A DNA stretch of 62,860 nt, the filler included, from Asterionella formosa (Eukaryota): the NCBI GenBank assembly GCA_002256025.1. It is 24 parts of 24 records of this genome, joined end to end, with 100 filler letters (N's around TTAATTAATTAA, not from the genome) between each part and the next. Parts side by side here need not be neighbours in the genome. Positions count along the whole stretch, not along the records: positions 30,276 to 31,812 come from NKIB01002022.1; 23 more parts are not named here. One strand, given 5' to 3'. Position 1 is the stretch's first letter. Every line of letters starts with the position of its first letter. This document shows positions 1-62,860 of the stretch, one piece after another. A program made the position numbers and the translations under genes. The notes below the pieces were generated by a model. It did no database searches. It had not been told where the DNA came from and was given only the letters and a program-made list of their open reading frames with translations.

Positions 1-767
1 TTCTAATGACTTGTTCAAATTATTGTCATAATCAGGTTGATACCTCCTGTCATTCTCATCTTCGCTGTTGCTTTCTGTTCCATCTTCACTTTCATTTTCC
101 AAAGCATCCACAATCTGTGCAATTTTTTCTGGTCGTCGGTTCTTCATCATTTGACTTAGAGTGTCATTAAGGTTGCGCTTTGCTGATTTCAGTTCATGTT
201 CGTCCAACCGATTTTGTGCTTTCAACAATTGCAGTTTATACACTTTATATTCCTGTATATCACACTACAAAATTGTTCCAAATGAACTGCAAGCTGAGCA
301 GCATCAGATCCATTGATGATTCCATTTGTTGCATTAGCTTCCCAAAGATTCACCTTGAGTTGACGTAACATCGTTGGGAGGTACCGTCGCTTTCCCTCTG
401 TTGGTCTTTTAATGGAAGCCAGCAAAGATGATGAACTCCACAATTATCTCGCCTTAACATGATGTAGACTGAGGGTCGAGGGGTGATCATTCAAGTGCAC
501 AAATGCGCTCTGTATCTTCGAATTACAGCGCCGTAGAACACCTGTACAGAGCCGTCCAGTCCCTCCTCTGTATTGTCTTCAATAGGCTCTGACTGCTTTG
601 GTTGAGGCCATCAGAGTCAATTTGAACGCAATGATGTGCATGTGTAGTATGAGTAGCAGCCGTCACGGCAGTGTCATCAAGCAAACTGATTTCCGTGTGC
701 TAGCAAAAAATAATTGGTGGTTTATATGAAGGCTATGTAGGCTAGGGTTTAAGGGTTTATAAAAAGA

Positions 768-824
768 GGGGGACGAAATATCGAAATAGGGGGACGAAAT
801 ATCGAAATAGGGGGACGAAATATC
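768..824. repeat. 21-bp tandem repeat (GGGGGACGAAATATCGAAATA x2.7), probably subterminal repeat of a DNA element starting near 743
   Basis: Copies at 768-788, 789-809 and 810-824 (partial), preceded by TAGGGTTTAAGGGTTT. Confidence 0.85.
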
Positions 825-1324
825 TTTTTCCTAAAATTATTTCGGAAGAAAATAGACCTCGTGATGTGTAACTGCGGGGCCGCAACCTTCACATCACGAA
901 GTCTGCTTTTTTCCAAATTTGTACATGCAAAAACGTCCTCGTATACTTCGAGTCTTGCGTAGGTAAGTTTCGCTGAATAATTCTCTGTCCGAAAAGACTC
1001 CAGGGGAAGTTCCCGCGTCACTACACATATTCTGATTGGTTGAATTTAATTTATTCACCTGCTTCAGATTCGCTGAAGTATCCCGGTCTTGTAAAATCTT
1101 TCCAGCCACAGTTGAACCACACGTGTTAGATGTACTGAATCCTGGTTAGTAAAATCAGTACCGGTACTACCGGTAGGACATCCTGTCCTTCATCATGATG
1201 AACCAATATTTTGTGTACTACCTGGTACCTGGTGCTCCGAGTACCAGTAGGTCTATGGTGGTGCAATGTGGTGCAGCGACAATATGACATCAGCAAGGAG
1301 TGCCTTAGTTAAAAATTCATTACC

Positions 1325-1655
1325 GGTAGTAACCTATATATATGATACAAAATGCTTGCAATACTTTATTAGTACCGGTATGTCCCATTACATTTATGTA
1401 CCGGGTAGCCTACGGCCGTTGGCTACTACAAAATACATATCTTATATGAATCTGATCGTGATCCTATGTAGAAAATATCACTACGGTGGTGCAGGCCTTA
1501 GCACGGATTTTATATATGGGTAGTCTGATGGTGCAATTTTGGTTTCTATAAGTAATAGTGGTGCAATCGGTGGTGCAATTGTGGTGCAAATGCCAATGGG
1601 CAGTTGAATTTACGAATAGTTTTCTCTTTTTCAACCCTGTTTGGGAAAAGTCCCG
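1325..1655. repeat. Dispersed repeat; second copy at about 42085-42420
   Basis: Long near-identical stretch (CAATACTTTATTAGTACCGGTATGTCCCATTACAT...CAACCCTGTTTGGGAAAA) in both places; the track ORFs 1266 and 42021 are near-identical. Confidence 0.9.
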
Positions 1656-2209
1656 AAATACCGTTAATCTGGGACTCCGGTACTGATTTACATACCGGTA
1701 CCGGTATATACCTTTGTGCGTGGACTGATATTGAAATTATAAACAGCAACGTAGATTCATAATCGACATATAAACAAGAGCCATGAGCATACATGTTGGC
1801 ATACTCCCAATTTATATATGTGTTTTGGCGTTGAGCAAAATCTTGTCTACATTCAGCAACGTAGAAAAAGTATAAACGTTTAAATATCTTTTTTTTTTAA
1901 TGGAACTCTGTCAATCTAGCCCCGATTTCTATTTGATTCAAATATTCAAATGGACACTCGAATCATGAGAATTCGTAGCAGGAAACTCCCTGTTCCACGC
2001 CGTTTTTACAACCCTAGCGATATTTTCTCCGAACTAGGGTTAAGCCGGGGTCAGGAAAATGAATAGATTTCCTTAATTTAAAATAGACCTATCTACCAGT
2101 GCATGGTACGTAAATTCTATTGGTTCTACATGATGGCGTGCATTACGATGATCATTATGATCTCTATCAAGTGAAAAATGAGAAAGTTCTTCAGCTTCCA
2201 AGAAAAACA

Positions 2210-2420
2210 CGACTTCATGTTGCTATCAGCGGTCTCCATTTTCGTTGTCAATATTAGTGCTATTACTTTACTTCTTTTACGATTGTATTTTCTATGTCGT
2301 GCTTCTTATTCGTAGCAAAGCGTCGTTCTCAATTTTCGCGGAGATAATTCGTATTTTTGTCATGGTCAAGGTTGCAACAGCATGATGCAGGATTCTCCAG
2401 CTGCTTACAACAACTAGCCA
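2210..2420. repeat. Dispersed repeat; diverged copy at about 7600-7750
   Basis: Shared motifs TCTATGTCGTGC, TAGCAAAGC.TC.TTCTCA and GGATTCTCCAGC.GCTTACAACAACTA. Confidence 0.7.
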
Positions 2421-3269
2421 CCTTTCTATTCTAGTGTTTAAAATGTACAAAGGAAACGAATCATCATAGCTAAATAATTATATACCAGTGTCTGCAGTGA
2501 CCAACAGAATTATAGCATGTTAATTTGTCGATGTCTAGAAAATTATTGGGTATTGGTGCCTCCTCGAAAAAATGTACAGGGGGGCAGGACAAAGAATTAT
2601 ACGGTACTGGTACCTTGAGGGTTGGTCAGGTACACATAGTACATTGCCATGTAGCTCCTACGGGCACGCAAATGGAACTATTGATCGCAACTACTGTAAT
2701 AAACTCACTGCCTGGTGAGGGGCAGGGTCACACAAAACCTCGCAGGGAGCAATACCCCTTTGTGTGATAAGCCATGAATATCTACAAGTCTACTAGCTCT
2801 ATCGGGTACATTGCCATTATGGAGGGATGAGAGTCATCCTTGCTTTAACCCTATGCTATGACTCAAATTATTTTAGTCCAATTACATGGTATTTATGTTG
2901 AAGCAAGTACAAAGGTTTTTGTAGCACAACACAAATATTTCCGGTCTGTCACCAGCCAGAGCATTTATCGGTGTTACAACCTCAATCATAAACAACATCC
3001 ATTATAGAACAGCACAATCTACTTCTATGTAACACCGTCTCTCTAACAAGAACGTAATACATCTAGAATTGAGATGCAGCATCATAGCAGGCGACATGCA
3101 CAAAGAAGCATGAGACTGTCCATTTATAGTAACAGAGTGATTCAAGCTTCGTAATTTTCATGTCTCATAATATTTCCTTTGTCATCGTACTAGTTCCTTA
3201 CCTTTGACGATAGGAGCCTATTCTTTTATGTATCTGGAATGGTTCAATGGATGGCAGCAGTTGGATTAA

Positions 3270-4445
3270 GACACAAAACTCGACAAAAGCACTACTTTGT
3301 AGATGTTCATAAAAAGCCAGACACTTTGGCCTATCTACCACCAGCCAGTCTATACTGCAAAAACGCAAGAAGCACAAGATGAATAACCATTTATGGATTT
3401 GAGTTTCAGTAGTGCAACAATGTAAAATATTAGAAAACGGAAGTCGCATTTCATCTAGCTATGGTTTTCAATTTTACTGTTATTTATTAAGAGGAAGCAA
3501 TGGAAGAATGACAAATGAGCCGGGGCAAACAAAACAGAGGAGCCTAATTTTTCTCCCCAATGATCATAGACCCTCTTGGATGTCACTTGCTACAGAAAAT
3601 AGATAACAGCCGCCATGATCTGTTGTTTGTTGCTGTATGTTGCCACTGACCAAAACCTCCAGAAATCTCAATGAGTTGTTTGTTTCTTGACTTGAATGCA
3701 AATGGGATCAAAACCAGTGGAAAAATCAAAAGGGAACTAAAAATTCTCTGCAAACATCAGGACAATTGTGAAAGAGAAATGAAGGTTCTTGGGAGGAGAA
3801 CTAAAGGGATATTTCTGGTCTTGCGGAAACAAGGATGGATTGACCCAAACAATGTTGACAAATAGATACTTACCGGAAAATGGAAGCAATGCTTTTGGCA
3901 TCATCAAACTATACACGAGCTTGCGCCACCTGACATCAAAATAGCTACCTCGACTTCATCAATGAAGAAAGAATGATGGGCGGAGCATGTGAGAAAAAGT
4001 CGGGTTTGAGTTGATCCGTTGTCTTGAAGACAACATGCTTGGCTGAACTTGCAGGTGAAGGCATTAAGTAATCTGGGCCTGTGCGGCCAAAGGATAAAGA
4101 AAAATCTATGACAAGGGTGGTGAGATAGTATTTAGGAGCAAAAGCTACAATGGCTGAAAAACGCATTTGGAAATTTGTATGGACAGTATATGATGGCATG
4201 CCATGGCTGATCTTGGCTGACAGTTGCCAAGTCAATGTACAAACACAACAAGGGTGCACAAAAGACCGTCTCATTTTTATCGACTGGCTGATACAAAGTT
4301 TCGAGACTCACCATTCTACAATGGGGTGGACTTTGATCATTGCTGCGTCTGCAAATTAAAACTATCATATTCACATGATGCATCATAGGATTTTGATCAT
4401 CTGATGATAATTTTTCCTTATATCATCTAATAATTTTGATCAATG
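3270..4445 (+). mobile_element. Decayed IS630/Tc1-like DNA transposon remnant; flanks repeated at 47735-48030
   Basis: Broken frames give LVLRKQGWID and ELAGEGI, resembling the L.ERGWID / ELAGEGIEYSW motifs of this transposase group. 3278-3472 and 4355-4440 match 47830-48030 and 47735-47820. Confidence 0.55.
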
Positions 4446-4929
4446 CCCTTGTAATTTAAATAGTAATCCTTTTGACTATGTATATTTAATTATTATATGT
4501 ATTGTTTTTATTATATTCCTGTATTTGAATTTCTTGGTAGGATCATGTACCAGCTAGAGTAATGTAGTTTGGCTCGTCATTTCCATCTGTCATCACTCCG
4601 ATTTTTGTACCAACAACGAAATACCAGCAATGACAAGCAAGTGGAATGATTGTTTGCGATAACGTCTTCAACTTTTGGTCAAGTGATCATTCTATCTTTG
4701 AGCAATCGTCATGTGCAGTGAACCTTTGTTCATAATCATTCAATTAAAAGTTTACAGAGAAGAAATCATTCAAACTCGTAATAGTTTCGTACACAGCGCA
4801 AATAGTAAATCCGTTTCGTCGACCCCCAGCACTACAATCGCGCCAATCAACTCATAAACAAACACATTCTACTTGTTCTCGTTGACAATTTAAATTCTCA
4901 CATACTACATTTACAATTGAGATTCAGTT

Positions 4930-5420
4930 AGAGCGACAAGTGGCTCTCTTAATTGTTGTTTGCTCATGGAATACCCGCCCGGTATCGGTATCATCAACAA
5001 TAGAGGGACAAACGTCCTTCATCATTGTCATTGTGGCTTGATCCTAGGAAACATTTGATATTTGTATCGTCATTTTCTTATTGGAACTGTCGGTTGCCTC
5101 AAACCTGCTTGGCGTGTGCGTACACACACAGCTGACTTGCTTTCATTTGTATGTTGTTCTTGTATTCACTGTTGAACGTGTCCGCATCTTTGCTACCATC
5201 AATTGAGCGACAAGTGGGTGCGTCTCTTCATTGTTGTTGTTTGCTCCTGGAAAAGTCGGTGTCCGTGTCATCCTCATCAATAGAGGGACAAGTGTCCTCC
5301 ATCATTGCGGTTTGCCGCTGGAAAAATTGGTACCCGTGGTATTGTCATTTGCTCGTTGGAACCACTGTCCGTTGCCTCAATCCTGATTAGCATGTGTGTA
5401 CATACACTGTTGATTTGTGT
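4930..5420. repeat. Degenerate ~270-bp direct duplication
   Basis: GAGCGACAAGTGG...ATAGAGGGACAA...GTTGCCTCAA.CCTG...GTGTG.GTACA.ACAC occurs at about 4931-5130 and 5205-5408. Confidence 0.75.
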
Positions 5421-5509
5421 ATATTACAGGAGTGACTTAGCTACTAAAAGTGCATGTTATAATATCATACACCGTAGTACAATGCAGAATACAGTTCCCA
5501 ATCAACATT

Positions 5510-5925
5510 GAATCAGGGATAGTCCGATAATTGTACAATGATTCCAAAATGTACTTAAATATTCCAAGTAGTAATTGATGAAGAACCTCAAATGGAGTTG
5601 CACCAAATAATCCTTTTAAGTCACCACCAAAAATATGATTTATTAGTGCAGGCATAATAGGATTATGCGATATAGTGCGGCACCACTCGTTTGCTGTTGC
5701 ATATTTGCCATTAGATTTGGCGAAACCATACTACTCAGGTGGGATAGTACATGGTAATTTTCCATCGGGATATGCAGTTTTGTCAAGAAATTTGTTTAAA
5801 AACTTTTTAGCATCTGACACTTCACAACGTTCACATCCAATATCAGGATTATCAGCATCTTCAGTTGCAACCAGGCAATCACGACAAACATATCGTCGAT
5901 ATAATCAATAACTACCCCTGAATCC
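5510..5925 (-). pseudogene. Plavaka-like (CACTA/EnSpm-related) transposase internal fragment
   Basis: Minus-strand translation RYVCRDCLVATEDADNPDIGC...IFGGDLKGLFGATPFEVLHQLLLGIFKYIL matches the recalled CRxC..DNP and GATPxE/DxLH..LG..KY motifs; in-frame stop and truncation. Confidence 0.65.
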
Positions 5926-5927
5926 AC

Positions 5928-6370
5928 CTGTTTGTGATTGGAAATGCCTTTCATACTACTTGGACCAGAGACGGCGGGATGTTTGATTCTCTTTTGGGAC
6001 CAGAAAAAAGCACATTTGATTGATAATCTGTTTTACAGTGCCTGCAATTCACAAACTATAACCTCAAACTTACATGTTCACAGCAAAACTTCTTGGTCTT
6101 TAAAATAAGACTCACAAGCTTTGTGACAATTGATGGTTCAATTTTAGCTAAGCGGGAACGACGTTTTGATAAGGCTGCTGAAATTGAAGATTCTTGATAA
6201 TTTTGTATGGACGAGTTTTGAACCGAATTACGACCTTTGTAGTGATTGAGTTCATTGACCAATTGATAATATCCTTTGGCAAGTGAGAATGTTTTTAACC
6301 CTCAGTTTGTCATGTACATGTTGGTCCGTGTGATTAGAAAATTTATGATATGGTACCATGTTGTCCATTG
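5928..6370 (-). pseudogene. Fragment of repeated orphan gene ORF-X (full copy at 58067-59536)
   Basis: Near-identical to 58787-59225 (VNELNHYKGRNSVQNSSI..SSISAALS.RRSRLAKIEP); fused directly to the Plavaka-like fragment. Confidence 0.85.
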
Positions 6371-6829
6371 TTTTCTAATAATAAAATATTCATCCAAACA
6401 TTCCACTCATTGTATGCCGACATAAACAATATATTAAAATATTGCAATTAGGTTGTTGATCTTGCTCTCACAATTGTGCATGCTGGAATACGAGTCAATT
6501 CCCAAGAACCGAATCAATGCTGGTCAAACTTAATTATTGTCATTCCACTTTGGTACATAATGATATTGAGTACATACTAGACTAAGCTCCAACTTGAGAT
6601 CCATTTCGATCTTTTCAATTCCTACTTCAATCACCTTGTCATCGTCTTTTCCAATGTAAAGCTATGGTACTTGATAGCCATATTTACTGTAGCACATATT
6701 TGGAGAAGGATCATAGTTCACAATAGAAGGTAGCTGATCATCAGTGATCGTACACATACCAGTACCAGAATGCACCCGGTTGTAGGACACATCTATGTTG
6801 ACCATAGTATAGGGCCTATGTACAAGAAG

Positions 6830-6995
6830 AAGCAATGTAGACTGTTTTTAGATATATATTTAGCGAATTTGAAAAGGAATCTATGTAAATTTGCAAGCGC
6901 AAATTCCCAATGATTTTTAATGCTTCAAATGGAATCATGTCAATCAAGATTAGCTCATTAAAATTCGCAGCTCCAGGGAATTTCGGCGACCCTTA
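6830..6995 (-). mobile_element. Terminus of a DNA element (T(A)AGGGT.GCCGAAA.TCCCTGGA); related copy at 55196-55350
   Basis: Reverse complement aligns with 55196-55350 (GACATGATTCC.TTTGAA, CATAGATTCCTTTT, GCTAAATATATA). Confidence 0.65.
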
Positions 6996-8024
6996 CTAAG
7001 CAATATTTAATTTTTGCCCAAGGGTCCAATTGCAGGAAGGTCCGGAAGTACACGTTTTATGGTCACTTTTCAGTTTCGACTCACTCCCAATGATTTGTCC
7101 CATGCCTACCGGAAGGGTTGGGCTGGTTTTCCATTCCAAACTCTCTTATATAATTTTCTATGTCGTTAAACTATCATTCATCAACTCCTATTCGTCTTCT
7201 GATCATTGATCTCGTGTTCAGCTACTTCTACTGGTGATAGTATTCAGGAAATGGAAGATGGTTTGGTTATAGAATTCACGAATCGCTCAGTAACTTTTAG
7301 TCCTAGTCAGTAAACTTCTATTTATGCGTATTCAGCAAATTCTTTTCCTAGTCAGCAAATTTCTACTCATTTTATAAAGTCATCAACTGGATCAGTACTC
7401 AGAAACAAAAGAGTCATATTGAAAATATCAATGGACTATTAATTATTATTGTTCAATAGACAATCAAACAAAATTTGGTTCGCCCTACAGATTAACGCAG
7501 TGCAGCTTGTTGCATACTTTGAAAGCGTTATATCTCGGCCTTCGTAACTTCGCTGTATTGGATTGTGCATCGTCTAAACTTAGTGAAGCAATGCGCCATC
7601 GGCGACTTCAATTTTTGTCTTCAATATTGGTGTTATTACAATTTTTTTACTTTTGTCATGTCTATGTCGTGCCTAATATACATACCCAATAGCAAAGCAT
7701 CATTCTCATTTTTCGTATGAAGGATTCTCCAGCCGCTTACAACAACTACTACGCTATATGTAGAATCAAATCTTAACATCTAAGCTAAATATTTATATAC
7801 TAGGCTCAACAAAGGCTACCTTGGGTACCCTGGGAGGTCCGGTAATCAGCGCCCATAGCGAGTAGGTTGCTCCTTTTCTGGTCATATATTCACATACGAA
7901 AAAAGTAAGGGTACCCCAAAAATTGTCAAACCCCTAGATTTTGCACCACTCCATTTTTTTAAATAAATGTTTACTTAAACGTTAAGCCATTAGCTGGCTG
8001 TTGTTACGTCAAAATGAAATTGAA

Positions 8025-8165
8025 GTCAGCAGTCATTAAGTTAAAGCTAGCAGTCAGGGATTTCATGTCAGTAGTCAGCAAATGAAGTCAGCAGTCAGCG
8101 ATTTTTTCAAATTTTCAGCAAATCAAGTGAGTGGTTAGCAAAATGAAGTCCGCAGTCAGCAAGTT
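8025..8165. repeat. Short degenerate tandem motif (AAGTCAGCAGTCAGC-like)
   Basis: Repeated GTCAGCA/GCAGTCA units; related CCTAGTCAG(C/T)AAA repeats at 7300-7360. Confidence 0.6.
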
Positions 8166-8397
8166 GAATTTAGTATTCAGCGATTATACTGTGAAACGTA
8201 ACAGTGGTTTTCAGTTTGAAACTTTGTTACGGTTACAGGTACTATAAAACCGCTAGCTACTTGTTTTTTTGTTTTAAGTATGCGCAAAGCGCTGATTATC
8301 AGACCTTCCTGACCATATATTCTATGTAGCCATAGAATAGGTGATAGTTTGTATGATATTTGAAAATATGCCAGTAGTACCTCGTGTGAAAAATAAT

Positions 8398-10205
8398 TGT
8401 AAAACAAAAATTATGAGAATATAAAACTAGTTTGTAAACCCAGAGGTGAACCTCAATTCGAGAAGCCTCAGTTTGAGAAGCCAGAGAATCTTCAATGAGA
8501 ATTCTAAATACAAACCCAATGCCTCAAGTTCCAAACTCTTATAATCTAATTAGTCAAGTCAGTAGCAATATTCAAAGAACTCTTGCACTCTTCCTTTCCA
8601 AGGCAATTGGAAGGAGAGGCTAGAACCATAATCAATTCTGTGTTGGCTTCCCAAGGATGACCTACATTCTCCGTGAAGGTTCAGATACACCTGTTCCTGA
8701 TTCTCTGCAGCTAGTTTGAATGGCAGAGCATTTCAGATATAAATTCGATCCACCACATAAGCATTTCTGCGAATAGTAATTGTCCCATTGCAATGCACCT
8801 GTCCAATAATAAATCGTTCACGAGTTAATTGTCCAAAGTTGGTTGGATGCGTTGTAATTTCTAAGACTTCCATTCATGCATCCTCTCACAATCTTCATTT
8901 GCTCACCGATTCCTAAATATAATTGGTGCATTACTTTTACCCCATTGACGAAAAAGTACTTGGAAATCTTTTCCCATAAATTCTGCTCCTTGATCATGGA
9001 TTACTCTCACTGGTCTGGGATACTTAAATATCCAATTCATTTCAAATGCTTTTGCTGCATCTTTTGCACTTGTTTTCGCTAGCTACCTACTCGTTGCATT
9101 TCCACTAAGTTAGTGATTGTATCAATCATTGTTAGCGCATATAATTTTCTCGTCTACCTGTCAGCCAATTCAATGTCCCAAGCTCCGATTGTGTCAATTG
9201 CCACTTCATACCATGGTGCAACTATTGCTTCTCTTGAAACTAGATGTCCATATCCACAACCCAACAGTTTCTGTTTTTGACATGTTTCTCAGCTTTGCAC
9301 ATAGTTTTCAATCTTTTCGTGCAGCTGAGGATGATACTTCTTGACATCGTTGAAATCAAATGATTCCGTCCTGTATGATTCAACTTCTTGCGAAACCACG
9401 AAATATTTGCTCTTAACCTTTTATCTGGTATCATTATGATAAAATTGTGAGTATCCATCTGTTGATAACATACTAATTCTGCTTCACCATATCTTTTATA
9501 TGTATAGCGCCTCAGATCCAGATTAGGTAAACCCATAATGCTTCCTGTTGTTGCTGCTCTCTCATTAAAATTAAACAGCTCACTGAATTCCATTCTCCTT
9601 CTTGCTTCACATTCAAATATTTACCTAAGCTTACGTCAGATGAATAACACTCTTGAAAACACTTAATCATTGTAGAATTAGAATTGGTAGAAGCATAGTA
9701 AAAATCAACACTGTCCATATAAAATAATCGACATCATACGTGTGTGCCAGTCCAAATGGAACTGGTGCTTCCTTCCTGTCTGAGAGGGGGGCTTGGCTGA
9801 AAAATCGGCAATAATATTGTCGTGACCCTTGACATTGGCAAATTTTTGACCACATTCTTCGATAAAAACACGCCAACAGAGGACACGCTGTGTGTTAAGA
9901 TTAGGAAATTTTCAATTTTTTTTGTTGTCAGTAAAAATGGTGATATCTCAACCATATAACGTAGTGCGAAATTCACGCAGAATCTCGACAATGAAAAACA
10001 GTTCATTTTCAATTGTAGAATAATTGCGTTGCTCAGGATTGAAGTTGCGCGAAAAATAAGCAACAGGATGATTTTCCTGCATAATATTGGCTCCCATCTG
10101 AAAATCAGAGGCATCTGTATAAATATGAAAGGGTTTGTTTTGATTTGGGTAGCGAGGCAAACAATCTGCTGCTATAACATCCTTCATGCATTCAAAAGCA
10201 TTTAG
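8398..10205 (-). mobile_element. Degenerate Ty3/gypsy LTR retrotransposon 3' half (RNase H, integrase, PPT, 3' LTR about 8398-8666)
   Basis: FHIYTDASDFQMGA..HPVAYFSR..RNYSTIE.EL (RNase H); APWYEVAIDTIG and KYPRPVRVIHDQGAEF (integrase); QVHCNGTITI (C-terminus); purine tract GGAGAA followed by TG...CA. Many frameshifts. Confidence 0.85.
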
Positions 10206-10935
10206 ATACTTTATTTTTCTTGGATTGGCAGTTGGCTGCCTTGTGTACTTGTTTTCCACAATTCTCCACAATTCTTGCATAGTCCCTTGAATTTACCATT
10301 TTCAAACAAAGCAATCTCGTTGGTACTTGAATCCTTGAACTTCCTTTTGTAGAAAGCACGAGGTTTAGATTTCAAGTCTGGTAAAGTAATAGTACCCATT
10401 CCTTCAATAAGCAACAGTAATGCCTTCACTGTACTCTTTAGGTAACTTATTCATCATGTGTGCAGTGACTTCAACCTCTTTCTTCTCGAGTAATGTATCA
10501 ATTTGACACATCCTGTTCATGATGTTATTGAGAGCAATGAACCATTCATCTGGTTCTGTTTTAGTACTCTTCAAAGTAAAATCTTGGAATTCGCCAGCTA
10601 GCTGAATCAAATCAGTTCAAGAAAAATATCTCCATCCATCAAATCATCTGTCTTGGCTGAGTTCACAATCCCAAATGAAATCCCACTGACACTAAGAATC
10701 AATGATACGCCTTGTCATTCACTCATACTTCTTCTACTCGTCATCATCAGCAGACACCAAATATGCATCATCATCAATTGGCTTCATGTCTTTGCTTGGC
10801 ACACACATTCCTAAAACCTTGAGAATTCGCAAGCTGAAGAGTCTTGATGCTCCACTCATGCCAAGCAGTCTTGCTTCCATCAAGCTTGATCAAGCAAGCA
10901 AACATTCTCACCTGATTTCTCATTGGCCATGACCA
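10206..10935 (-). mobile_element. Fragment of a second copia-family gag (UBN2-type)
   Basis: LIQLAGEFQDFTLKSTKTEPDEWFIALNNI...HMMNKLPKEYS...LKSK.RAFYKRKF..FKGLCKNCG (start of a zinc knuckle); frameshifted. Confidence 0.65.
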
Positions 10936-12334
10936 TGTCTCTAGAGAGACATGCTGGTGTTATTGTGGGTCTGCATTCTTGCATTTTAGTAGCTTCTAAC
11001 ACTCGCTTTATTAAGCCTTCCTGTGTCAGCCTTAAAGACCCATTCTCAATCTTATCAATTTGTATTCCTAAGAAAGCCGAAAGATCTCCTTCTCTTGTTA
11101 GCTCAAGTGTTGTACTGAGATCATCAATCATGGATTCAATCTTGGGATCATTTTTTCCAATTAGTATCCCATCATCTACGTAGTATAGGTACACCATATC
11201 TGGCTGAATAAAGAAACATGGATCCAATTTAGATTGGTGGAAACCGCGATCTTCCAGACTTTCTTTAAGTTTCAAGAACCAAGCCCGTGGAGCCTGTTTT
11301 GTACCATAGGGCGACTTATTTAGTTTAAGAACCATATCGCGCCCTTGCTTGTCACCAAAGTCTTTAGGTAACTCCACGTAGACTTCTTCTTCAATTTATG
11401 CTTGACAGAATGCATTACTATTGTCGATTTGTTGTGTCCTTAGGTCCAACACAATCCACATTATGAGTAAGCATCTCACTGTAGACCATTGTACCACTGG
11501 TGCATACGTTTCGAAGTAGTCAACGCCTTCGATTTGCTTATCACCACGGACACAAAACCTTGCTTTACACTTTCGAAGACGACCGTCAGGAAATCTCTTC
11601 CTCTTAAATGCCCATGTTCCTGGTAGAACATTTTTGCCAGAAATGGATTCCCGTGGTATTACAGTCCATGTATTCTTTGCCGTAAGAGCATTTATTTCTG
11701 CTACCATCGCTTCCTTAAATGATTCAGAATCGATGCTTGCCATTACTTCGTGATATCTTGGCGAGTCTGGGTCGGATCGTTTATTCATCGCAGCGAAAGC
11801 AAGTGGGTTAGTACATTCCAAATATCCAGTCATTGGGTCAGTCATTAATGATGACAAATAGGCGAGGACTGATTCTGATTGGCTCAGGCTATGATCCTGC
11901 TCACTTAGACTAGATAGAAATGACCCTGCAAGATAACCATCTTGCCCACGTAGACCAGGAGTAAAGCGTTGCGGTACTCTGTTTGTTCTGATACTACGCT
12001 TCTGTGGTGGGCAACGAGACATTTGGGACAGCATCTCCACGTGTTCTTGCTCTACTCCTGTTCCTTGCGGAATGTTCTCTTGTGGTTCCCGTGACACTAC
12101 TGTTCCTGGTGGAATGGTCACTACCGATTTTTGTACCAATCTAGTGGGTGGTAGCCTATGCAGCCACTTGTTAGCATCCACTGCATCAATCCGTGCTGGT
12201 ACACTCTGTATTTCAATGGGCGAAAGTACAGCAACACCAGGAGACAATGGTGTCCCCCTTTCTTGTGTCATAGTCACCTGCATTGGTGACTCCCTCTGAA
12301 GATAAGACAGCGTCTCATCTCTGTGTAGACCCAT
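10936..12334 (-). pseudogene. Copia reverse transcriptase (RVT_2), disrupted
   Basis: GTWAFKRKRFPDG..KARFCVRGD, ETYAPVV, LKLNKSPYGTKQAPRAW, YVDDGI, FLGIQI; stop at about 11396. Confidence 0.92.
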
Positions 12335-12340
12335 GGTGTG

Positions 12341-13816
12341 TTACACCTTAGCCTCCATATGACGTTTCTTGTCTAGGTAGGTATCATCGTTTTCGGTCCA
12401 TTCCTCCTGTAAGGTAGGCAAATCATTTTCATCAAAATACGCCTGAAAGCGTGATTCGTTGAAAATATTCTCCCAGTGTGCTGCGGGGTCATCTCCCTCT
12501 GGAATGGACATCACTGTAGAAAAGAAGTCATCGAACACCACATGAAATTGAGGTGATATACCTCCGGTCTTCAATTTTAGTACCAGGGGCACGTTGCTAC
12601 TGTGATTAGGGGACATTCCCACAAACAGAGCACGCCGAGATCTTGGTTCCCATCTGGGCAGTTTCATGCCATTTTGCATCTTTGGATCTAATACATAGGA
12701 CGGACAACCCCACACATGTAAATCCTTAAGACCATGCCTGGGTACTAGAGACCCAGTAAATATATCCATTGGTGACTGACCTGCTCGTATGCCTGGGACA
12801 TGCTTATAGACATGCGCAGCATAATCAACTGCCATAGGCCATAGCGTCGCATCAGCAGTTTCAGGCCATCTTATAGATGCATGTAGCATCATGACTTGTG
12901 CCATATTGGATACAGTGTGTTTGCTTCTTTCAGCAACACCGTTCTGGTGGTGTGCACCAACTCCACAGTATTTAACTTGTTGTCCTCGCGCAATAATTGC
13001 GTCAACAAACTCCTTAGCGCCGAATGTTCCGTTATCAGTCATATAGAATGCACCAAGAACACCGTGATTGTAAGCCCAATTCTCGAATTGCTGCTTTCCA
13101 GTGAGTGTTTCGGTTGCCGAAAATCCCACCTGATGGTGGACATAAAGAAGGCCTGATGCGTGATCCACAAAAATACAGCCCCCTTTATACATGCAAGAAT
13201 CTTGTGATTTTCCGCGCGAAGAATATTGTCGTCCGAGGACACGGGATTCAAAATGATCCACAGACACTCCTGAGCCTGGATATAGATCACCAGACTTTAC
13301 ATTTCCCTCCCTTTCAGGCGAAGGAATGCTGATTGCTGCTTTTAAAGGTTTTCTATGGGCCTTACCGTACTCACATGCTGCACACTTAGGTGCAGTGCAA
13401 CGGGCAGCTGCTCAACTCTTGAGATTGTTACCAAATGACAGTTGTCGTAACAACCACTGTATTGTAGCAGAGCCAAAATGTCCCAGTTTGTAGTGCCAAC
13501 GCAGATACTCCTTCTGTGCCTCTGTTAAATTCTGATTGCGGTCTTCGGTGATGCATAGATATAGGAACTCCTCTCGTTGGCCTGCAGTAGCAGAACGAAT
13601 TGCTCGACTTGTTGGCAAGTCATTGACTGGGTCATAGTAAATAGTTAAAGGTGGTTTACCGTCTATCAGTTGCTGGGCATAGTCATCCAGTATGACAAAC
13701 TGACTGGTAAAACCTTGTTCTTTAGAGAATATTTGTTGGGGTGATAGAAGATGCTGTGTACACTGAGGAGCATAGTATGCATTCAGATGCAGGGGCGGGG
13801 TGCAACAAACGTCCAT
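12341..13816 (-). pseudogene. Copia GAG-pre-integrase and integrase, disrupted
   Basis: LRWHYKLGH, SVDHFES, IFVDHASG, TDNGTF, GVGAHHQNGVAER, VWGCPSYVLDP, ISPQFHVVFDDFF. Confidence 0.92.
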
Positions 13817-14021
13817 CGTCAGATAGAAAAGTCCAGTGCACAGTGCCTATGCCTTCTACAGCAAGGTCTGAAGCAATCCCTCCCAGGCGTAATGGTGCCT
13901 TGGGAATTGATAACTCCCCAACAAAATCTCCCTTATATGCGCTTACGGGGCGTGTTGCCCCAGTATCCCAAATAACGGAGAAATGTTCATCTTTGTTGTT
14001 GAACATGTTGTTTGAATCCAT
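13722..14021 (-). pseudogene. Copia aspartic protease
   Basis: VIWDTGA motif, then L.GIA..L.VEGIGTV.W. Confidence 0.85.
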
Positions 14022-14174
14022 TTCATATGGTTTTATTTGTTCATTAGAACTTAATATATTTATTTCTGGTGTATATATTTCATGTAGTTTACTGTCGGTT
14101 TCATGTTAATGTGTACAGCCAACAGTGACGCATCGCTGCTGGCAGGCAACTCAGAAGGTACTAGTGAACCATGT

Positions 14175-14266
14175 GTGATCATCGTGGTCCTCATTACCCA
14201 ATTCATCATCGGAGTCACTTGTGATCATCGTGGTACTCATTACCCGATTCATCATCGGAGTCACTT
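14175..14266. repeat. 46-bp tandem duplication that ends the gag frame
   Basis: GTGATCATCGTGGT(C/A)CTCATTACCC(A/G)ATTCATCATCGGAGTCACTT at 14175-14220 and 14221-14266. Confidence 0.9.
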
Positions 14267-16110
14267 GCCTCACTAGTAGAATAGTAAATGCGACCAGACA
14301 AGACGACTGCACGGACTAAACTAATCTGTTCCACTTCCATCATTTCTGTGGATTCATCATCATGGACACCTGATTCACAATCAAAGAACACGTCACAGTC
14401 TTCGTCTGTACTAGAGAGGTAGCCTGTGGGGAGGATAGTAGTCCTATTTGGGCCCAATGGTGGCGGAATCACGCATGGGGATTTCAGACTGGCGTCGACT
14501 TGTTGAGCATGCAACAAATCACGGACAACATTTAACCATTCTACATTCTCTTCACTACTGGCAGCAACATATCCAAAAGGGGTCAAAACAAGTGTGGCGT
14601 CCTCCTCTGGTGCATCATCCACGTTGAGGACTGCATGAGCTAGACCTGCTACTGCACCCTGGTTTTTAGCTGGCTGGCTTCCTGTGTGGGTGGCTGTGGA
14701 GTGTGTAGTGGACCAACGGCCTTCCCCGCCACGACATTTCGCGCACCAATGCCATGTTTTTCCATCCCTATTAATTGTGTTAAGAGAACCATCAGTAGGA
14801 GGAATGTCCTTCCAGAAGCGTTTGGAATTCATCCTTTCTGGACCTGAGTCATTCTTCTTGAATTCACCTCCAGGCATATCATTTTCTGGACAGTTAGGCT
14901 TAATATGCCCCTTTTTCCCACACTTGTAACAAACAATGTCAGGAGAGTCTTTAATACTACCTAGATTCCTACACAGCAGCTTTAATTCCTCAAAGACTGC
15001 TGCTTGATAGGCATTGGGAAGGGCATCTGACTGCAACTTAGGTACTGTCTTCAGAGGTGGCCAGCGGTCATAATCAACTAGACGCTTAAAACTGGACATT
15101 GCCAACTCGCATAAGGACTTAACACCCAGAGAAGTACTCTGAAATGCCAGAATTGTCCCTTCATCCTTACCGTGTAGGGAGCGCTCTTCATCATCTACCT
15201 GTACAGACTTTGAATAGAATGGGGTTCTGAACTCTTCTACACTGCAACATAGAAACTTTGCAATGGCCACGCTTGAAATGGTAGCAGGCATGGCATTGCC
15301 ATGCTTCAGTAGATTATATGTTGCCTGAATGTCATTTATGAGCAAGTGGACATTTTCACAAGGATAGTTAGAAAGAGACAGATTAAGAAATTGTTCTAAT
15401 ATATTATCCATGCGTTGAGGTGAACCTGATGTCACCTCATCCATTAGTGCCATCCACAATAGTAGACCTGGACCCCAATCACCATATTCCTCCAGTCGCT
15501 CATATAAACCAGTAAGGATCTTGGGATCTACATGCAATTCAATTAACCTCCACAGGTGTGCTGAATCTTCTCTTGCTTGATTATCCCATACCTTTGCCTG
15601 GTTATGATATGATTCTTCTGTCTCTATTTCTGGATCATTAGGTAGAAACACTGGGACAGGTTCCACTTCTAAGCATTTGTCAATATAGAGTTTGACCTGT
15701 GCAAACTTGATCCTAGAGTGATTAGTGGCCATGTCCCACATCTCACCCTCTGCATCAGGAGCATAGAAAAAAGTGTCTACCCCCAGCATGGCTGCTTCCT
15801 TATGAATTACACGTTCCAATTCATACAAGGTATAGTCCTTAGTAGGATCCCCAGTGGGACCCTATAGAGCTTGCGCCTCTCTTTGGTACAGTAGTCGAAT
15901 AGGCTACGAACTTCCTTGGTATCTCCTGTACGTAGCTGATACGGAGAAAACATTGGAGACATTTCAGTAATAAAATGACGATCCAAACTGCCCCCAGAAT
16001 AGCGAAGTCCTTCTGGGGTGACGTGTCCAAATTTAGTTGCCTGCAACATGATGTTGTACCAGGTACCTTGCCGATGGTATGTGTAGGTGGTACCCCGGTG
16101 TACTTGCGAG
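14215..16110 (-). pseudogene. Copia gag with CCHC zinc knuckle; 5' part frameshifted
   Basis: CYKCGKKGHIKPNC and TWHWCAKC..GRWSTTHSTATH (CoDi-like second Cys/His motif) in ORF 14215-15828; upstream part lies in ORF 15807-16049. Confidence 0.88.
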
Positions 16111-16249
16111 GTTTGTACTTAAAGGGCGACCTTAACACCAGACTGTGCTGAAGCTCTGTACACACGCACCCAAAAAAGGAAAGAACAGAATAAAAAAAGA
16201 AAGACCACGTGCATTGGACACGATATCGAACCTAGTGTCTGGTTCTTAT

Positions 16250-16650
16250 ACTGGCGGGGTTCGCTTGGTACGGTTATACAGTTGAAGTCTTGAACAGGTA
16301 TGCAGGCTGTACCGGCAGCTGTCTTCGCGTGACGCACAGTACCAGTACTAGGTACCACCGTACTGTTAAGCTGTTGTACTTGTGGGGTTCGCTTTGTACA
16401 GTACCAGGTACTTGCTACTGCCGTAGTGTAAGCTGTTGTACTTGCGGGGTTCGCTTTGTACCTGAGTAGCAAAGAAGTGTAGATTAGTATGGTAGGTGCG
16501 ATCATGGTTGGTAGATGGTATCGTCGATGTAGTTGTGACTTGTGTCTTGTTCAAGCTGTAGGTGTCGTCGCTTCGGGCACAGTACCACTGCAGCGTAGGT
16601 TGTTGTACTTGCGGGGTTCGCTTTGTACCTGAGTAGCAAAGAAGTGTTGA
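16250..16650. repeat. Internal repeats in the copia 5' leader
   Basis: TTGTACTTG(C/T)GGGGTTCGCTTTGTAC at about 16375, 16436 and 16603; shorter copy near 16255. Confidence 0.85.
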
Positions 16651-17636
16651 CTCTTTGCTCCCACAATTTTCGGTGTGAAACAACCAAACAACCAACTTGT
16701 TGTAAACCTTTAGCTGTATTGGGCTTCAATAACCAGTCAGAAATCAACTTGGTGAGTATTATGAGTAAGGAGTACAATTTACGATTTTAATATTCTGTTG
16801 ACAATCTTAGTAGTTTCACTTATGTGTTTTCTAAAAGAGTGAGCTTAAACTAAATGTAATTTTGAAATTCAGTTTCGATTGAAACATGGCAACTCCTACA
16901 TGTTTCTGAAATGAATTTGTTCTTTGTTCCTTGGAGGCGAGGTTCTTCGTAGTTCCTACAGCTGTAGCAAAGTAGATTACATCGCCTCCTCTTCCTTGTT
17001 GTAACATATATATCCATCTAGCTAGCCTAGATAGATTCTAGGACATAAATGTTCCTCTACTGAGATACTTTTCAGGTATCTGCAATATGATGATTGGATT
17101 GTTCCTCAATCCTTTAATAGGATGATTCGATTGTTCTTCAATGCTCTAGACAGAACTGATTTGTCTCTCCAATCATTCCTTGTTTAGGGTTTACCAAGTT
17201 TGTTTGGTAAACATAGGGAAAACTTGATAGAATTCGCCCTTCAACATTGTTCTTTATCAAATGTCTGAAGGTTATCAACCTTGGTATTTAATTGTGCGTT
17301 GTTCCATCAAACACAACGACTAGTAGGGAAATGTTGTCTTCACACAAAGTGGAGACCTAGCTAACTGGGAATCAGGAATCAAGAATTCTTCTGTGTTGCA
17401 ACTTCTACTCACTAAAGAAATTGATTCTCGACGTATTGGATTCCATATATATTTATGAGTGTGGTACTGGACTACCGGTATATATAATATGATATACCGG
17501 TATGTCCCATTCGACAATTCTTAACACCAATCAAGCCTGGCGTGGCCGATCCATCTCGCACTATATCTATGGGACTTCGTTAGATTATTAAACACACAAG
17601 CAAATCTAGAGCAGCGAGACTATATTACTACAAGCA

Positions 17637-18545
17637 ATGAGATTGTGCCTCTTGACGCTTATAGCCTCCTCCTCCTCGTCAAACATGAAGATAATCGAAC
17701 AACTTGTTAGATCCAAATTGGGCGCCGATTTGAGTTCGTGCGAAGACGGCTTGGCTGTATCCGATGATTTTGCACTGGTTGTTGATGGGGCAACCTCTAC
17801 GACAGGACGTCGGTGGACAGCAGACGAGATAACCGGGGGCCAGTGGGCATCTAGGCTGCTGTGCGAAGCAATACAAAAACTTCCAGGGACAAGCTCGCCT
17901 CAAATGTGCATCGATTTTTTGTCAGAGCAAATGAAAATTGCATACCAGGTAGAAGAAGGGGCAATCAATTCCTTCATAGACGCCCCTGAAGAACGAGCAA
18001 CAGCTTCCATGGTTTTGTATTCTAGTCATTTGAATCAAATAATTATGGTCGGAGATTGCCAGGCCGCATTTTTGGATGCAAGCGACGAAATTATTCTCCA
18101 CATCCAGCCGGAAAAATATGTTGACGTTGTGACAGCTAGAGCGCGATGCATGTTGCTGCAAGCTGAGCTGCTTGCAGGCACATCCTTAGAAGAGCTTCGC
18201 AGAACAGATCCTGGTCGTGAGCTTATTCATCCCTTATTAGTCAAGCAAAGGAGATTCCAAAATAACCTCAATGCTCCAAAGTTGTACCAATACTATGCGA
18301 TGGACGGATTTCCAATCTCCTCTATTGGATTTGAAGTGCATGATGTCCCCAGAGGTACAAAACAGCTTATTCTTGCTTCCGACGGCTATCCAAAGTTGTT
18401 TTCGTCACTTGAAGCAACAGAAAAACATTTGATGGAACTCATTAAAACTGATCCCTTGCTTTGCTTTGAATTTCAATCAACAAAGGGTGTGAGGACAGGA
18501 CAAGAATCATTTGATGACAGGACCTATCTAAGAATTCAACTTTGA
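17637..18545 (+). CDS. Intronless PP2C/PPM-fold phosphatase-like protein of bacterial type (alternative start 17685)
   Basis: Intact 302-aa ORF with PPM metal-binding motifs CEDG, VVDGATS, VGDC, ILASDGY and terminal DDRTY. Confidence 0.8.
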   Translation: MRLCLLTLIASSSSSNMKIIEQLVRSKLGADLSSCEDGLAVSDDFALVVDGATSTTGRRWTADEITGGQWASRLLCEAIQKLPGTSSPQMCIDFLSEQMKIAYQVEEGAINSFIDAPEERATASMVLYSSHLNQIIMVGDCQAAFLDASDEIILHIQPEKYVDVVTARARCMLLQAELLAGTSLEELRRTDPGRELIHPLLVKQRRFQNNLNAPKLYQYYAMDGFPISSIGFEVHDVPRGTKQLILASDGYPKLFSSLEATEKHLMELIKTDPLLCFEFQSTKGVRTGQESFDDRTYLRIQL

Positions 18546-19049
18546 TGCTTGTCAATTTTGCACTACTATGAATCTAGGTCGGAGCAGTGTACATTTTAAG
18601 TTTCATCATGTGACAAAACAGCTGTTACAACACTTAATACTTGGTGGACGGCTCCTTCCATCCCATTGCAACGTCGGTTTTGCTCCTTGTGGATTTGTTT
18701 CAAATCCTTTGAATCAACTGTTTTGAGTCTTCGTTTTCCGTGGTATCATTGCTGCCTTGCCATAGAGACAAGCAGAACATTGTGGGATTCATATGTGGAT
18801 AGTGGCCACCCTTGGCCATGGATTGAATGGAAGGAAAAGGAAAATAGATGGTGTTAAGCAATTAACTAACTCTTCCTCCTCAAGCTCCACAATTTTGTCA
18901 TGGAATTCAATTTTTGAAGGGCCATTTTTTGATAATTGCTCCATTGTGTTGTCATTTCCATGCTGAGTTGTAACATTGGACAGAGGCACAGTTTCTGCTA
19001 AGGCAGCATCATATCAAAGCAGTCTTCCATTCCTCGTTATTATTCCAGA

Positions 19050-19760
19050 GATCTACTAACCCATTGTCAAATGGTATACCATCTGTCATAAAAGATCTCA
19101 GTAAAACTGATAGTGTACATGACAATTCTTCTTCAGTTTTTGATACCAGAAACGTTCCTCCTATTTGATATTACACTTTTATAATTCCCAAATGCAGCCT
19201 GGTGGTCTGGTCCAAGTAGTTCATAAGGCATTTCAAGCACAAAGAAGTTTGGTTCTCCCTATGTTGCCGAAATGTGCTTTATGCAGCGAGATCAGAGTTA
19301 GACAAGAAGCAGAAGTGGCACTCAACTTCCAAACTTCAAATGGAATGGATTTGATTATCACTCCATTGAATGTACCAAGCAACAAGGCACATTTAGAATG
19401 TATCAAATCCAAATTTGGTGGCATGTGCATTAACAAAGAAATGAGAGAACATCAAAATAAACTGAATAACCATCTAAGGCAATATTAGGTATATTACAAT
19501 GAGAAGCTTACAACAGTTGCCAGTGATTTTCTATCAAAATTTTTCGACTCAAATATACTAACAAATTTTCCAATAAATTCCTTGGTCTTAAAGTGTATTA
19601 TAACAAGACTATAGATTCTGTCGCTTTTCTTTGTTTGGCATACAAATTTGATGGATTGGCGCAGTGATCAAGGGACAACAAATATTCCCAAGAGGAACAT
19701 CAAATTCACTGAATGCGGTTATCACTGGAGTATAGATGATGACATTGATTTAGATTTAAA
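19050..19760 (+). pseudogene. Old diverged copy of ORF-X
   Basis: LVQVVHKAF...HLECIKSKFGGMCINKEMREHQNKLNN aligns with RLDYIKSTFGGMCIKKLRECQNVLNN at 58481-58816. Confidence 0.75.
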
Positions 19761-20159
19761 ATAACAGAAACCAATGTAGTATGAACAGTAAGGAAGCACG
19801 GTTTCCGTTCAAGCCATGAAAGTGGATTTTTTTCACAACTTTAAGGGTTACCTCCTTGTTGAGTTGTAAAGTACAAGGTTACACAATGCAAGATTGCAGC
19901 ACACCCCACAAAGACTTTTTTAAATCAGAACTTCTAATCCTTCCTGAAAAAGCAGCGTTGATCAAAATATATATATAATGCTGCGAACACTCATAATTAT
20001 TTGATAAATAAAATAAATTTTGTTCTTGAACACATAAATTTTGGATTGACCCAAATGAATTCTGAAAAAGTAACATAATATTTTAGAACAGTAACATAAA
20101 TCTGTCACTTTCAACCTCTATAATGGATAAATACGTCAGGTTCACTACCTTATAGCTGA

Positions 20160-20450
20160 TAAAATAAATATTTCTGATGGAAACACGTTTTGATAAACAA
20201 ACCTATGGATTTGAAGTCAAAAAGTATCCGACCATCTTTGTTTTTGATGAACAAACCTGGAAAAGAGGCAAATTGTTTTCAGCAAAATCGTGATTAAAGT
20301 CTCGATTTTGCTGTTAAAAAGCATGACGTGCTATTCGCGTAGCCAATCATAATTTTGGTTGACGGCAGGCTATCATTGCTGTTTCCTGGGCTGGCGTGTT
20401 GGTGTGCTGGTCTGGTGTGTGTGGTGATTGTGATACATGAAATGGGTGAA
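20160..20450. repeat. Dispersed repeat shared with contig 25362-26899
   Basis: GCCAATCATAATTTTGGTTGA...GGTGATTGTGATACAT at 20342 and 25362; GTCAAAAAGTATCCGA.CATCTTTG at about 20216 and 25890. Confidence 0.8.
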
Positions 20451-20949
20451 ATGTAACACATAAATATTGATTTTTAAAATTAACGTATTTCAGTGAACAT
20501 TCATCTACGTCAGCTTCTTCCAACAACCAGCCACTCTTCCTTCTGAAAATTGTGGCTACAACATGAAATAGTGGAAACAAGAACTAGCTCAATGTATGAT
20601 GTCATTTTAACCATCAGTTCAACCAAGGAGGAGTGCACTGAATCCGGAACGCAGATTCGGTGTTCTTTGCTAATGCACCAATGTAACTACTACGGAATAC
20701 CAAGATATGATTCTATGTATCTAGCTATTGACGCCTCTCCTCCTTTGCACCCATGATTGATCTGTCCCTTCCAACAACGCAATTTGAATAGCCTCCGAAG
20801 TGGAACAAACGTTGTTCTGTAGCAAGTACTTCGTCCATTTCCAGCCATGTCAATCATGAAGATTTTGACTTGGATGATGATTCATATGATGAAGAAATAT
20901 CATGATTTTTCTGGAAGGAGCGACCGCAAGGGTAGTAGCTGGGTGTAAG

Positions 20950-21960
20950 TTGGATCACAGATAAACCCGAAAGAGTGAATTTGTTTGGTAATTAATTAAA
21001 CACGAAAACATTCCTTTAGATTCCTCGCAAGAAAAGCAAAAGGTGTGATTTTGTAGGAAACCTAGCATTTTTGTGTTAAATTCATCGGCTTTACTGCTTC
21101 GTTGACCAAATTTGATTGATTGCACTTTGTTAACAAAATCATGAAACAATGAAACTGCGTTAACAGCATTGTTCCCTGGGAGATCAAAAGGTTGCGAATT
21201 TTGTTTCAAATACCGTCTGCACATAATTCTCGCTTGAAAACGGTCTAACAAGAACGCAAACAATGGACAAGAAAACAAAATGTGTATCCTTATCACTAGT
21301 TCAGAAGTCTAGCTTATATCCATTGTAGCATATGATACCAAGATTTCTTGGCAGAGCTATGTCAATTTTGTACTTGTTGAGCATTGTAACCGCTTTTTCG
21401 ACATCATGCTGTATTGACAAACCCCTTGATGTCATGCTTCCATATTCATCCTTGGACGCTTCCAAGCTCGTTTCTCAAGAACACCACAATGTCTCCTATC
21501 TGATTGTTTTTCCGAGGTAGAATAGGCTCAATGTCGGGAACGATTTTTTTAGTGGGAAAAAGATTCAATCTCTTGGATTCTTCATTTGATCCCTCCTCTC
21601 TCCATGTGAAGATCGATTTGGCCTGTGCCCATATAAGTGAAGCCGTGGACTCTTGCTCTTTCACATTCAAACCTTGGCGAAGAAATAATAATTTGAGTTT
21701 GTTGTTCTCACATGGCAATATCTTTGTAATACAGAGGCTGAGGATTTCCAATAACAGAAAAACCTGAGCGAAGCAGCAGATCTCTAAAGGATTCAATTTG
21801 CAGCCACTGGATCTTGCAGCAAGATATAGCATACAAGGATGATGATCATGAGATAAGCAAACTCAGGTTTGGAAACTTGCTTTTTCAATTTCTTCAGGAT
21901 CCAGCCAGCGAGTTATCATTCGTATATTGGTCTTGTGTGACTTGTGACCATGGTTGTCTT
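20950..21960 (-). pseudogene. Decayed coding sequence of unknown family, probably TE-derived
   Basis: Protein-like ORF pieces 21446-21832 and 20955-21296 broken by stops and frameshifts; no motif recognised. Confidence 0.3.
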
Positions 21961-22398
21961 CGCTGGCTGTGATTGCAACTCTCAAGATATGCACTTATAT
22001 TGGCTATGAAAGCATGTATCAAAAATAAATGCTTCATACCATAAAGATATCAATCCATTTGCCTCTCAGATCTATGAAACAAAAAATAATATTTCCTCAA
22101 TTGCATGATGATTACTGATAACCAGCAGAACCTCTTTTGAATGTCTTGAGCATCTGCAATGATGATTTCAGTGTGTAGTCATACTAATCGATCGAACGTA
22201 CGGGTTACATACGACTGTATCGGGTAGCCGGGTACCAGTATTTAGTATTCCTGTGGGATTACAAGGACACACCATGACACGACAACTACCTACATAAAAA
22301 AAGATAATAGGACTTGTCCGATTTAAATCAACAAAGCAAATCAGCATTTGCATTTGTTGCATCATTTTGCATTAAGTTAGTCTCCTCGCACCTTGACG

Positions 22399-23856
22399 AT
22401 GCCAAAGAAGCGTGTGTCGTACTTCTACCACCCTGAGGTGGGTCACTTCTATTACGGACCATCGCATCCAATGAAGCCTCATAGGTTGAAGTTGGCGCAT
22501 CATCTGGTGCTGTCGTATGGCCTCTACAAAGATATGGACTGTTATCGACCGCACCCAGCTAGTTTGGGCGAACTGACTCAATTCCATTCCGAAGAATACA
22601 TAAATTTCATGGCTAAGATCACGCCTGACAATCTACGCCAGTATCACACTCAAATGCAGAGATTCAATGCCGGGGAATACACTGATTGTCCGGTCTTTGA
22701 CGGCCTATCGGAGTTTACTTCCTTGTACACAGGAGCCTCCCTGGATGGAGCAGTTCAGTTGGCACAGGGACAAGCAGATATCGCCATCAACTGGAGTGGT
22801 GGTCTGCATCACGCAAAGAAAAGCGAAGCAAGTGGATTTTGTTACATCAATGATATTGTCCTGGCGATCCTGGAGCTATTAAAGGTTCACGCTCGCGTCT
22901 TGTATATTGATATCGACGTTCATCATGGTAAGCCAGAGTCTTGATCAATAGCAAGCTATCGCAGGTGCAGTTACTGTTCCAATCTGTTCAACCTTCTCTT
23001 ATCATTCGATACACAATCACTGCAGGTGACGGAGTCGAAGAAGCATTTTACTGCACTGATCGAGTGATGACGTTCAGTTTGCACAAATATGGTGATTTTT
23101 TCCCTGGTACAGGTCACTCCTCTGACATTGGCGCCAAGGAAGGAACAGGATTTAGCGTCAATGCTCCTCTTACAAGTGGAATCACAGACCAAAGCTACAG
23201 AGAAATATTCCAACCCATCATGTCCAAAATCATGGAAGTCTACCAACCAGGGGCCATTGTTTTACAGTGTGGAGCCGATTCTTTGACTGGTGATCGCCTT
23301 GGTTGCTTCAATATGACCCTTCATGGACATGCAGAATGTGTTTCCTTCGTCAAGACCTTTGGTCGTCCTGTTTTGGTTCTCGGTGGTGGGGGATACACCA
23401 TTCGAAATGTGGCGCGATGCTGGGCTTATGAAACTTCAGTTGTTCTAGACAAGGAGATTTCAAATGATATCCCTTTCAATGACTACTATGAATATTACGC
23501 GCCGGACTTTGAGCTACATTTGACTCCAGAAAATGTGGAAAATTTGAATACTCGGGAGTAAGTGATTTTTTTTTGCTGCATTGCTAAGGGCAGGAGGCGT
23601 GGCCCGTTTGTTGCTGACTATTCCTCGCGTTCACAGATCCCTCGACGCAATCAAAGTGGAATTATTACAACAACTTCAAAATTTGCAAGGCGCACCATCA
23701 GTTCAAATGCAGGAAGTGCCTCCTTTATTTCGCGTCCACGACAAGGAAGAAAACGATGGTGGCCCAGAGGATGATGAGCGCCCCACAAACAAGACTCGCC
23801 ATGGGGATGGCGACAAGCGAGCTCACGAAGCTGAATTTTACGACGAGGTCGATTGA
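22399..23856 (+). CDS. HDAC3: Class I histone deacetylase, HDAC3/HDA9-like; exons 22399-22927, 23026-23557, 23637-23856
   Basis: [51 protein letters not shown] and C-terminal EFYD. GT-AG introns 22928-23025 and 23558-23636 restore the frame. Confidence 0.93.
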
Positions 23857-23866
23857 GGCACATTAA

Positions 23867-24643
23867 TTATTCTCTTGGGGCTTCCCGATTTGGAAATAGC
23901 AAGACTTGGTTTTGATAAAGTTCCTGTAGTTGATCGAAACCACGATCTAGTAGTATGGCTTTGTTGTGTCCAGCAATAGCCGAAGTTGCTTCCACTCCGG
24001 CTTTTTCAATGACAAATCTAGAAACAACCGAAACGGTAGGATAAGGTGATTTCTTTTCAAATGATAGTTCAGCCTCGTCGTCTTGAAAAAGCCAATCGGG
24101 ATGGAATGGAGCCAGCGTCACTTCATCGAAAGAACTATCAATAAAGGCTTCTTCTAAATCAAGAAACCAACCATAAAACGACCCGAATTCCCAATACTCA
24201 GTGGTAACAATAAAGGAAATCGCTAAATTTGCATCCACTTCACCAGATTTTATCGCTGCTATCAAGTTGCTCGATGCATCTTCCACGGCGCTCTGCATAT
24301 CATGCGCTCGGTCTACAAGATACACTTTGACGCCGCCTTGAGATTTCACCGAAGCAGCTGCCCACGGACACAGATTCAGTGGTACCACGAAGTTGGTGCA
24401 CCATCTCCATGTTTCTTCAGTAGCAGGTGGAGGGGAATCTTGTGAGCCCCAGTTGCCTGTGTCGTCTACCTTAACGAATATAACTGGATTTTTGGGACGA
24501 TCATCTGCATAAGGCGATTTTGAGAGACGAGCAGTCGTGCGGTGTGATGGAAAAGCCATGGGAGGTGATGAAATCCATCCGTGACTTTTCCCGACAAGAA
24601 GAACGAAGAGGAGAGGTAGATTTATGGCCATGACCCTGACCAT
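23867..24643 (-). CDS. DUF1415-family protein, probably plastid-targeted
   Basis: FVVPLNLCPWA, LAPFHP and SPYP motifs; signal peptide ending SHG followed by W-ISS and a Ser/Thr/Arg-rich transit-like region (ASAFAP-type). Confidence 0.8.
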   Translation of the reverse strand: MVRVMAINLPLLFVLLVGKSHGWISSPPMAFPSHRTTARLSKSPYADDRPKNPVIFVKVDDTGNWGSQDSPPPATEETWRWCTNFVVPLNLCPWAAASVKSQGGVKVYLVDRAHDMQSAVEDASSNLIAAIKSGEVDANLAISFIVTTEYWEFGSFYGWFLDLEEAFIDSSFDEVTLAPFHPDWLFQDDEAELSFEKKSPYPTVSVVSRFVIEKAGVEATSAIAGHNKAILLDRGFDQLQELYQNQVLLFPNREAPRE

Positions 24644-24894
24644 GATTCAATGCTACTGAACTGTCCGACTTTGATGTCAGCAGCAGGATTTCCTTGGCTC
24701 CCACTACTGTACATACAACAGTTTGATGTTCGTCGTCGGCATTGTTTAATTCTCGGCTCTGTTGGAGAAATTATTTTAGGAAAGAAAATCCCGGTATGAA
24801 TTACCTACTACATATTGAATCGAATGAATCAAGAAAGAATATGGTACCAGAGAATTCGAAAACAATCTACTGGTACATCAACATTATTGACGAA

Positions 24895-25140
24895 ATTCTA
24901 CCAAAGTAGTATTTTTCTGTAGGGCTCCGGTAGTGTTCTACTCTGGACAGGTCAATACTGTCCGGTACCCCTCCCTTGCTTGACCGTGGTGAAAATATGG
25001 TATAGAGAAAGGCAAAAATTCTACCCAGTAGTACTGGGGGTAGAATTTTTTTTCACATTTTGGTAGAATATTCTACCAACGGACCAATGGAACCCTGCAG
25101 TATGCCATGGTATTGTCCAAGAAATTCTACCACAATACAA
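24895..25140. repeat. Cluster of ATTCTACCA motifs in both orientations (element subterminal repeats); related cluster at 55628-55850
   Basis: TTCTACC/GGTAGAA occurs at least 6 times here and several times at 55628-55850. Confidence 0.55.
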
Positions 25141-25261
25141 CATGGTATGAAATGGGATTGAAGTAAAAAATTAAACTAAATATCAACATGGCGACAATGC
25201 CAACAAGAAGAGTAAATGAACCTACACAATCCCCTGTTTACAAGAGTGTCCTAATTGCTAT

Positions 25262-25361
25262 NNNNNNNNNNNNNNNNNNNNNNNNNNNNNNNNNNNNNNN
25301 NNNNNTTAATTAATTAANNNNNNNNNNNNNNNNNNNNNNNNNNNNNNNNNNNNNNNNNNNN
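25262..25361. other. First of 23 artificial 100-bp contig spacers (N-TTAATTAATTAA-N, stops in all six frames)
   Basis: Identical spacer every 1631-1638 bp to the window end; intervening contigs are 1538 down to 1531 bp. Confidence 0.97.
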
Positions 25362-26399
25362 GCCAATCATAATTTTGGTTGAGGGCGGGCTATCATTGCT
25401 GCTTGCTGAGCTAGGGTGTTGTGCTGGTCTGGTGTGTGTGGTGATTGTGATACATATATGAAATGATGTATAATGTATATAATGACTTCTAGTATCATCA
25501 GTCTCTATTTATATATTAGAAAGTCTGCAGAAAAAGGGATTGAAGAAATCCCTTGCGAATCAGGGATCTAAATGTTGAGGCTCTGTGCCAAAGCTTTTTC
25601 ATAGTAGTATCAGTATAAAAAATATACGAAAGCAAACTAGCTAGAGTTGCCTTGAGATATTTTATGGACTAGTGAAAGAAGGTGGCTACACATATCGTTT
25701 GGGAACCAAGAGTGTATGTATTCATACATATGAGAAACCCCTCCTGTCATTTCTAGATACAAAGTACCTGTATATATAGGGCCACTTGAAAATACATAGA
25801 TTTCACCATTTAGGTTCATTACCTTAGGGCTGATTAAAAAAATATTTCTGATAACAGCTTTTTCTGATAAACAAACCTTGTGATAAGATGTCAAAAAGTA
25901 TCCGAGCATCTTTGACATAAGATGAATGTTATTTGATCGCTGTGGCTCCTGATTTTTAACCTATGCATGAATGGGTTGCACTTCAGGAATTTCGTTGTCT
26001 ATCGAACATTTATAATTAATATATACCATGCATAGCAGGTTCCTTTTCTTCCTTTGCCAGACTCTTTCATACAACATGATAATCGCAAAAATTTTATTAA
26101 TCCGTCAGCTTGCATCCTGCAACAGAAGTACTAGGTCTTTATACATTCTGCAAGCTTGCTTATTTTTCCAGCTGGTTAAATTATGATTGATTTTTTACAA
26201 AATACCATGTCCTGTATGGATAAATCAGTGTTTTCTGCATGTCATTGATTTCTATAATGATTTGGAACATTTACATAATGGGTTCTTGTTATACTTTGAT
26301 GCACCCATCAAGGATTTTTTACACATTGAACTATAAAGATACGGAAAGCTGCTGTTATGGCTGTTAGTATGGCTGAAACAAATTTATTTAAGCGCAAGT

Positions 26400-26670
26400 A
26401 ATGAAGCGTAATTCCAAATGAAATGGTCTGTTGAAGAAACTGACTCATGGGAATATCAATAAACTCCAACTGGCCTCTTACTTTGGTCTTCAAAATAACA
26501 AAGGATTTAAAATGGAACTGGTCCATTTGTCTGGTTACCTATACATCAACAAGCTTTAGAAGCAATAAAAGCATTGTTAGCTGCAGATAGACTGATGGGT
26601 TATCCTGATCATAATTTTTTATTTCCATATTTTTACTGAGGTGCGAACCGGAGTTACCAAATTTGGTCAA
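26400..26670 (+). mobile_element. Gypsy RT/RNase H linker remnant
   Basis: QQALEAIKALLAADRLMGYPDHN..F, homologous to the region near 10200. Confidence 0.6.
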
Positions 26671-27107
26671 CGCTTACACAAATTTTTAACAGTTAGAAAT
26701 AATAATGCATTAAATAAAATTATTTTGGTTCATGTGTGACTACATGTAATTTGCCGGAATATTTCAAGACTTGCTTGCTCATACCCAAAATGGCCTGCTC
26801 TCAGCAAAAAAGGTATGCATAATTACAATACAGTACATGTCAATCTTCCAAAAGGTATTTAACTCAAAGGGATACCTTCATCTTTTTTTGTTGAACTGTN
26901 NNNNNNNNNNNNNNNNNNNNNNNNNNNNNNNNNNNNNNNNNNNTTAATTAATTAANNNNNNNNNNNNNNNNNNNNNNNNNNNNNNNNNNNNNNNNNNNNC
27001 ATGATGCTCCATACATGATACCGGTACCTGGTACCAGGAACCAGGTACAATAGATGTACAGTACCTGGAGTATCAGTTTTGTGCACAGCCATGAGTACAT
27101 CTTAATT

Positions 27108-27147
27108 GGTACCAGGTACCAGGTACCAGGTACCAGGTACCAGGTAC
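27108..27147. repeat. (GGTACCA)n heptamer microsatellite
   Basis: About 5.7 perfect copies; degenerate clusters elsewhere in the window. Confidence 0.95.
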
Positions 27148-27377
27148 TCCGTACCAATTAAAACGGTCTGCTTACATAGATACTGGTATTACACGGCTGG
27201 ACCGGGTTTCATCGATTTTTATTTACTGAATTATTGTTGACAAGGTTATGGATAAGACACAAAATGCGAGAAATTTATATTCATTGTTGAGATAATCCGT
27301 GCTTTTCACTTTTTTTTCCTATCGCCACTTTTGACCTAAATTAACGAAAGATCGACGTCCAATCGGTTGAGAACTAA

Positions 27378-28537
27378 GAGCATCGCCACCGCATCGACCA
27401 AATACCAATCCAATTGAAGTTGCGGGTCATTACACGTCATGATGCGTTGTGTTGGTCGAAAAAGCAAAAATATTTTAGCCACTGCATCGACCAAGACCAA
27501 ATATGCTTTGGTCTCGATCGAGGATGACCCCCTTATCGACCAAATATCAGGTATTTGGTCGATTAGACTCCGACCATAGCCAAATAAAAGGAGTATTTCT
27601 ATTGGTTTAGATTGTGGCTCGCGCCAGCAACCTAACGTTTATAGTTCAATGAGTGCATACATAATTACAGTACATTCACTATTGTCTCTTCATGTACTAG
27701 AACTCTATAGGCCAATGTGATCTTGGTGTGGTGTATACATCATATTGAGTCAACATCATAAAACAACAATCATCATTGTCAGGATGGGTTCCGGTGTCAC
27801 GTGGGAGAAGGAAGAGGACGAAGCACTCTCTCGGGCCTGGGTAGCTGCAAGTGAAGACGCAATCACTGGGACTGGTCAGAAAGCAAGCAAGTTTTGGAGC
27901 AGGGTATTCGAGATTTATGTTGAGCTTATCCCAGATGGGAAGGATCGCACCTCAACAGCGTGCACTGCTCGATGGGGAACAATCAATCAAGATGTGACAA
28001 AGTTTTGCGGCCTCTATTCACAGGTTACGTCCATTGCTAAGTCAGGATGGACAGACGACAACTATCTTGAAGAAGCCAGGGAACTATTTAAATTAGAGGG
28101 AAAAGGAAGGAAAATGGGTAGAGAATTCCTGTTCGAAGGGTGTTGGCGAATTTTGAAGGATGCCCCAAAGTGGAAGGGTGGGTGTGGATATGTCCGAGAT
28201 CAGCAGCAAATCGCAAAGAAGAGTCCTGAGTTACTAGATGTGCGTCCCATGGGGACGAAAGCAGCAAAAGATAGTAAGCTGCTCGCAAATGCTCAGCTTG
28301 TCATTGAACAAAAACACGTGCAGATGTTGGAAAGAAAGGTGAAGACGCAACGTGATGAATTTTTGTTTAAGATTTTCTCTCTTAATATTAATTCAGAGGA
28401 AGCTAAAAGGTGGTTTGCTATGAAGGCTCAAGAAGCTATGGAGGAGATGGAGGATAGTTCAAAACCATCACGCAAAAAAACAAAGACCGGTTCTTTGGAG
28501 TCAGGCAGTTCAGTTGAAATAGATATTTCAACTTCTC
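27378..28537 (+). mobile_element. PIF/Harbinger transposon end with Myb/SANT (NAM-associated) gene, CDS 27784 to contig end
   Basis: TAA then GAGCATCGCCA TIR-like start; subterminal CGACCAA repeats; protein W..EEDEALSRAW..ASED.I.GTGQK..KFW.R, RW..I..DV.KF, F.FE.CWRILKD.PKW, RPMG.KAAK. Confidence 0.8.
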
Positions 28538-28689
28538 NNNNNNNNNNNNNNNNNNNNNNNNNNNNNNNNNNNNNNNNNNNNTTAATTAATTAANNNNNNN
28601 NNNNNNNNNNNNNNNNNNNNNNNNNNNNNNNNNNNNNGCCAGTTAAATTCATAAAAGCAATATTATGATAACTACCGGGTAGGTATGCC

Positions 28690-29040
28690 AGAACATATGG
28701 TGTTCTGTTGCTCGCTTATTACTCCGACTATTGGTTTTTTGTTTTACGATCATACAATCCTGGAACTATGATGATTTACTGTCCCACGGTAGTAGCAACA
28801 ATCCTGAATATATGGTGTTCTATTGGTTTTTAGTTTTATGATCATACGATCCGAAAAATATGATGATTTACTGTCCCGCTGCAATAGCAGTAGTCATAGA
28901 CATTTCGTGTTCTATTGGTTTTTAGTTTTACGATCATACGATCCTAAAACTATGATGATTTACTGTCCCACTGCAGTAGCAACAGTCCTGAACATATGGT
29001 GTTCTGTTGTTAGTTTACCGGTACTACTCCGACTACCCCC
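28690..29040. repeat. ~88-bp minisatellite array (about 3.5 units); same unit at 31648-31812
   Basis: Unit ATGGTGTTCTATTGGTTTTTAGTTTTACGATCATAC(A/G)ATCCTAAAACTATGATGATTTACTGTCCC..G.AGTAGCA.CA.TC. Confidence 0.9.
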
Positions 29041-29458
29041 AGTATATCACTTACTACCTGCTACTGGTACCCTGTATGTATAAATGATACATTGTTATTG
29101 TCATATGATGTACCGTTACACATGAAGAGCTCCCGCCCAAAAAAGGGGCATTTGAACGGTCTAAATAATTAGTTTCGACGGACGTAGAAAATATCGATGC
29201 AAACAAATTTCAGAAACAATTCCGCTACACGTAGTCGTGGAAAACAATGGACATCTAGTGCATTGAGTATTTTCGAATTATGTATATGCGAGTATGGCCA
29301 TCTCAACCATATCAGATGTTCCATATCGAGAGCGCCTTTGAATTTTATAAAATGTATTACGCTATATATATATATATTTACAAATTTTATTACTATATTC
29401 ATGGCATATATATTTTTCAAATCGTTCTGTCACGTTAACAATCAATGCTTGCTGCTTC

Positions 29459-30175
29459 ATGAAAAGATACGTCGTAGTAAAGGACATGACAAGCAAAGAA
29501 AGTTTACGCAATAAATAACGAAAAACATTGTGACTTCGAAACATTGCGCCTTCGAAGGATGGAGAATGTTTAAGGTAATGAAGCCATCAATGTGGTACTT
29601 GGATGACAATCGTTGAGAGGCAGGCAGCACAACAACAAATTGTTAACTAAACGCAGCCACATTTCCTTTTTTCTCAGTTGATTCAACAGCTCGTTTCGCT
29701 TGTTGGGGAGCACCAATGTAAAACAAAACCAAACCAAATTGCGTAAGTGCTCTTGTCGCTCTTTGGACCTATTCACTTCTGTTGGAACAACGCTGACAAA
29801 ACGTTTACCTTCTCTCAAAGTTAAGATGACAAAAATGTACCGGTAAGTTTTATTCAACAACATTGGATACCTGAAACTTACTTATGCATCAGTTGCATTG
29901 TGTTGTGGTAAGTGAAGCAAGAGGATACGATGGAATTGCGTGTCGTTGTTTCAATGTAACATGACTACTTGCTAACAAATCATTCCTTCTCATTGTTTCT
30001 GTAACTGCATAGGTTGCTGCAATGTCAATTGAATCCTCGACTCAAATGAAAGAACTCTGCAATACATTTGAATGGTGAGTTTGTTCTTGTTGTGTACTTA
30101 AATGCTAGTATGGCTTGTCAGCTCACGCATTGTTGTTGACAACAGGCAGGGACAATGAGGTCCGGAATGAACTGT
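29459..30175 (+). pseudogene. Micro-exon orphan gene, 5' part; exons 29459-29574, 29690-29742, 29826-29842, 29893-29907, 30013-30074, 30150-contig end
   Basis: Donors GTAATG, GTAAGT x3 and GTGAGT with AG acceptors give one frame: MKRYVVVKDMTSKESLRNK*RKTL*LRNIAPSKDGECLSSFRLLGSTNVKQNQTKLHDKNVPLHCVVVAAMSIESSTQMKELCNTFEWDNEVRNEL. Both stops can be explained by C-to-T changes. Confidence 0.6.
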
Positions 30176-30275
30176 NNNNNNNNNNNNNNNNNNNNNNNNN
30201 NNNNNNNNNNNNNNNNNNNTTAATTAATTAANNNNNNNNNNNNNNNNNNNNNNNNNNNNNNNNNNNNNNNNNNNN

Positions 30276-31044
30276 CCACCAGTGATTAGGGTACGAAACG
30301 ACCTGGGGAAGGCAAAAACTCCAAGTACCGCTAGTATCCCTCCCACAGCCTCATCAATTAGCGATCTTTCGGGCACTTCACCAGCAACTGAAAGAAGCAG
30401 CATTCCCTTAAGAAATCCAATTCGTGTTGATGGTTCTTTCCCACGGCCACCCAATGTGGCCTCGCTACCAACAAGGGAAGGAAATGTGACACCATCAGAA
30501 AATGAACTTAATGGAATGTCAGGAAGTTCTATTAAAAGCTTATCGAATCGCTCACAAAGTTCGACTAAAACACCAACTACTTTGAACCAGGTGCAAGTTA
30601 ACTGGAAATCATCGTTGGACAAGGATTTTATGAATTGTAAGCGCCAAGGGATGGCTATTCTGGTTATGGAAGCCATGACAAAACGTAAGGAACGTCATTA
30701 CCTGACAGTTCCCAAAGAACACCAAGAGATGTTAAAGGCAAACAACAACTATAAAGCATTCTACCAGATGACTATGGAGGATCTCCATGACAGTGACATT
30801 CCTGAGTATAGGCGACTCGATAAAAAAAGATTCAAGAAATATTTCATTGAGTGCTATGCTGAGACATCGGGCAATTTCTCTGCTTAATATAAGGGAACGA
30901 GCTTGCCATACTGAGGAGCTGAACAGAAGATATGCTGCTGCAAGAGAAGAAAATGTTCATCTACCTTATGAACATTACCTTACTACGGGTAGTAGTGTTC
31001 GGAGAAATATGATGCAGTTTGAAGGAGAAATGGAAGAGATCTAA
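30276..31044 (+). CDS. 3' part of unknown Ser/Pro-rich protein with one frameshift near 30880
   Basis: Open from contig start to 30887, continued by the overlapping frame ending 31044; no family recognised. Confidence 0.45.
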
Positions 31045-31257
31045 CCGTAACACATTTACCTAGCTGTTAGTAAATGATAACTAATTTCGTATCTATGAAA
31101 CAATGCATTTGCATAGGCTGTTATTTCTATATATATCCAACGTCTGCGCGTCCTGCCAATATCTACTCATTACCTCAATCGTTTCGACTGGTGGCATCGA
31201 GTAAAACATTTGCGAGAACAAATGGATCGATGGGATATTGATCACAAACAGGAAGAA

Positions 31258-31595
31258 ACATTCATGACAACCATGTCAGATCCGTTCCATTGCAAATCTT
31301 CCTTCAATAGGTCAAACTCGTCATCCTTGAGCTTGCCTTCCAGTGGCATAGTAGGACTGAAGCGCGTCCAGAAAGATACGCTCCTTTTCGGCTACTGTGA
31401 GACGAATGAGTTCCCCACTTTCCGGATCGACGACACAGTATTCCTCGTCAGGAATGCATTCTTCTTCCTGCAAGTTAGTCTCAAAGAATCGTCTTGACTT
31501 GGCGTCGTAAGCGATTTCTCTCGTTCCGCTCGTAATGGTGATCTTTTCGTCGCTTCCTTCTTCGGCCATTAAAAGTGGACCAGCAACACGACCAG
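31258..31595 (-). pseudogene. PGRL1: Truncated, frameshifted PGR5-like 1 fragment
   Basis: EECIPDEEYCVVD..LIRLTVAEKERIFLDALQSYYATGRQ, then after a frameshift LKDDEFDLLKEDLQWNGSDMVVMN; resembles the PGRL1 FL.ALQ.FY..G....EFD.LKE.L.W.GS motif. Confidence 0.8.
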
Positions 31596-31912
31596 CTGTT
31601 GTCGTTGTCTTCCTTAAAGTTCGATGATCTTAAATTCATTTACCGGTACTGTCCCGCTGTAGTAGCAGCAGTCATAGACATATGTATATGGTGTTCTATT
31701 TATACAATCCTAAAACTATGATGACTTACTATGGTGTTCTATTGCTTGCTTATTACTCCGACTACCGGTACCGCTTTTCAGTTTCACGATCATACAATCC
31801 TAAAACTATGATNNNNNNNNNNNNNNNNNNNNNNNNNNNNNNNNNNNNNNNNNNNNTTAATTAATTAANNNNNNNNNNNNNNNNNNNNNNNNNNNNNNNN
31901 NNNNNNNNNNNN

Positions 31913-33449
31913 GGGGTTCCGCGCTGGCTGAAACGCTATGCGCTCCCCCATGCACCGGTGTCTATTGTGGAGAGGTACTTGGGTGCTGGATGGCAGAGCC
32001 TGGAACCAAAGGTACTGGCTGAGGTAGTGAAAGCATGCATCTTGGAGAGAGAGTGTGGGATCCGACGGAACTTGACTCGTCCGTCGGGGGCCCGCACAGT
32101 GTGGTATGAGGGAGCCGGATTTGACAAGCATCCACTCACACGGTCACGTGTGGGGGGCAGTCCCAAAGACCAAGCAGGACTGGCTTTGATAGTTCGGTGT
32201 CGGATTGGGGCATTTGTAACTGTCCCCACCTTGGTGGGGTGGAAGCGAATGCCTCATAGGTATTTGAGGAAGTGTCCATTTTGTGGTATGGAGGAACCAG
32301 AAACGCTGGAACACTTAGTGTTCACGTGTGGTCGGTGGCGTGGTCTACGCACCGAGCCACACATGGCAGAATTGATCGCGAAAGTTCGGACGTTAGGGCC
32401 GAATTTCGCCCTCGGTTTTGACCAACAACGGTTGGCATGGCTCCTCGGAGGGAGTTGTGATAACCGCTGGGTACATGGATGGATGGTGGGTGAACCAACC
32501 GGAGTCACAGCACAGCAAAATTGTGACTCTTCGGTTGACAGCTCATCATCCGATGGGGACGGTAGCCAGATGGAACGGAACCCGGCAGGGGCCACCACCC
32601 TTGCCAGGTTCCTGATGAGCGTTGTTAGCCTTCGTGCTAACATAATCAGGTCCCGTTGGGGGTCTTACGCAAGTGAGGCATTTGACGGGGTCCCACACAC
32701 CTCCACGGGCCAACGCCCCGACGGGTAGGGCAGACCGCGTACTGGTCAAGACTGGGGCTGCACACAGGTTTTTAGTGAGTGAAAGTCTCACACTACCTCG
32801 CCCAGGTGAGAGGGGCGGGGTGCCTCACCGGACACTGGGACATGATTGGATGACGGGGTGCCTCAAACACATTCCTGAACACGTGAGCTGGTGGGAGGAG
32901 TTCGAATCCTCCCATGATGCCCCCCAAGCACCCCACAACGATGGGGCAGGCGGGCAAAGCGGCCGGATAGGTTTTCTCCTGGCGCCTTGGAACAGCCAAA
33001 AAAAAAAAAAAAAAACTTGGCTGTAGTTCTATTACAGAAAAAAATCCGGGTTTCTTCATGTGCAGCGACCCCTCCCCTGGCCAGGAGGGCAGGGGATGTG
33101 CCATCAGTAGGCCTGTGGAAGGAGGCACGGATGTTGCCAATGTGTGCCTTGGCAGGTGAACGTGGTTAAACTATCTCACCGAAATGTGGCAAAACTAGGT
33201 GGGTGGGATAGGATTCTTGATGCTATGGGTGGCATGCACTGGAGTTCTGTCTCCTACCCCACTCCCACCCGAGTATTCACTATCATGACTACTCGCGGGA
33301 CCTCTCTCTAAGCCTGGCAGGTCGAGATGCGGTTCCGGGCACGGGGAGACCAAAAAAGTGCCGAAACAAACACGTGCTTCGACAAATTATAGGAATCGAC
33401 GGAGTGTCGTTCCACCCGCAGCTCCTCGGGGGCTGAACCAAGAAATTGG
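31913..33449 (+). mobile_element. Non-LTR retrotransposon 3' end: C-terminal CCHC domain (to 32728) and long GC-rich downstream region
   Basis: CPFCGMEEPETLEHLVFTCGRW zinc finger typical of LINE ORF2; frame open from contig start; A-tract at about 32998-33015. Confidence 0.8.
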
Positions 33450-33867
33450 NNNNNNNNNNNNNNNNNNNNNNNNNNNNNNNNNNNNNNNNNNNNTTAATTA
33501 ATTAANNNNNNNNNNNNNNNNNNNNNNNNNNNNNNNNNNNNNNNNNNNNATGTACATTATTCAATATTACGTATCATACTTTGGTGATGTATGCATCGAT
33601 GTAACCTTATCATGATATCACAGTATCATCTTATCAATCATGATGAGATGATTGGGAAGCAACTGTATTCTGCATCATGCTACAGGTTATATTATTATAT
33701 CACGCAATTTAGTAGCGAAGTCACTCCGCCTGTAATGTACTAAAGTCGACAGTGCACATACCGGTACTCACACGCTAATCAGGTTTGAGGCAACGGACAG
33801 TGGTTCGAACGAGCGAATGATATTCCCCAGGTACCAGTTGAAGTATCTAACTAGAAGTAGTAGTATT

Positions 33868-35085
33868 TGTTGAATATATGAGCTTATTAATTAATCCTTA
33901 TGTATAACTCATTTCCTGAACTGACATCAAAGTATAGAATGGGTGTTAGTCGAGTTCTCTCATTATTGAATTCCGATATATTTGACATAACCCCAACTCT
34001 ATATATATCTGTATCGATGTGCAGGATTGCTCACTCTCCCACACTTGAGGGAAAACCTTTTACCTATGAAAAGGTTTGATACGACGAATATTAATTCGTT
34101 CGGTAATATACATAGTGCGTTGAAAAGTAACTGTACCATTGGCATGTACTTGAATAATAGTATAAGGACCTCGTCCACGATCATCCAAAGTAGTAGGATT
34201 ATCCAATAATATTAAAATCTCGTCACCCACTTTGTAATCATAAGATCGACGACGGAAATTTGCACGACGTAAACGTTCGTCAATTATTACCTGTCGACGT
34301 TGATGTATTAATTGTAAATCTGTAATCAAAGGAATATTTAATATCATATCACGTTGGAAAACCCATGCTCCTGGTGAAATACGTAATATACTATGAATAG
34401 TAGCTCGAGCTGCATATGACGCAGCTGCAAAACATGTATCCACAATATTTTGGGCTTGAAATTCATTGATTGGAGGATGAGCCTTTAACATAACTCGTAG
34501 ACTATTGCTGATAGATTGATGGAAACGTTCACAGATAGCATTTGCTTGTGGATTCTTTACTGTGGTAGTCACATCTTTGATTCCATTCAATACTAACATG
34601 TGTAAGAAAGGAGCACCAGTAAATTCACCTCCATTGTCATGTATACAACGTTCTGGACGGGGATATCTGGCTAACCAATCATTTTCAAATTTCATTGCAA
34701 TATATTCTGATGTTTTATTGATGATACGTGAAATTTCTGCTAAATTGGTGACTGTGTCAATACAAGTTAGAGCACGAAATTCAATCGTTTGAGCAGCCAC
34801 TGTTATCTTCCATGGACCAATTAGATCTACTGCGACTTCTGACCATGGTAATAATAATGCATTCCTGGGTGGAAGTTCACCAAAACCAGTACCAGGTAAT
34901 TTTGTACGTTGACATGCTTCACATACTCTTACAATATGTTCCACTCTTGTTTTTAATATAGGGTGATAAAAATGTGTAGCAATTGTAGCATTTAATCTTG
35001 TCATACCCACATGAGCTAACATCTGATGATACCAATTAATAATAGGATCCAATAATGATGTAGGAATAGCAATACGCCAAGTATC
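33868..35085 (-). mobile_element. Ty3/gypsy integrase (intact frame 34060-35085), PPT and probable 3' LTR (about 33868-34033)
   Basis: WYHQMLAH.G..CEACQ (H2C2), AVDLIGPW, IHDNGGEF, NPQANAICER; GGGAGAG then TGAG...CAACA. Confidence 0.92.
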
Positions 35086-35185
35086 NNNNNNNNNNNNNNN
35101 NNNNNNNNNNNNNNNNNNNNNNNNNNNNNTTAATTAATTAANNNNNNNNNNNNNNNNNNNNNNNNNNNNNNNNNNNNNNNNNNNN

Positions 35186-36721
35186 GAGCCACTCAATCTG
35201 TCTGGCAAAGAGGCAGCGTGAAGAGGCAAGGAATTGTTACCCTTGTAGCCATCAGACCATGAGCTTGCGGTTCCGTCGTCATTCGTATCATCTCTCAACA
35301 TTATTGCGTTCCCTGTTGTCGACTGTAGAGCAACCCCTTCTAAGATATCTGCAGTATCTTGATCGAAGTCCCAAGATTGACCCTCGCTCATATCGATTCG
35401 CATGCTATTACCATTGACTGAGTCAACGACCCTACTTTTCAATTCAGCTTCTGCCGAGAACGAATTCACATCATGGCAAAGATCGGGTGACCTATCATGG
35501 TCGTTTGAAAAATCTAAATGTTGGGCACACCTGCTGCGGCTATAGGAATGATCGTCTGGGTCAACTGATCTCCTCGGTAACAATTCACCACGAGAGTCAA
35601 ATGAGCGCGCATCGGATCGATGACTATGACCACTATAAACCGAGCGATCACCGGTGGTGACCATGGGACTCCTTGACAATGGAGCACCATTGGAGTCGAT
35701 CGAAATGTCGTCGGAACAATGGCTCCTCGAGCTGACAATGGAGCGATCCGATGTGCCTTCTGGTCTCTTCTGATCTTGACCGATGAAGGAATCGGCAGAA
35801 TTCTCGTTCTTGTCAGAGCGATAACTACCAATGGAGTATGCTGCATCGCTTGCAGCAGCCGCACTCCTCGGAAGTGGCTCGCTGTCCCTCTCGACAGAGT
35901 GATCGCAAGATTGATTACTTTCGTTATTCAATGAATGATCTCTATCGAACGCACTATGACGAGAACCGGCATTACTTTCTGGCGATGACTCTTTGTTTGA
36001 AGAATATTTCGAGGATCTGACAGAACCTGTGGAGTCCCGGTCCTTTGCAACATCCGTCAAAGCTACGGAGGCGTCCAATACATTTGATCGATTTCCCCCA
36101 CTATGGTCGGTCCGATAATCAGAGCGATTCTCAGAGTCTGATCGGAACGTCCGTGGTGAACCATTGGTATCCATAGTATGGTCGCCTGACAGGTAGCTCC
36201 TTGTATAGGAGGAATGATGACCGCTGTCGTCTCGTCTACTGAGCAATGATTGGTTGAAAGGATCCAAGGAGCGCTCATTTGATCGATAGCTGCTGCTGCG
36301 GCTATAGGAATGATCGTCTGGGTCAACTGATCTCCTCGGTAACAATTCACCACGAGAGTCAAATGAGCGCGCATCGGATCGATGACTATGACCACTATAA
36401 ACCGAGCGATCACCGGTGGTGACCATGGGACTCCTTGACAATGGAGCACCATTGGAGTCGATCGAAATGTCGTCGGAACAATGGCTCCTCGAGCTGACAA
36501 TGGAGCGATCCGATGTGCCTTCTGGTCTCTTCTGATCTTGACCGATGAAGGAATCGGCAGAATTCTCGTTCTTGTCAGAGCGATAACTACCAATGGAGTA
36601 TGCTGCATCGCTTGCAGCAGCCGCACTCCTCGGAAGTGGCTCGCTGTCCCTCTCGACAGAGTGATCGCAAGATTGATTACTTTCGTTATTCAATGAATGA
36701 TCTCTATCGAACGCACTATGA
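35186..36721 (-). CDS. Internal part of a Ser/Asp/Arg/His-rich repetitive protein (254-aa repeat period)
   Basis: Frame open across the whole contig; 35531-35959 appears identical to 36293-36721 (offset 762 bp, in frame). Confidence 0.75.
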
Positions 36722-37226
36722 NNNNNNNNNNNNNNNNNNNNNNNNNNNNNNNNNNNNNNNNNNNNTTAATTAATTAANNNNNNNNNNNNNNNNNNNNNNN
36801 NNNNNNNNNNNNNNNNNNNNNCTGTTGGCACCGCTGGGATATAAATGTCAGCTGCTAAGTTCTGTTGTTATAAATATCAAGCTGATTGATCGTGAAATGC
36901 CTCAACGCTTTGCTTCGTTTCCATTCGGACACCGGTACACGCGTGATGCTTACAAACAGGATGAATGATATGAATGTACGTAAAATTAATCTTTTTATTG
37001 ATTCTGGTCATATGGCTGGGTGCATCCGCAAAGTGCATCGGGTAGCCGCCCGTACCTTGTAGTATGTTAGAAAATTTAGTTTCACCAAATATTTGTTTTG
37101 CATACATCAAAGAAGAGTCATCATATTGAATGTTGATTTCCCTTCATAAGAAATAGTTACTGGTTCATCATTAAATATTGATAATTAATCATTGTCGTCG
37201 ATTCTGATTGGTAAATTCTGGGTATA

Positions 37227-38357
37227 CGTCAAGGTGTCTCACGCGTATGCTCAAAAGGGAAACCGTTAGGTGTAGTCCTGCGAGGTCTGTCTTGTGACAT
37301 GCAGGCGCCTGGTACTAGTGGCCTGTAGGACCAGCGTGCATTTTGGTCATCCTTGAGTGGGTAATTCTTGTCTGGAATATGTCGAGTTTTTCCCATCCAA
37401 CAAGTTGTGTTGGATATTGCTTTGTGATTACTTCTTTTTTATCTGGTACCCTTCGATAGCGCTAATTGCAACATTAGGTTCAGTATTCTCCCCATCGCCT
37501 GTTTGATAGGAGAATTAGTCGGTTTATCAGACCCACGTAGCCTCTTCAGTAGCCTTTATCGGTTGATTGTTGTAATTTTCGAAGGGAAAACTGCTGGCCA
37601 GCGAGCAACGTTTGTTCCGGCGTTCTGGGAGTCCGCTTTTGCGCATCGTTGTTCAGTGTTGGGGTCATTATCATCATGTCACCAAGGACCAAGCAGAGGG
37701 TTCAACAGGGTGGTAGGGTCTCGAAGCGTGTCATTGCAGCTCAACGAGCAACCACAAGAGCGCAAATTCGAGCAGCCCAGGGAGAAGATGAGCTTCCGGA
37801 GCCGCCAGATGACGTCGTTGAGGTGGAAGGAGTTGGGGGAATGCGGCCTGAAGTGATTCAGGAGGTCCGAATCCCCGCACCAGACCTGCAGGCAAGCGAT
37901 TGGAGTCAGAGTGACAGTTCCTCTGGACCGGCAGACAACCCCAGCGATAGCTCAGGCGATAGTGGAGGCAACGAAAGCGATGATGATGATGACGATCCAT
38001 CGGGCATTTCAGTTGGTGATCAACTTGCCATGGCGCAAGTGTTCATTGAGTTTAATGGTGTGTTGGCAGAGCCGCAATTTCGAGAGAAATTGATCACCTT
38101 TGGACTCACCCCAGCCCAAGCAGATATTGTGATAGAGAATGGGGCGGTCTCAGCGAAATCTTTTGCACGCCTTTTCGATAAAGATGCTTTGGACAAACTC
38201 TTTCATTATGAAGGGTTGACAGGACTTCGGGTCCTGGTTATTCAACGCATTAGGGGTTTACATCGATGGCTTCGACAGCAACAAGAGGCAGGTAGGAACC
38301 TTGGCCTCGTGAATCTCACCAAGTTTGATGATGACGCTCTTGCATCTTTACTCAATC
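37227..38357 (+). mobile_element. 5' end of an LTR retrotransposon: LTR-like region (about 37227-37472) and gag N-terminus from 37676
   Basis: LTR-like segment ending GCAACA; ORF with acidic spacer and IRGLHRWLRQQQEAGRNL..TKFDDDAL resembling diatom gag N-termini. No catalytic domain in view. Confidence 0.5.
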
Positions 38358-38963
38358 NNNNNNNNNNNNNNNNNNNNNNNNNNNNNNNNNNNNNNNNNNN
38401 NTTAATTAATTAANNNNNNNNNNNNNNNNNNNNNNNNNNNNNNNNNNNNNNNNNNNNTGACTATGGATGTGATACTCAGTAATCAATGTCTGAATCACAG
38501 GTACTGCTTTATTAAGGGCCCAAAAATGGTATCAGTGATACAGCCTTAAAGCCCATTGGTGTTACAAGGAAATTGAGACCAACAATCATTTTTGGGACGA
38601 ACCCGGAAATGATCCACCAATCACCATGGCGGAACTTTACACAGAATGATAAGAACCCTATAGCCCATTCTAAGCTGACAAGGTAACGAGAGCAAACCTC
38701 TACGCTTCCTTCTTTCTTGCTTACCTCGCAACAACATTGTGCCCACTTGGTCCTACAAATACTAGGGGGGGCTCTTGATTTGCTAAATGTACACGTGCCT
38801 AGAAAAGTTCTAATTGTGATCGTTGTACTTCATAATACCAGCGACATCGTTCATGAATTTGGTGTAATCCCCACCGACAAGATGAGGAAAGAACTCAAAA
38901 GCAAGCCTGACATGTAAAGCTGCAAATTTTCTCATTCTTCACTCCGAATGTCGTTGTTTGTCA

Positions 38964-39859
38964 TCATCTATGACTTCCACCCATTCGCCTAACTCGCGGT
39001 GATTGACGATGTGTTGGCGACACCGGAGGTGTCAAAACGGACACGACATTGATTGATTGAACGGCCTTGAACATTCTCGTCTTGCCGACAATGCTAGTAG
39101 CCGCCTTGTTCACATCTCCATCCGTCACCATGTCCACTCGGCAGCAAGGACACATGTCGTGCTTTTCAAGCCATTCCAAAAGGCAGTCCTTGTGAAATAA
39201 ATGAAGGCAGTACTTCGACGAGACCATCACATCGCCTTCCTCTGTGAGTGGGATGGGAGGAAATTTGGGTAATTAGATACGATTGGCGCTCCGAGCATTT
39301 AACTTAAATTCCAAGATCACTTACGATAGCCAGAAAGGCAAATGGGACAAACGTTTTCATTTGCGTCATCTTCGTCGTCAAAGTCCATGGATCCTTGTGC
39401 GTCATTTTTCCGGGCATGTAGCGGTGATGGATTTAAACACAAATCAATCGCATCCTCTTCCTTGCAGTCTTCATCGGTCAAGACTGGAAAGGCTAGAACA
39501 TCACATGAATCCTCCGAATTCTTTTTATCGTTCCAAGGAAACGATCGACGAATCGTATCTAGGCCCGCAATTGAATTGGATATTCCTGTGTTGCCATCTT
39601 CGGGAGTACCGCTAGGTTCAAGGTTCGGAGCAAGTGCATTATTCTCTCCAATCGAATCTTCCACCATCACGATGCTTGTAGAGGCTTCAGGTGTCAAGCT
39701 ACTGTGTGTCGAGGATGTAGGAGTTTTGCTTGTAACATGACCCTCATCCTCGTCTGTTTCTTGGCCATCCTCCTTACTTTCCAACGTGAGCGTGACTGGA
39801 ATGTCGGCAAGGTCCGCGTCATTACTTTTCTTGTGAAAGAGAGACGATGCAGTTACGGA
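38964..39859 (-). CDS. RING-H2 E3 ubiquitin ligase, last two exons (39859-39325, 39241-38964)
   Basis: Removing GT-AG intron 39324-39242 yields [43 protein letters not shown] (C3H2C3). Confidence 0.88.
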
Positions 39860-41320
39860 CTGAATAAAGTTGGATAGATTCCAGTTAGTATGCGGTTGCA
39901 AAAAAAAGTATGGCAATCAGAAAGAGGACAACTCTTATGGCAAAATAGTTGTCTCGACGAAATGCCATACTATGTTCCAAGACAGCCACAGTCNNNNNNN
40001 NNNNNNNNNNNNNNNNNNNNNNNNNNNNNNNNNNNNNTTAATTAATTAANNNNNNNNNNNNNNNNNNNNNNNNNNNNNNNNNNNNNNNNNNNNATAATTT
40101 ATATCTAGAATTCACCTCGTTTTTGTTCGTCTCCTGAAAAGTGGACTCCGGCAATTTTACCTTTCACCATGCCAATCGTCGTCCATCATGACCGGTTTGA
40201 AGCGAAATCGGTTCCGCGATGACGCCAGTAGCGATTCTTTGCCTAACGGATGCGGTTGATTGTTGGATTGCTTTTTTTCCGAGGTATTCATGTAGTCGCA
40301 TCGTCCATATTTCGTCGGACGAACGATGATATCGATACATCTGATGTTGGTGGCAAGTTTTTGCTCCGGTCATGTACGTATGTAATGATGCTTAACGGAT
40401 ATTCTACCGGTAGCGGTTACCGGCAGTCATCTAGTCTACATACGTACGTGGTACTAAAAACAACCATGCATGGTTTAAGCTATGCTTCAACGCTTACTTT
40501 GAACACGTAATAATATTATCTCTGTAGACTCGGTATTATTTTTACGAGACCTGAAATGTTGAATTATATCGTTCACATATTCATTGATTTTACGTATCGT
40601 ATGCCCGATTTCGTCCTCACAAATATAGTTCTCACTCTATCTTGCCTGCCTTTGCTCTATTCGGGCTTGCAATAGGCAACGTTCGTCTTTATTTGATCCC
40701 ATCTTCTGCTGCTTGTTATGCTAGTTGAAGCGGATCGGTGAGTACAACAGTGAAACACTGAATGTGGATTGTAGATCGTATTTATCGACTTTCCGATTTG
40801 ATTGGCTGCTTCCGTGGTTTGTTTTGATTGCTTCCGTCGTTGTTTGTCGTTACGCACTGTCGTTTTTTTTCGATTGTATATATCTACATAAGAACCAATG
40901 CATTTATCAATGACTACTCATTGAAGATGTGGTATTGTGTCGTTGTTGATCGTATTTGTTGATTTGTATAGGCGTTGACAATGATGTCAATATTGCTTGA
41001 TGTGCCCCATATTGCCCTTAAATAAAAATTACTTAGAGACTAAAAATTACTTAGAAGTACCCGAATGGCAAGACGATAGCTGGAGCGGGAATTGCTCAAG
41101 TAACAACCATCCCTAGAAGTGCTGGGTGCTCCATAGCTTTGACACCTACATGGCAGAATCCCTTGACCCTAACCAAATCCTAATAGTATAGTAGTCTAAG
41201 CAGTTCATAATGGTCTCTAGACTCTAGAATAGATCCTTAGCACTATGTGTACATGATCCTTAGAAGGCGTGCTCCCCTTACCCTAGCACCCCAAATTCTG
41301 AAACAATATCTTTCTTCATT

Positions 41321-41631
41321 TCATTGGTTTAGGCCATTGTAGAGTCTTGAGACAGGGTATACTGCTTTTGCATAGTGCAACAACTGTGATTCGCCCTGTG
41401 TTTTAGGAATAAGGTTTTGAACAGAATTAGCAACACTTTGTTCAGGACTTAAATAAAGCAAATAAATCGTCTTGAACTTTGTAAGCCATCCCGCCTTTTT
41501 ACACATTTCTGTAAACTTTTTCAGTACATTGTGATGTTTGGAAACATGTACCTGGACACCACACACACTATCGCCACACTTCCAGATGAGATCAATTGCA
41601 GGAAAATTGGAGTTTCGGGGAACATACATTC
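41321..41631 (-). CDS. C-terminal PD-(D/E)xK nuclease-like domain of a Crinkler/RHS-like protein (partial)
   Basis: YVPRNSNFPAIDLI....GVQVHVSKHH...IYLLYLSP fits the P..xNFP.ID...Q.....H pattern of CR-REase domains; possible frameshift near the end. Confidence 0.6.
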
Positions 41632-42499
41632 NNNNNNNNNNNNNNNNNNNNNNNNNNNNNNNNNNNNNNNNNNNNTTAATTAATTAANNNNNNNNNNNNN
41701 NNNNNNNNNNNNNNNNNNNNNNNNNNNNNNNATGTAGATGACGAGCACACGGTACCAGTACCTGGTACCTGGTACAGATTCCATACTCTCAACTCTCAGC
41801 GGTTACCAGGTCCCAGGTACTGGTGGCACCTGTGGTACCTGGTACCTAGCAGGAGTACACCCCGCTGCTAGACATTCGTAGTCAATCTATTATTTATGTA
41901 GGCCTACAGTGCTACAAAATTGAACGCACTTTCTACACATTTCTGTGCTGAAAATATGAATCACGGCGGAAGCAAGCAAAAACCGCTGCTGACAGAACTG
42001 GCCGTTAGGATAATAAATATGTGGACGAAATCCCCCACAGATTTACGTACAGAAACTATATATGTTCCACATTATTCTGTTTTCCGGTAGGAACCTGTGT
42101 GCTTGATACAAGATTCTTGCAATACTTTATTAGTACCGGTATGTCCCATTACATGTATGTAACGGGCAGCCTACGGCCGTTGGCTGCTAGAAAATACATA
42201 TCTTACATGAATCTGATCGTGATTCTATGTAGAAAATATCACAACGGTAGTGCAGGCCGTAGCACGGATTTGTATACGGGTAGTCTGATGGTGCAATTTT
42301 GGTTTATCTAAGTAATAGTGTTGCAATCGGTGCTGCAATTGTGGTGCAAATGCCAATGGGCAGTTGAATTTACGAATAGTTTTCTCTTTTTCAACCCTGT
42401 TTGGGAAAAAAAGTCCCGATACTCGACCTGGTACCTGTTATGGAGTACCAGGTATCGATACCGCTACCGGACAGCGGTATGCCGTGTGATGAGCAATGC

Positions 42500-43045
42500 T
42501 ATTGCCCGTAGATATTTAATGCCTGATCAGAGCTAAAAATCGAATCGACGAAATGGCAGTCGCGCGTACTTTTCAAGTAGTACGGGAACGTCGCAACAGA
42601 ACGCGCGACTAAAAGTTCGCAAGATATTTGAGAAAAAGCGAGGTCTGTGCTCGATACACATGAGGAATTTTCCACGTAGAGAGGAAGTACGGAGTTTCCC
42701 GTATCTCCCAGGTAGGAACAACCAGCAATGACAAAGCCGAAAGCCGGGCTAGGGTCGATTGAATTGTACTTCGGTACGTATTTATCCATGCAGTACTTGA
42801 AGCAATCTTGTTCTTGCCCAATGATGATGTTAATGCCATGTCAGTGCAGACCTCAAACTCGCTTTTCAGTAATTAAATGGTGGTTCGTGCTTTTCAAGAT
42901 GTACGCAAACTTCGAAGAAACACGGGCGACTAGAATTTCGGAAGACATTCTTCTGAGAAAGAACAACGATGTCTGTGCATGATACACAAAAAGAATTTTC
43001 AACATAGCGAGGAAGTACGGCGGAGGTTCCCGTGCCTCCCATTTT
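42500..43045. repeat. Repeat family with internal duplication; further copy at 46100-46300
   Basis: TTTTCAAG..GTAC..GAAC.TC...GCGACTA.AA.TTCG...GGAATTTTCCA...GAGGAAGTACGGAG at about 42570-42710, 42890-43040 and 46155-46290. Confidence 0.75.
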
Positions 43046-43366
43046 GACTAAGTTGCATACCGGTAGATGTCAGCACCAACGCATATATATCATACATAGA
43101 TCTCTTTAATACCGGTAGCGGTAGTCGAGAAAGTGCCACGTTCTAGATTTCGACCAACCCTCTGTCACGAATGAAGTGACCGTGACAGCATTAGAGTGCA
43201 CCTGGTCAAGGTTGACCTTGCTCACAACTAACCCTCCAAATAACGGATACAGTATAAAAGTTTTCANNNNNNNNNNNNNNNNNNNNNNNNNNNNNNNNNN
43301 NNNNNNNNNNTTAATTAATTAANNNNNNNNNNNNNNNNNNNNNNNNNNNNNNNNNNNNNNNNNNNN

Positions 43367-44162
43367 GGCGTAATCATCTTGGTTATCAGCATCAAGTCAG
43401 TGCCTTCCAGGATAGCTGCATCAGAGCTTATTCCAAAGTGAGTGAAATTTGTGTCTGTGCGATTGAGCATCTGTAGGATTACTTTCCCACTATCGGTACC
43501 CACAAAGGATGAAAGGGTATTTCCTGCCTCGTTGGAATTCAAATATTCATTACTCGGCAATGCTCCTGTCGCGTTCATTGTAGTCTCATTTCCATTGACA
43601 AGTCCAGAGTCGTTATAAGGGGCAGCTGATGGCGGAGGTACGGCAAGGAGCCTACTAGCGATCATGGCAGCTCCTACAGCAATAACTGAAGCAAGAACAA
43701 TGCATCCCGCTAGTATAGATATTAGTCGGCACATACGATTGATTGTTTTTACTTCTTCAATTATAATTTCATCACCGTTTGCTAATTCCGCATGGAAAAT
43801 GTCCTCTGACATTCTTGTTTCGGCAAAGTGACAAATGTCAGCATCTAGTACAACATGTAGCTCCCCCAGCAGCACTACCGGTACTACTAGTATTGCGGCT
43901 TACAAAACTCTCGTAACCCCTTGATATTGACTGATCGTCAGGTCTCATAAAGTCCTCGTGCTCGGATCTCAACGACTGTGTTGTCGGTCGTTGATATACT
44001 ACTGTTTGTGTAGTTGGAGGTTCATTGTGTGGTGCTCCTGCCATATGCTCTGCCCTTTCGTGTTGTTTCAACAACCAGTCCTCGATATCCAAATCATTCA
44101 TGCTACAATCATCCAACTCGCACGGCGCCTCGTCATCGTGATCTCTCGGGGGATTTTTCATG
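43367..44162 (-). CDS. Single-pass membrane protein, possibly fasciclin (FAS1) domain; partial, frameshift near 43860
   Basis: MKNPPRD start, transmembrane LISILAGCIVLASVIAVGAAMIA, then NFTHFGISSDA resembling the FAS1 H1 motif; frameshift next to a G5 run. Confidence 0.45.
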
Positions 44163-46636
44163 TTTTCTTTTCTTTTTTTATGAGTAAAATTCCGGTAATA
44201 TTTAGATATCCTATTTTTGTTTTGCTTGTGCATTACGGTATTACCGGTAGTCATCGTCCATACACCATATATATATGATTGCAGAAAATTGTTTGGTTGG
44301 GCCTTCAACATAAAAAAAGTTTGCTTCAACTTTGTGATCGTGCGTGCCGAAAGATTTATATGGGAGGAATAGTGTGAATGAACCACTTCTGGTATGTCTA
44401 ATATCATAAACAGCTGCTCCGTACATGAGCGAATTAATCACATCATGATGTACATACTGATATGGATACCTGCGGCCGCACTCCGGACTAATGTAAGTTC
44501 AGTTGTTGTCCAATTCACGTTACAACGTTCGTAAACGAAGAAACAAATAATCGCGAACCTACAGTCGGAAGAAAGGATGCATTAGTACACCAGTCATGGA
44601 GAAACAATTAGTCGTTTGGTTTCCAGAAGATTATGATTTGGCCGTGTGGTCTATTTTTCCTGAACAAAAATACCTTTAGTTCGTACACAAGTTCGCACAT
44701 GGGTGTACTTATGAAGCACTCGTTGAGACATACGAATAGGATTCGGACGCCAGGGCAATATAAAATGGTGGTTTTTTTAATGGGTGTACTTTTATGTATG
44801 CTATGCTTCGTTGTCTACGACCCCCAAAATGTACACTATCGTGACTGAATTTGACTCATACTACTGGGTCTTGGACTATGATAAGATTTCCCTTATATTT
44901 CNNNNNNNNNNNNNNNNNNNNNNNNNNNNNNNNNNNNNNNNNNNNTTAATTAATTAANNNNNNNNNNNNNNNNNNNNNNNNNNNNNNNNNNNNNNNNNNN
45001 NACATAACCGTCGTACATCGCTCATGTAGACATACCGGTATACTACATCATCAGTTTCTGAAAACAACAATTGATCTATAATTCGTGATTTATCCATTTA
45101 CAATAGGCTAATCATCATTGTCATGATGTTGCCACGTTGCCACTACTACCAGTACTGGCAAACATCATGTTCCAAGAACATAAGGGTATATGCTTGTATA
45201 TAGAACACTGAAACAACCATATATCGGTCATACCTTGTATAATAAATTCAGTATACATATGGAATACAGTACCAGGTACTATGAATAGTTAATAAGTATT
45301 CAGGAATGTAGGCAGAGACGAGCACAGCATATATATTCTACATAGATGTACCAATACATATTTTCCTGTACATACATTTTTGCAATTGCATGACAGCTAA
45401 GAACAATCACAAATTTGACAAATGCAGCATATGTACACTTATTGGCGGGGTCGACAATCATTCTATGATGGCTCTGTGTGCACATCTGACCCCAACGGAA
45501 TCTAGCTCTCCAGTAAAACCCCCCTTTTTCAATTGGGGGTTATGAATTGGGTTTGAGATTGGGGGAAAGAGTTTGACCCTAAAATAGTTCCTGTCAAATC
45601 GAATTCTAGCATAATAGTATTCTAAACAATCATGCCACAAATGAAAGATAACTGTTATCCCGAGCTAGCCAGATTATATATTTTAGAATTGGATCCTCAG
45701 ATGTGGATACACGATATGCCCAAATTGTCATTTTGGCAAATTTGCTGGTATCTACATTTGTTCATTTGTCTTTTCATGTTGTAATCGCTACTTGCTACTA
45801 CTCCAACCGCTTTATGTTTTGTATTACTTGTCAGGGAGTTGATGGAAACTATGAAGTATGAAAAGTCAAGTACAAAAACTTTCTTTTATTTATAATCGAC
45901 CTCGCATCACGTTTTTCAAAAAGACTGCAAAAGACTGCAAAGTTGCAAAAGCCCACAAAAGAATGCAGGAAAAAATTGCATATCCAGGTTTTCTTGTTCT
46001 TTTGAGGTCTTTTCATTTGAACTCTCTCAGTCTGATACTACCAGGTATATATGCTATCTTGCCGTGTATTGGAAACAATGTTCATATTGCCCCTGGATAA
46101 TTAATGCCATTTCAGAGCTCAAACTCACTTTGACGAAATGATAGTCATGCATACTTTTCAAGAAGTACTCGAACTTCACAGAAGAACGTGCGACTAGAAT
46201 TTCGCATGATATTTCGAAAATAAACATTGAGGTCTGTACACCATAAACACAAGGAATTTTCCATACAGCAAGGAAGTACGGAGTTTCCCATACCACCAAG
46301 TGGAATAACCAAACTTCTGCAAGAAACATGCGTTGTGTATGTGTGCGTCCTCTTTTCTTGATATGTAGTTACCAGGTACCGGGTAGTAATGTTTTTGATG
46401 AGGACCGGTACGTGGTACCAGGTACTGGGTATTGTGGTACCTGGTACCATGTACCGGCACCGGTAGACAGAACTCCCCATTTTTGGTAACTACCGTGATA
46501 CTCGAGTACCGGTACCTGGTAGTACAAAACGAGAAANNNNNNNNNNNNNNNNNNNNNNNNNNNNNNNNNNNNNNNNNNNNTTAATTAATTAANNNNNNNN
46601 NNNNNNNNNNNNNNNNNNNNNNNNNNNNNNNNNNNN

Positions 46637-47150
46637 ATGTTGATTACTAATTCAACAACCGGTATTTCACATTACATGGGAAACAAATCTCGATATGCAA
46701 TCAAACAAAGCTGTTCTATCAGAATGGAATCTTCAGTCTTGAGAAGGCAGGCATTATGAGACATCTGTAAGGAAATTGCAAGACAAGGAGAAGCCATTCA
46801 TTCAGAAGGGGGAAATTATTCACTCTTGAACAGGCATCATTCTACGAAGTTGCAACATGAATGCATCCTCACATACTGATTTCCTTCTTGTACTTGAAAT
46901 GACTTCTTCATTGACCTGCAGAGATTTTCATAACAAGAGTGTGTCAGTAATGTATATGATAGAACTAGCAACAGCAGAAAGCAACACACAGTTCATTCTG
47001 GACCTCATTGTCCCTGCCTGTTGTCAACAACCATGCGTGAGCTGACAAGCCATACTAGCATTTAGGTAAACAACAAGAACACACTCACCATTCAACTGTA
47101 TTGCAGAGTTCTTTTATTTGAGTCGAGGATTCAATTGACATTGTAGCAAA
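46637..47150 (-). pseudogene. Second copy of the micro-exon gene, extending it 3'
   Basis: Reverse complement matches 30013-30175 including intron 5 sequence, then continues with another probable intron ending CTCTGCAG. Confidence 0.8.
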
Positions 47151-48271
47151 CCCTTTCAATTCAGGAGCATTCGGATGAAATACAGGATTGAATATTGTTG
47201 CTTTCTGATTCTGTGTTAATGTCATATGATAACAGGGCTCCGTAAATCATGAGTTGTTAGTGTGCCTTGGCGTGCTGTTTGTCATGCTGCCAGCTGCTGC
47301 TGTATTTTTACTGAATTATTGAACAACTGGCACATAAAGATTCGCATAGTCATTCAATAATTCATTATAAATACTCCCTTCCTCCCTTGTCTTCTTGTTC
47401 ATCAACCTTGTTGATCTCTCTTGTCCCCTCCTTCACTGCACTATTTGTCTAACCATGGTTGGTGCAGACTTTCAAAAGAAATTCCTCATGTGTTTTGACA
47501 AAAGCCAGTAGCTCAATCCAAAAGTAATGTCAATAGGCTGCCATCGACACAGGAAACAAAGGCTCATACTGATAAGCCTCAGTCCCCTTACCAGGAATTG
47601 AATATTTCCTGCCATATTCTATTGGATCACCTGTAGTTGACAAAACACAAGCAACAGCAGATGTGGTGATACTATCAAATTTCGTTTTCGATTTCGTTTC
47701 TTTCAAATTGTCAAGGGACGCTAGCGTCTGCAAATAAAAACTATCATATTTCCATGATGCATCATAGGATTGTGATCATCTGATCATAATTTTTGGTTAG
47801 ATCATCTAATAATTTTGATAAATGACACAAACCTCGACAAAAGCACTAGTACCTTGTAGATGTTCATGAAAAGCGAGACACTTTGCTTGGCCTATCGCCC
47901 ACCAGCCAGTCTATACTGCAAAAATGCAAGAAGCACAAGTTGAATGCCCATTTATGGATTCAAGTTTCAGTAGTGCAACAATATTAAATATTAGAAACCG
48001 GAAGTCACATTTCATCTAATTACGGTTTTCATTAGCTATACATCTAAGCCGCGTATTACGTGAAGTGACCATCACATAAATAAGCCTAGTTGATTTTGAA
48101 TGCATCACATGAATAAGTTGAATACATCAAAATACGTAGTTGAAAATATCTATGTATTATCTGAATACATCNNNNNNNNNNNNNNNNNNNNNNNNNNNNN
48201 NNNNNNNNNNNNNNNTTAATTAATTAANNNNNNNNNNNNNNNNNNNNNNNNNNNNNNNNNNNNNNNNNNNN

Positions 48272-49805
48272 TCGAAAGCGCCTCGACAAGGCAATGCCTT
48301 GCCTCGAAAGAAATTGTCTCCTGAAGAGTTGGTCAGTGTTCAGTTTTGTCTTAACAATGTGATTAGGGAGCTATAAGCTAAGAAGGCTAAGAATGGTGGA
48401 AAAATGCCTCATGGTGCTATTTCTAGGACAGTATCAGCTAAGCAATGCATTTTCCCTTGGATATCTGTTAACCAAGTGAAGAATGAACTAAAACGAAGTG
48501 CTAAACTAGAAGTTAAGTCTAGTACTACTAGTATGTATACTACTTCTGGTTCGTCCCTCTTTCAGCCATCAACTGCAACCATGGTGTCTACATTGACACC
48601 TGACCATTGTGGCCCTACTAAACCCCAACTCTTGAATGCTGATGGCAGCTTTGCCTTGTTATTTCCCAGTAATCTCATTCATAATTCATATAAAATTGTC
48701 GAGGAGGAAGAAGATGACAACAATGAAGGTGTGAGTGAGCATTATGATAGTCAGTTTACAATGATGGGCACTTTGGCATATGAAACTGGAAACAATGGTG
48801 TGCTTACCTGGGGAAGTTTGGAGGCAAATACAAAAACAACGAAAACAAACAAGGAGGACATGAGTAGTACAACTATACAACTGTTGGTGGATGGCCCAAA
48901 GGTGCCACCATTAGCAACAAACCCCAGATGCAAAATGCATTGATTGAAGCAACAGATGAGTACATGAATAAAATGCTAGACAGCAAAAATAACAACAAAC
49001 GTACCTCCAAAGGAACAATTTCTTTGATCATTGATGCTGCCAAGGAAAGGAATGGAATACCTGCAAATTCTGCCACACCAAACAAGAAAGCAATTTATGA
49101 ACAAGGATGGTATCCCCTGAACTATAATGTCTTGCTTCACCCTGAGATTCAACTAGTAACCCAACCACGACACAACAGAACATCAATGCGCCCACAGAGA
49201 CTGCCACTCTCCCTCCTGATGAGTTAAACCTCCAAACTGGCTTTTCTGGAACAATTGTTGGAAGAATTAACAAGTTTTGCAAATGCGAGGATGTGCGAAA
49301 TGGAATCGACCGGGACGCCGCCCAAGCTAGTAGACAGAGAAGGGAGACAGCGGATTCACACATTGAGGGACACAAGAAGAGGATAGCAGCAGGACTTCTG
49401 GCCTCTGCACAAACCTTTACCCTTGGGCCAAATATTCTTGCTGTTACACTGGAACGGAAGCGAATTTCAGACATTGTCATTAGTACAAAAGAAACAAAAA
49501 GGCAACAAGAATTCAATACACTTCGCGGAAAAGTACTTACATTGAAGGAATAGAACAGAACAAAACAAAAGAACAGATGTCTGTGCAAGAATTGAAATTA
49601 ATGGTGCGTTGGTACAAACGATCAGGGGATTTGCCGGTTCCACAAACAAGGCAAGCTCTGATTACAAGATTCGACGATACCAATCACCGTGGTGACCAGC
49701 AGCCGCCATTCCCTCTCCATGCACCTCCTATTGCTGTGGTTGTTGTTACTGCACCTCCTCCTGTTGCTATTCCCTCTCCTTCTACAACTGCTACTGCCGA
49801 TCCAC
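48272..49805 (+). mobile_element. Pogo/DDE_1-type transposase pseudogene with catalytic core deleted
   Basis: NGGKMPHGAIS..FPWI N-terminus; KKAIYEQGWYPLNYNVLLHPEIQ and ELKLMVRWYKRSGD.P.P C-terminal motifs; frameshifts. Confidence 0.6.
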
Positions 49806-50299
49806 NNNNNNNNNNNNNNNNNNNNNNNNNNNNNNNNNNNNNNNNNNNNTTAATTAATTAANNNNNNNNNNNNNNNNNNNNNNNNNNNNNNNNNNNNNNN
49901 NNNNNTATCGCAGAGCAGGGGCGCCACTCATATGGTCAACCCACTCGCGCCACCCAGCCTCGAACACATGTATACTCGCAGGCATGAGACCACCTCGGGC
50001 GTCTATTGCCTTCAGCATGATGCATGTTCAGCCGCATATGTATGGTACCTGGTACTTTGAAGTCTACTGATAAGTATCATATGTACGATGTGCCTGTTTA
50101 TCAACGATAATGAGTGGAATGATGTGCCCGGTACCAGGCACCGGATAATGTATTGCATAAAATGTATACCATATCGGTTTCTTTCCGGCACATTAGGCTG
50201 ATTTCAGTCTCTCTTTGAGGCTCAATTTGAAAACCTTATTGTCACTTTCCTCGGACTTTTTATACATTGTTAAATAGTAATTTTTCTCCTGATTAAAAG

Positions 50300-51438
50300 G
50301 ACTATACATGTTTAAGACAAAGAATTGGAATTTGAACTACAAATATTTAGTGGTGTGTCAGTCACAACATGAAAAACTCTGCAGACACAGATCAGTCTGG
50401 ACTGGAAGGACTCAATGCTGCTTCAATGGAATGATGTAAACAACAATCAACATATCGAAGCATACCCATTGACCATACACAACATGTCCAAGTCATCATT
50501 TTCCAGTCTGCACATGTACTTTGGAGGTGGGAGCTGTCAGAACCACAACCCCTGTCTCGAAAATTTTCTTGCCTCTGGGTAGCTGGAAAACAATGTTGCA
50601 TTTATAGTGAATCTTGACGACCTTCTAGGCGATTCTCTGTCTTCTTCTTTGTAATAATGATTACATTCCAATGCCTCTGCAAAAGCTTGCGAAAACCGAG
50701 CATACTATCAACCTTCTCAATGCAGAAGTGTTAATATGCCAGAATGGCATTTACTTTCGTGACTGAAAGGAGGAGTGCAAATATTCTATTTGGCCACCAT
50801 TGTGTCTTCGCCCATTCCACCTCCAAAATAATTGAGGAATGCCTTGTTGCATTATGATCGTCAACAGCATGCCACAACTTCTAGTGGCGGTAGAGAGCCA
50901 CTGTAGATGTCATCTTTTTATGTTATTCACCATGATCTGCGCAGCACACTTCCCCCTCCACCATTCTCATTCAACCATTTTTTCAATCCAAATGAGTGGT
51001 TACAGGTTTGCCATCTACATCTTGATCAATGATAAACATAATTGAATCATTACAGAGCTCCGAAGGAAAGATTAAATCAAATAACTGGACGGCAGTCGAC
51101 TTCCAATGAACTGGAAATGATGAAAATATTGTATACTCTGCCTTTGATCCATTCAACTGGGCGGTTCCTGTCGCGACTTCCTGACGTATCCCACTCATTG
51201 TCAAACAAATTGTTTGCAACTTCATTGTGGAAAAAACTTTTCAGATGATGGGGCATTGTCTACACCAATATCAAAAAATCTAGCTGGGATGGAAATATCC
51301 TCAGTGTCAAGAACTGCGCCAATAGTACACTTTACAAGTTTGAGAAGCTCTGAACAAGGCATCACTTCACCTTCTGCTGCCTCCTCAAGTAAATAATCGC
51401 CTTCATCATAGTAAAAGGTGTCTGGATCAACATCGGAA
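50300..51438 (-). mobile_element. piggyBac-like transposase pseudogene
   Basis: HAVDDHNATRHSSIILEVEWAKTQWWPNRIFALLLSVTKVNAILAY..FRKLL, followed by a Cys-rich tail; many stops. Confidence 0.7.
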
Positions 51439-51922
51439 NNNNNNNNNNNNNNNNNNNNNNNNNNNNNNNNNNNNNNNNNNNNTTAATTAATTAANNNNNN
51501 NNNNNNNNNNNNNNNNNNNNNNNNNNNNNNNNNNNNNNGTCGTTGCCGTAACAAATCAATAGTTCTGTTTGCAATCATATAAAATGACGAATGTTCCTCT
51601 TCTACATTGTTGATTCGTAATTTCTTATGCAATTTTAAAGATATATCTATATTTCCTTTTCTATTGCATCGTTCGTACAATGATATCTTAGACCGCAAAA
51701 GCGCAGCGACTCCTTTGCCATTTTGATGGAGAAATAGCTGATTATCGACATGGTCAATGTGTTGACGAGTCTCTCAATACCTGGTACCAGGGGCTAGTAG
51801 CATGTACCGCACAGGCTCCGTAAGATGATATGATATTTGTTTTTTATTCCGGTTGTTATTTTTATTTAAGCTACGCATATGCATATTACTGCTCATATAT
51901 ATCTAGATGCTCGTAGCTGGCC

Positions 51923-53071
51923 TGTCACCGTTGACAATCCTTGTTACTCCATGATACATTGTGATCACAAATTAGTGATACAGTGACACTTTTGGAATGA
52001 ATGAAATTCAGTTCAAATCGAGTTACCGTTGCTGATACATTTTCAAAAAAATTCAAATTCCGTGATACATGAAAAAAAATGATAAGAACGGCCCTAAACT
52101 AAATGTTTCCTTTCCATGCATCTTTGCTTCCTGCAAAGTCATTCTAAGACTCTCTTCGAGTTTCCACTTAACATTTCCTTAGAAATCTTCAATCTCTGAT
52201 CTCGTTAGACAGCTGATTGACGTGGCAATGCAATATTCGACTCGTTCGATTACAATCGAGTCCACAATCCTTGTGACTCGGGCTAATATTCTTGACATCC
52301 TCCCCATTGCCACGCTCAAGAGGCTGTAACATCGTTCCACTCTGAACTGGTTCGGACAATCTCGTATGAATCTGTTCCTTCACGTTCTTGGTCATAATGT
52401 CCGCAAAATTATCTTCCGACCTTATAAAAATGACTTCCAATTCTTCATCCTCAATCATGTCCTTTACATGATGATACTTAATATCAATATGTTTTGTCCT
52501 GGTTCCGATTTGCTGATTCTTCGCGATAAAAATAGCTCCTGTATTGTCTTCTCGTAGGATACTTGGTAACATGACCTTACCACCAGTAACCTCATTCAGT
52601 AGCATTGCTATAAACTTGATCTCTTGTCCACACTGGGACATCGCCACATACTCGGCTTCCGTACTGGACAGCGTAACCGTTTGTTGTCCCTTCGACTGCC
52701 AACTGATAAGTGCCCCGCCAATAGTAACAAGATAGCCAGTCGTGCTCTTCCTGTTAACCTTATTAGCAGCCCAGTCACTGTCCACGTAGGCAATGACTCT
52801 TAACTCTTTTGGCTTACGCAACTTGAGAACTCTATCCTCCATATTGGATAGGTAACCAATGACTCTTGCCACTGCATGCCATTGTTCTTCACCTGGGCAA
52901 CTTAAATGAGCCGATAGTTCCCGAACCGCATTCGCACAGTCCGGCGAATCCTTCTTTGTAGACCATAGTAACTTGCCCACAATTTTTCGATATTCTCCTT
53001 CCATAATGACTTCACCGTCATTCTTGTTCAATGTCTTTCCTGGTACACCCGGCGTTGCGTACGACTTAATT
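51923..53071 (-). mobile_element. Copia RT end, RNase H, PPT and 3' LTR (about 51923-52297)
   Basis: YRKIVGKLLW, AYVDSDWA..RKSTTG, LSSTEAEY, EDNTGAI, RTKHIDIKYH, ADIMTKN; GGGGAGGA then TGTCAAG. Confidence 0.93.
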
Positions 53072-54361
53072 NNNNNNNNNNNNNNNNNNNNNNNNNNNNN
53101 NNNNNNNNNNNNNNNTTAATTAATTAANNNNNNNNNNNNNNNNNNNNNNNNNNNNNNNNNNNNNNNNNNNNTCGCGTTCGCGTTCGCGTTGACGTGAATC
53201 TCAGTTACCACCGGTCACCCATTGCGCCGTGCATCGCTTACTTTCATTTCTCGTCATGCTCACACTGGAGAATACCGGCTCAGCAGCCCACTCGCCACTC
53301 GCCGTATTCGTCCTCCAAAAGTCAAAGGTCCCTCCCGAATCTCGCCGGTTCCCACTGAGTCGATGAAGAAAGCAAGAAGCACCCGTGTGTCAACCGTAAC
53401 AACAAAGTATGCCTAGCGGGAGACCGCCATCGAGGTTGGACCTTAGGGAGCCAGCCTTTTTTTCGTAGTTGTGGTGGGGATCGCTCATCACGAGGGATTG
53501 TACGAACAAGCGCGCAATAAGACAAGCGTTAGATGCGATATTTAAAAAAGCATCAAGATTTCGCATGTGGATGGTTTGTTTGTACTTTACATTTTATAGG
53601 TTTTTTATTTATTTTATGAACAAAAGCGCAAAAGTGTACCGGAAATAATATTCTCATTATTATTACCGGTATTATTAGACTACTGATCACGATGATTTGT
53701 GAAGAAGCATTTGAACAGATCGCCCACCATGACGGCACTGTTTTTCTTGCATCGGCACTAAAATACAAATGTCATAGAGCAAGAATGACGACGCAAAGGA
53801 AGGTACCAGTACTGGTAGCAGGTACCTGGTACCAGTACCGCTATGTATATCGCTGCACACAAATTCAATTACCGGTACCTGACCAGGTACCGCGGGTAGG
53901 CTGATACCATGTGCCTGGTATCAGGTACCGGTACCAGGTACCTGGTATAGAATATGATGGTCTATGTGCCAGTAAATAAATACGTGGTACCGTATACTGT
54001 CAATATGTAAACGGTAGAAAGATGTATGTATATGACGTATACATATCGACAAGCAGTCCAAAAATATCATCAGTCATTGCCAATCTGGAGAAGAGACCTA
54101 AAGTTCAATGCCATACCGGTTAGTACAGTATAGATATAGCAGAAATAAAATAGGTGAGCCTATTAGACTGAAGTATTTCGAGCTATTTATCGTACATTGT
54201 CCATATATATCAACTTGAATCGTGGCCGTTTCGATTTGATGTGGTTGCCTCTTGCTTGCCTTGACTCTATTCAATTTTTGCTTTGCCACGGTTTTGCTCA
54301 TAGAATACGACGAACAGTGTTTTATGCCAAACAAATAATGTAAGTTTTCGTCAATTGAATT

Positions 54362-54645
54362 GCTCGTCTCATCTCATCTCATCTCGTCTCGTCTCGTCTC
54401 GTCTCTTCTCGTTCGTTCCTTCCTGCCTGCTTTCGACTCGCTCTACTTCCCTCATCATGGGAAGGAGACGAGAAACTGCAGTTCCAGTTACAGTTCCAAT
54501 TCCAATTCCAATTCCAATTCCAATTCGCTTGCTCACACCAGCCACTTCTTCCATTATCGTCGTTCCATGTCTTTGCGTTTCCGTTTCCGTTTCCGTGCTC
54601 AACAGAAAAGAATAAAATGAATCTACTTTTACTTTTACTTTTCGC
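54362..54645. repeat. Compound microsatellites (ATCTC/GTCTC)n, (CCAATT)n, (CGTTTC)n, (TTTTAC)n
   Basis: Directly visible. Confidence 0.9.
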
Positions 54646-55063
54646 CTTGACCTTTCTAGGAAAGTCAATGTTGTCTTCGCCACGGTATGCCTACTCGAAC
54701 TCNNNNNNNNNNNNNNNNNNNNNNNNNNNNNNNNNNNNNNNNNNNNTTAATTAATTAANNNNNNNNNNNNNNNNNNNNNNNNNNNNNNNNNNNNNNNNNN
54801 NNGGAAGGCCATTTGAGAAGCCAACTTTTCTTCTGTCGATATATTTAGTATCAATTCATTTTTGTTAGACATGACCAGACTATAGTGCAAATGACTGGAT
54901 TTCTTTTCATACCATCTGTCAACTGTTGGCGTCGACTTGTTCTTTGCACGACTTCTTCTGTTGAATAAAGTTTGGGCTCTTCGAAACCCTAGCACACGAA
55001 ATAAAATATTGCATTTGTAGGGTGCTTGAAAAAATCATTTTGGAATTGGGAACCTATTACTAT

Positions 55064-55118
55064 GTACATACATACATACATACATACATACATACATACA
55101 CACATACATGCATACATA
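55064..55118. repeat. (TACA)n microsatellite
   Basis: Directly visible. Confidence 0.9.
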
Positions 55119-58066
55119 CGGTTAAGGTTGCTGCATGTCAACCCTATAAATACATACATATTTATATATTACAAAGGCAAAAATTTAATATTGCATAGGG
55201 TTGCCGAAAATCCCTGGAATCAAGAATTTATATGAGCTATTTTTGAATGACATTATATGAGCTATTTTTGAATGACATGATTCCGTTTGAAATATTCAAA
55301 TCAGTGCATAGATTCCTTTTTGAATAGCTAAATATATACATAGACATTGTTCATCAATGTATGTATATTCACCAACGATTACTTTTCTTAAATACGACCG
55401 GCTTGGCAAATATTTGAAATTGCAATCAACGAGTAGTACCAGGTACCACACGTATGATTTCCAATGATGGTAATCCCCTGGTACCCGGACTGGACTGGTA
55501 CATCCAAAGATATGTTACATGTGTATCCAATGTGGCCGGTGTGGGTTTGCAATTCCTTGCACAATCACATGGTGGGAAGTACCGGTGTTTTGCAAAATAG
55601 GCAATCACTACATCTATAATAGTCCCGAAATTCTACCAAGGTAGTATTTTCTCGTAGGCCTCGGCAGGCTTCTACTGAGGACAGAAAATTCCTCGTAAGG
55701 TATTGGCAAATATTTACATGGTCAGTATGAGGTATGTACCAGCTCAAAATTCTACATTGTAGAATTTTTGGTAGAATTTTTTCCTTCGCTACCTCATCAT
55801 AATAACTAGGTTAGGGTTAACATTGATATTTTCAAGAAAATTCTACCAGCAAGGAAAAGGAGATCAATACCTGTATACCGGGTATGTTCTATCTACCGAT
55901 AATTTCGGTAGTCCATAATTACTTCATTCTTAAAGTTCCTTTAACCCGTCTCAACTGTAATAATCACTGTTAATGATACTCGCCGCTGTTCTATACAAGG
56001 ATGCATGGACGCGAGATTGACACACGAGGATGATGGACTTTCGAATGGTAAGGCAAAAGATGGCAAGCAACACAGTATGCCCTGCTCGCTCACACCTGAT
56101 CCCATCGAACACAACACAGCAACAATCCTGCGGATTCAACAGCACATGGTACATCCGTCACGTGGAAGCATCGCCCTCCAAGCACTGCAAAATGCCGTCA
56201 CCAACCAAAGGTCGGTCGCTTCCGTTGCATTTCAGGCTATGTACCAAACCGTTCACACCGCGGACCAGCCGCCGCAAAACATGGCTGATTCTGGGATTCA
56301 AGACAAGTTGAGGACGGATCTGTTGCTGGGAGTGNNNNNNNNNNNNNNNNNNNNNNNNNNNNNNNNNNNNNNNNNNNNTTAATTAATTAANNNNNNNNNN
56401 NNNNNNNNNNNNNNNNNNNNNNNNNNNNNNNNNNCTCCAGTAGTAACTACCTGGTAGCATACGTACCGGTAGCTGTTGTGGCGGCAACGTCAGACGAGAG
56501 CGCTGGCCTCGTGTGAATCGAGTTTGCTTGACCAACGCTCATCCGTGTGTACGACCAGGAGTACATAGATACATTTCGATGAAGGCATGATTTGTTGTTG
56601 TTTGTCAAAACGCATCCCTCGTCCTAAAATAAGAACATGATTATGACACACCTGTAGCACCGGTTGGTTGTGCAGGTACGATAGTGTACTGTAGTAGGAT
56701 CAGGTCCATCAAAACTGTCGCTCAGCATCGTCCATGGCGCCAAGCAACCCATCCTGCACGCGACAAGGGTTTCTTGTTTGAATGATGCATGAGATTCCAA
56801 AGCTCCTGATGGTCGTGCTGCCTTGTTTGCTCGCGTCAACGTTGGCTGTACCTGGTATCATACTGGTACTAGGGTACCAGGTACTGGTTATCTCATGGTA
56901 CTCCGAGGAGTAATACCGGTAGCTAACCCGGGTAGCCAAGTTGAAGATCCTTCGCTAGGAGTAGAATCACAAGCAAAGCATAAATGCATTGCTCACATTT
57001 TCCACAACCACTTCCAACGAAAAATCCGTACTCGAAGTCTAGTATACCAAATTGTGTGCTAAATGCAATCCACGTACCTAAATATATGCATAACGGCGAT
57101 AGCGTGCTTGACTTGACTCCCGGTTCCCATTGCATTTGACATCACAGAGTATATGTATATAAATTGTATACCAGCATGCTGGTATGTATAAGTAGTTCCC
57201 AGCATGTCCCAGGTACTCGGAGTACCGCAACAGGTGCCTTCAGTCTCTCTACTTCTTGGTCGTGGTGGTGGTCAGCATGAATGCATCGCTCGCTCGGCGT
57301 GATGTGCTACAGGACCCATATGCTCGCGCAAAGCATACCACACTAAACTCTCCGGGCGGAGTATTCCCTGGAGGACCTCGGAGATAGGACCTGGTAAACC
57401 GGTCCAAGTTCCAGGTAGTATGTACTCTACATGGTACCAGTACAAGGGTCCCTACCAGGTGCTGTGTGATCATCATGGGTTTACTCACTTCATAGCGAAC
57501 GCCGTGGTACGTAAAAAACATTGACGATGAGAAAATAGTAAAGCACCAGTTGCTTTATTATTACGTCATTTATACACCGATATTCAGAAAGGAATATTTG
57601 TTGACAGGGCTTAAAGTTATATCCATACATGTATTAAATCAAAACGGCTGCTATCGCTACCGTTTCAGCAACGGTTCAATTTCACCGCCAAAATAGATGC
57701 ACAATAGTGACATTGTATATACATTGATGTAGTTATTTCACGTCATGTCCACCTAAAAATGTGTATATTAAACATTGCTTGATGATTCATTAGTCGCTGG
57801 TAAAAAAATGATAAAAAGTATAAAATTGGTGTTGGGTAGAAAACATTAATATGTAAATGTTTGGAGCATTGCATCTGTGTATGTAGGACAAAATATATAC
57901 CGGTATATATAGTTTTCATTTCGTCCACACTCTCTCGGACCTGTGGGTCAACTGTCTCCTTTTCTTNNNNNNNNNNNNNNNNNNNNNNNNNNNNNNNNNN
58001 NNNNNNNNNNTTAATTAATTAANNNNNNNNNNNNNNNNNNNNNNNNNNNNNNNNNNNNNNNNNNNN

Positions 58067-59536
58067 TTTCATGGGTATCTGGATTGAAACCCAAATATTT
58101 TTGTTGTAATCGGAATTTTCCTTTCAGCACCAAGAAGCAAAATGCTTCTGTACTGGCATTGATCAGCGAACCAACAAAACGTGTTTGCAATTCACACTGT
58201 GCCCGAAGACTGAGTTGAAATTTGGTCACACCAGATTTGTCTCCTGTTAAAAATGGTTCTCCACGGCTTGTCCTGCCTATAAAATACACCGGAGCAAGAA
58301 CATCACGCCAGACTTGGTATCCATGGCTTCCCCTGTCAATGTCCTTTGACTGCGCAAAACGATAAAGCGTCAACGCCCACCTAATAAAGTCATCAATATC
58401 CATAGTCTGGAAGTTATATTCCGTTAAACCAGCTGGTGTGTCATGAATTATGGCAGCAAACATATTTGATAAGAATATAATCACCAAATCAAAACATCAT
58501 GCTCGGTGTTTTGATCTCCCTGCAAATTACCTAAGATTCCTTTAAATTGATTATTCAATACATTCTGACATTCTCTTAACTTTTTAATGCACATGCCACC
58601 AAATGTTGATTTGATGTAATCTAAACGTGCCTTGTTGGTACGTTCAATGGTCTGATTCATTGGAAGTAGTGCATCAGAACCATTCCATATGAAATCGGCA
58701 AGCTCTGGGTCACTCTCCACTTCTTTGCCTGACTCCGGTTTCACTGTGTATAGCCGAGTTAGGCAAGCAACATTCGGCAAACCAATCCTGTTTGTGATTG
58801 GAAATGCCTTTTTCATACTACTTGGACCAGATAGGGCGGGATGTTTGATTCTCTTTTGGGAACAGAAAAAAGCACATTTGATTGATATTCTGTTTTACTA
58901 TACTACCTGCAATTCACAAACTATAACATCAAACTTACATGTTCTTGGTCTTGAATATAAAACTCACAACCTTTGTGACAATTGATGGATTGGTTCAATT
59001 TTAGCTAAGCGAGAACGACGTTCTGATAAGGCTGCTGAAATTGAAGAGTCTTGATAACCTCGTATGGACGAGTTTTGAACCGAATTACGACCTTTGTAGT
59101 GATTGAGTTCATTGACCAATTGATAATATCCTTTGGCAAGTACAAAATGTTTTTCCCTCAGGTTGTCATGTACTTGTTGGTCTGTGCGATTAGAAAATTT
59201 ATGATATGGTACCATGTCATCCATCTGCATCCGGGAGTTATTAATGTCATCATCGACAGGAGCCATTTTTCTTGTATCAACAACTGAAGTAGAAACGTCA
59301 TCATTGCTGTCAGTATCAATTACGGGATCCTTTGTACTAGTAGCTGATGGTGTCCCCATCGACGATGGGGTATTACCTCCAACATCTCCCAATCGCCGAT
59401 TGGGTTGCTTTGGATAATCGCCTATTCGCTTTTTCTTTGTAAACTCATTTTGGAACTTGCTTCTTTGTTCAATACCGGCAGTATTTGCCACATGTCGCTT
59501 GTTTCCATGAACCTCTTTATGGTTTCTTGAAGACAT
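58067..59536 (-). pseudogene. Repeated orphan gene ORF-X (about 470 codons visible), frameshifted, probable intron 58967-58907
   Basis: Consecutive ORFs 58964-59536, 58481-58816 and 58011-58487; a GTGAGT...TGCAG intron is also seen in the 6040-6115 copy; three copies in the window. Confidence 0.7.
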
Positions 59537-59697
59537 TGTACTACTTGATAACTGTTGTCGTTGTCTTCCTTAAAGTTCGATGATCTTAAAATCATTTNNN
59601 NNNNNNNNNNNNNNNNNNNNNNNNNNNNNNNNNNNNNNNNNTTAATTAATTAANNNNNNNNNNNNNNNNNNNNNNNNNNNNNNNNNNNNNNNNNNNN

Positions 59698-59999
59698 TCG
59701 CTTGTATTTTCTTCATCTTCTTTTTGATCAATGTCATATATATTGGTATGATCGCCAAAATGTAGTGTTTGAACATGACAAATTTTGGCCCTTTTCTTTA
59801 ATGACGACGAAAAGTCATCAGCAGCTGATGGTGGAGATTGATGAAGTCCATCATATTCTTCCTGACCGTCGTCTGGACCAGTTTCTGGTTTACGAAACAA
59901 CTCAGCAGCTGTTTCGCATTCGGGGCTATGTGCGTAATGACGGTGATGGGAAACAAATGGAACCTTACCACATATCAAACAGCAATCGTCGTTGTTCAT
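59698..59999 (-). CDS. N-terminal zinc-finger-like start of a probable Plavaka-type transposase (partial)
   Basis: MNNDDCCLICGK....HHRHYAHSPEC (C-x2-C...H...C) followed by an acidic linker; assignment is tentative. Confidence 0.4.
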
Positions 60000-61329
60000 G
60001 GTGATAAAACACGATTAAATAGCGATTATGTACCGATATTTGTTTAATAGAAAGAGACAACGGCCGATATAGATATTTGATCCATCATTTGTAAAGCCAC
60101 AAAATAAATTATCTCATTCAATTTGATTTAACACAGCTATACATCCAATGCTACTTTCACTAAGGCCAGCCACTTGCTAGAGATATGACTGTTTACTATT
60201 TGAAGTATCTCGGAAATACCTCTCATTTTCGACTGACTACAACGATATTCGATGAACACTAACATAGTACCGGTTTGCGACTCCTTTTTCTATAGAACTA
60301 CGGGTGCCAGTATATATAAAACATATCTACCTACGTTTCTTTTGATATAATTTTTCAACCGAATTTCATTTGATAAAATAATCATTGTAGACAAATTGTA
60401 GCCTTTCCGAAAAGAAATAGCTTTGGTTGCAGCTCTTATTTTCTACTCAGGCTGACTACAATGACATGATCATCAGATGAACGCGAATACATGCAACAGC
60501 TATTTCTGTGTAAAAAAATTCGCACATTCGATAGATTTGCTACAGCTAGATATTTTCCTTGTTGGAGTCTTCCTCGTAGCGGTAGTTTTGCTTATAGACG
60601 CTCCGAAAAGGTGGGAAAAATAGTTGAATTAATTCAGACATCCTATGTAGTGCAATCTAGCGGCATTACTGTTACTAACCTTTTGCGAATCACAACGTTG
60701 AAAATCGTGACGATTCACCATCTTCGTCAGATTTTCGTGAGGTCTGCATTGCTCGCCAAAAAGTATACTGACAAAGCATAGACTGCGCGCCAGCTTTTTG
60801 TTATGTAGAATGTACACATGGCTAGTATAAAGCAAAGGTATAGGAGGAGGACCGTCCGCGCCAGGTTTCTTTGAATGGAAAACAGCTACTGGCTAGAATG
60901 TGGTGAAGGAACAAATTATCACTTTCGTGGTAACATGCATTATGCATTGTGGTTGTTTCTATTGTTGTCGTTGTCATTGACGTTGTCGCTATCTGTTGTT
61001 TCTGCTGTTATCCCTTTGGATCTTATTGTTGGAAACATGGAGCTGGCTGGTGGTGCATCGTGGTTACTGTGGCTGTATACCCTTCTCTTGCTTGTTCTTT
61101 GTCCTCCGTTTGAACTGAATATGAATTGTTTGTTAAGAAATGGAAAAAGGTCTTATGTGAGTTTAAACAGCTATGACGTTACTCTGTGAGTCATGTTCTT
61201 CGCTTCCAGAAAAGCAACGAGGACTCAGTNNNNNNNNNNNNNNNNNNNNNNNNNNNNNNNNNNNNNNNNNNNNTTAATTAATTAANNNNNNNNNNNNNNN
61301 NNNNNNNNNNNNNNNNNNNNNNNNNNNNN

Positions 61330-62860
61330 CCCCCCCAGAAACTTTTGATCAAAGTCACATTGGAGGACACGGGGAAAACTGCCTGTATCAACAAAAAATC
61401 GCCAGAATGCATCAGAGATAGAGGAGCTAGTGAGGTCCTTAAGGCCATAACACCAGGTCTTGCGACTGAATTGGTCAACCAGGAGAAGGCAGTAGCGGTA
61501 ACCACCAGGGCTGATGCCATCACCATAGCCAATATCAACACCAACACGCTGGAGGATGGAGGAAGGGCGAGGGAGGGGTAAGCCAGAGGGACCACGCTTC
61601 ATGTTGACAACGTCGCCAACCGAGATGGGAGGCTCGAAATGTTCCGACAGGCAAATGCCATTGGCCACTTTGGTAAAGATGGAATAATTACGAAATTTGC
61701 GGTTGCCAAAATGTTTGTGGAGATCATGGGAGGAAAAACGGCGAACCTGGGCACCAAAAGACTCAGGGCGTTCACAAGTCATAATTGGAGGGGCAGGGGC
61801 AGCAGAAGGATCCAGGGGCAGGATAATCTTGGATGATTCTGAGGAGGGGAGCCGGAGAAGGGAGGGGTCCGAAGCGGGGTGTGAAGGAGGAACAACCCGA
61901 TGGACAGGCCATGTGTGGTGGTGAAGGGCTGCACGTTTGAGTGCAAACCGAGCAATGGAGGGGGGATCGGAAAGGACTAGAACCGATGGGGACAAGGTAT
62001 CATCAAAGGAGAAAGAGGAGGCTAATGGGGCAGGGGAAAAAGGAAGGAGACAATCAGAGGAGTCATCAACCGGAAGGGCAAAAGTAGGAAAATGGAGATA
62101 GCAGCCAGAGGAGTCAGCAATGAAGGTGCACCCAGATCCACGGCGTCGGTGAACGCGGATGGAGAGCAGGGGTATATCAAGGCCAGGGACATGAAGGCAG
62201 TTCGATAACCGGACAAAGTAGTCCCCGAGTTGAATGGCAACTGTACCACGACCAAGGACGGGGGTATGATCATTGTTGGCCACCCGGACAAAACAGTGAG
62301 TAAGGGGGACATATTCAATGAAACATTGGCGGTCAGGAAACATATCAACGGAGGCCCCAGAATCTGGGCAGATTTTGTTGGAGACTGGAGTGACATGTCG
62401 GAGGGTACCCATGCAAGTAGGGGGGACCGGGGAAGTGCGAACATGGCGAGAAGTGCCCACACTGGAAGGACAGGGATCATCAGAGTCAAGGTAAGAAAAG
62501 GCAGAATCAGGACAGTCATCCTCCGAGAAGTCCAGTGGGGCGAAAGGATTGGGTTGGGCATGAGACACCATGGAAACAGCATGGCGGGCAGCAGCAGAGG
62601 GAGTGGAAGAGACCAAAGGAGGAATAGGCGCCGCTGGAGAAGAGGACTCAGCAGGTGGCACCACAGGTGGAGAAGGAGGAAGAACATCGCCAACCAACCG
62701 GCCAGAACCAAGAAGACCACTACCAGCAGGGTGGGTAGAGGAGGATGTGGTGGGGCGTGGGGCGGTGGAGGGGGGACCACCACCAGAGGAGGAGAGAGGT
62801 TTGGGAACAATGGAGAAGCGGGAGGTAACCAGACTACATGCAGCAAGGTCATGATGATTG
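61330..62860 (-). mobile_element. Copia polyprotein part (protease, pre-integrase, integrase start), frame intact
   Basis: ICPDSGASVDMF, VLGRGTVAI, LHVPGL..PLLS, LHKHFGNR, VGVDIGYG..LLLVDQFSR..LQCDFD. Confidence 0.9.

Follow-up and report, generated by a model that had tools for sequence, protein, structure and literature searches.

Scattered over a 62,860-nucleotide stretch of Asterionella formosa DNA (the window), we see fragments that most probably derive from one multi-copy, cut-and-paste diatom DNA transposon, a member of the Plavaka lineage of EnSpm/CACTA-related transposons; we put the probability of this reading at roughly 0.7. In our model, the unit would begin with a Plavaka-type DDE transposase gene, with a second gene, ORF-X, placed next to it, just upstream and on the same strand; after ORF-X would come a leader of 43–46 nt, and then one to three units of a dyad-rich 92-bp repeat. 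Beyond the repeat, some 1.2 kb would be transcribed in the opposite direction and spliced, with exons of 22 and 28 nt, and the far end, ~2.1 kb from the leader, would carry short subterminal repeats and a candidate terminus.

The window is composed of one 25,261-bp piece and 23 contigs of 1531–1538 bp, connected by artificial 100-bp linkers (N/TTAATTAATTAA/N). The assembly broke at repeats, which left the transposon fragments distributed among short contigs, and all junctions of interest sit at contig ends. The region 28638–31812, listed in a sequence-only reading under one reconstructable element, comprises two separate and unrelated contigs (contig 4, 28638–30175; contig 5, 30276–31812), so that their adjacency is artificial. 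This construction lends some colour to the idea that the linkage between components is an assembly artefact, arising from repeats shared by chance or from chimeric joins; we consider this extremely improbable, given that four independent metagenome contigs from other assemblies carry the same order, and that the junction between the repeat and its flank is crossed by RNA-library contigs. For the component order, an artefact is ruled out by the outside contigs, unless those are chimeras too.

The outside material consists of six metagenome loci (L001–L006), found with a 22-nt word from the leader. One of them, the independent 10.8-kb contig L006, carries all components in a single order:

417 to 1: N-terminus of the transposase
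3006 to 1103: ORF-X (95.6% identical to 58067–59597), then leader and repeat
3031–4426: region resembling contig 4 (88.7% identical to 28866–30175)
4265–4777: region resembling contig 15 (98.6% identical to 47149–46637)
5004–5135: candidate terminal 132 nt

ORF-X, leader and repeat are also found in L003 and L005; in L004 the ORF-X ahead of leader and repeat is internally deleted, and the contig runs on to the equivalent of 29149–29406, which it matches at 87%; L001 has ORF-X and leader. The components therefore share a fixed order and orientation, as had been proposed: the whole series is seen in L006, and ORF-X with leader and repeat in L003, L004 and L005. The proposed link to a Plavaka-like transposase also holds: a gene of this family follows closely behind ORF-X, in the same orientation.

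Within the window, the two genes are represented by the following fragments:

58067..59536, minus strand: 5' 1.47 kb of ORF-X, three ORF blocks with two inferred GT-AG introns, cut by the contig end
5927..6368, minus strand: ORF-X fragment (end of block 1, intron, start of block 2), 88.7% identical to 58787–59224
19206..19504, plus strand: old, diverged fragment of ORF-X block 2, ~300 bp, 69.8% identical to 58831–58515
5440..5916, minus strand: fragment of a Plavaka-family transposase, C-terminal end of the catalytic domain, with one in-frame TAG

What had been counted as three copies of ORF-X is thus one cut 5' part, one 442-bp fragment and one diverged fragment of ~300 bp. The first is 94–96% identical, and the second 91–95% identical, to L001, L003, L005 and L006; the third matches ORF-X at 46–52% at the protein level. 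All are defective: the contig-end-cut copy is frameshifted, comparison with L005 and L006 revealing 5 inserted nucleotides at 58993 besides further indels; the second forms part of an internal-deletion derivative (5440–6368); and the third is an old remnant. A multi-copy state, with defective and internally deleted derivatives, is expected of a Plavaka element and is observed here.

The three ORF-X blocks have ORFs of 201, 137 and 143 aa, with the start codon at 59536, 15 nt beyond the leader. The stop is conserved in P0121, a relative of 49% identity, and block 3 has 57 relatives at 56–100% identity, several of them frameshifted. Of the ORF-X words sampled, 36–62% are present in 8 RNA runs; this may reflect transcription, short of proof, as the RNA libraries may contain DNA. 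Judged from sequence, ORF-X is a predicted gene of ~550 codons in three blocks, separate from that of the transposase. We rejected the possibility that it represents the N-terminus of the transposase: comparison of the three blocks with 83 transposase relatives gave a best blastp E of 0.034, hhalign against 13 long relatives gave a probability of 0.06–0.16%, and the transposase has its own Met at the position of its relatives' N-termini. ORF-X had been called an orphan, and the searches bear this out. ORF-X has no Pfam match; a word-based search among longer proteins returned nothing (weak evidence), the best score in the Atlas was 0.81, at chance level, and a PDB profile search reached E=0.36, with no family or fold. 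An AlphaFold model built with 52 close relatives had a pLDDT of 48.8, against 32.0 when no alignment was supplied. With no detectable fold or family, the role of ORF-X remains a guess; by analogy, it may be the element's accessory protein, with a role like that of TnpA in En/Spm or of the accessory genes that Plavaka carries in a red alga, and it might bind the repeat.

The transposase fragment at 5440–5916 abuts the 442-bp ORF-X fragment directly and on the same strand, in agreement with the earlier suggestion that one copy of ORF-X is fused to a Plavaka-like transposase. Read alone (as 97- and 155-aa reads), the fragment has no Pfam match; HMMER recovers its 83 relatives, with PF18759 found at E≤0.001 in 15 of the 21 long ones scanned, above the Pfam cut-off in 12 and absent from 6. 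By tblastn, residues 558–675 of one relative (P0029) map to 5916–5506, the fragment aligning to the end of the PF18759 domain; it contains an R-x-C...DNP...C pattern that is invariant in 13 relatives, and the catalytic D, D and E residues and the H motif fall outside it. On these similarities, we regard the fragment as a probable member of the Plavaka family of transposases.

These relatives also match L005 (2877–3272) and L006 (417–1), with E down to 3.5e-10; by hhalign, the L006 ORF aligns with 13 of them equally far from the N-terminus (97.5% probability, E=7.6e-12). This ORF begins ~310 nt after the stop of ORF-X, on the same strand, and opens with Met followed by C-x2-C-x3-F, as do the N-termini of its relatives. 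The contig sequence beside ORF-X holds the first ~265 residues, all of them before the PF18759 region; we infer that a catalytic domain follows, and that the transposase would move the unit.

Upstream of ORF-X lie the leader and the repeat, which occur in the window, with one flank, as follows:

59552..59597, minus strand: leader copy upstream of ORF-X, at a contig end
31596..31641, minus strand: leader in contig 5, 97.8% identical to 59552–59597; the minus-strand reading ends CAG at 31596
28690..29016, plus strand: 92-bp repeat block, ~3 units, dyad-symmetric motifs in each
31647..31812, plus strand: degenerate 92-bp repeat units, cut by the contig end, 76–92% identical to 28696–28964 (blastn)
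28638..28689: contig 4 sequence of 52 nt flanking the repeat on its left, outside the ORF-X/repeat unit

A tandem array beside the spliced region had been described with a period of ~88 bp; the array is present, and its period is corrected by TRF to 92 (28728–29009, 3.1 copies, 82% matches, score 417). Inverted repeats lie within the units, for example 13-nt arms at 28923–28935 and 28940–28952 that are 92% complementary. The recurrence of the repeat at 31648–31812 is supported both by blastn (28696–28772 versus 31730–31812, 82% identity; 28869–28964 versus 31647–31730, 76%) and by alignment with L006. The array is not a fixed one: we see ~3 units in contig 4, ~2 in L006 and ~1 in L003–L005, with a gap from leader to repeat of ~150 nt in three of the five informative copies. 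The leader itself is, as proposed, common to contig 5 and the front of ORF-X (97.8% over 46 bp, E=7e-15), and 43 nt of it are common to L001 and L003–L006. As a front to ORF-X it stands at 59552–59597 and fails in contig 5, where ORF-X is absent and a homologue of PGR5-like protein 1 (PGRL1) follows 26 nt on. The 52-nt flank in contig 4 is missing from L006 and 100% identical to L002 2710–2761, where another gene follows ~130 nt downstream and the sequence of contig 5 lies 1.34 kb to the right; its junction with the repeat (28689/28690) is the one spanned by RNA-library contigs, those of X7 and X11.

On the other side of the repeat, contig 4 carries the spliced unit, the distal part of which is found again in contig 15:

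29017..29561, plus strand: spacer from the repeat to the first RNA-covered exon, same high-copy family, 95.6% identical to L006 over 527 aligned bases
29562..29742, plus strand: first RNA-covered exon, 5' end not fixed; RNA contigs of X6, X7 and X11 cover 29562–29734
29743..29820, plus strand: intron A, 78 nt, GT..AG; loose ends before 29821
29821..29842, plus strand: micro-exon, 22 nt, with ATG; intron A and the joint 29842 to 29880 in X6 and X11
29843..29879, plus strand: remnant of intron B, 42 nt missing including the AG acceptor (alignment with L006)
29880..29907, plus strand: micro-exon, 28 nt, 3' end inferred from GTAAG at 29908
30013..30074, plus strand: exon, acceptor at 30012/30013; also a junction between family variants
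30075..30145, plus strand: intron C, 71 nt, GT..AG; joint 30073 to 30145 (cut +1) in X7 and X11
30146..30175, plus strand: next exon, of which the contig end leaves only the start; continuation seen in L006 and at 46987–46637
46637..47149, minus strand: the distal part again, cut short at the 30013/30014 junction, 98.6% identical to L006 4265–4777

The introns claimed for this unit are real: RNA contigs give GT-AG joints, including those of the 22-nt exon. The loose ends before 29821 carry letters of the upstream exon in three contigs of X6 and two of X11, and the GTAAGT donor at 29743 is kept in L006, as is the donor at 29908; the RNA contigs of X6 and X11 run 21–22 letters on from 29880. Intron B has the ends GT..TT in contig 4 because 42 nt with the AG acceptor are missing there; L006 has these 42 extra nt, ending CAG immediately before the next exon. 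In X7, a joint connects 29743 to the letters that follow 30013 in most genomic copies. Behind 30013, 137 DNA contigs of X1 diverge, and similarity to 47149 begins at 30014. RNA depth peaks at 30146..30175; the lack of RNA cover over 29938–30041 in contig 4 is no evidence of absence.

Read by eye through 29821–29842, 29880–29907, 30013–30074 and 30146 onward, the frame meets a stop after 39 codons, and that of contig 15 does so 21 codons from its own ATG. A protein-coding micro-exon gene had been proposed here; with only 39 codons in the longest frame across the RNA-supported exons, we therefore speak of a spliced RNA unit rather than a demonstrated protein gene. Known RNA families are found neither in the whole window (gathering scores) nor in L006 or L002 (E≤1). 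The supposed second copy of this gene shrinks, within the window, to a match of just 162 bp (30014–30175 versus 47149–46988, 95%), a duplicate that an outside contig extends to 46637. Contig 4 as a whole is a repeat of very high copy number: it is matched at ≥90% by 179,631 short X1 contigs, and X1 depth is in the millions across all 30 of its bins. The two units, on the ORF-X side and the spliced side, diverge from the repeat, and the region between them may hold their putative promoters; the contigs do not show transcript starts.

Beyond the spliced unit, one further feature of the window is shared with L006:

48040..48171, minus strand: candidate terminal 132 nt, 93.9% identical to L006 5004–5135, similarity ending at 48040

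The flanks beyond the shared end (L006 5135; 48040) differ between the two copies, and it is by these two copies only that the candidate terminus is defined. It ends ..GATGT, with 22-nt subterminal repeats at L006 4884–5080. No pair of terminal inverted repeats and no target-site duplication was found in the copies compared, which offer one candidate end only.

That neither ends nor target-site duplications were found would also suit a different explanation, in which a duplicated, non-mobile host cluster contains ORF-X and the spliced unit as ordinary diatom genes with a common promoter region. The canonical introns of the spliced unit would fit this, as would the recovery of ORF-X words from RNA runs. 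We nonetheless consider such a cluster very unlikely, in view of the Plavaka-family transposase gene directly downstream, the many diverged and frameshifted copies, the internal-deletion derivative and the extreme number of variant contigs.

Neither a complete copy nor both termini have been seen, which speaks against a one-element model, and two junctions are left unexplained by it: the leader and repeat beside PGRL1 without ORF-X, and the repeat beside the 52-nt flank. There may instead be two elements, a very abundant non-autonomous module of ~2.1 kb (leader, repeat, spliced RNA, terminus) and a presumably rarer Plavaka with ORF-X and transposase; the module would have its own left end at the leader boundary and would sit beside or inside the Plavaka, carried along with it. 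We hold this to be unlikely, with evidence on either side. An identical left boundary (CTGTTG.., 31596) is seen at ORF-X (five loci and contig 22) and at PGRL1 (contig 5 and L002), the sheer number of X1 contigs matching contig 4 would be natural for such a module, and contig 15, which lacks ORF-X, holds the terminal 132 nt together with a distal part truncated on its 5' side. Set against this, copies differing by 5–25%, L004 included, preserve the junction of ORF-X, leader and repeat, from which it follows that ORF-X and the leader/repeat multiplied together; if the Plavaka ended just 15 nt in front of the ORF-X start codon, this gene would have no room for a promoter; and the module's two candidate ends do not form an inverted repeat. 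A single transposon remains our preferred reading.

Contig 5, with its PGRL1 junction, contains parts of two other genes:

30276..31063, plus strand: last exon of an unrelated multi-exon gene, ORFs 99% identical to L002
31242..31595, minus strand: PGRL1 homologue, exon from the leader boundary, ATG at 31569, frameshift near 31332

The first of these has no Pfam match. ORF-X was considered as a paralogue of the gene left of PGRL1 and rejected (blastp E=0.018 over 43 residues; hhalign 0.9%). The PGRL1 homologue has 294 relatives, the named ones being diatom proteins including 'PGR5-like protein 1A', and L002 is in frame where contig 5 is frameshifted. Residues 38–150 of one relative (P0272) map from 31596 onward and are 100% identical to L002; its 37-residue presequence is missing from the window and the six loci, tblastn giving no match to a presequence exon in either. 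The transposon-derived segment ends CAG exactly where the canonical PGRL1 mRNA starts to match the genome: the same module, whose CAG in the transposon precedes the start codon of ORF-X by 15 nt, ends here at the very codon where the PGRL1 mRNA would leave a presequence exon. On a speculative and rather unlikely reading, leader plus repeat would form a portable gene front end with a working CAG 3' splice site, one that gave PGRL1 either the 3' part of a new intron or a promoter and first intron; an insertion-free PGRL1 allele fits these data equally well. Introner elements of algae are transposon-derived introns, and the PGRL1 segment is like them in being transposon-derived and in ending CAG at the start of the mRNA match; it is unlike them in being a fragment of a large autonomous-type element rather than a small dedicated introner, and neither a donor side nor a splice junction was observed. 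If this reading is true, a Plavaka-type element would have brought about intron gain or promoter donation in a diatom photosynthesis gene.

How does the proposed element compare with known systems? In maize, alternative splicing of a single En/Spm (CACTA) transcript yields a transposase and a second protein that is poorly conserved; the element has short subterminal repeats at its ends and gives rise to internal-deletion derivatives. The diatom element resembles it in its two products, subterminal short repeats and internal-deletion derivatives, and differs in that its two genes are tandem ORFs and its 92-bp repeat is internal, ~2.1 kb from the candidate end.

Closer parallels are found within Plavaka. 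Fungal Plavaka (PlavakaA/B, of the EnSpm-related 'CMCT' clade) carry an accessory gene beside the transposase, a TET/JBP dioxygenase in some families; type A termini are TGT..ACA with a 2-bp target-site duplication, type B termini are CATCA..TGATG with one of 2–3 bp, and those of the wider clade are 5'-CA..TG-3' (PMC12730594). The diatom element shares with them a probable PF18759-family transposase (via the relatives of the fragment), a C-x2-C motif in the catalytic region and an adjoining accessory gene; it differs in its diatom host, in an ORF-X without known domain, and in a candidate end, ..GATGT, that matches neither terminus type, with no target-site duplication seen. In the red alga Bostrychia, a preprint describes giant Plavaka with tandem arrays of inverted repeats and three accessory genes, PAG1-3, with domains given as N6-adenine methylase/SET and ParB-like plus 2OG oxygenase, the function of PAG1 being unknown (bioRxiv 10.1101/2025.02.11.637652). 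Both elements are multi-gene, have a dyad-symmetric tandem repeat beside an accessory gene, and exist as mostly degenerate copies in high number; the diatom element is unlike its red-algal counterpart in that Pfam finds no methylase, SET, ParB or 2OG-oxygenase domain in ORF-X or neighbouring ORFs, in its short repeat (1–3 units) and in its divergent spliced RNA unit. The sequence-only reading had not recognised the architecture from described families; with accessory-gene Plavaka in fungi, and three genes plus tandem arrays in a red alga, that view is superseded, and the element is most likely a new example of the Plavaka type, not a new kind of mobile element. Our search of full-text literature returned no paper on a diatom Plavaka or CACTA element.

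Diatom DNA transposons remain poorly described. The present analysis offers an explanation for the shattering of this assembly into 1.5-kb contigs at these repeats, and a worked example, from a stramenopile alga, of a multi-gene element of the Plavaka type, whose putative orphan accessory protein is now testable; the PGRL1 junction provides a concrete case in which to ask whether host genes receive splice sites or promoters from such elements.

These sequences most likely belong to one Plavaka-type transposon that also carries an accessory gene. Its parts are scattered here over short contigs: 23 spacers, each exactly 100 nt (N runs flanking TTAATTAATTAA), cut the window into one piece of 25,261 bp and 23 contigs of 1531–1538 bp in descending size, so that the range 28638–31812, proposed in the sequence-only reading as one repeat element, comprises two unrelated contigs (contig 4, 28638–30175; contig 5, 30276–31812). 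All the junctions of interest fall at contig ends, as expected of a short-read assembly breaking at repeats. Two further contigs matter to the reconstruction:

58067–59597: contig 22, carrying ORF-X (an orphan gene in three blocks)
46637–48171: contig 15, carrying the second ‘micro-exon’ copy

A 22-nt word from the leader, a short sequence shared between copies, retrieved six outside metagenome loci (L001–L006), which we compared with the window by blastn and tblastn; for L006 the comparison covered 5.4 kb out of a contig of 10.8 kb.

Features of the outside metagenome loci
L006, 417 to 1, same strand as ORF-X: transposase-like ORF
L006, 3006 to 1103: ORF-X, 95.6% to contig 22
L006, 3031–3219: leader, then repeat, following ORF-X
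L006, 3031–4426: contig-4-like region, 88.7% alike to 28866–30175
L006, 4265–4777: contig-15-like region, 98.6% to 47149–46637
L006, 5004–5135: terminal segment, 93.9% to 48171–48040
L003 and L005: ORF-X, leader, repeat
L004: internally deleted ORF-X, leader, repeat, equivalent of 29149–29406 (76–90% identity)
L001: ORF-X, leader
L002: equivalent of contig 5

The components keep a fixed order and orientation in these independent assemblies, confirming the reconstruction; the original observation was largely right.

Within the window, the same parts are connected by shared sequence.

Features shared within the window (self-blastn)
31596–31641 and 59552–59597: 46-bp leader, 97.8%, E=7e-15
31647–31812: degenerate repeat units
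5927–6368: ORF-X fragment, 88.7%
19206–19504: diverged ORF-X fragment, 69.8%
30014–30175 and 47149–46988: 162-bp duplicate, 95%

The leader is thus common to contig 5 and the upstream side of ORF-X, as had been claimed, with the ORF-X start codon (59536) 15 nt past it. The array upstream of the micro-exon unit is also present (28728–29009; 3.1 copies, 82% matches by TRF), its period being 92 rather than the ~88 bp first given. Units per copy vary (~3 in contig 4, ~2 in L006, ~1 in L003–L005), and in L003–L005 a gap of ~150 nt separates leader from repeat. GGTACC-type short repeats recur at 27108–27156, at 53802–53947 and in the flanks of the 92-bp repeat, and such letters also follow the repeat in other copies among the read-run contigs matching contig 4; they may belong to the same family.

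A reading of ORF-X as the N-terminal part of the Plavaka transposase was considered and rejected, there being no likeness to Plavaka relatives. In L006 it consists of three open blocks (218, 130 and 276 codons) whose inferred GT-AG introns preserve the frame, and its stop codon is kept in a relative of 49% identity. The transposase ORF starts ~310 nt past that stop, with a Met and a C-x2-C-x3-F pattern as in the N-termini of 13 aligned relatives, ORF and relatives aligning at equal distance from the start; given also the lack of Plavaka likeness and the conserved stop, the unit thus has two tandem protein genes. The contig 22 copy is defective: 5 nt are inserted at 58993, and further indels occur. 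The orphan status first assigned to ORF-X holds: it finds nothing in Pfam, no PDB relative and an Atlas score at chance level, its AlphaFold models reach pLDDT 32.0 and 48.8, and a search for longer relatives found none, its 57 short metagenome relatives (56–100% identity) including several with frameshifts. An ORF-X stretch is present in 20 runs from 13 studies, eight of them RNA libraries; this is consistent with expression, short of proof.

For the transposase, 5440–5904 (minus strand, one TAG read as X) has 83 HMMER relatives at E<=0.001, 21 of them at <=1e-10. The Plavaka domain PF18759 is found at E<=0.001 in 15 of 21 long relatives scanned, 12 exceeding the curated cut-off, while six lack the domain; the window fragment aligns with its final part and shows the R-x-C...DNP...C pattern that is invariant in 13 relatives. 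Scanned by itself against Pfam the fragment gives no match, so the label ‘Plavaka-like’ is correct but indirect. Through their region just ahead of PF18759, these relatives also match an ORF that follows ORF-X on its downstream side in both L005 and L006 (E down to 3.5e-10), and hhalign of the L006 ORF against 13 relatives gives 97.5% probability, E=7.6e-12. The fusion noted from sequence alone, at 5440–6368, is an internal-deletion derivative in which ORF-X block 2 meets the last part of the transposase domain.

We matched contig 4 against one DNA run (X1) and three RNA runs (X6, X7, X11). X1 holds 179,631 short contigs at least 90% alike to contig 4, and in each of the 30 bins the depth runs to millions; the entire contig is therefore part of a diverged family of very high copy number. 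The RNA contigs delineate the following:

29743–29820: intron (X6, X11)
29821–29842: 22-nt exon
29842 to 29880: joint (X6, X11)
30075–30145: intron (X7, X11)
30012/30013: acceptor used in the commoner family variant (X7)

Aligned with L006, contig 4 proves to have lost 42 nt, among them the second intron's CAG acceptor, which explains its odd GT..TT intron ends and gives the exon after that intron a length of 28 nt (29880–29907). The reading frame across the spliced exons ends after 39 codons, and exons are no better conserved than introns between contig 4 and L006 (95.5–100% against 96–97%), indicating a spliced RNA with micro-exons; no Rfam family matches. Of the proposed ‘micro-exon gene’, the introns and micro-exons stand and the protein-coding role is not supported; its second copy, on contig 15, is a duplicate within the window over 162 bp only. 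X6, X7 and X11 each have a contig that departs from the 92-bp unit at 28968 (window 28919–28968) into an identical run of 28 letters, absent from the window, placing part of the repeat unit within some other abundant transcript.

Similarity between L006 and contig 15 ends at L006 5135 (window 48040), preceded by 22-nt tandem motifs (L006 4884–5080) and with differing flanks beyond; this is a candidate terminus, defined by two copies, at ~2.1 kb distance from the leader. The letters at its end match neither terminus type published for Plavaka (PMC12730594). Between it and the truncated copy on contig 15 lie 890 nt, which share sequence (47724–48031) with two segments of the 25-kb piece (3261–3470 and 4345–4445; 87–91%, self-blastn) on the downstream side of the deletion derivative, as further repeated DNA.

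Elsewhere, the 25-kb piece carries a minus-strand Copia-type retrotransposon (9240–16725; RVT_2, retroviral SH3-like domain and CCHC zinc knuckle in long ORFs) and ordinary host genes at 22381–23561 (+) and 23867–24646 (-), namely a split histone deacetylase gene, whose two frames score E=4.8e-39 and E=2.6e-42, and a DUF1415 gene. Two more small contigs hold LTR-retroelement integrase and Pol beta-barrel domains (34063–35085 and 61330–62859, both minus), and an ORF at 27721–28536 (+) weakly matches the NAM-associated C-terminal domain (E=1.2e-4, under the Pfam cut-off). Apart from a 429-bp direct repeat (35531–35959 and 36293–36721, 100% identical by self-blastn), another 1.5-kb contig consists of a single long minus-strand ORF; the repeat may be a tandem duplication or stem from an assembly overlap.

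The architecture had been taken as unrecognised; this does not hold. According to PMC12730594, Plavaka elements are related to EnSpm and have the motifs C(2)C and H(3-4)H, TSDs of 2–3 bp and two terminus types, some fungal families carrying TET/JBP accessory genes; giant Plavaka elements of a red alga have three accessory genes, one of them adjoined by inverted repeats in tandem arrays (bioRxiv 10.1101/2025.02.11.637652). Given these precedents the present architecture is of a described kind, differing in its diatom host, orphan accessory gene, short 92-bp repeat and divergent spliced RNA. Within the literature as retrieved (Repbase and Dfam lying outside the search), no paper describing a Plavaka or CACTA element in a diatom was found.

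Two junctions do not follow from a simple one-element model. In contig 5 the leader lies 26 nt ahead of another minus-strand gene (ATG 31569) in place of ORF-X, the shared sequence starting at exactly the same base beside each. This ORF has 294 relatives among 514 candidates, those named being diatom proteins (60–74% identity) including Seminavis ‘PGR5-like protein 1A’ (PGRL1), which places the window in a diatom; its frameshift is absent from L002, 98.5% identical. P0272, a relative of mRNA type, begins with a presequence of 37 residues, of normal plastid type and found neither in the window nor in the six outside loci, then matches the genome from 31596 onward, residues 38–150 being 100% identical to L002. 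As the leader terminates in CAG on the minus strand, it may be an intron's 3' end, or else mark an insertion allele. A second, P0274, contains the leader itself after 17 residues encoded at 31197–31144, downstream within the PGRL1 gene; the two (window 31144–31641) diverge upstream of the same point, and the P0274 join, which has no GT-AG, could be a chimeric contig, duplication or back-join. The other junction is at the left of the contig 4 repeat, where 52 nt (28638–28689) are identical in L002 (2710–2761), where they lie ~130 nt ahead of an unrelated gene and 1.34 kb left of contig 5 sequence, suggesting a deletion allele, second repeat junction or graph overlap. Both lend weight to a less likely, two-element alternative, an abundant non-autonomous module of leader, repeat and spliced RNA beside or inside a separate Plavaka element of ORF-X and transposase, and to an equally less likely reading in which leader and repeat have given PGRL1 the 3' part of a new intron, or its promoter and first intron. 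For the probable Plavaka-type transposon with its accessory gene, the loose end of greatest interest is the junction with PGRL1.

Follow-up and report, generated by a model that had tools for sequence, protein, structure and literature searches.

A partial PGRL1 copy in Asterionella formosa joined to a repeat-associated leader and to the flank of a convergent gene

In the genome assembly of Asterionella formosa (GCA_002256025.1), one short contig, contig A (NKIB01002022.1), carries on its minus strand a piece of PGRL1 whose 5' end is joined to a leader found elsewhere in front of a repeated open reading frame, ORF-X, and whose 3' end is joined to the flank of an unrelated gene; both junctions are real. 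The reading that we favour, with about even confidence, is that contig A is a real genomic, non-functional partial duplicate of PGRL1 which arose by DNA-level duplication and illegitimate joins, carriage by a transposon being less likely. An earlier note had described the succession leader, PGRL1, unrelated DNA, and as a whole that description holds.

The window, that is the whole stretch of 62,860 nucleotides analysed, consists of short contigs joined end to end with spacers between them; from 25262 onward it holds 23 contigs of 1531-1538 nt each, with 100-nt spacers between. The features referred to below are as follows.

30176-30275 and 31813-31912: spacers bounding contig A, each N44-TTAATTAATTAA-N44, as throughout the window
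30276..31812, no strand assigned: contig A, 1537 nt, containing the entire finding
30276..31044, plus strand: 3' part of gene Y, convergent with the fragment (from ORFs)
31145..31259, minus strand: X'up, the first 115 nt past the 3' junction, in the 3' flank of convergent gene Y
31249..31265, no strand assigned: inverted-repeat arm, 17 nt, imperfect, 82% (14/17) complementary, straddling 31260|31259
31260..31596, minus strand: PGRL1-derived fragment, codons A38-N150 of the 330-residue precursor P0131
31332..31333, minus strand: frameshift site, codon M126 cut to 1 nt (AT missing), polymorphic
31596..31641, minus strand: leader, 46 nt, ending ...ACAACAG, in common with the sequence upstream of the ORF-X ATG
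31641..31646, minus strand: micro-insertion ccggta, 6 nt inside a repeat unit, polymorphic in reads (from alignment)
31647..31812, minus strand: repeat units, about 1.8 of them, of a ~92-nt repeat, truncated where the contig ends
28638..29035, minus strand: contig C, repeat array joined directly to 52 nt (28689-28638)
58067-59597: contig B, with a leader copy at its end, then ORF-X
59552..59597, minus strand: leader copy of contig B, with the ORF-X ATG 16 nt further, at 59535

Contig A was compared with the independent metagenome contigs L072 (2942 nt), L078 and L080, and with the sequencing runs X1, X2 (DNA), X15 (RNA) and X18 (RNA), in which contig-derived depths, including the very large X1 figures, are not usable for copy number. 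It recurs in 18 runs from 13 studies, and this recurrence appears to represent one locus with the same flanks, of which L072, L078 and L080 contain variants.

The PGRL1-derived fragment and its frameshift

The assignment to PGRL1 made by the earlier note is supported alike by tblastn, by a protein database search and by Atlas names. Specifically, the expressed precursor P0131 aligns with the window over residues 38-125 at 31596-31333 with 96.6% identity and over residues 127-150 at 31331-31260 with 100% identity (joint E 9e-56). The database search with the fragment returned 196 of 409 candidates at E<=0.001, the best being P0001 (E 2.2e-46, 98% identity), and relatives bear the Atlas names 'putative PGR5-like protein' (0.98) and 'PGR5-like protein 1A, chloroplastic' (0.93). 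The homology lies in the conserved N-terminal soluble region of PGRL1, whose motifs ITSG..EIAYD, FFETN, EKERIFLDALQSYY and DEFDLLKEDL are present in the fragment. Pfam, which has no PGRL1 model, assigns no family to the fragment and none above cut-off to the full-length relatives. A homology search of the remaining window found no further PGRL1 pieces.

Both ends of the protein are missing. Diatom plastid presequences consist of a signal peptide and a transit peptide, with a motif rule. In contig A the homology begins at A38, and residues 1-37 of P0131 (MAMLG...GSDAF|AP...FNK), which have no tblastn match in the window, are replaced by the leader; the fragment is thus devoid of a plastid-targeting presequence and, as had been stated, of a signal peptide. 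The C-terminal half of PGRL1 has membrane helices as well as paired Cys motifs. For residues 151-330 of P0131, with CPSCEVEN and CPSCKTEF among them, the window offers no match at all, and the fragment is without this half and its paired CPSC motifs. The similarity indeed stops at MVVMN, and the sequence past N150 is unrelated to PGRL1. We infer that the fragment has lost its function.

The reading frame is interrupted in the window by a 2-nt deficit at codon M126, and the frameshift reported earlier is therefore real. A full ATG stands at this codon in all five of the aligned related contigs, and AT-containing forms are present in each of the four runs compared. The AT-less form occurs independently in X2 record 26 with 0 differences; the deficit is a polymorphism, not an assembly error. 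In L072 the frame is intact and the encoded protein agrees with P0131 at every one of residues 38-150 (100% identity), so that decay is minimal, an observation that speaks against the favoured view.

Junctions of the fragment and of other PGRL1 pieces

On the 5' side, the abrupt switch from leader to PGRL1 lies at 31596. The same junction is carried by L072 (98.5% identity over 1369 nt) and by X2 DNA record 29, a 309-nt contig that spans 31416-31724 with 0 differences. Base 31596 (G) is compatible with both partners, so the overlap at the junction is at most 1 nt. The native continuation of the gene appears in an X15 loose end at 31596, which reads RAKPFAVFNK, residues 28-37 of P0131.

The leader at 31641-31596 is 97.8% identical to 59597-59552 (BLAST), its 31-nt core has 2 matches in the window against 0.00 expected (pattern search), and among 80 loci searched it is present in one, L072. 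Because 90 X1 reads run from the leader into ORF-X, this is its usual context. The copy near 59550, with which the earlier note had compared contig A, is real but sits at the very end of another short contig. Likewise, the description of this element as an ORF-X leader stands as far as the 46 nt shared upstream of the ATG are concerned, but these 46 nt begin like the 92-nt repeat unit (common ...GGGACAGTAAAT), the remainder aligning weakly. The array of contig A matches 28688-29035 in contig C in BLAST pieces of 76-92% identity. Tandem Repeats Finder reports a period of 92 with 3.1 copies at 28728-29009; within the window it detects only this array of contig C, leaving the 1.8 units of contig A undetected, and it finds nothing in L078. 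In the reads, an X1 loose end at 31643 (34 reads) is without the 6-nt ccggta, and loose ends with a GGTACC run occur at 31641/31649 in X15 and X18. In L072, L078 and L080 the 52 nt that adjoin the array in contig C mark the beginning of segment U, ~2.3 kb downstream from the PGRL1 fragment.

On the 3' side, L072, L078 and L080 run through 31260 for >900 nt, and X2 record 25 (1086 nt) and X15 RNA record 9 (1062 nt) cover 30276-31290. Since L072 contains both junctions independently, and L078 and L080 the 3' one, the notion of a one-off chimeric contig falls away. Loose ends at 31261 in X18, X2 and X15 read, when reverse-complemented, N-RKEATYLAAM, the native continuation, and there is thus no intron at 150|151. 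An intron after MVVMN, with its GT at 31259, was considered and rejected; X2 DNA and RNA runs carry the direct continuation into RKEATY. Because native continuations of the gene exist elsewhere, as well as in P0131, contig A is not the sole PGRL1 sequence, contrary to another possibility raised earlier.

The exon-like stretch past the fragment, previously raised as a possible second captured host piece, finds no support as an exon and is the 3' flank of the convergent plus-strand gene Y. A deficit of 2 nt near 30885-30887 divides gene Y in contig A; in L078 the gene runs without a break, and an AC insertion at this point is present in X18, X2 and X15. HMMER finds 352 representative proteins related to gene Y at E<=0.001, all unnamed, and Pfam assigns no family to gene Y, gene W or the ORF-X pieces, nor to 12 of 14 gene Y relatives at E<=0.01; the Pfam matches of the relatives P0140 and P0215 look unrelated. 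The gene Y piece has no match among longer proteins and none in the Atlas. The GTAATG that had been pointed out after it is read through, unspliced, in protein P0133, in which 31197-31147 encodes residues 1-17 and the leader from 31626 comes next. The inverted-repeat arm at the 3' junction has its partner at 31454-31470, whose end coincides with 31454|31453, the breakpoint of the U-joined copies.

In these copies, L078, L043 and L079, PGRL1 begins at 31453 (codon 85/86) behind the antisense 3' end of a neighbouring gene. This partner, the U-end, is the antisense last 14 codons of a 488-aa ORF, and its native continuation is found in L078; the idea that the U-end is a PGRL1 intron was rejected, the sequence being these codons and the 3' flank of that other ORF. 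PGRL1 continues past codon 150 in L043, but with two stop codons, breaks at ~codon 145 in L079, and has its frame broken by a 37-nt deletion in L080. Three upstream partners (leader, U-end, native N-terminus) and three downstream partners (gene-Y flank, RKEATY..., L079 type) are found, and 6 of the 9 combinations occur among contigs and proteins. Microhomology amounts to 1 nt at leader|PGRL1 and to 2 nt (CA) at the junction deduced from P0133, and the U junction has imperfect similarity.

Leader-joined forms are also found among RNAs and proteins. P0133 has the structure flank-leader-PGRL1(38-330), P0001, P0122 and P0134 begin at GTG just behind the leader position, and X15 RNA record 15 (depth 1044) is a variant with 6 extra nt joined to 30 nt of leader. 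The leader-joined forms, RNA and protein alike, contain a 2-residue insertion (RVAVAG), which P0131 is without. These forms look expressed and run on to the C-terminus, which a mere dead fragment fails to predict. Additionally, cluster members starting at internal Met (M126, M146, M160, M170) occur on contigs of 783-3823 nt. Of 28 related loci examined, 16 have an intron at Q117|S118, as apparently does P0002; all DNA copies here are without it.

Some gaps in coverage carry no evidential weight: X18 RNA has depth 0 over 31472-31575 and is deep over 31264-31471, then running into the U-end; X2 DNA has one contig only over 31472-31627; and the loose ends listed include none at 31356/31357 and none in DNA joining the native N-terminus at 31596.

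Explanations for the joined copy

Under the favoured reading, a DNA-level duplication of PGRL1 would have yielded a young partial copy (codons 38-150 of 330, no intron). Its 5' end is fused, overlapping by no more than 1 nt, to the final 46 nt of a repeat region normally found before the ATG of multicopy ORF-X, and its 3' end, inside an exon, to the flank of gene Y. The joins may have been made by end joining, or by switching template at 1-2 nt or at short, imperfect microhomology, in a neighbourhood rich in repeats and prone to breakage, and the copy is one of several rearranged PGRL1 pieces in this freshwater diatom lineage. Chimeric pseudogenes and duplicated gene fragments are known to arise by illegitimate recombination, from filler DNA at break repair and by microhomology-mediated template switching, and such a joining mechanism is probable here. 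The Q117|S118 intron missing from all DNA copies speaks against the favoured reading, as it could point to an RNA intermediate. The two junctions probably lie on one molecule, as the window and L072, two assemblies, suggest. The link between them crosses 194 nt (31453-31260) common to other PGRL1 copies, a stretch that X2 and X15 contigs leave unbridged, reaching 30 nt past 31260 at a threshold of 31 letters. It is very unlikely that this link is an artefact in which leader-38-85 and 86-150-flank, each with a real junction, come from different loci and were assembled via the shared piece. The several partner combinations, the run contigs that break inside these 194 nt, and a window contig of just 1.5 kb would fit such an artefact, but the window and L072 are independent assemblies with different variants and give the same link. 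Several true loci are moreover not unlikely, because diverged copies with stop codons of their own do occur, as seen in L043.

There are two further explanations. In the one, the array and the 46-nt tail ending CAG would be the 3' end of a young repeat-derived intron, or of an insertion removed by splicing, that separates codon 37 from codon 38 in a PGRL1 gene copy; the switch would then mark where intron meets exon, and contig A would be either this gene copy or a shortened duplicate of it. In line with this, ...ACAACAG directly precedes exon-like sequence, an exon 1 ending ...AAG G would restore AAG GCT GGT exactly, and X15 RNA does join ...AAG G to CTGGT, with CAG at 31596 as the boundary. 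Every DNA contig examined that reaches 31596 (the window, L072 and X2 record 29) has the leader, and because the native join of residues 28-37 to codon 38 is seen only in an RNA run (the X15 loose end) and in P0131, a protein of unspecified source type, there is room for this reading. We nevertheless regard it as unlikely. Relatives such as the genomic loci L052 and L053 have residues ~5 to 117 in one exon, and P0002 (93% identical) reads FAVFNKAGHVAG uninterrupted, so the intron would be a very recent gain. The RVAVAG insertion of the leader-joined forms is absent from N-terminus-joined P0131, P0133 has gene-Y flank and not an exon upstream of the leader, and the leader is retained in the X18 ORF-X RNA contig (3673 nt). 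No donor site or upstream exon is seen in contig A and L072, which end in or before the array. The more specific proposal that the repeat upstream of ORF-X (92-nt array and 46-nt CAG tail) is a very young intron at codons 37|38 of a working PGRL1, gained in a lineage that lost the 117|118 intron, is decidedly improbable; were it true, leader-joined RNAs would be unspliced or mis-spliced products, contig A would be a truncated duplicate, and intron gain from a dispersed repeat would have been caught in the act in a core photosynthesis gene. In the other explanation, which we consider quite unlikely, a reverse transcriptase copying PGRL1 mRNA from the 3' end would have changed template at codon 38, moving to the 5' region of an ORF-X transcript; the product would be leader-PGRL1(38-330), and the truncation at codon 150 a later rearrangement. 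P0133, P0001, P0122 and P0134 fit such a unit, the members with internal Met starts could represent additional copies truncated at the 5' end, and the minimal overlap agrees with it. The 5' partner is a transcribed region just before an ATG, the X18 RNA contig having leader and ORF-X, and bipartite retrogenes are described for LINE reverse transcription in the part of the source available (PMC2104539). The general absence of the Q117|S118 intron would also favour a retrocopy, but copies that continue past codon 150 in DNA (an X2 loose end; L043) are intronless too, and the working gene may simply have lost the intron, in which case this argument falls. Neither a poly(A) tail nor a target-site duplication nor a nearby reverse transcriptase is seen. 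Upstream of the P0133 leader start, contigs A and B have 15 nt in common and X18 RNA extends further upstream, so that this start is not established as an RNA 5' end, and ORF-X, being split into three frames, probably has introns.

The earlier note had interpreted contig A as Pack-type capture, in which a non-autonomous derivative of an ORF-X element took a PGRL1 piece, perhaps with a second host piece, and can move it. What it saw, a host-gene fragment without a targeting peptide abruptly joined to sequence that elsewhere precedes the ORF-X ATG, is confirmed. Exactly where the shared 46 nt end, the fragment takes the place of ORF-X, which usually follows the leader, ORF-X pieces recur in the window (5927-6368 at 88.7%, 19206-19504 at 69.8%), and contig A recurs across runs. 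Carriage by such an element is highly improbable all the same. No inverted termini were found in contig A or L072, where there are only short internal pairs of 14-20 nt and none at the ends, and no terminal inverted repeats in the window; contig A ends inside the repeat array, DNA further upstream lying beyond the reach of this search. The sharing with the ORF-X 5' region is limited to 46 nt on one side, and the fragment does not lie between two element termini. Its 3' side has nothing in common with contig B in DNA or protein, and tblastx of L078 and contig B against the window gives no protein-level link from the fragment flanks to ORF-X. ORF-X and its neighbouring ORFs have no recognisable transposase domain, as they match no Pfam family, and the C-terminal piece of ORF-X has 1 homologue, unnamed. 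The array is joined to other sequence at a different internal point in contig C, a misfit with an element whose end is fixed. An unrelated gene supplies the flank that forms the 3' partner, further PGRL1 pieces differ in breakpoints and partners, and the recurrence across runs appears to reflect one locus, not many insertion sites.

Meaning and comparison with known systems

As it stands, contig A is genome debris of an ordinary sort, in which a young, partial duplicate of a nuclear gene for photosynthesis has become fused to repeats from its neighbourhood. It carries a warning for annotation, in that public metatranscriptome protein clusters already include both leader-joined and 5'-truncated 'PGRL1' ORFs. 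The mapped breakpoints form a compact set for studying break repair in a TE-rich diatom genome, and the locus could hypothetically be used to study how introns are gained from repeats, or how antisense or chimeric RNA directed at PGRL1 might act in regulation.

Compared with functional diatom PGRL1 (P0131, P0003, P0004, P0035, P0072), the fragment is alike in its near-identity to P0131 and its conserved motifs, but it is without the signal peptide and most of the transit peptide (residues 1-37) and without residues 151-330. Its frame is broken in the window assembly, and an intron conserved in relatives is absent.

Gene-fragment capture by Pack-MULE, Pack-CACTA (Tgm-Express) and Helitron elements is described for plants in the portions of PMC5861414 and PMC1947982 available. 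A limited search by title gave no paper on gene capture by transposable elements in diatoms, which is not proof of absence. Both situations present a startless host-gene piece beside repeated-element sequence, and the contig A piece is also transcribed and could form chimeric RNAs; in contrast to those plant elements, contig A has no terminal inverted repeats or other element ends around the fragment, shares its 46 nt on one side with an ORF that has no recognisable transposase, and has a different gene's flank on the other side.

Chimeric retrogenes, of which the mammalian U6-L1 chimeras are an instance, offer a second comparison. Bipartite and tripartite forms arise by template jumps in LINE reverse transcription, as far as the available part of PMC2104539 describes them, and contig A resembles these in the fusion of 5' sequence from one transcript to 3' sequence from another, in the intronless copy and in the minimal overlap at the joint; it differs in that no poly(A), target-site duplication or reverse transcriptase source is seen here and the 3' end is replaced at codon 150.

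Non-processed duplicated fragments and chimeric pseudogenes form a third class. The missing ancestral intron is unexplained by that class alone, but contig A is like its members in the sharp junctions with 0-2 nt of overlap, the breakpoints inside exons, the several pieces of one gene with differing partners from the same neighbourhood, and the small indels and short inverted match at the breakpoints.

The PGRL1 fragment of contig A

Between 25262 and 62860 the window does not represent one chromosome piece: 23 contigs, each 1531–1538 nt, follow one another here, sorted by length and linked by 100-nt spacers (N44, TTAATTAATTAA, N44), and features spanning a spacer are artificial. The PGRL1 finding is confined to one of them, contig A (30276–31812), and the "59550 copy" of the leader is the final 46 nt of another, contig B (58067–59597). 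Contig A words are present in 20 sequencing runs among the matches listed, for the most part freshwater metagenomes, and 18 of the 20 contain at least half of the words (13 studies). Run X1 alone places 43,137 contigs here, on 1.5 kb; they include numerous minor variants, and their depths add up to 0.7–3.5 million; very deep coverage, many copies or library type are candidate causes of this excess.

Features of contig A and of related sequences
31812–31647, minus: ~1.8 units of a ~92-nt repeat, first in minus-strand order
31646–31641, minus: 6-nt insertion between repeat unit and leader, missing from 34 X1 reads
31641–31596, minus: 46-nt leader, matching the final stretch of contig B at 97.8% identity
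31596–31333, minus: PGRL1 residues 38–125 (of the 330-residue precursor P0131)
31331–31260, minus: PGRL1 residues 127–150 (of P0131)
31259–31045: gene Y 3′ flank, downstream of the fragment
30276–31044 and beyond, plus: gene Y, last ORF ending at 31044; equals 493–2498 of locus L078 (minus strand of locus)
28728–29009: 3.1-copy array of the same ~92-nt repeat in contig C
L078 3363–4829, minus strand of locus: gene W, a 488-aa ORF, no Pfam family

PGRL1 acts in cyclic electron flow. Homology to P0131 begins at base 31596 on the minus strand, directly after the leader shared with contig B, which bears out the abrupt switch described in the earlier note. When the initial open stretch was searched against the database, 196 of 409 candidate proteins reached E ≤ 0.001 (best 2.2e-46, 98% identity); the named ones are all diatom, and in the Atlas the nearest clusters are called "putative PGR5-like protein" (0.98) and, with a value of 0.93, "PGR5-like protein 1A, chloroplastic". 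No Pfam model passes for the fragment or its full-length relatives. P0131 has no match in the window outside residues 38–125 and 127–150, and the fragment lacks the whole C-terminal half as well as residues 1–37, which comprise the signal peptide, whose absence had been recognized, together with the greater part of the transit peptide. The noted frameshift lies at codon M126, which is cut down to one base (a 2-nt deficit), and the homology does end at MVVMN, at residue 150 (31260). The stretch that follows is indeed unrelated to PGRL1, but rather than an exon-like piece of a second donor it is the 3′ flank of gene Y.

Gene Y, an uncharacterised multi-exon gene convergent with the fragment, runs on for ~2 kb in L078 as three ORF pieces. 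The piece searched matches no Pfam family; its 352 unnamed representative relatives are for the most part short proteins (100–440 aa), and 13 of them reach E ≤ 1e-10; tblastx-level and DNA comparison found nothing in common between the gene Y side and contig B. There, the leader is followed by 16 nt and the ATG of the multicopy gene ORF-X. The 31-nt core of the leader occurs twice in the window versus 0.00 expected (pattern search), and its start resembles the 92-nt repeat unit, the remainder aligning weakly (alignment A3). In contig B the ORF-X coding sequence falls into three different frames, which makes introns probable; the 25-kb piece contains partial copies that have diverged (5927–6368 and 19206–19504), and a single unnamed homologue was found in the protein collection. 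Near the array, 6-nt micro-insertions of GGTACC type include the one between repeat unit and leader and appear as loose ends at 31641/31649, contigs of RNA runs X18 and X15 carry GGTACC runs in place of the array, and locus L079 is grouped among sites with such insertions. Proteins P0124 and P0129 have 2-residue in-frame insertions (TG, RY) in otherwise intact PGRL1 ORFs, known from protein alone.

Junctions and frameshift in independent sequences

Both junctions, 31596 and 31260, are real, and the chimeric PGRL1 fragment is confirmed as an observation. L072, a JGI metagenome contig of 2942 nt, matches 31638–30276 at 98.5% with both junctions present, L078 and L080 contain the 3′ junction and the next 0.9 kb, and a 309-nt contig of DNA run X2 spans 31416–31724 with 0 differences; given this recurrence the contig is not a one-off chimera, a case that the earlier note had allowed for. 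The 3′ side (30276–31290) is covered by a 1086-nt X2 contig and a 1062-nt X15 RNA contig, each extending 30 nt beyond the junction, 1 nt under the bridging criterion. Loose ends at 31261 in X18, X2 and X15 continue as N-RKEATYLAAM, identically in DNA and RNA, so that 31260 is a breakpoint within an exon and a splice site there is ruled out. At 31596, an X15 RNA loose end runs upstream into RAKPFAVFNK (P0131 residues 28–37), and the passage from the leader into ORF-X is seen in 90 X1 reads and in an X18 RNA contig of 3673 nt. With both native continuations present, this is not the sole PGRL1 sequence.

A full ATG stands at codon M126 in all five aligned relatives (L072, L078, L080, L043 and L079), and AT-containing forms occur in 4 of 4 runs examined, with depths of 58,734/1,305,032 (X1), 360/1947 (X18), 41.7/183 (X2) and 3838/8781 (X15), shares that are lower bounds from clipped alignments. 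The form without AT recurs as a clean 60-nt X2 contig. Since both forms are seen, the deficit is a real variant and not an error of this assembly. A second private 2-nt deficit of the window contig, near 30885–30887 in gene Y, is filled in X18, X2 and X15. A Y120D + T122A variant (31344, 31350) of the conserved SYYATGRQ motif makes up 1329/1689 of X18 RNA depth and is also found in X2 and X1.

PGRL1 is split at Q117|S118 (31356|31357) in 16 of the 28 related loci examined (among L047–L077), and P0002, which is 93% identical and comes from a contig of 7.3 kb, seems to run into the same intron. The DNA copies of this species that were examined all lack this intron, which suggests lineage-specific loss.

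PGRL1 pieces with other partners

In L078, L043 and L079, PGRL1 sequence is shared from 31453 only, inside codon 85, and upstream of it stands the U-end, with an in-frame stop codon. Segment U, located behind gene Y in L072, L078 and L080, consists of the gene W 3′ flank and last 14 codons, antisense; PGRL1 pieces that start at codon 85/86 are joined to this flank and these codons. The U-end as a PGRL1 intron is ruled out by its native continuation into gene W in L078. In contig C (28638–29035), nothing separates the repeat array from the first 52 nt of segment U; in L072, L078 and L080 the gene Y upstream region precedes them instead (compared: L078 2440–2720), and the array–U joint would be a further illegitimate join or else a version of the same locus with a deletion.

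PGRL1 extends beyond codon 150 to at least residue 262 in L043, with two stop codons, breaks near codon 145 in L079, and lacks 37 nt (31474–31438) in L080, altering the frame. The 90% cluster of P0001 has 18 members (15 among the matches listed), including the true precursor P0131 and P0133; several of its ORFs start at internal Met codons, and a GTG immediately past the leader position is the start of P0001, P0122 and P0134. Residues 1–17 of P0133 correspond to 31197–31147, in the flank after the fragment, and residues 18–117 to 31626–31333, from where it continues to the C-terminus. In record 15 of X15 RNA, 30 nt of leader are joined to a variant that is 6 nt longer and reads RVAVAG, as P0133 does. 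Of nine combinations of upstream (leader, U-end, native N-terminus) and downstream partners (flank, RKEATY, L079 type), six are seen.

Origin of the chimera

Overlap at the junctions is tiny: leader and PGRL1 share 1 nt, and flank and leader share 2 nt at the joint deduced from P0133; the U joint falls where the sequences are imperfectly similar. Searches of contig A, L072 and the window revealed no inverted termini, and Pfam detects no transposase domain in the ORF-X pieces, gene Y or gene W. On these grounds we favour, with about an even chance of being right, a DNA-level duplication of PGRL1, the duplicate of which would have been joined illegitimately to the leader and the gene Y flank. 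One arm of a 17-nt imperfect inverted repeat (14/17), noticed post hoc, stops precisely at 31454 and its partner spans 31260, which fits templated or fold-back repair.

That the 5′ junction is an intron or insertion seems unlikely, and a template-switch retrocopy slightly more so. The Pack-type capture by a transposon proposed in the earlier note is improbable, as neither inverted termini nor a transposase domain were found. A pure linkage artefact is equally improbable; the shared 194-nt piece is nevertheless longer than the words used in assembly, and the assembler may itself have chosen some of the links. The PGRL1 piece of contig A is a chimeric partial gene duplicate, an already known class, and the classes for comparison are Pack-MULE/CACTA capture (PMC5861414, PMC1947982) and chimeric retrogenes (PMC2104539).
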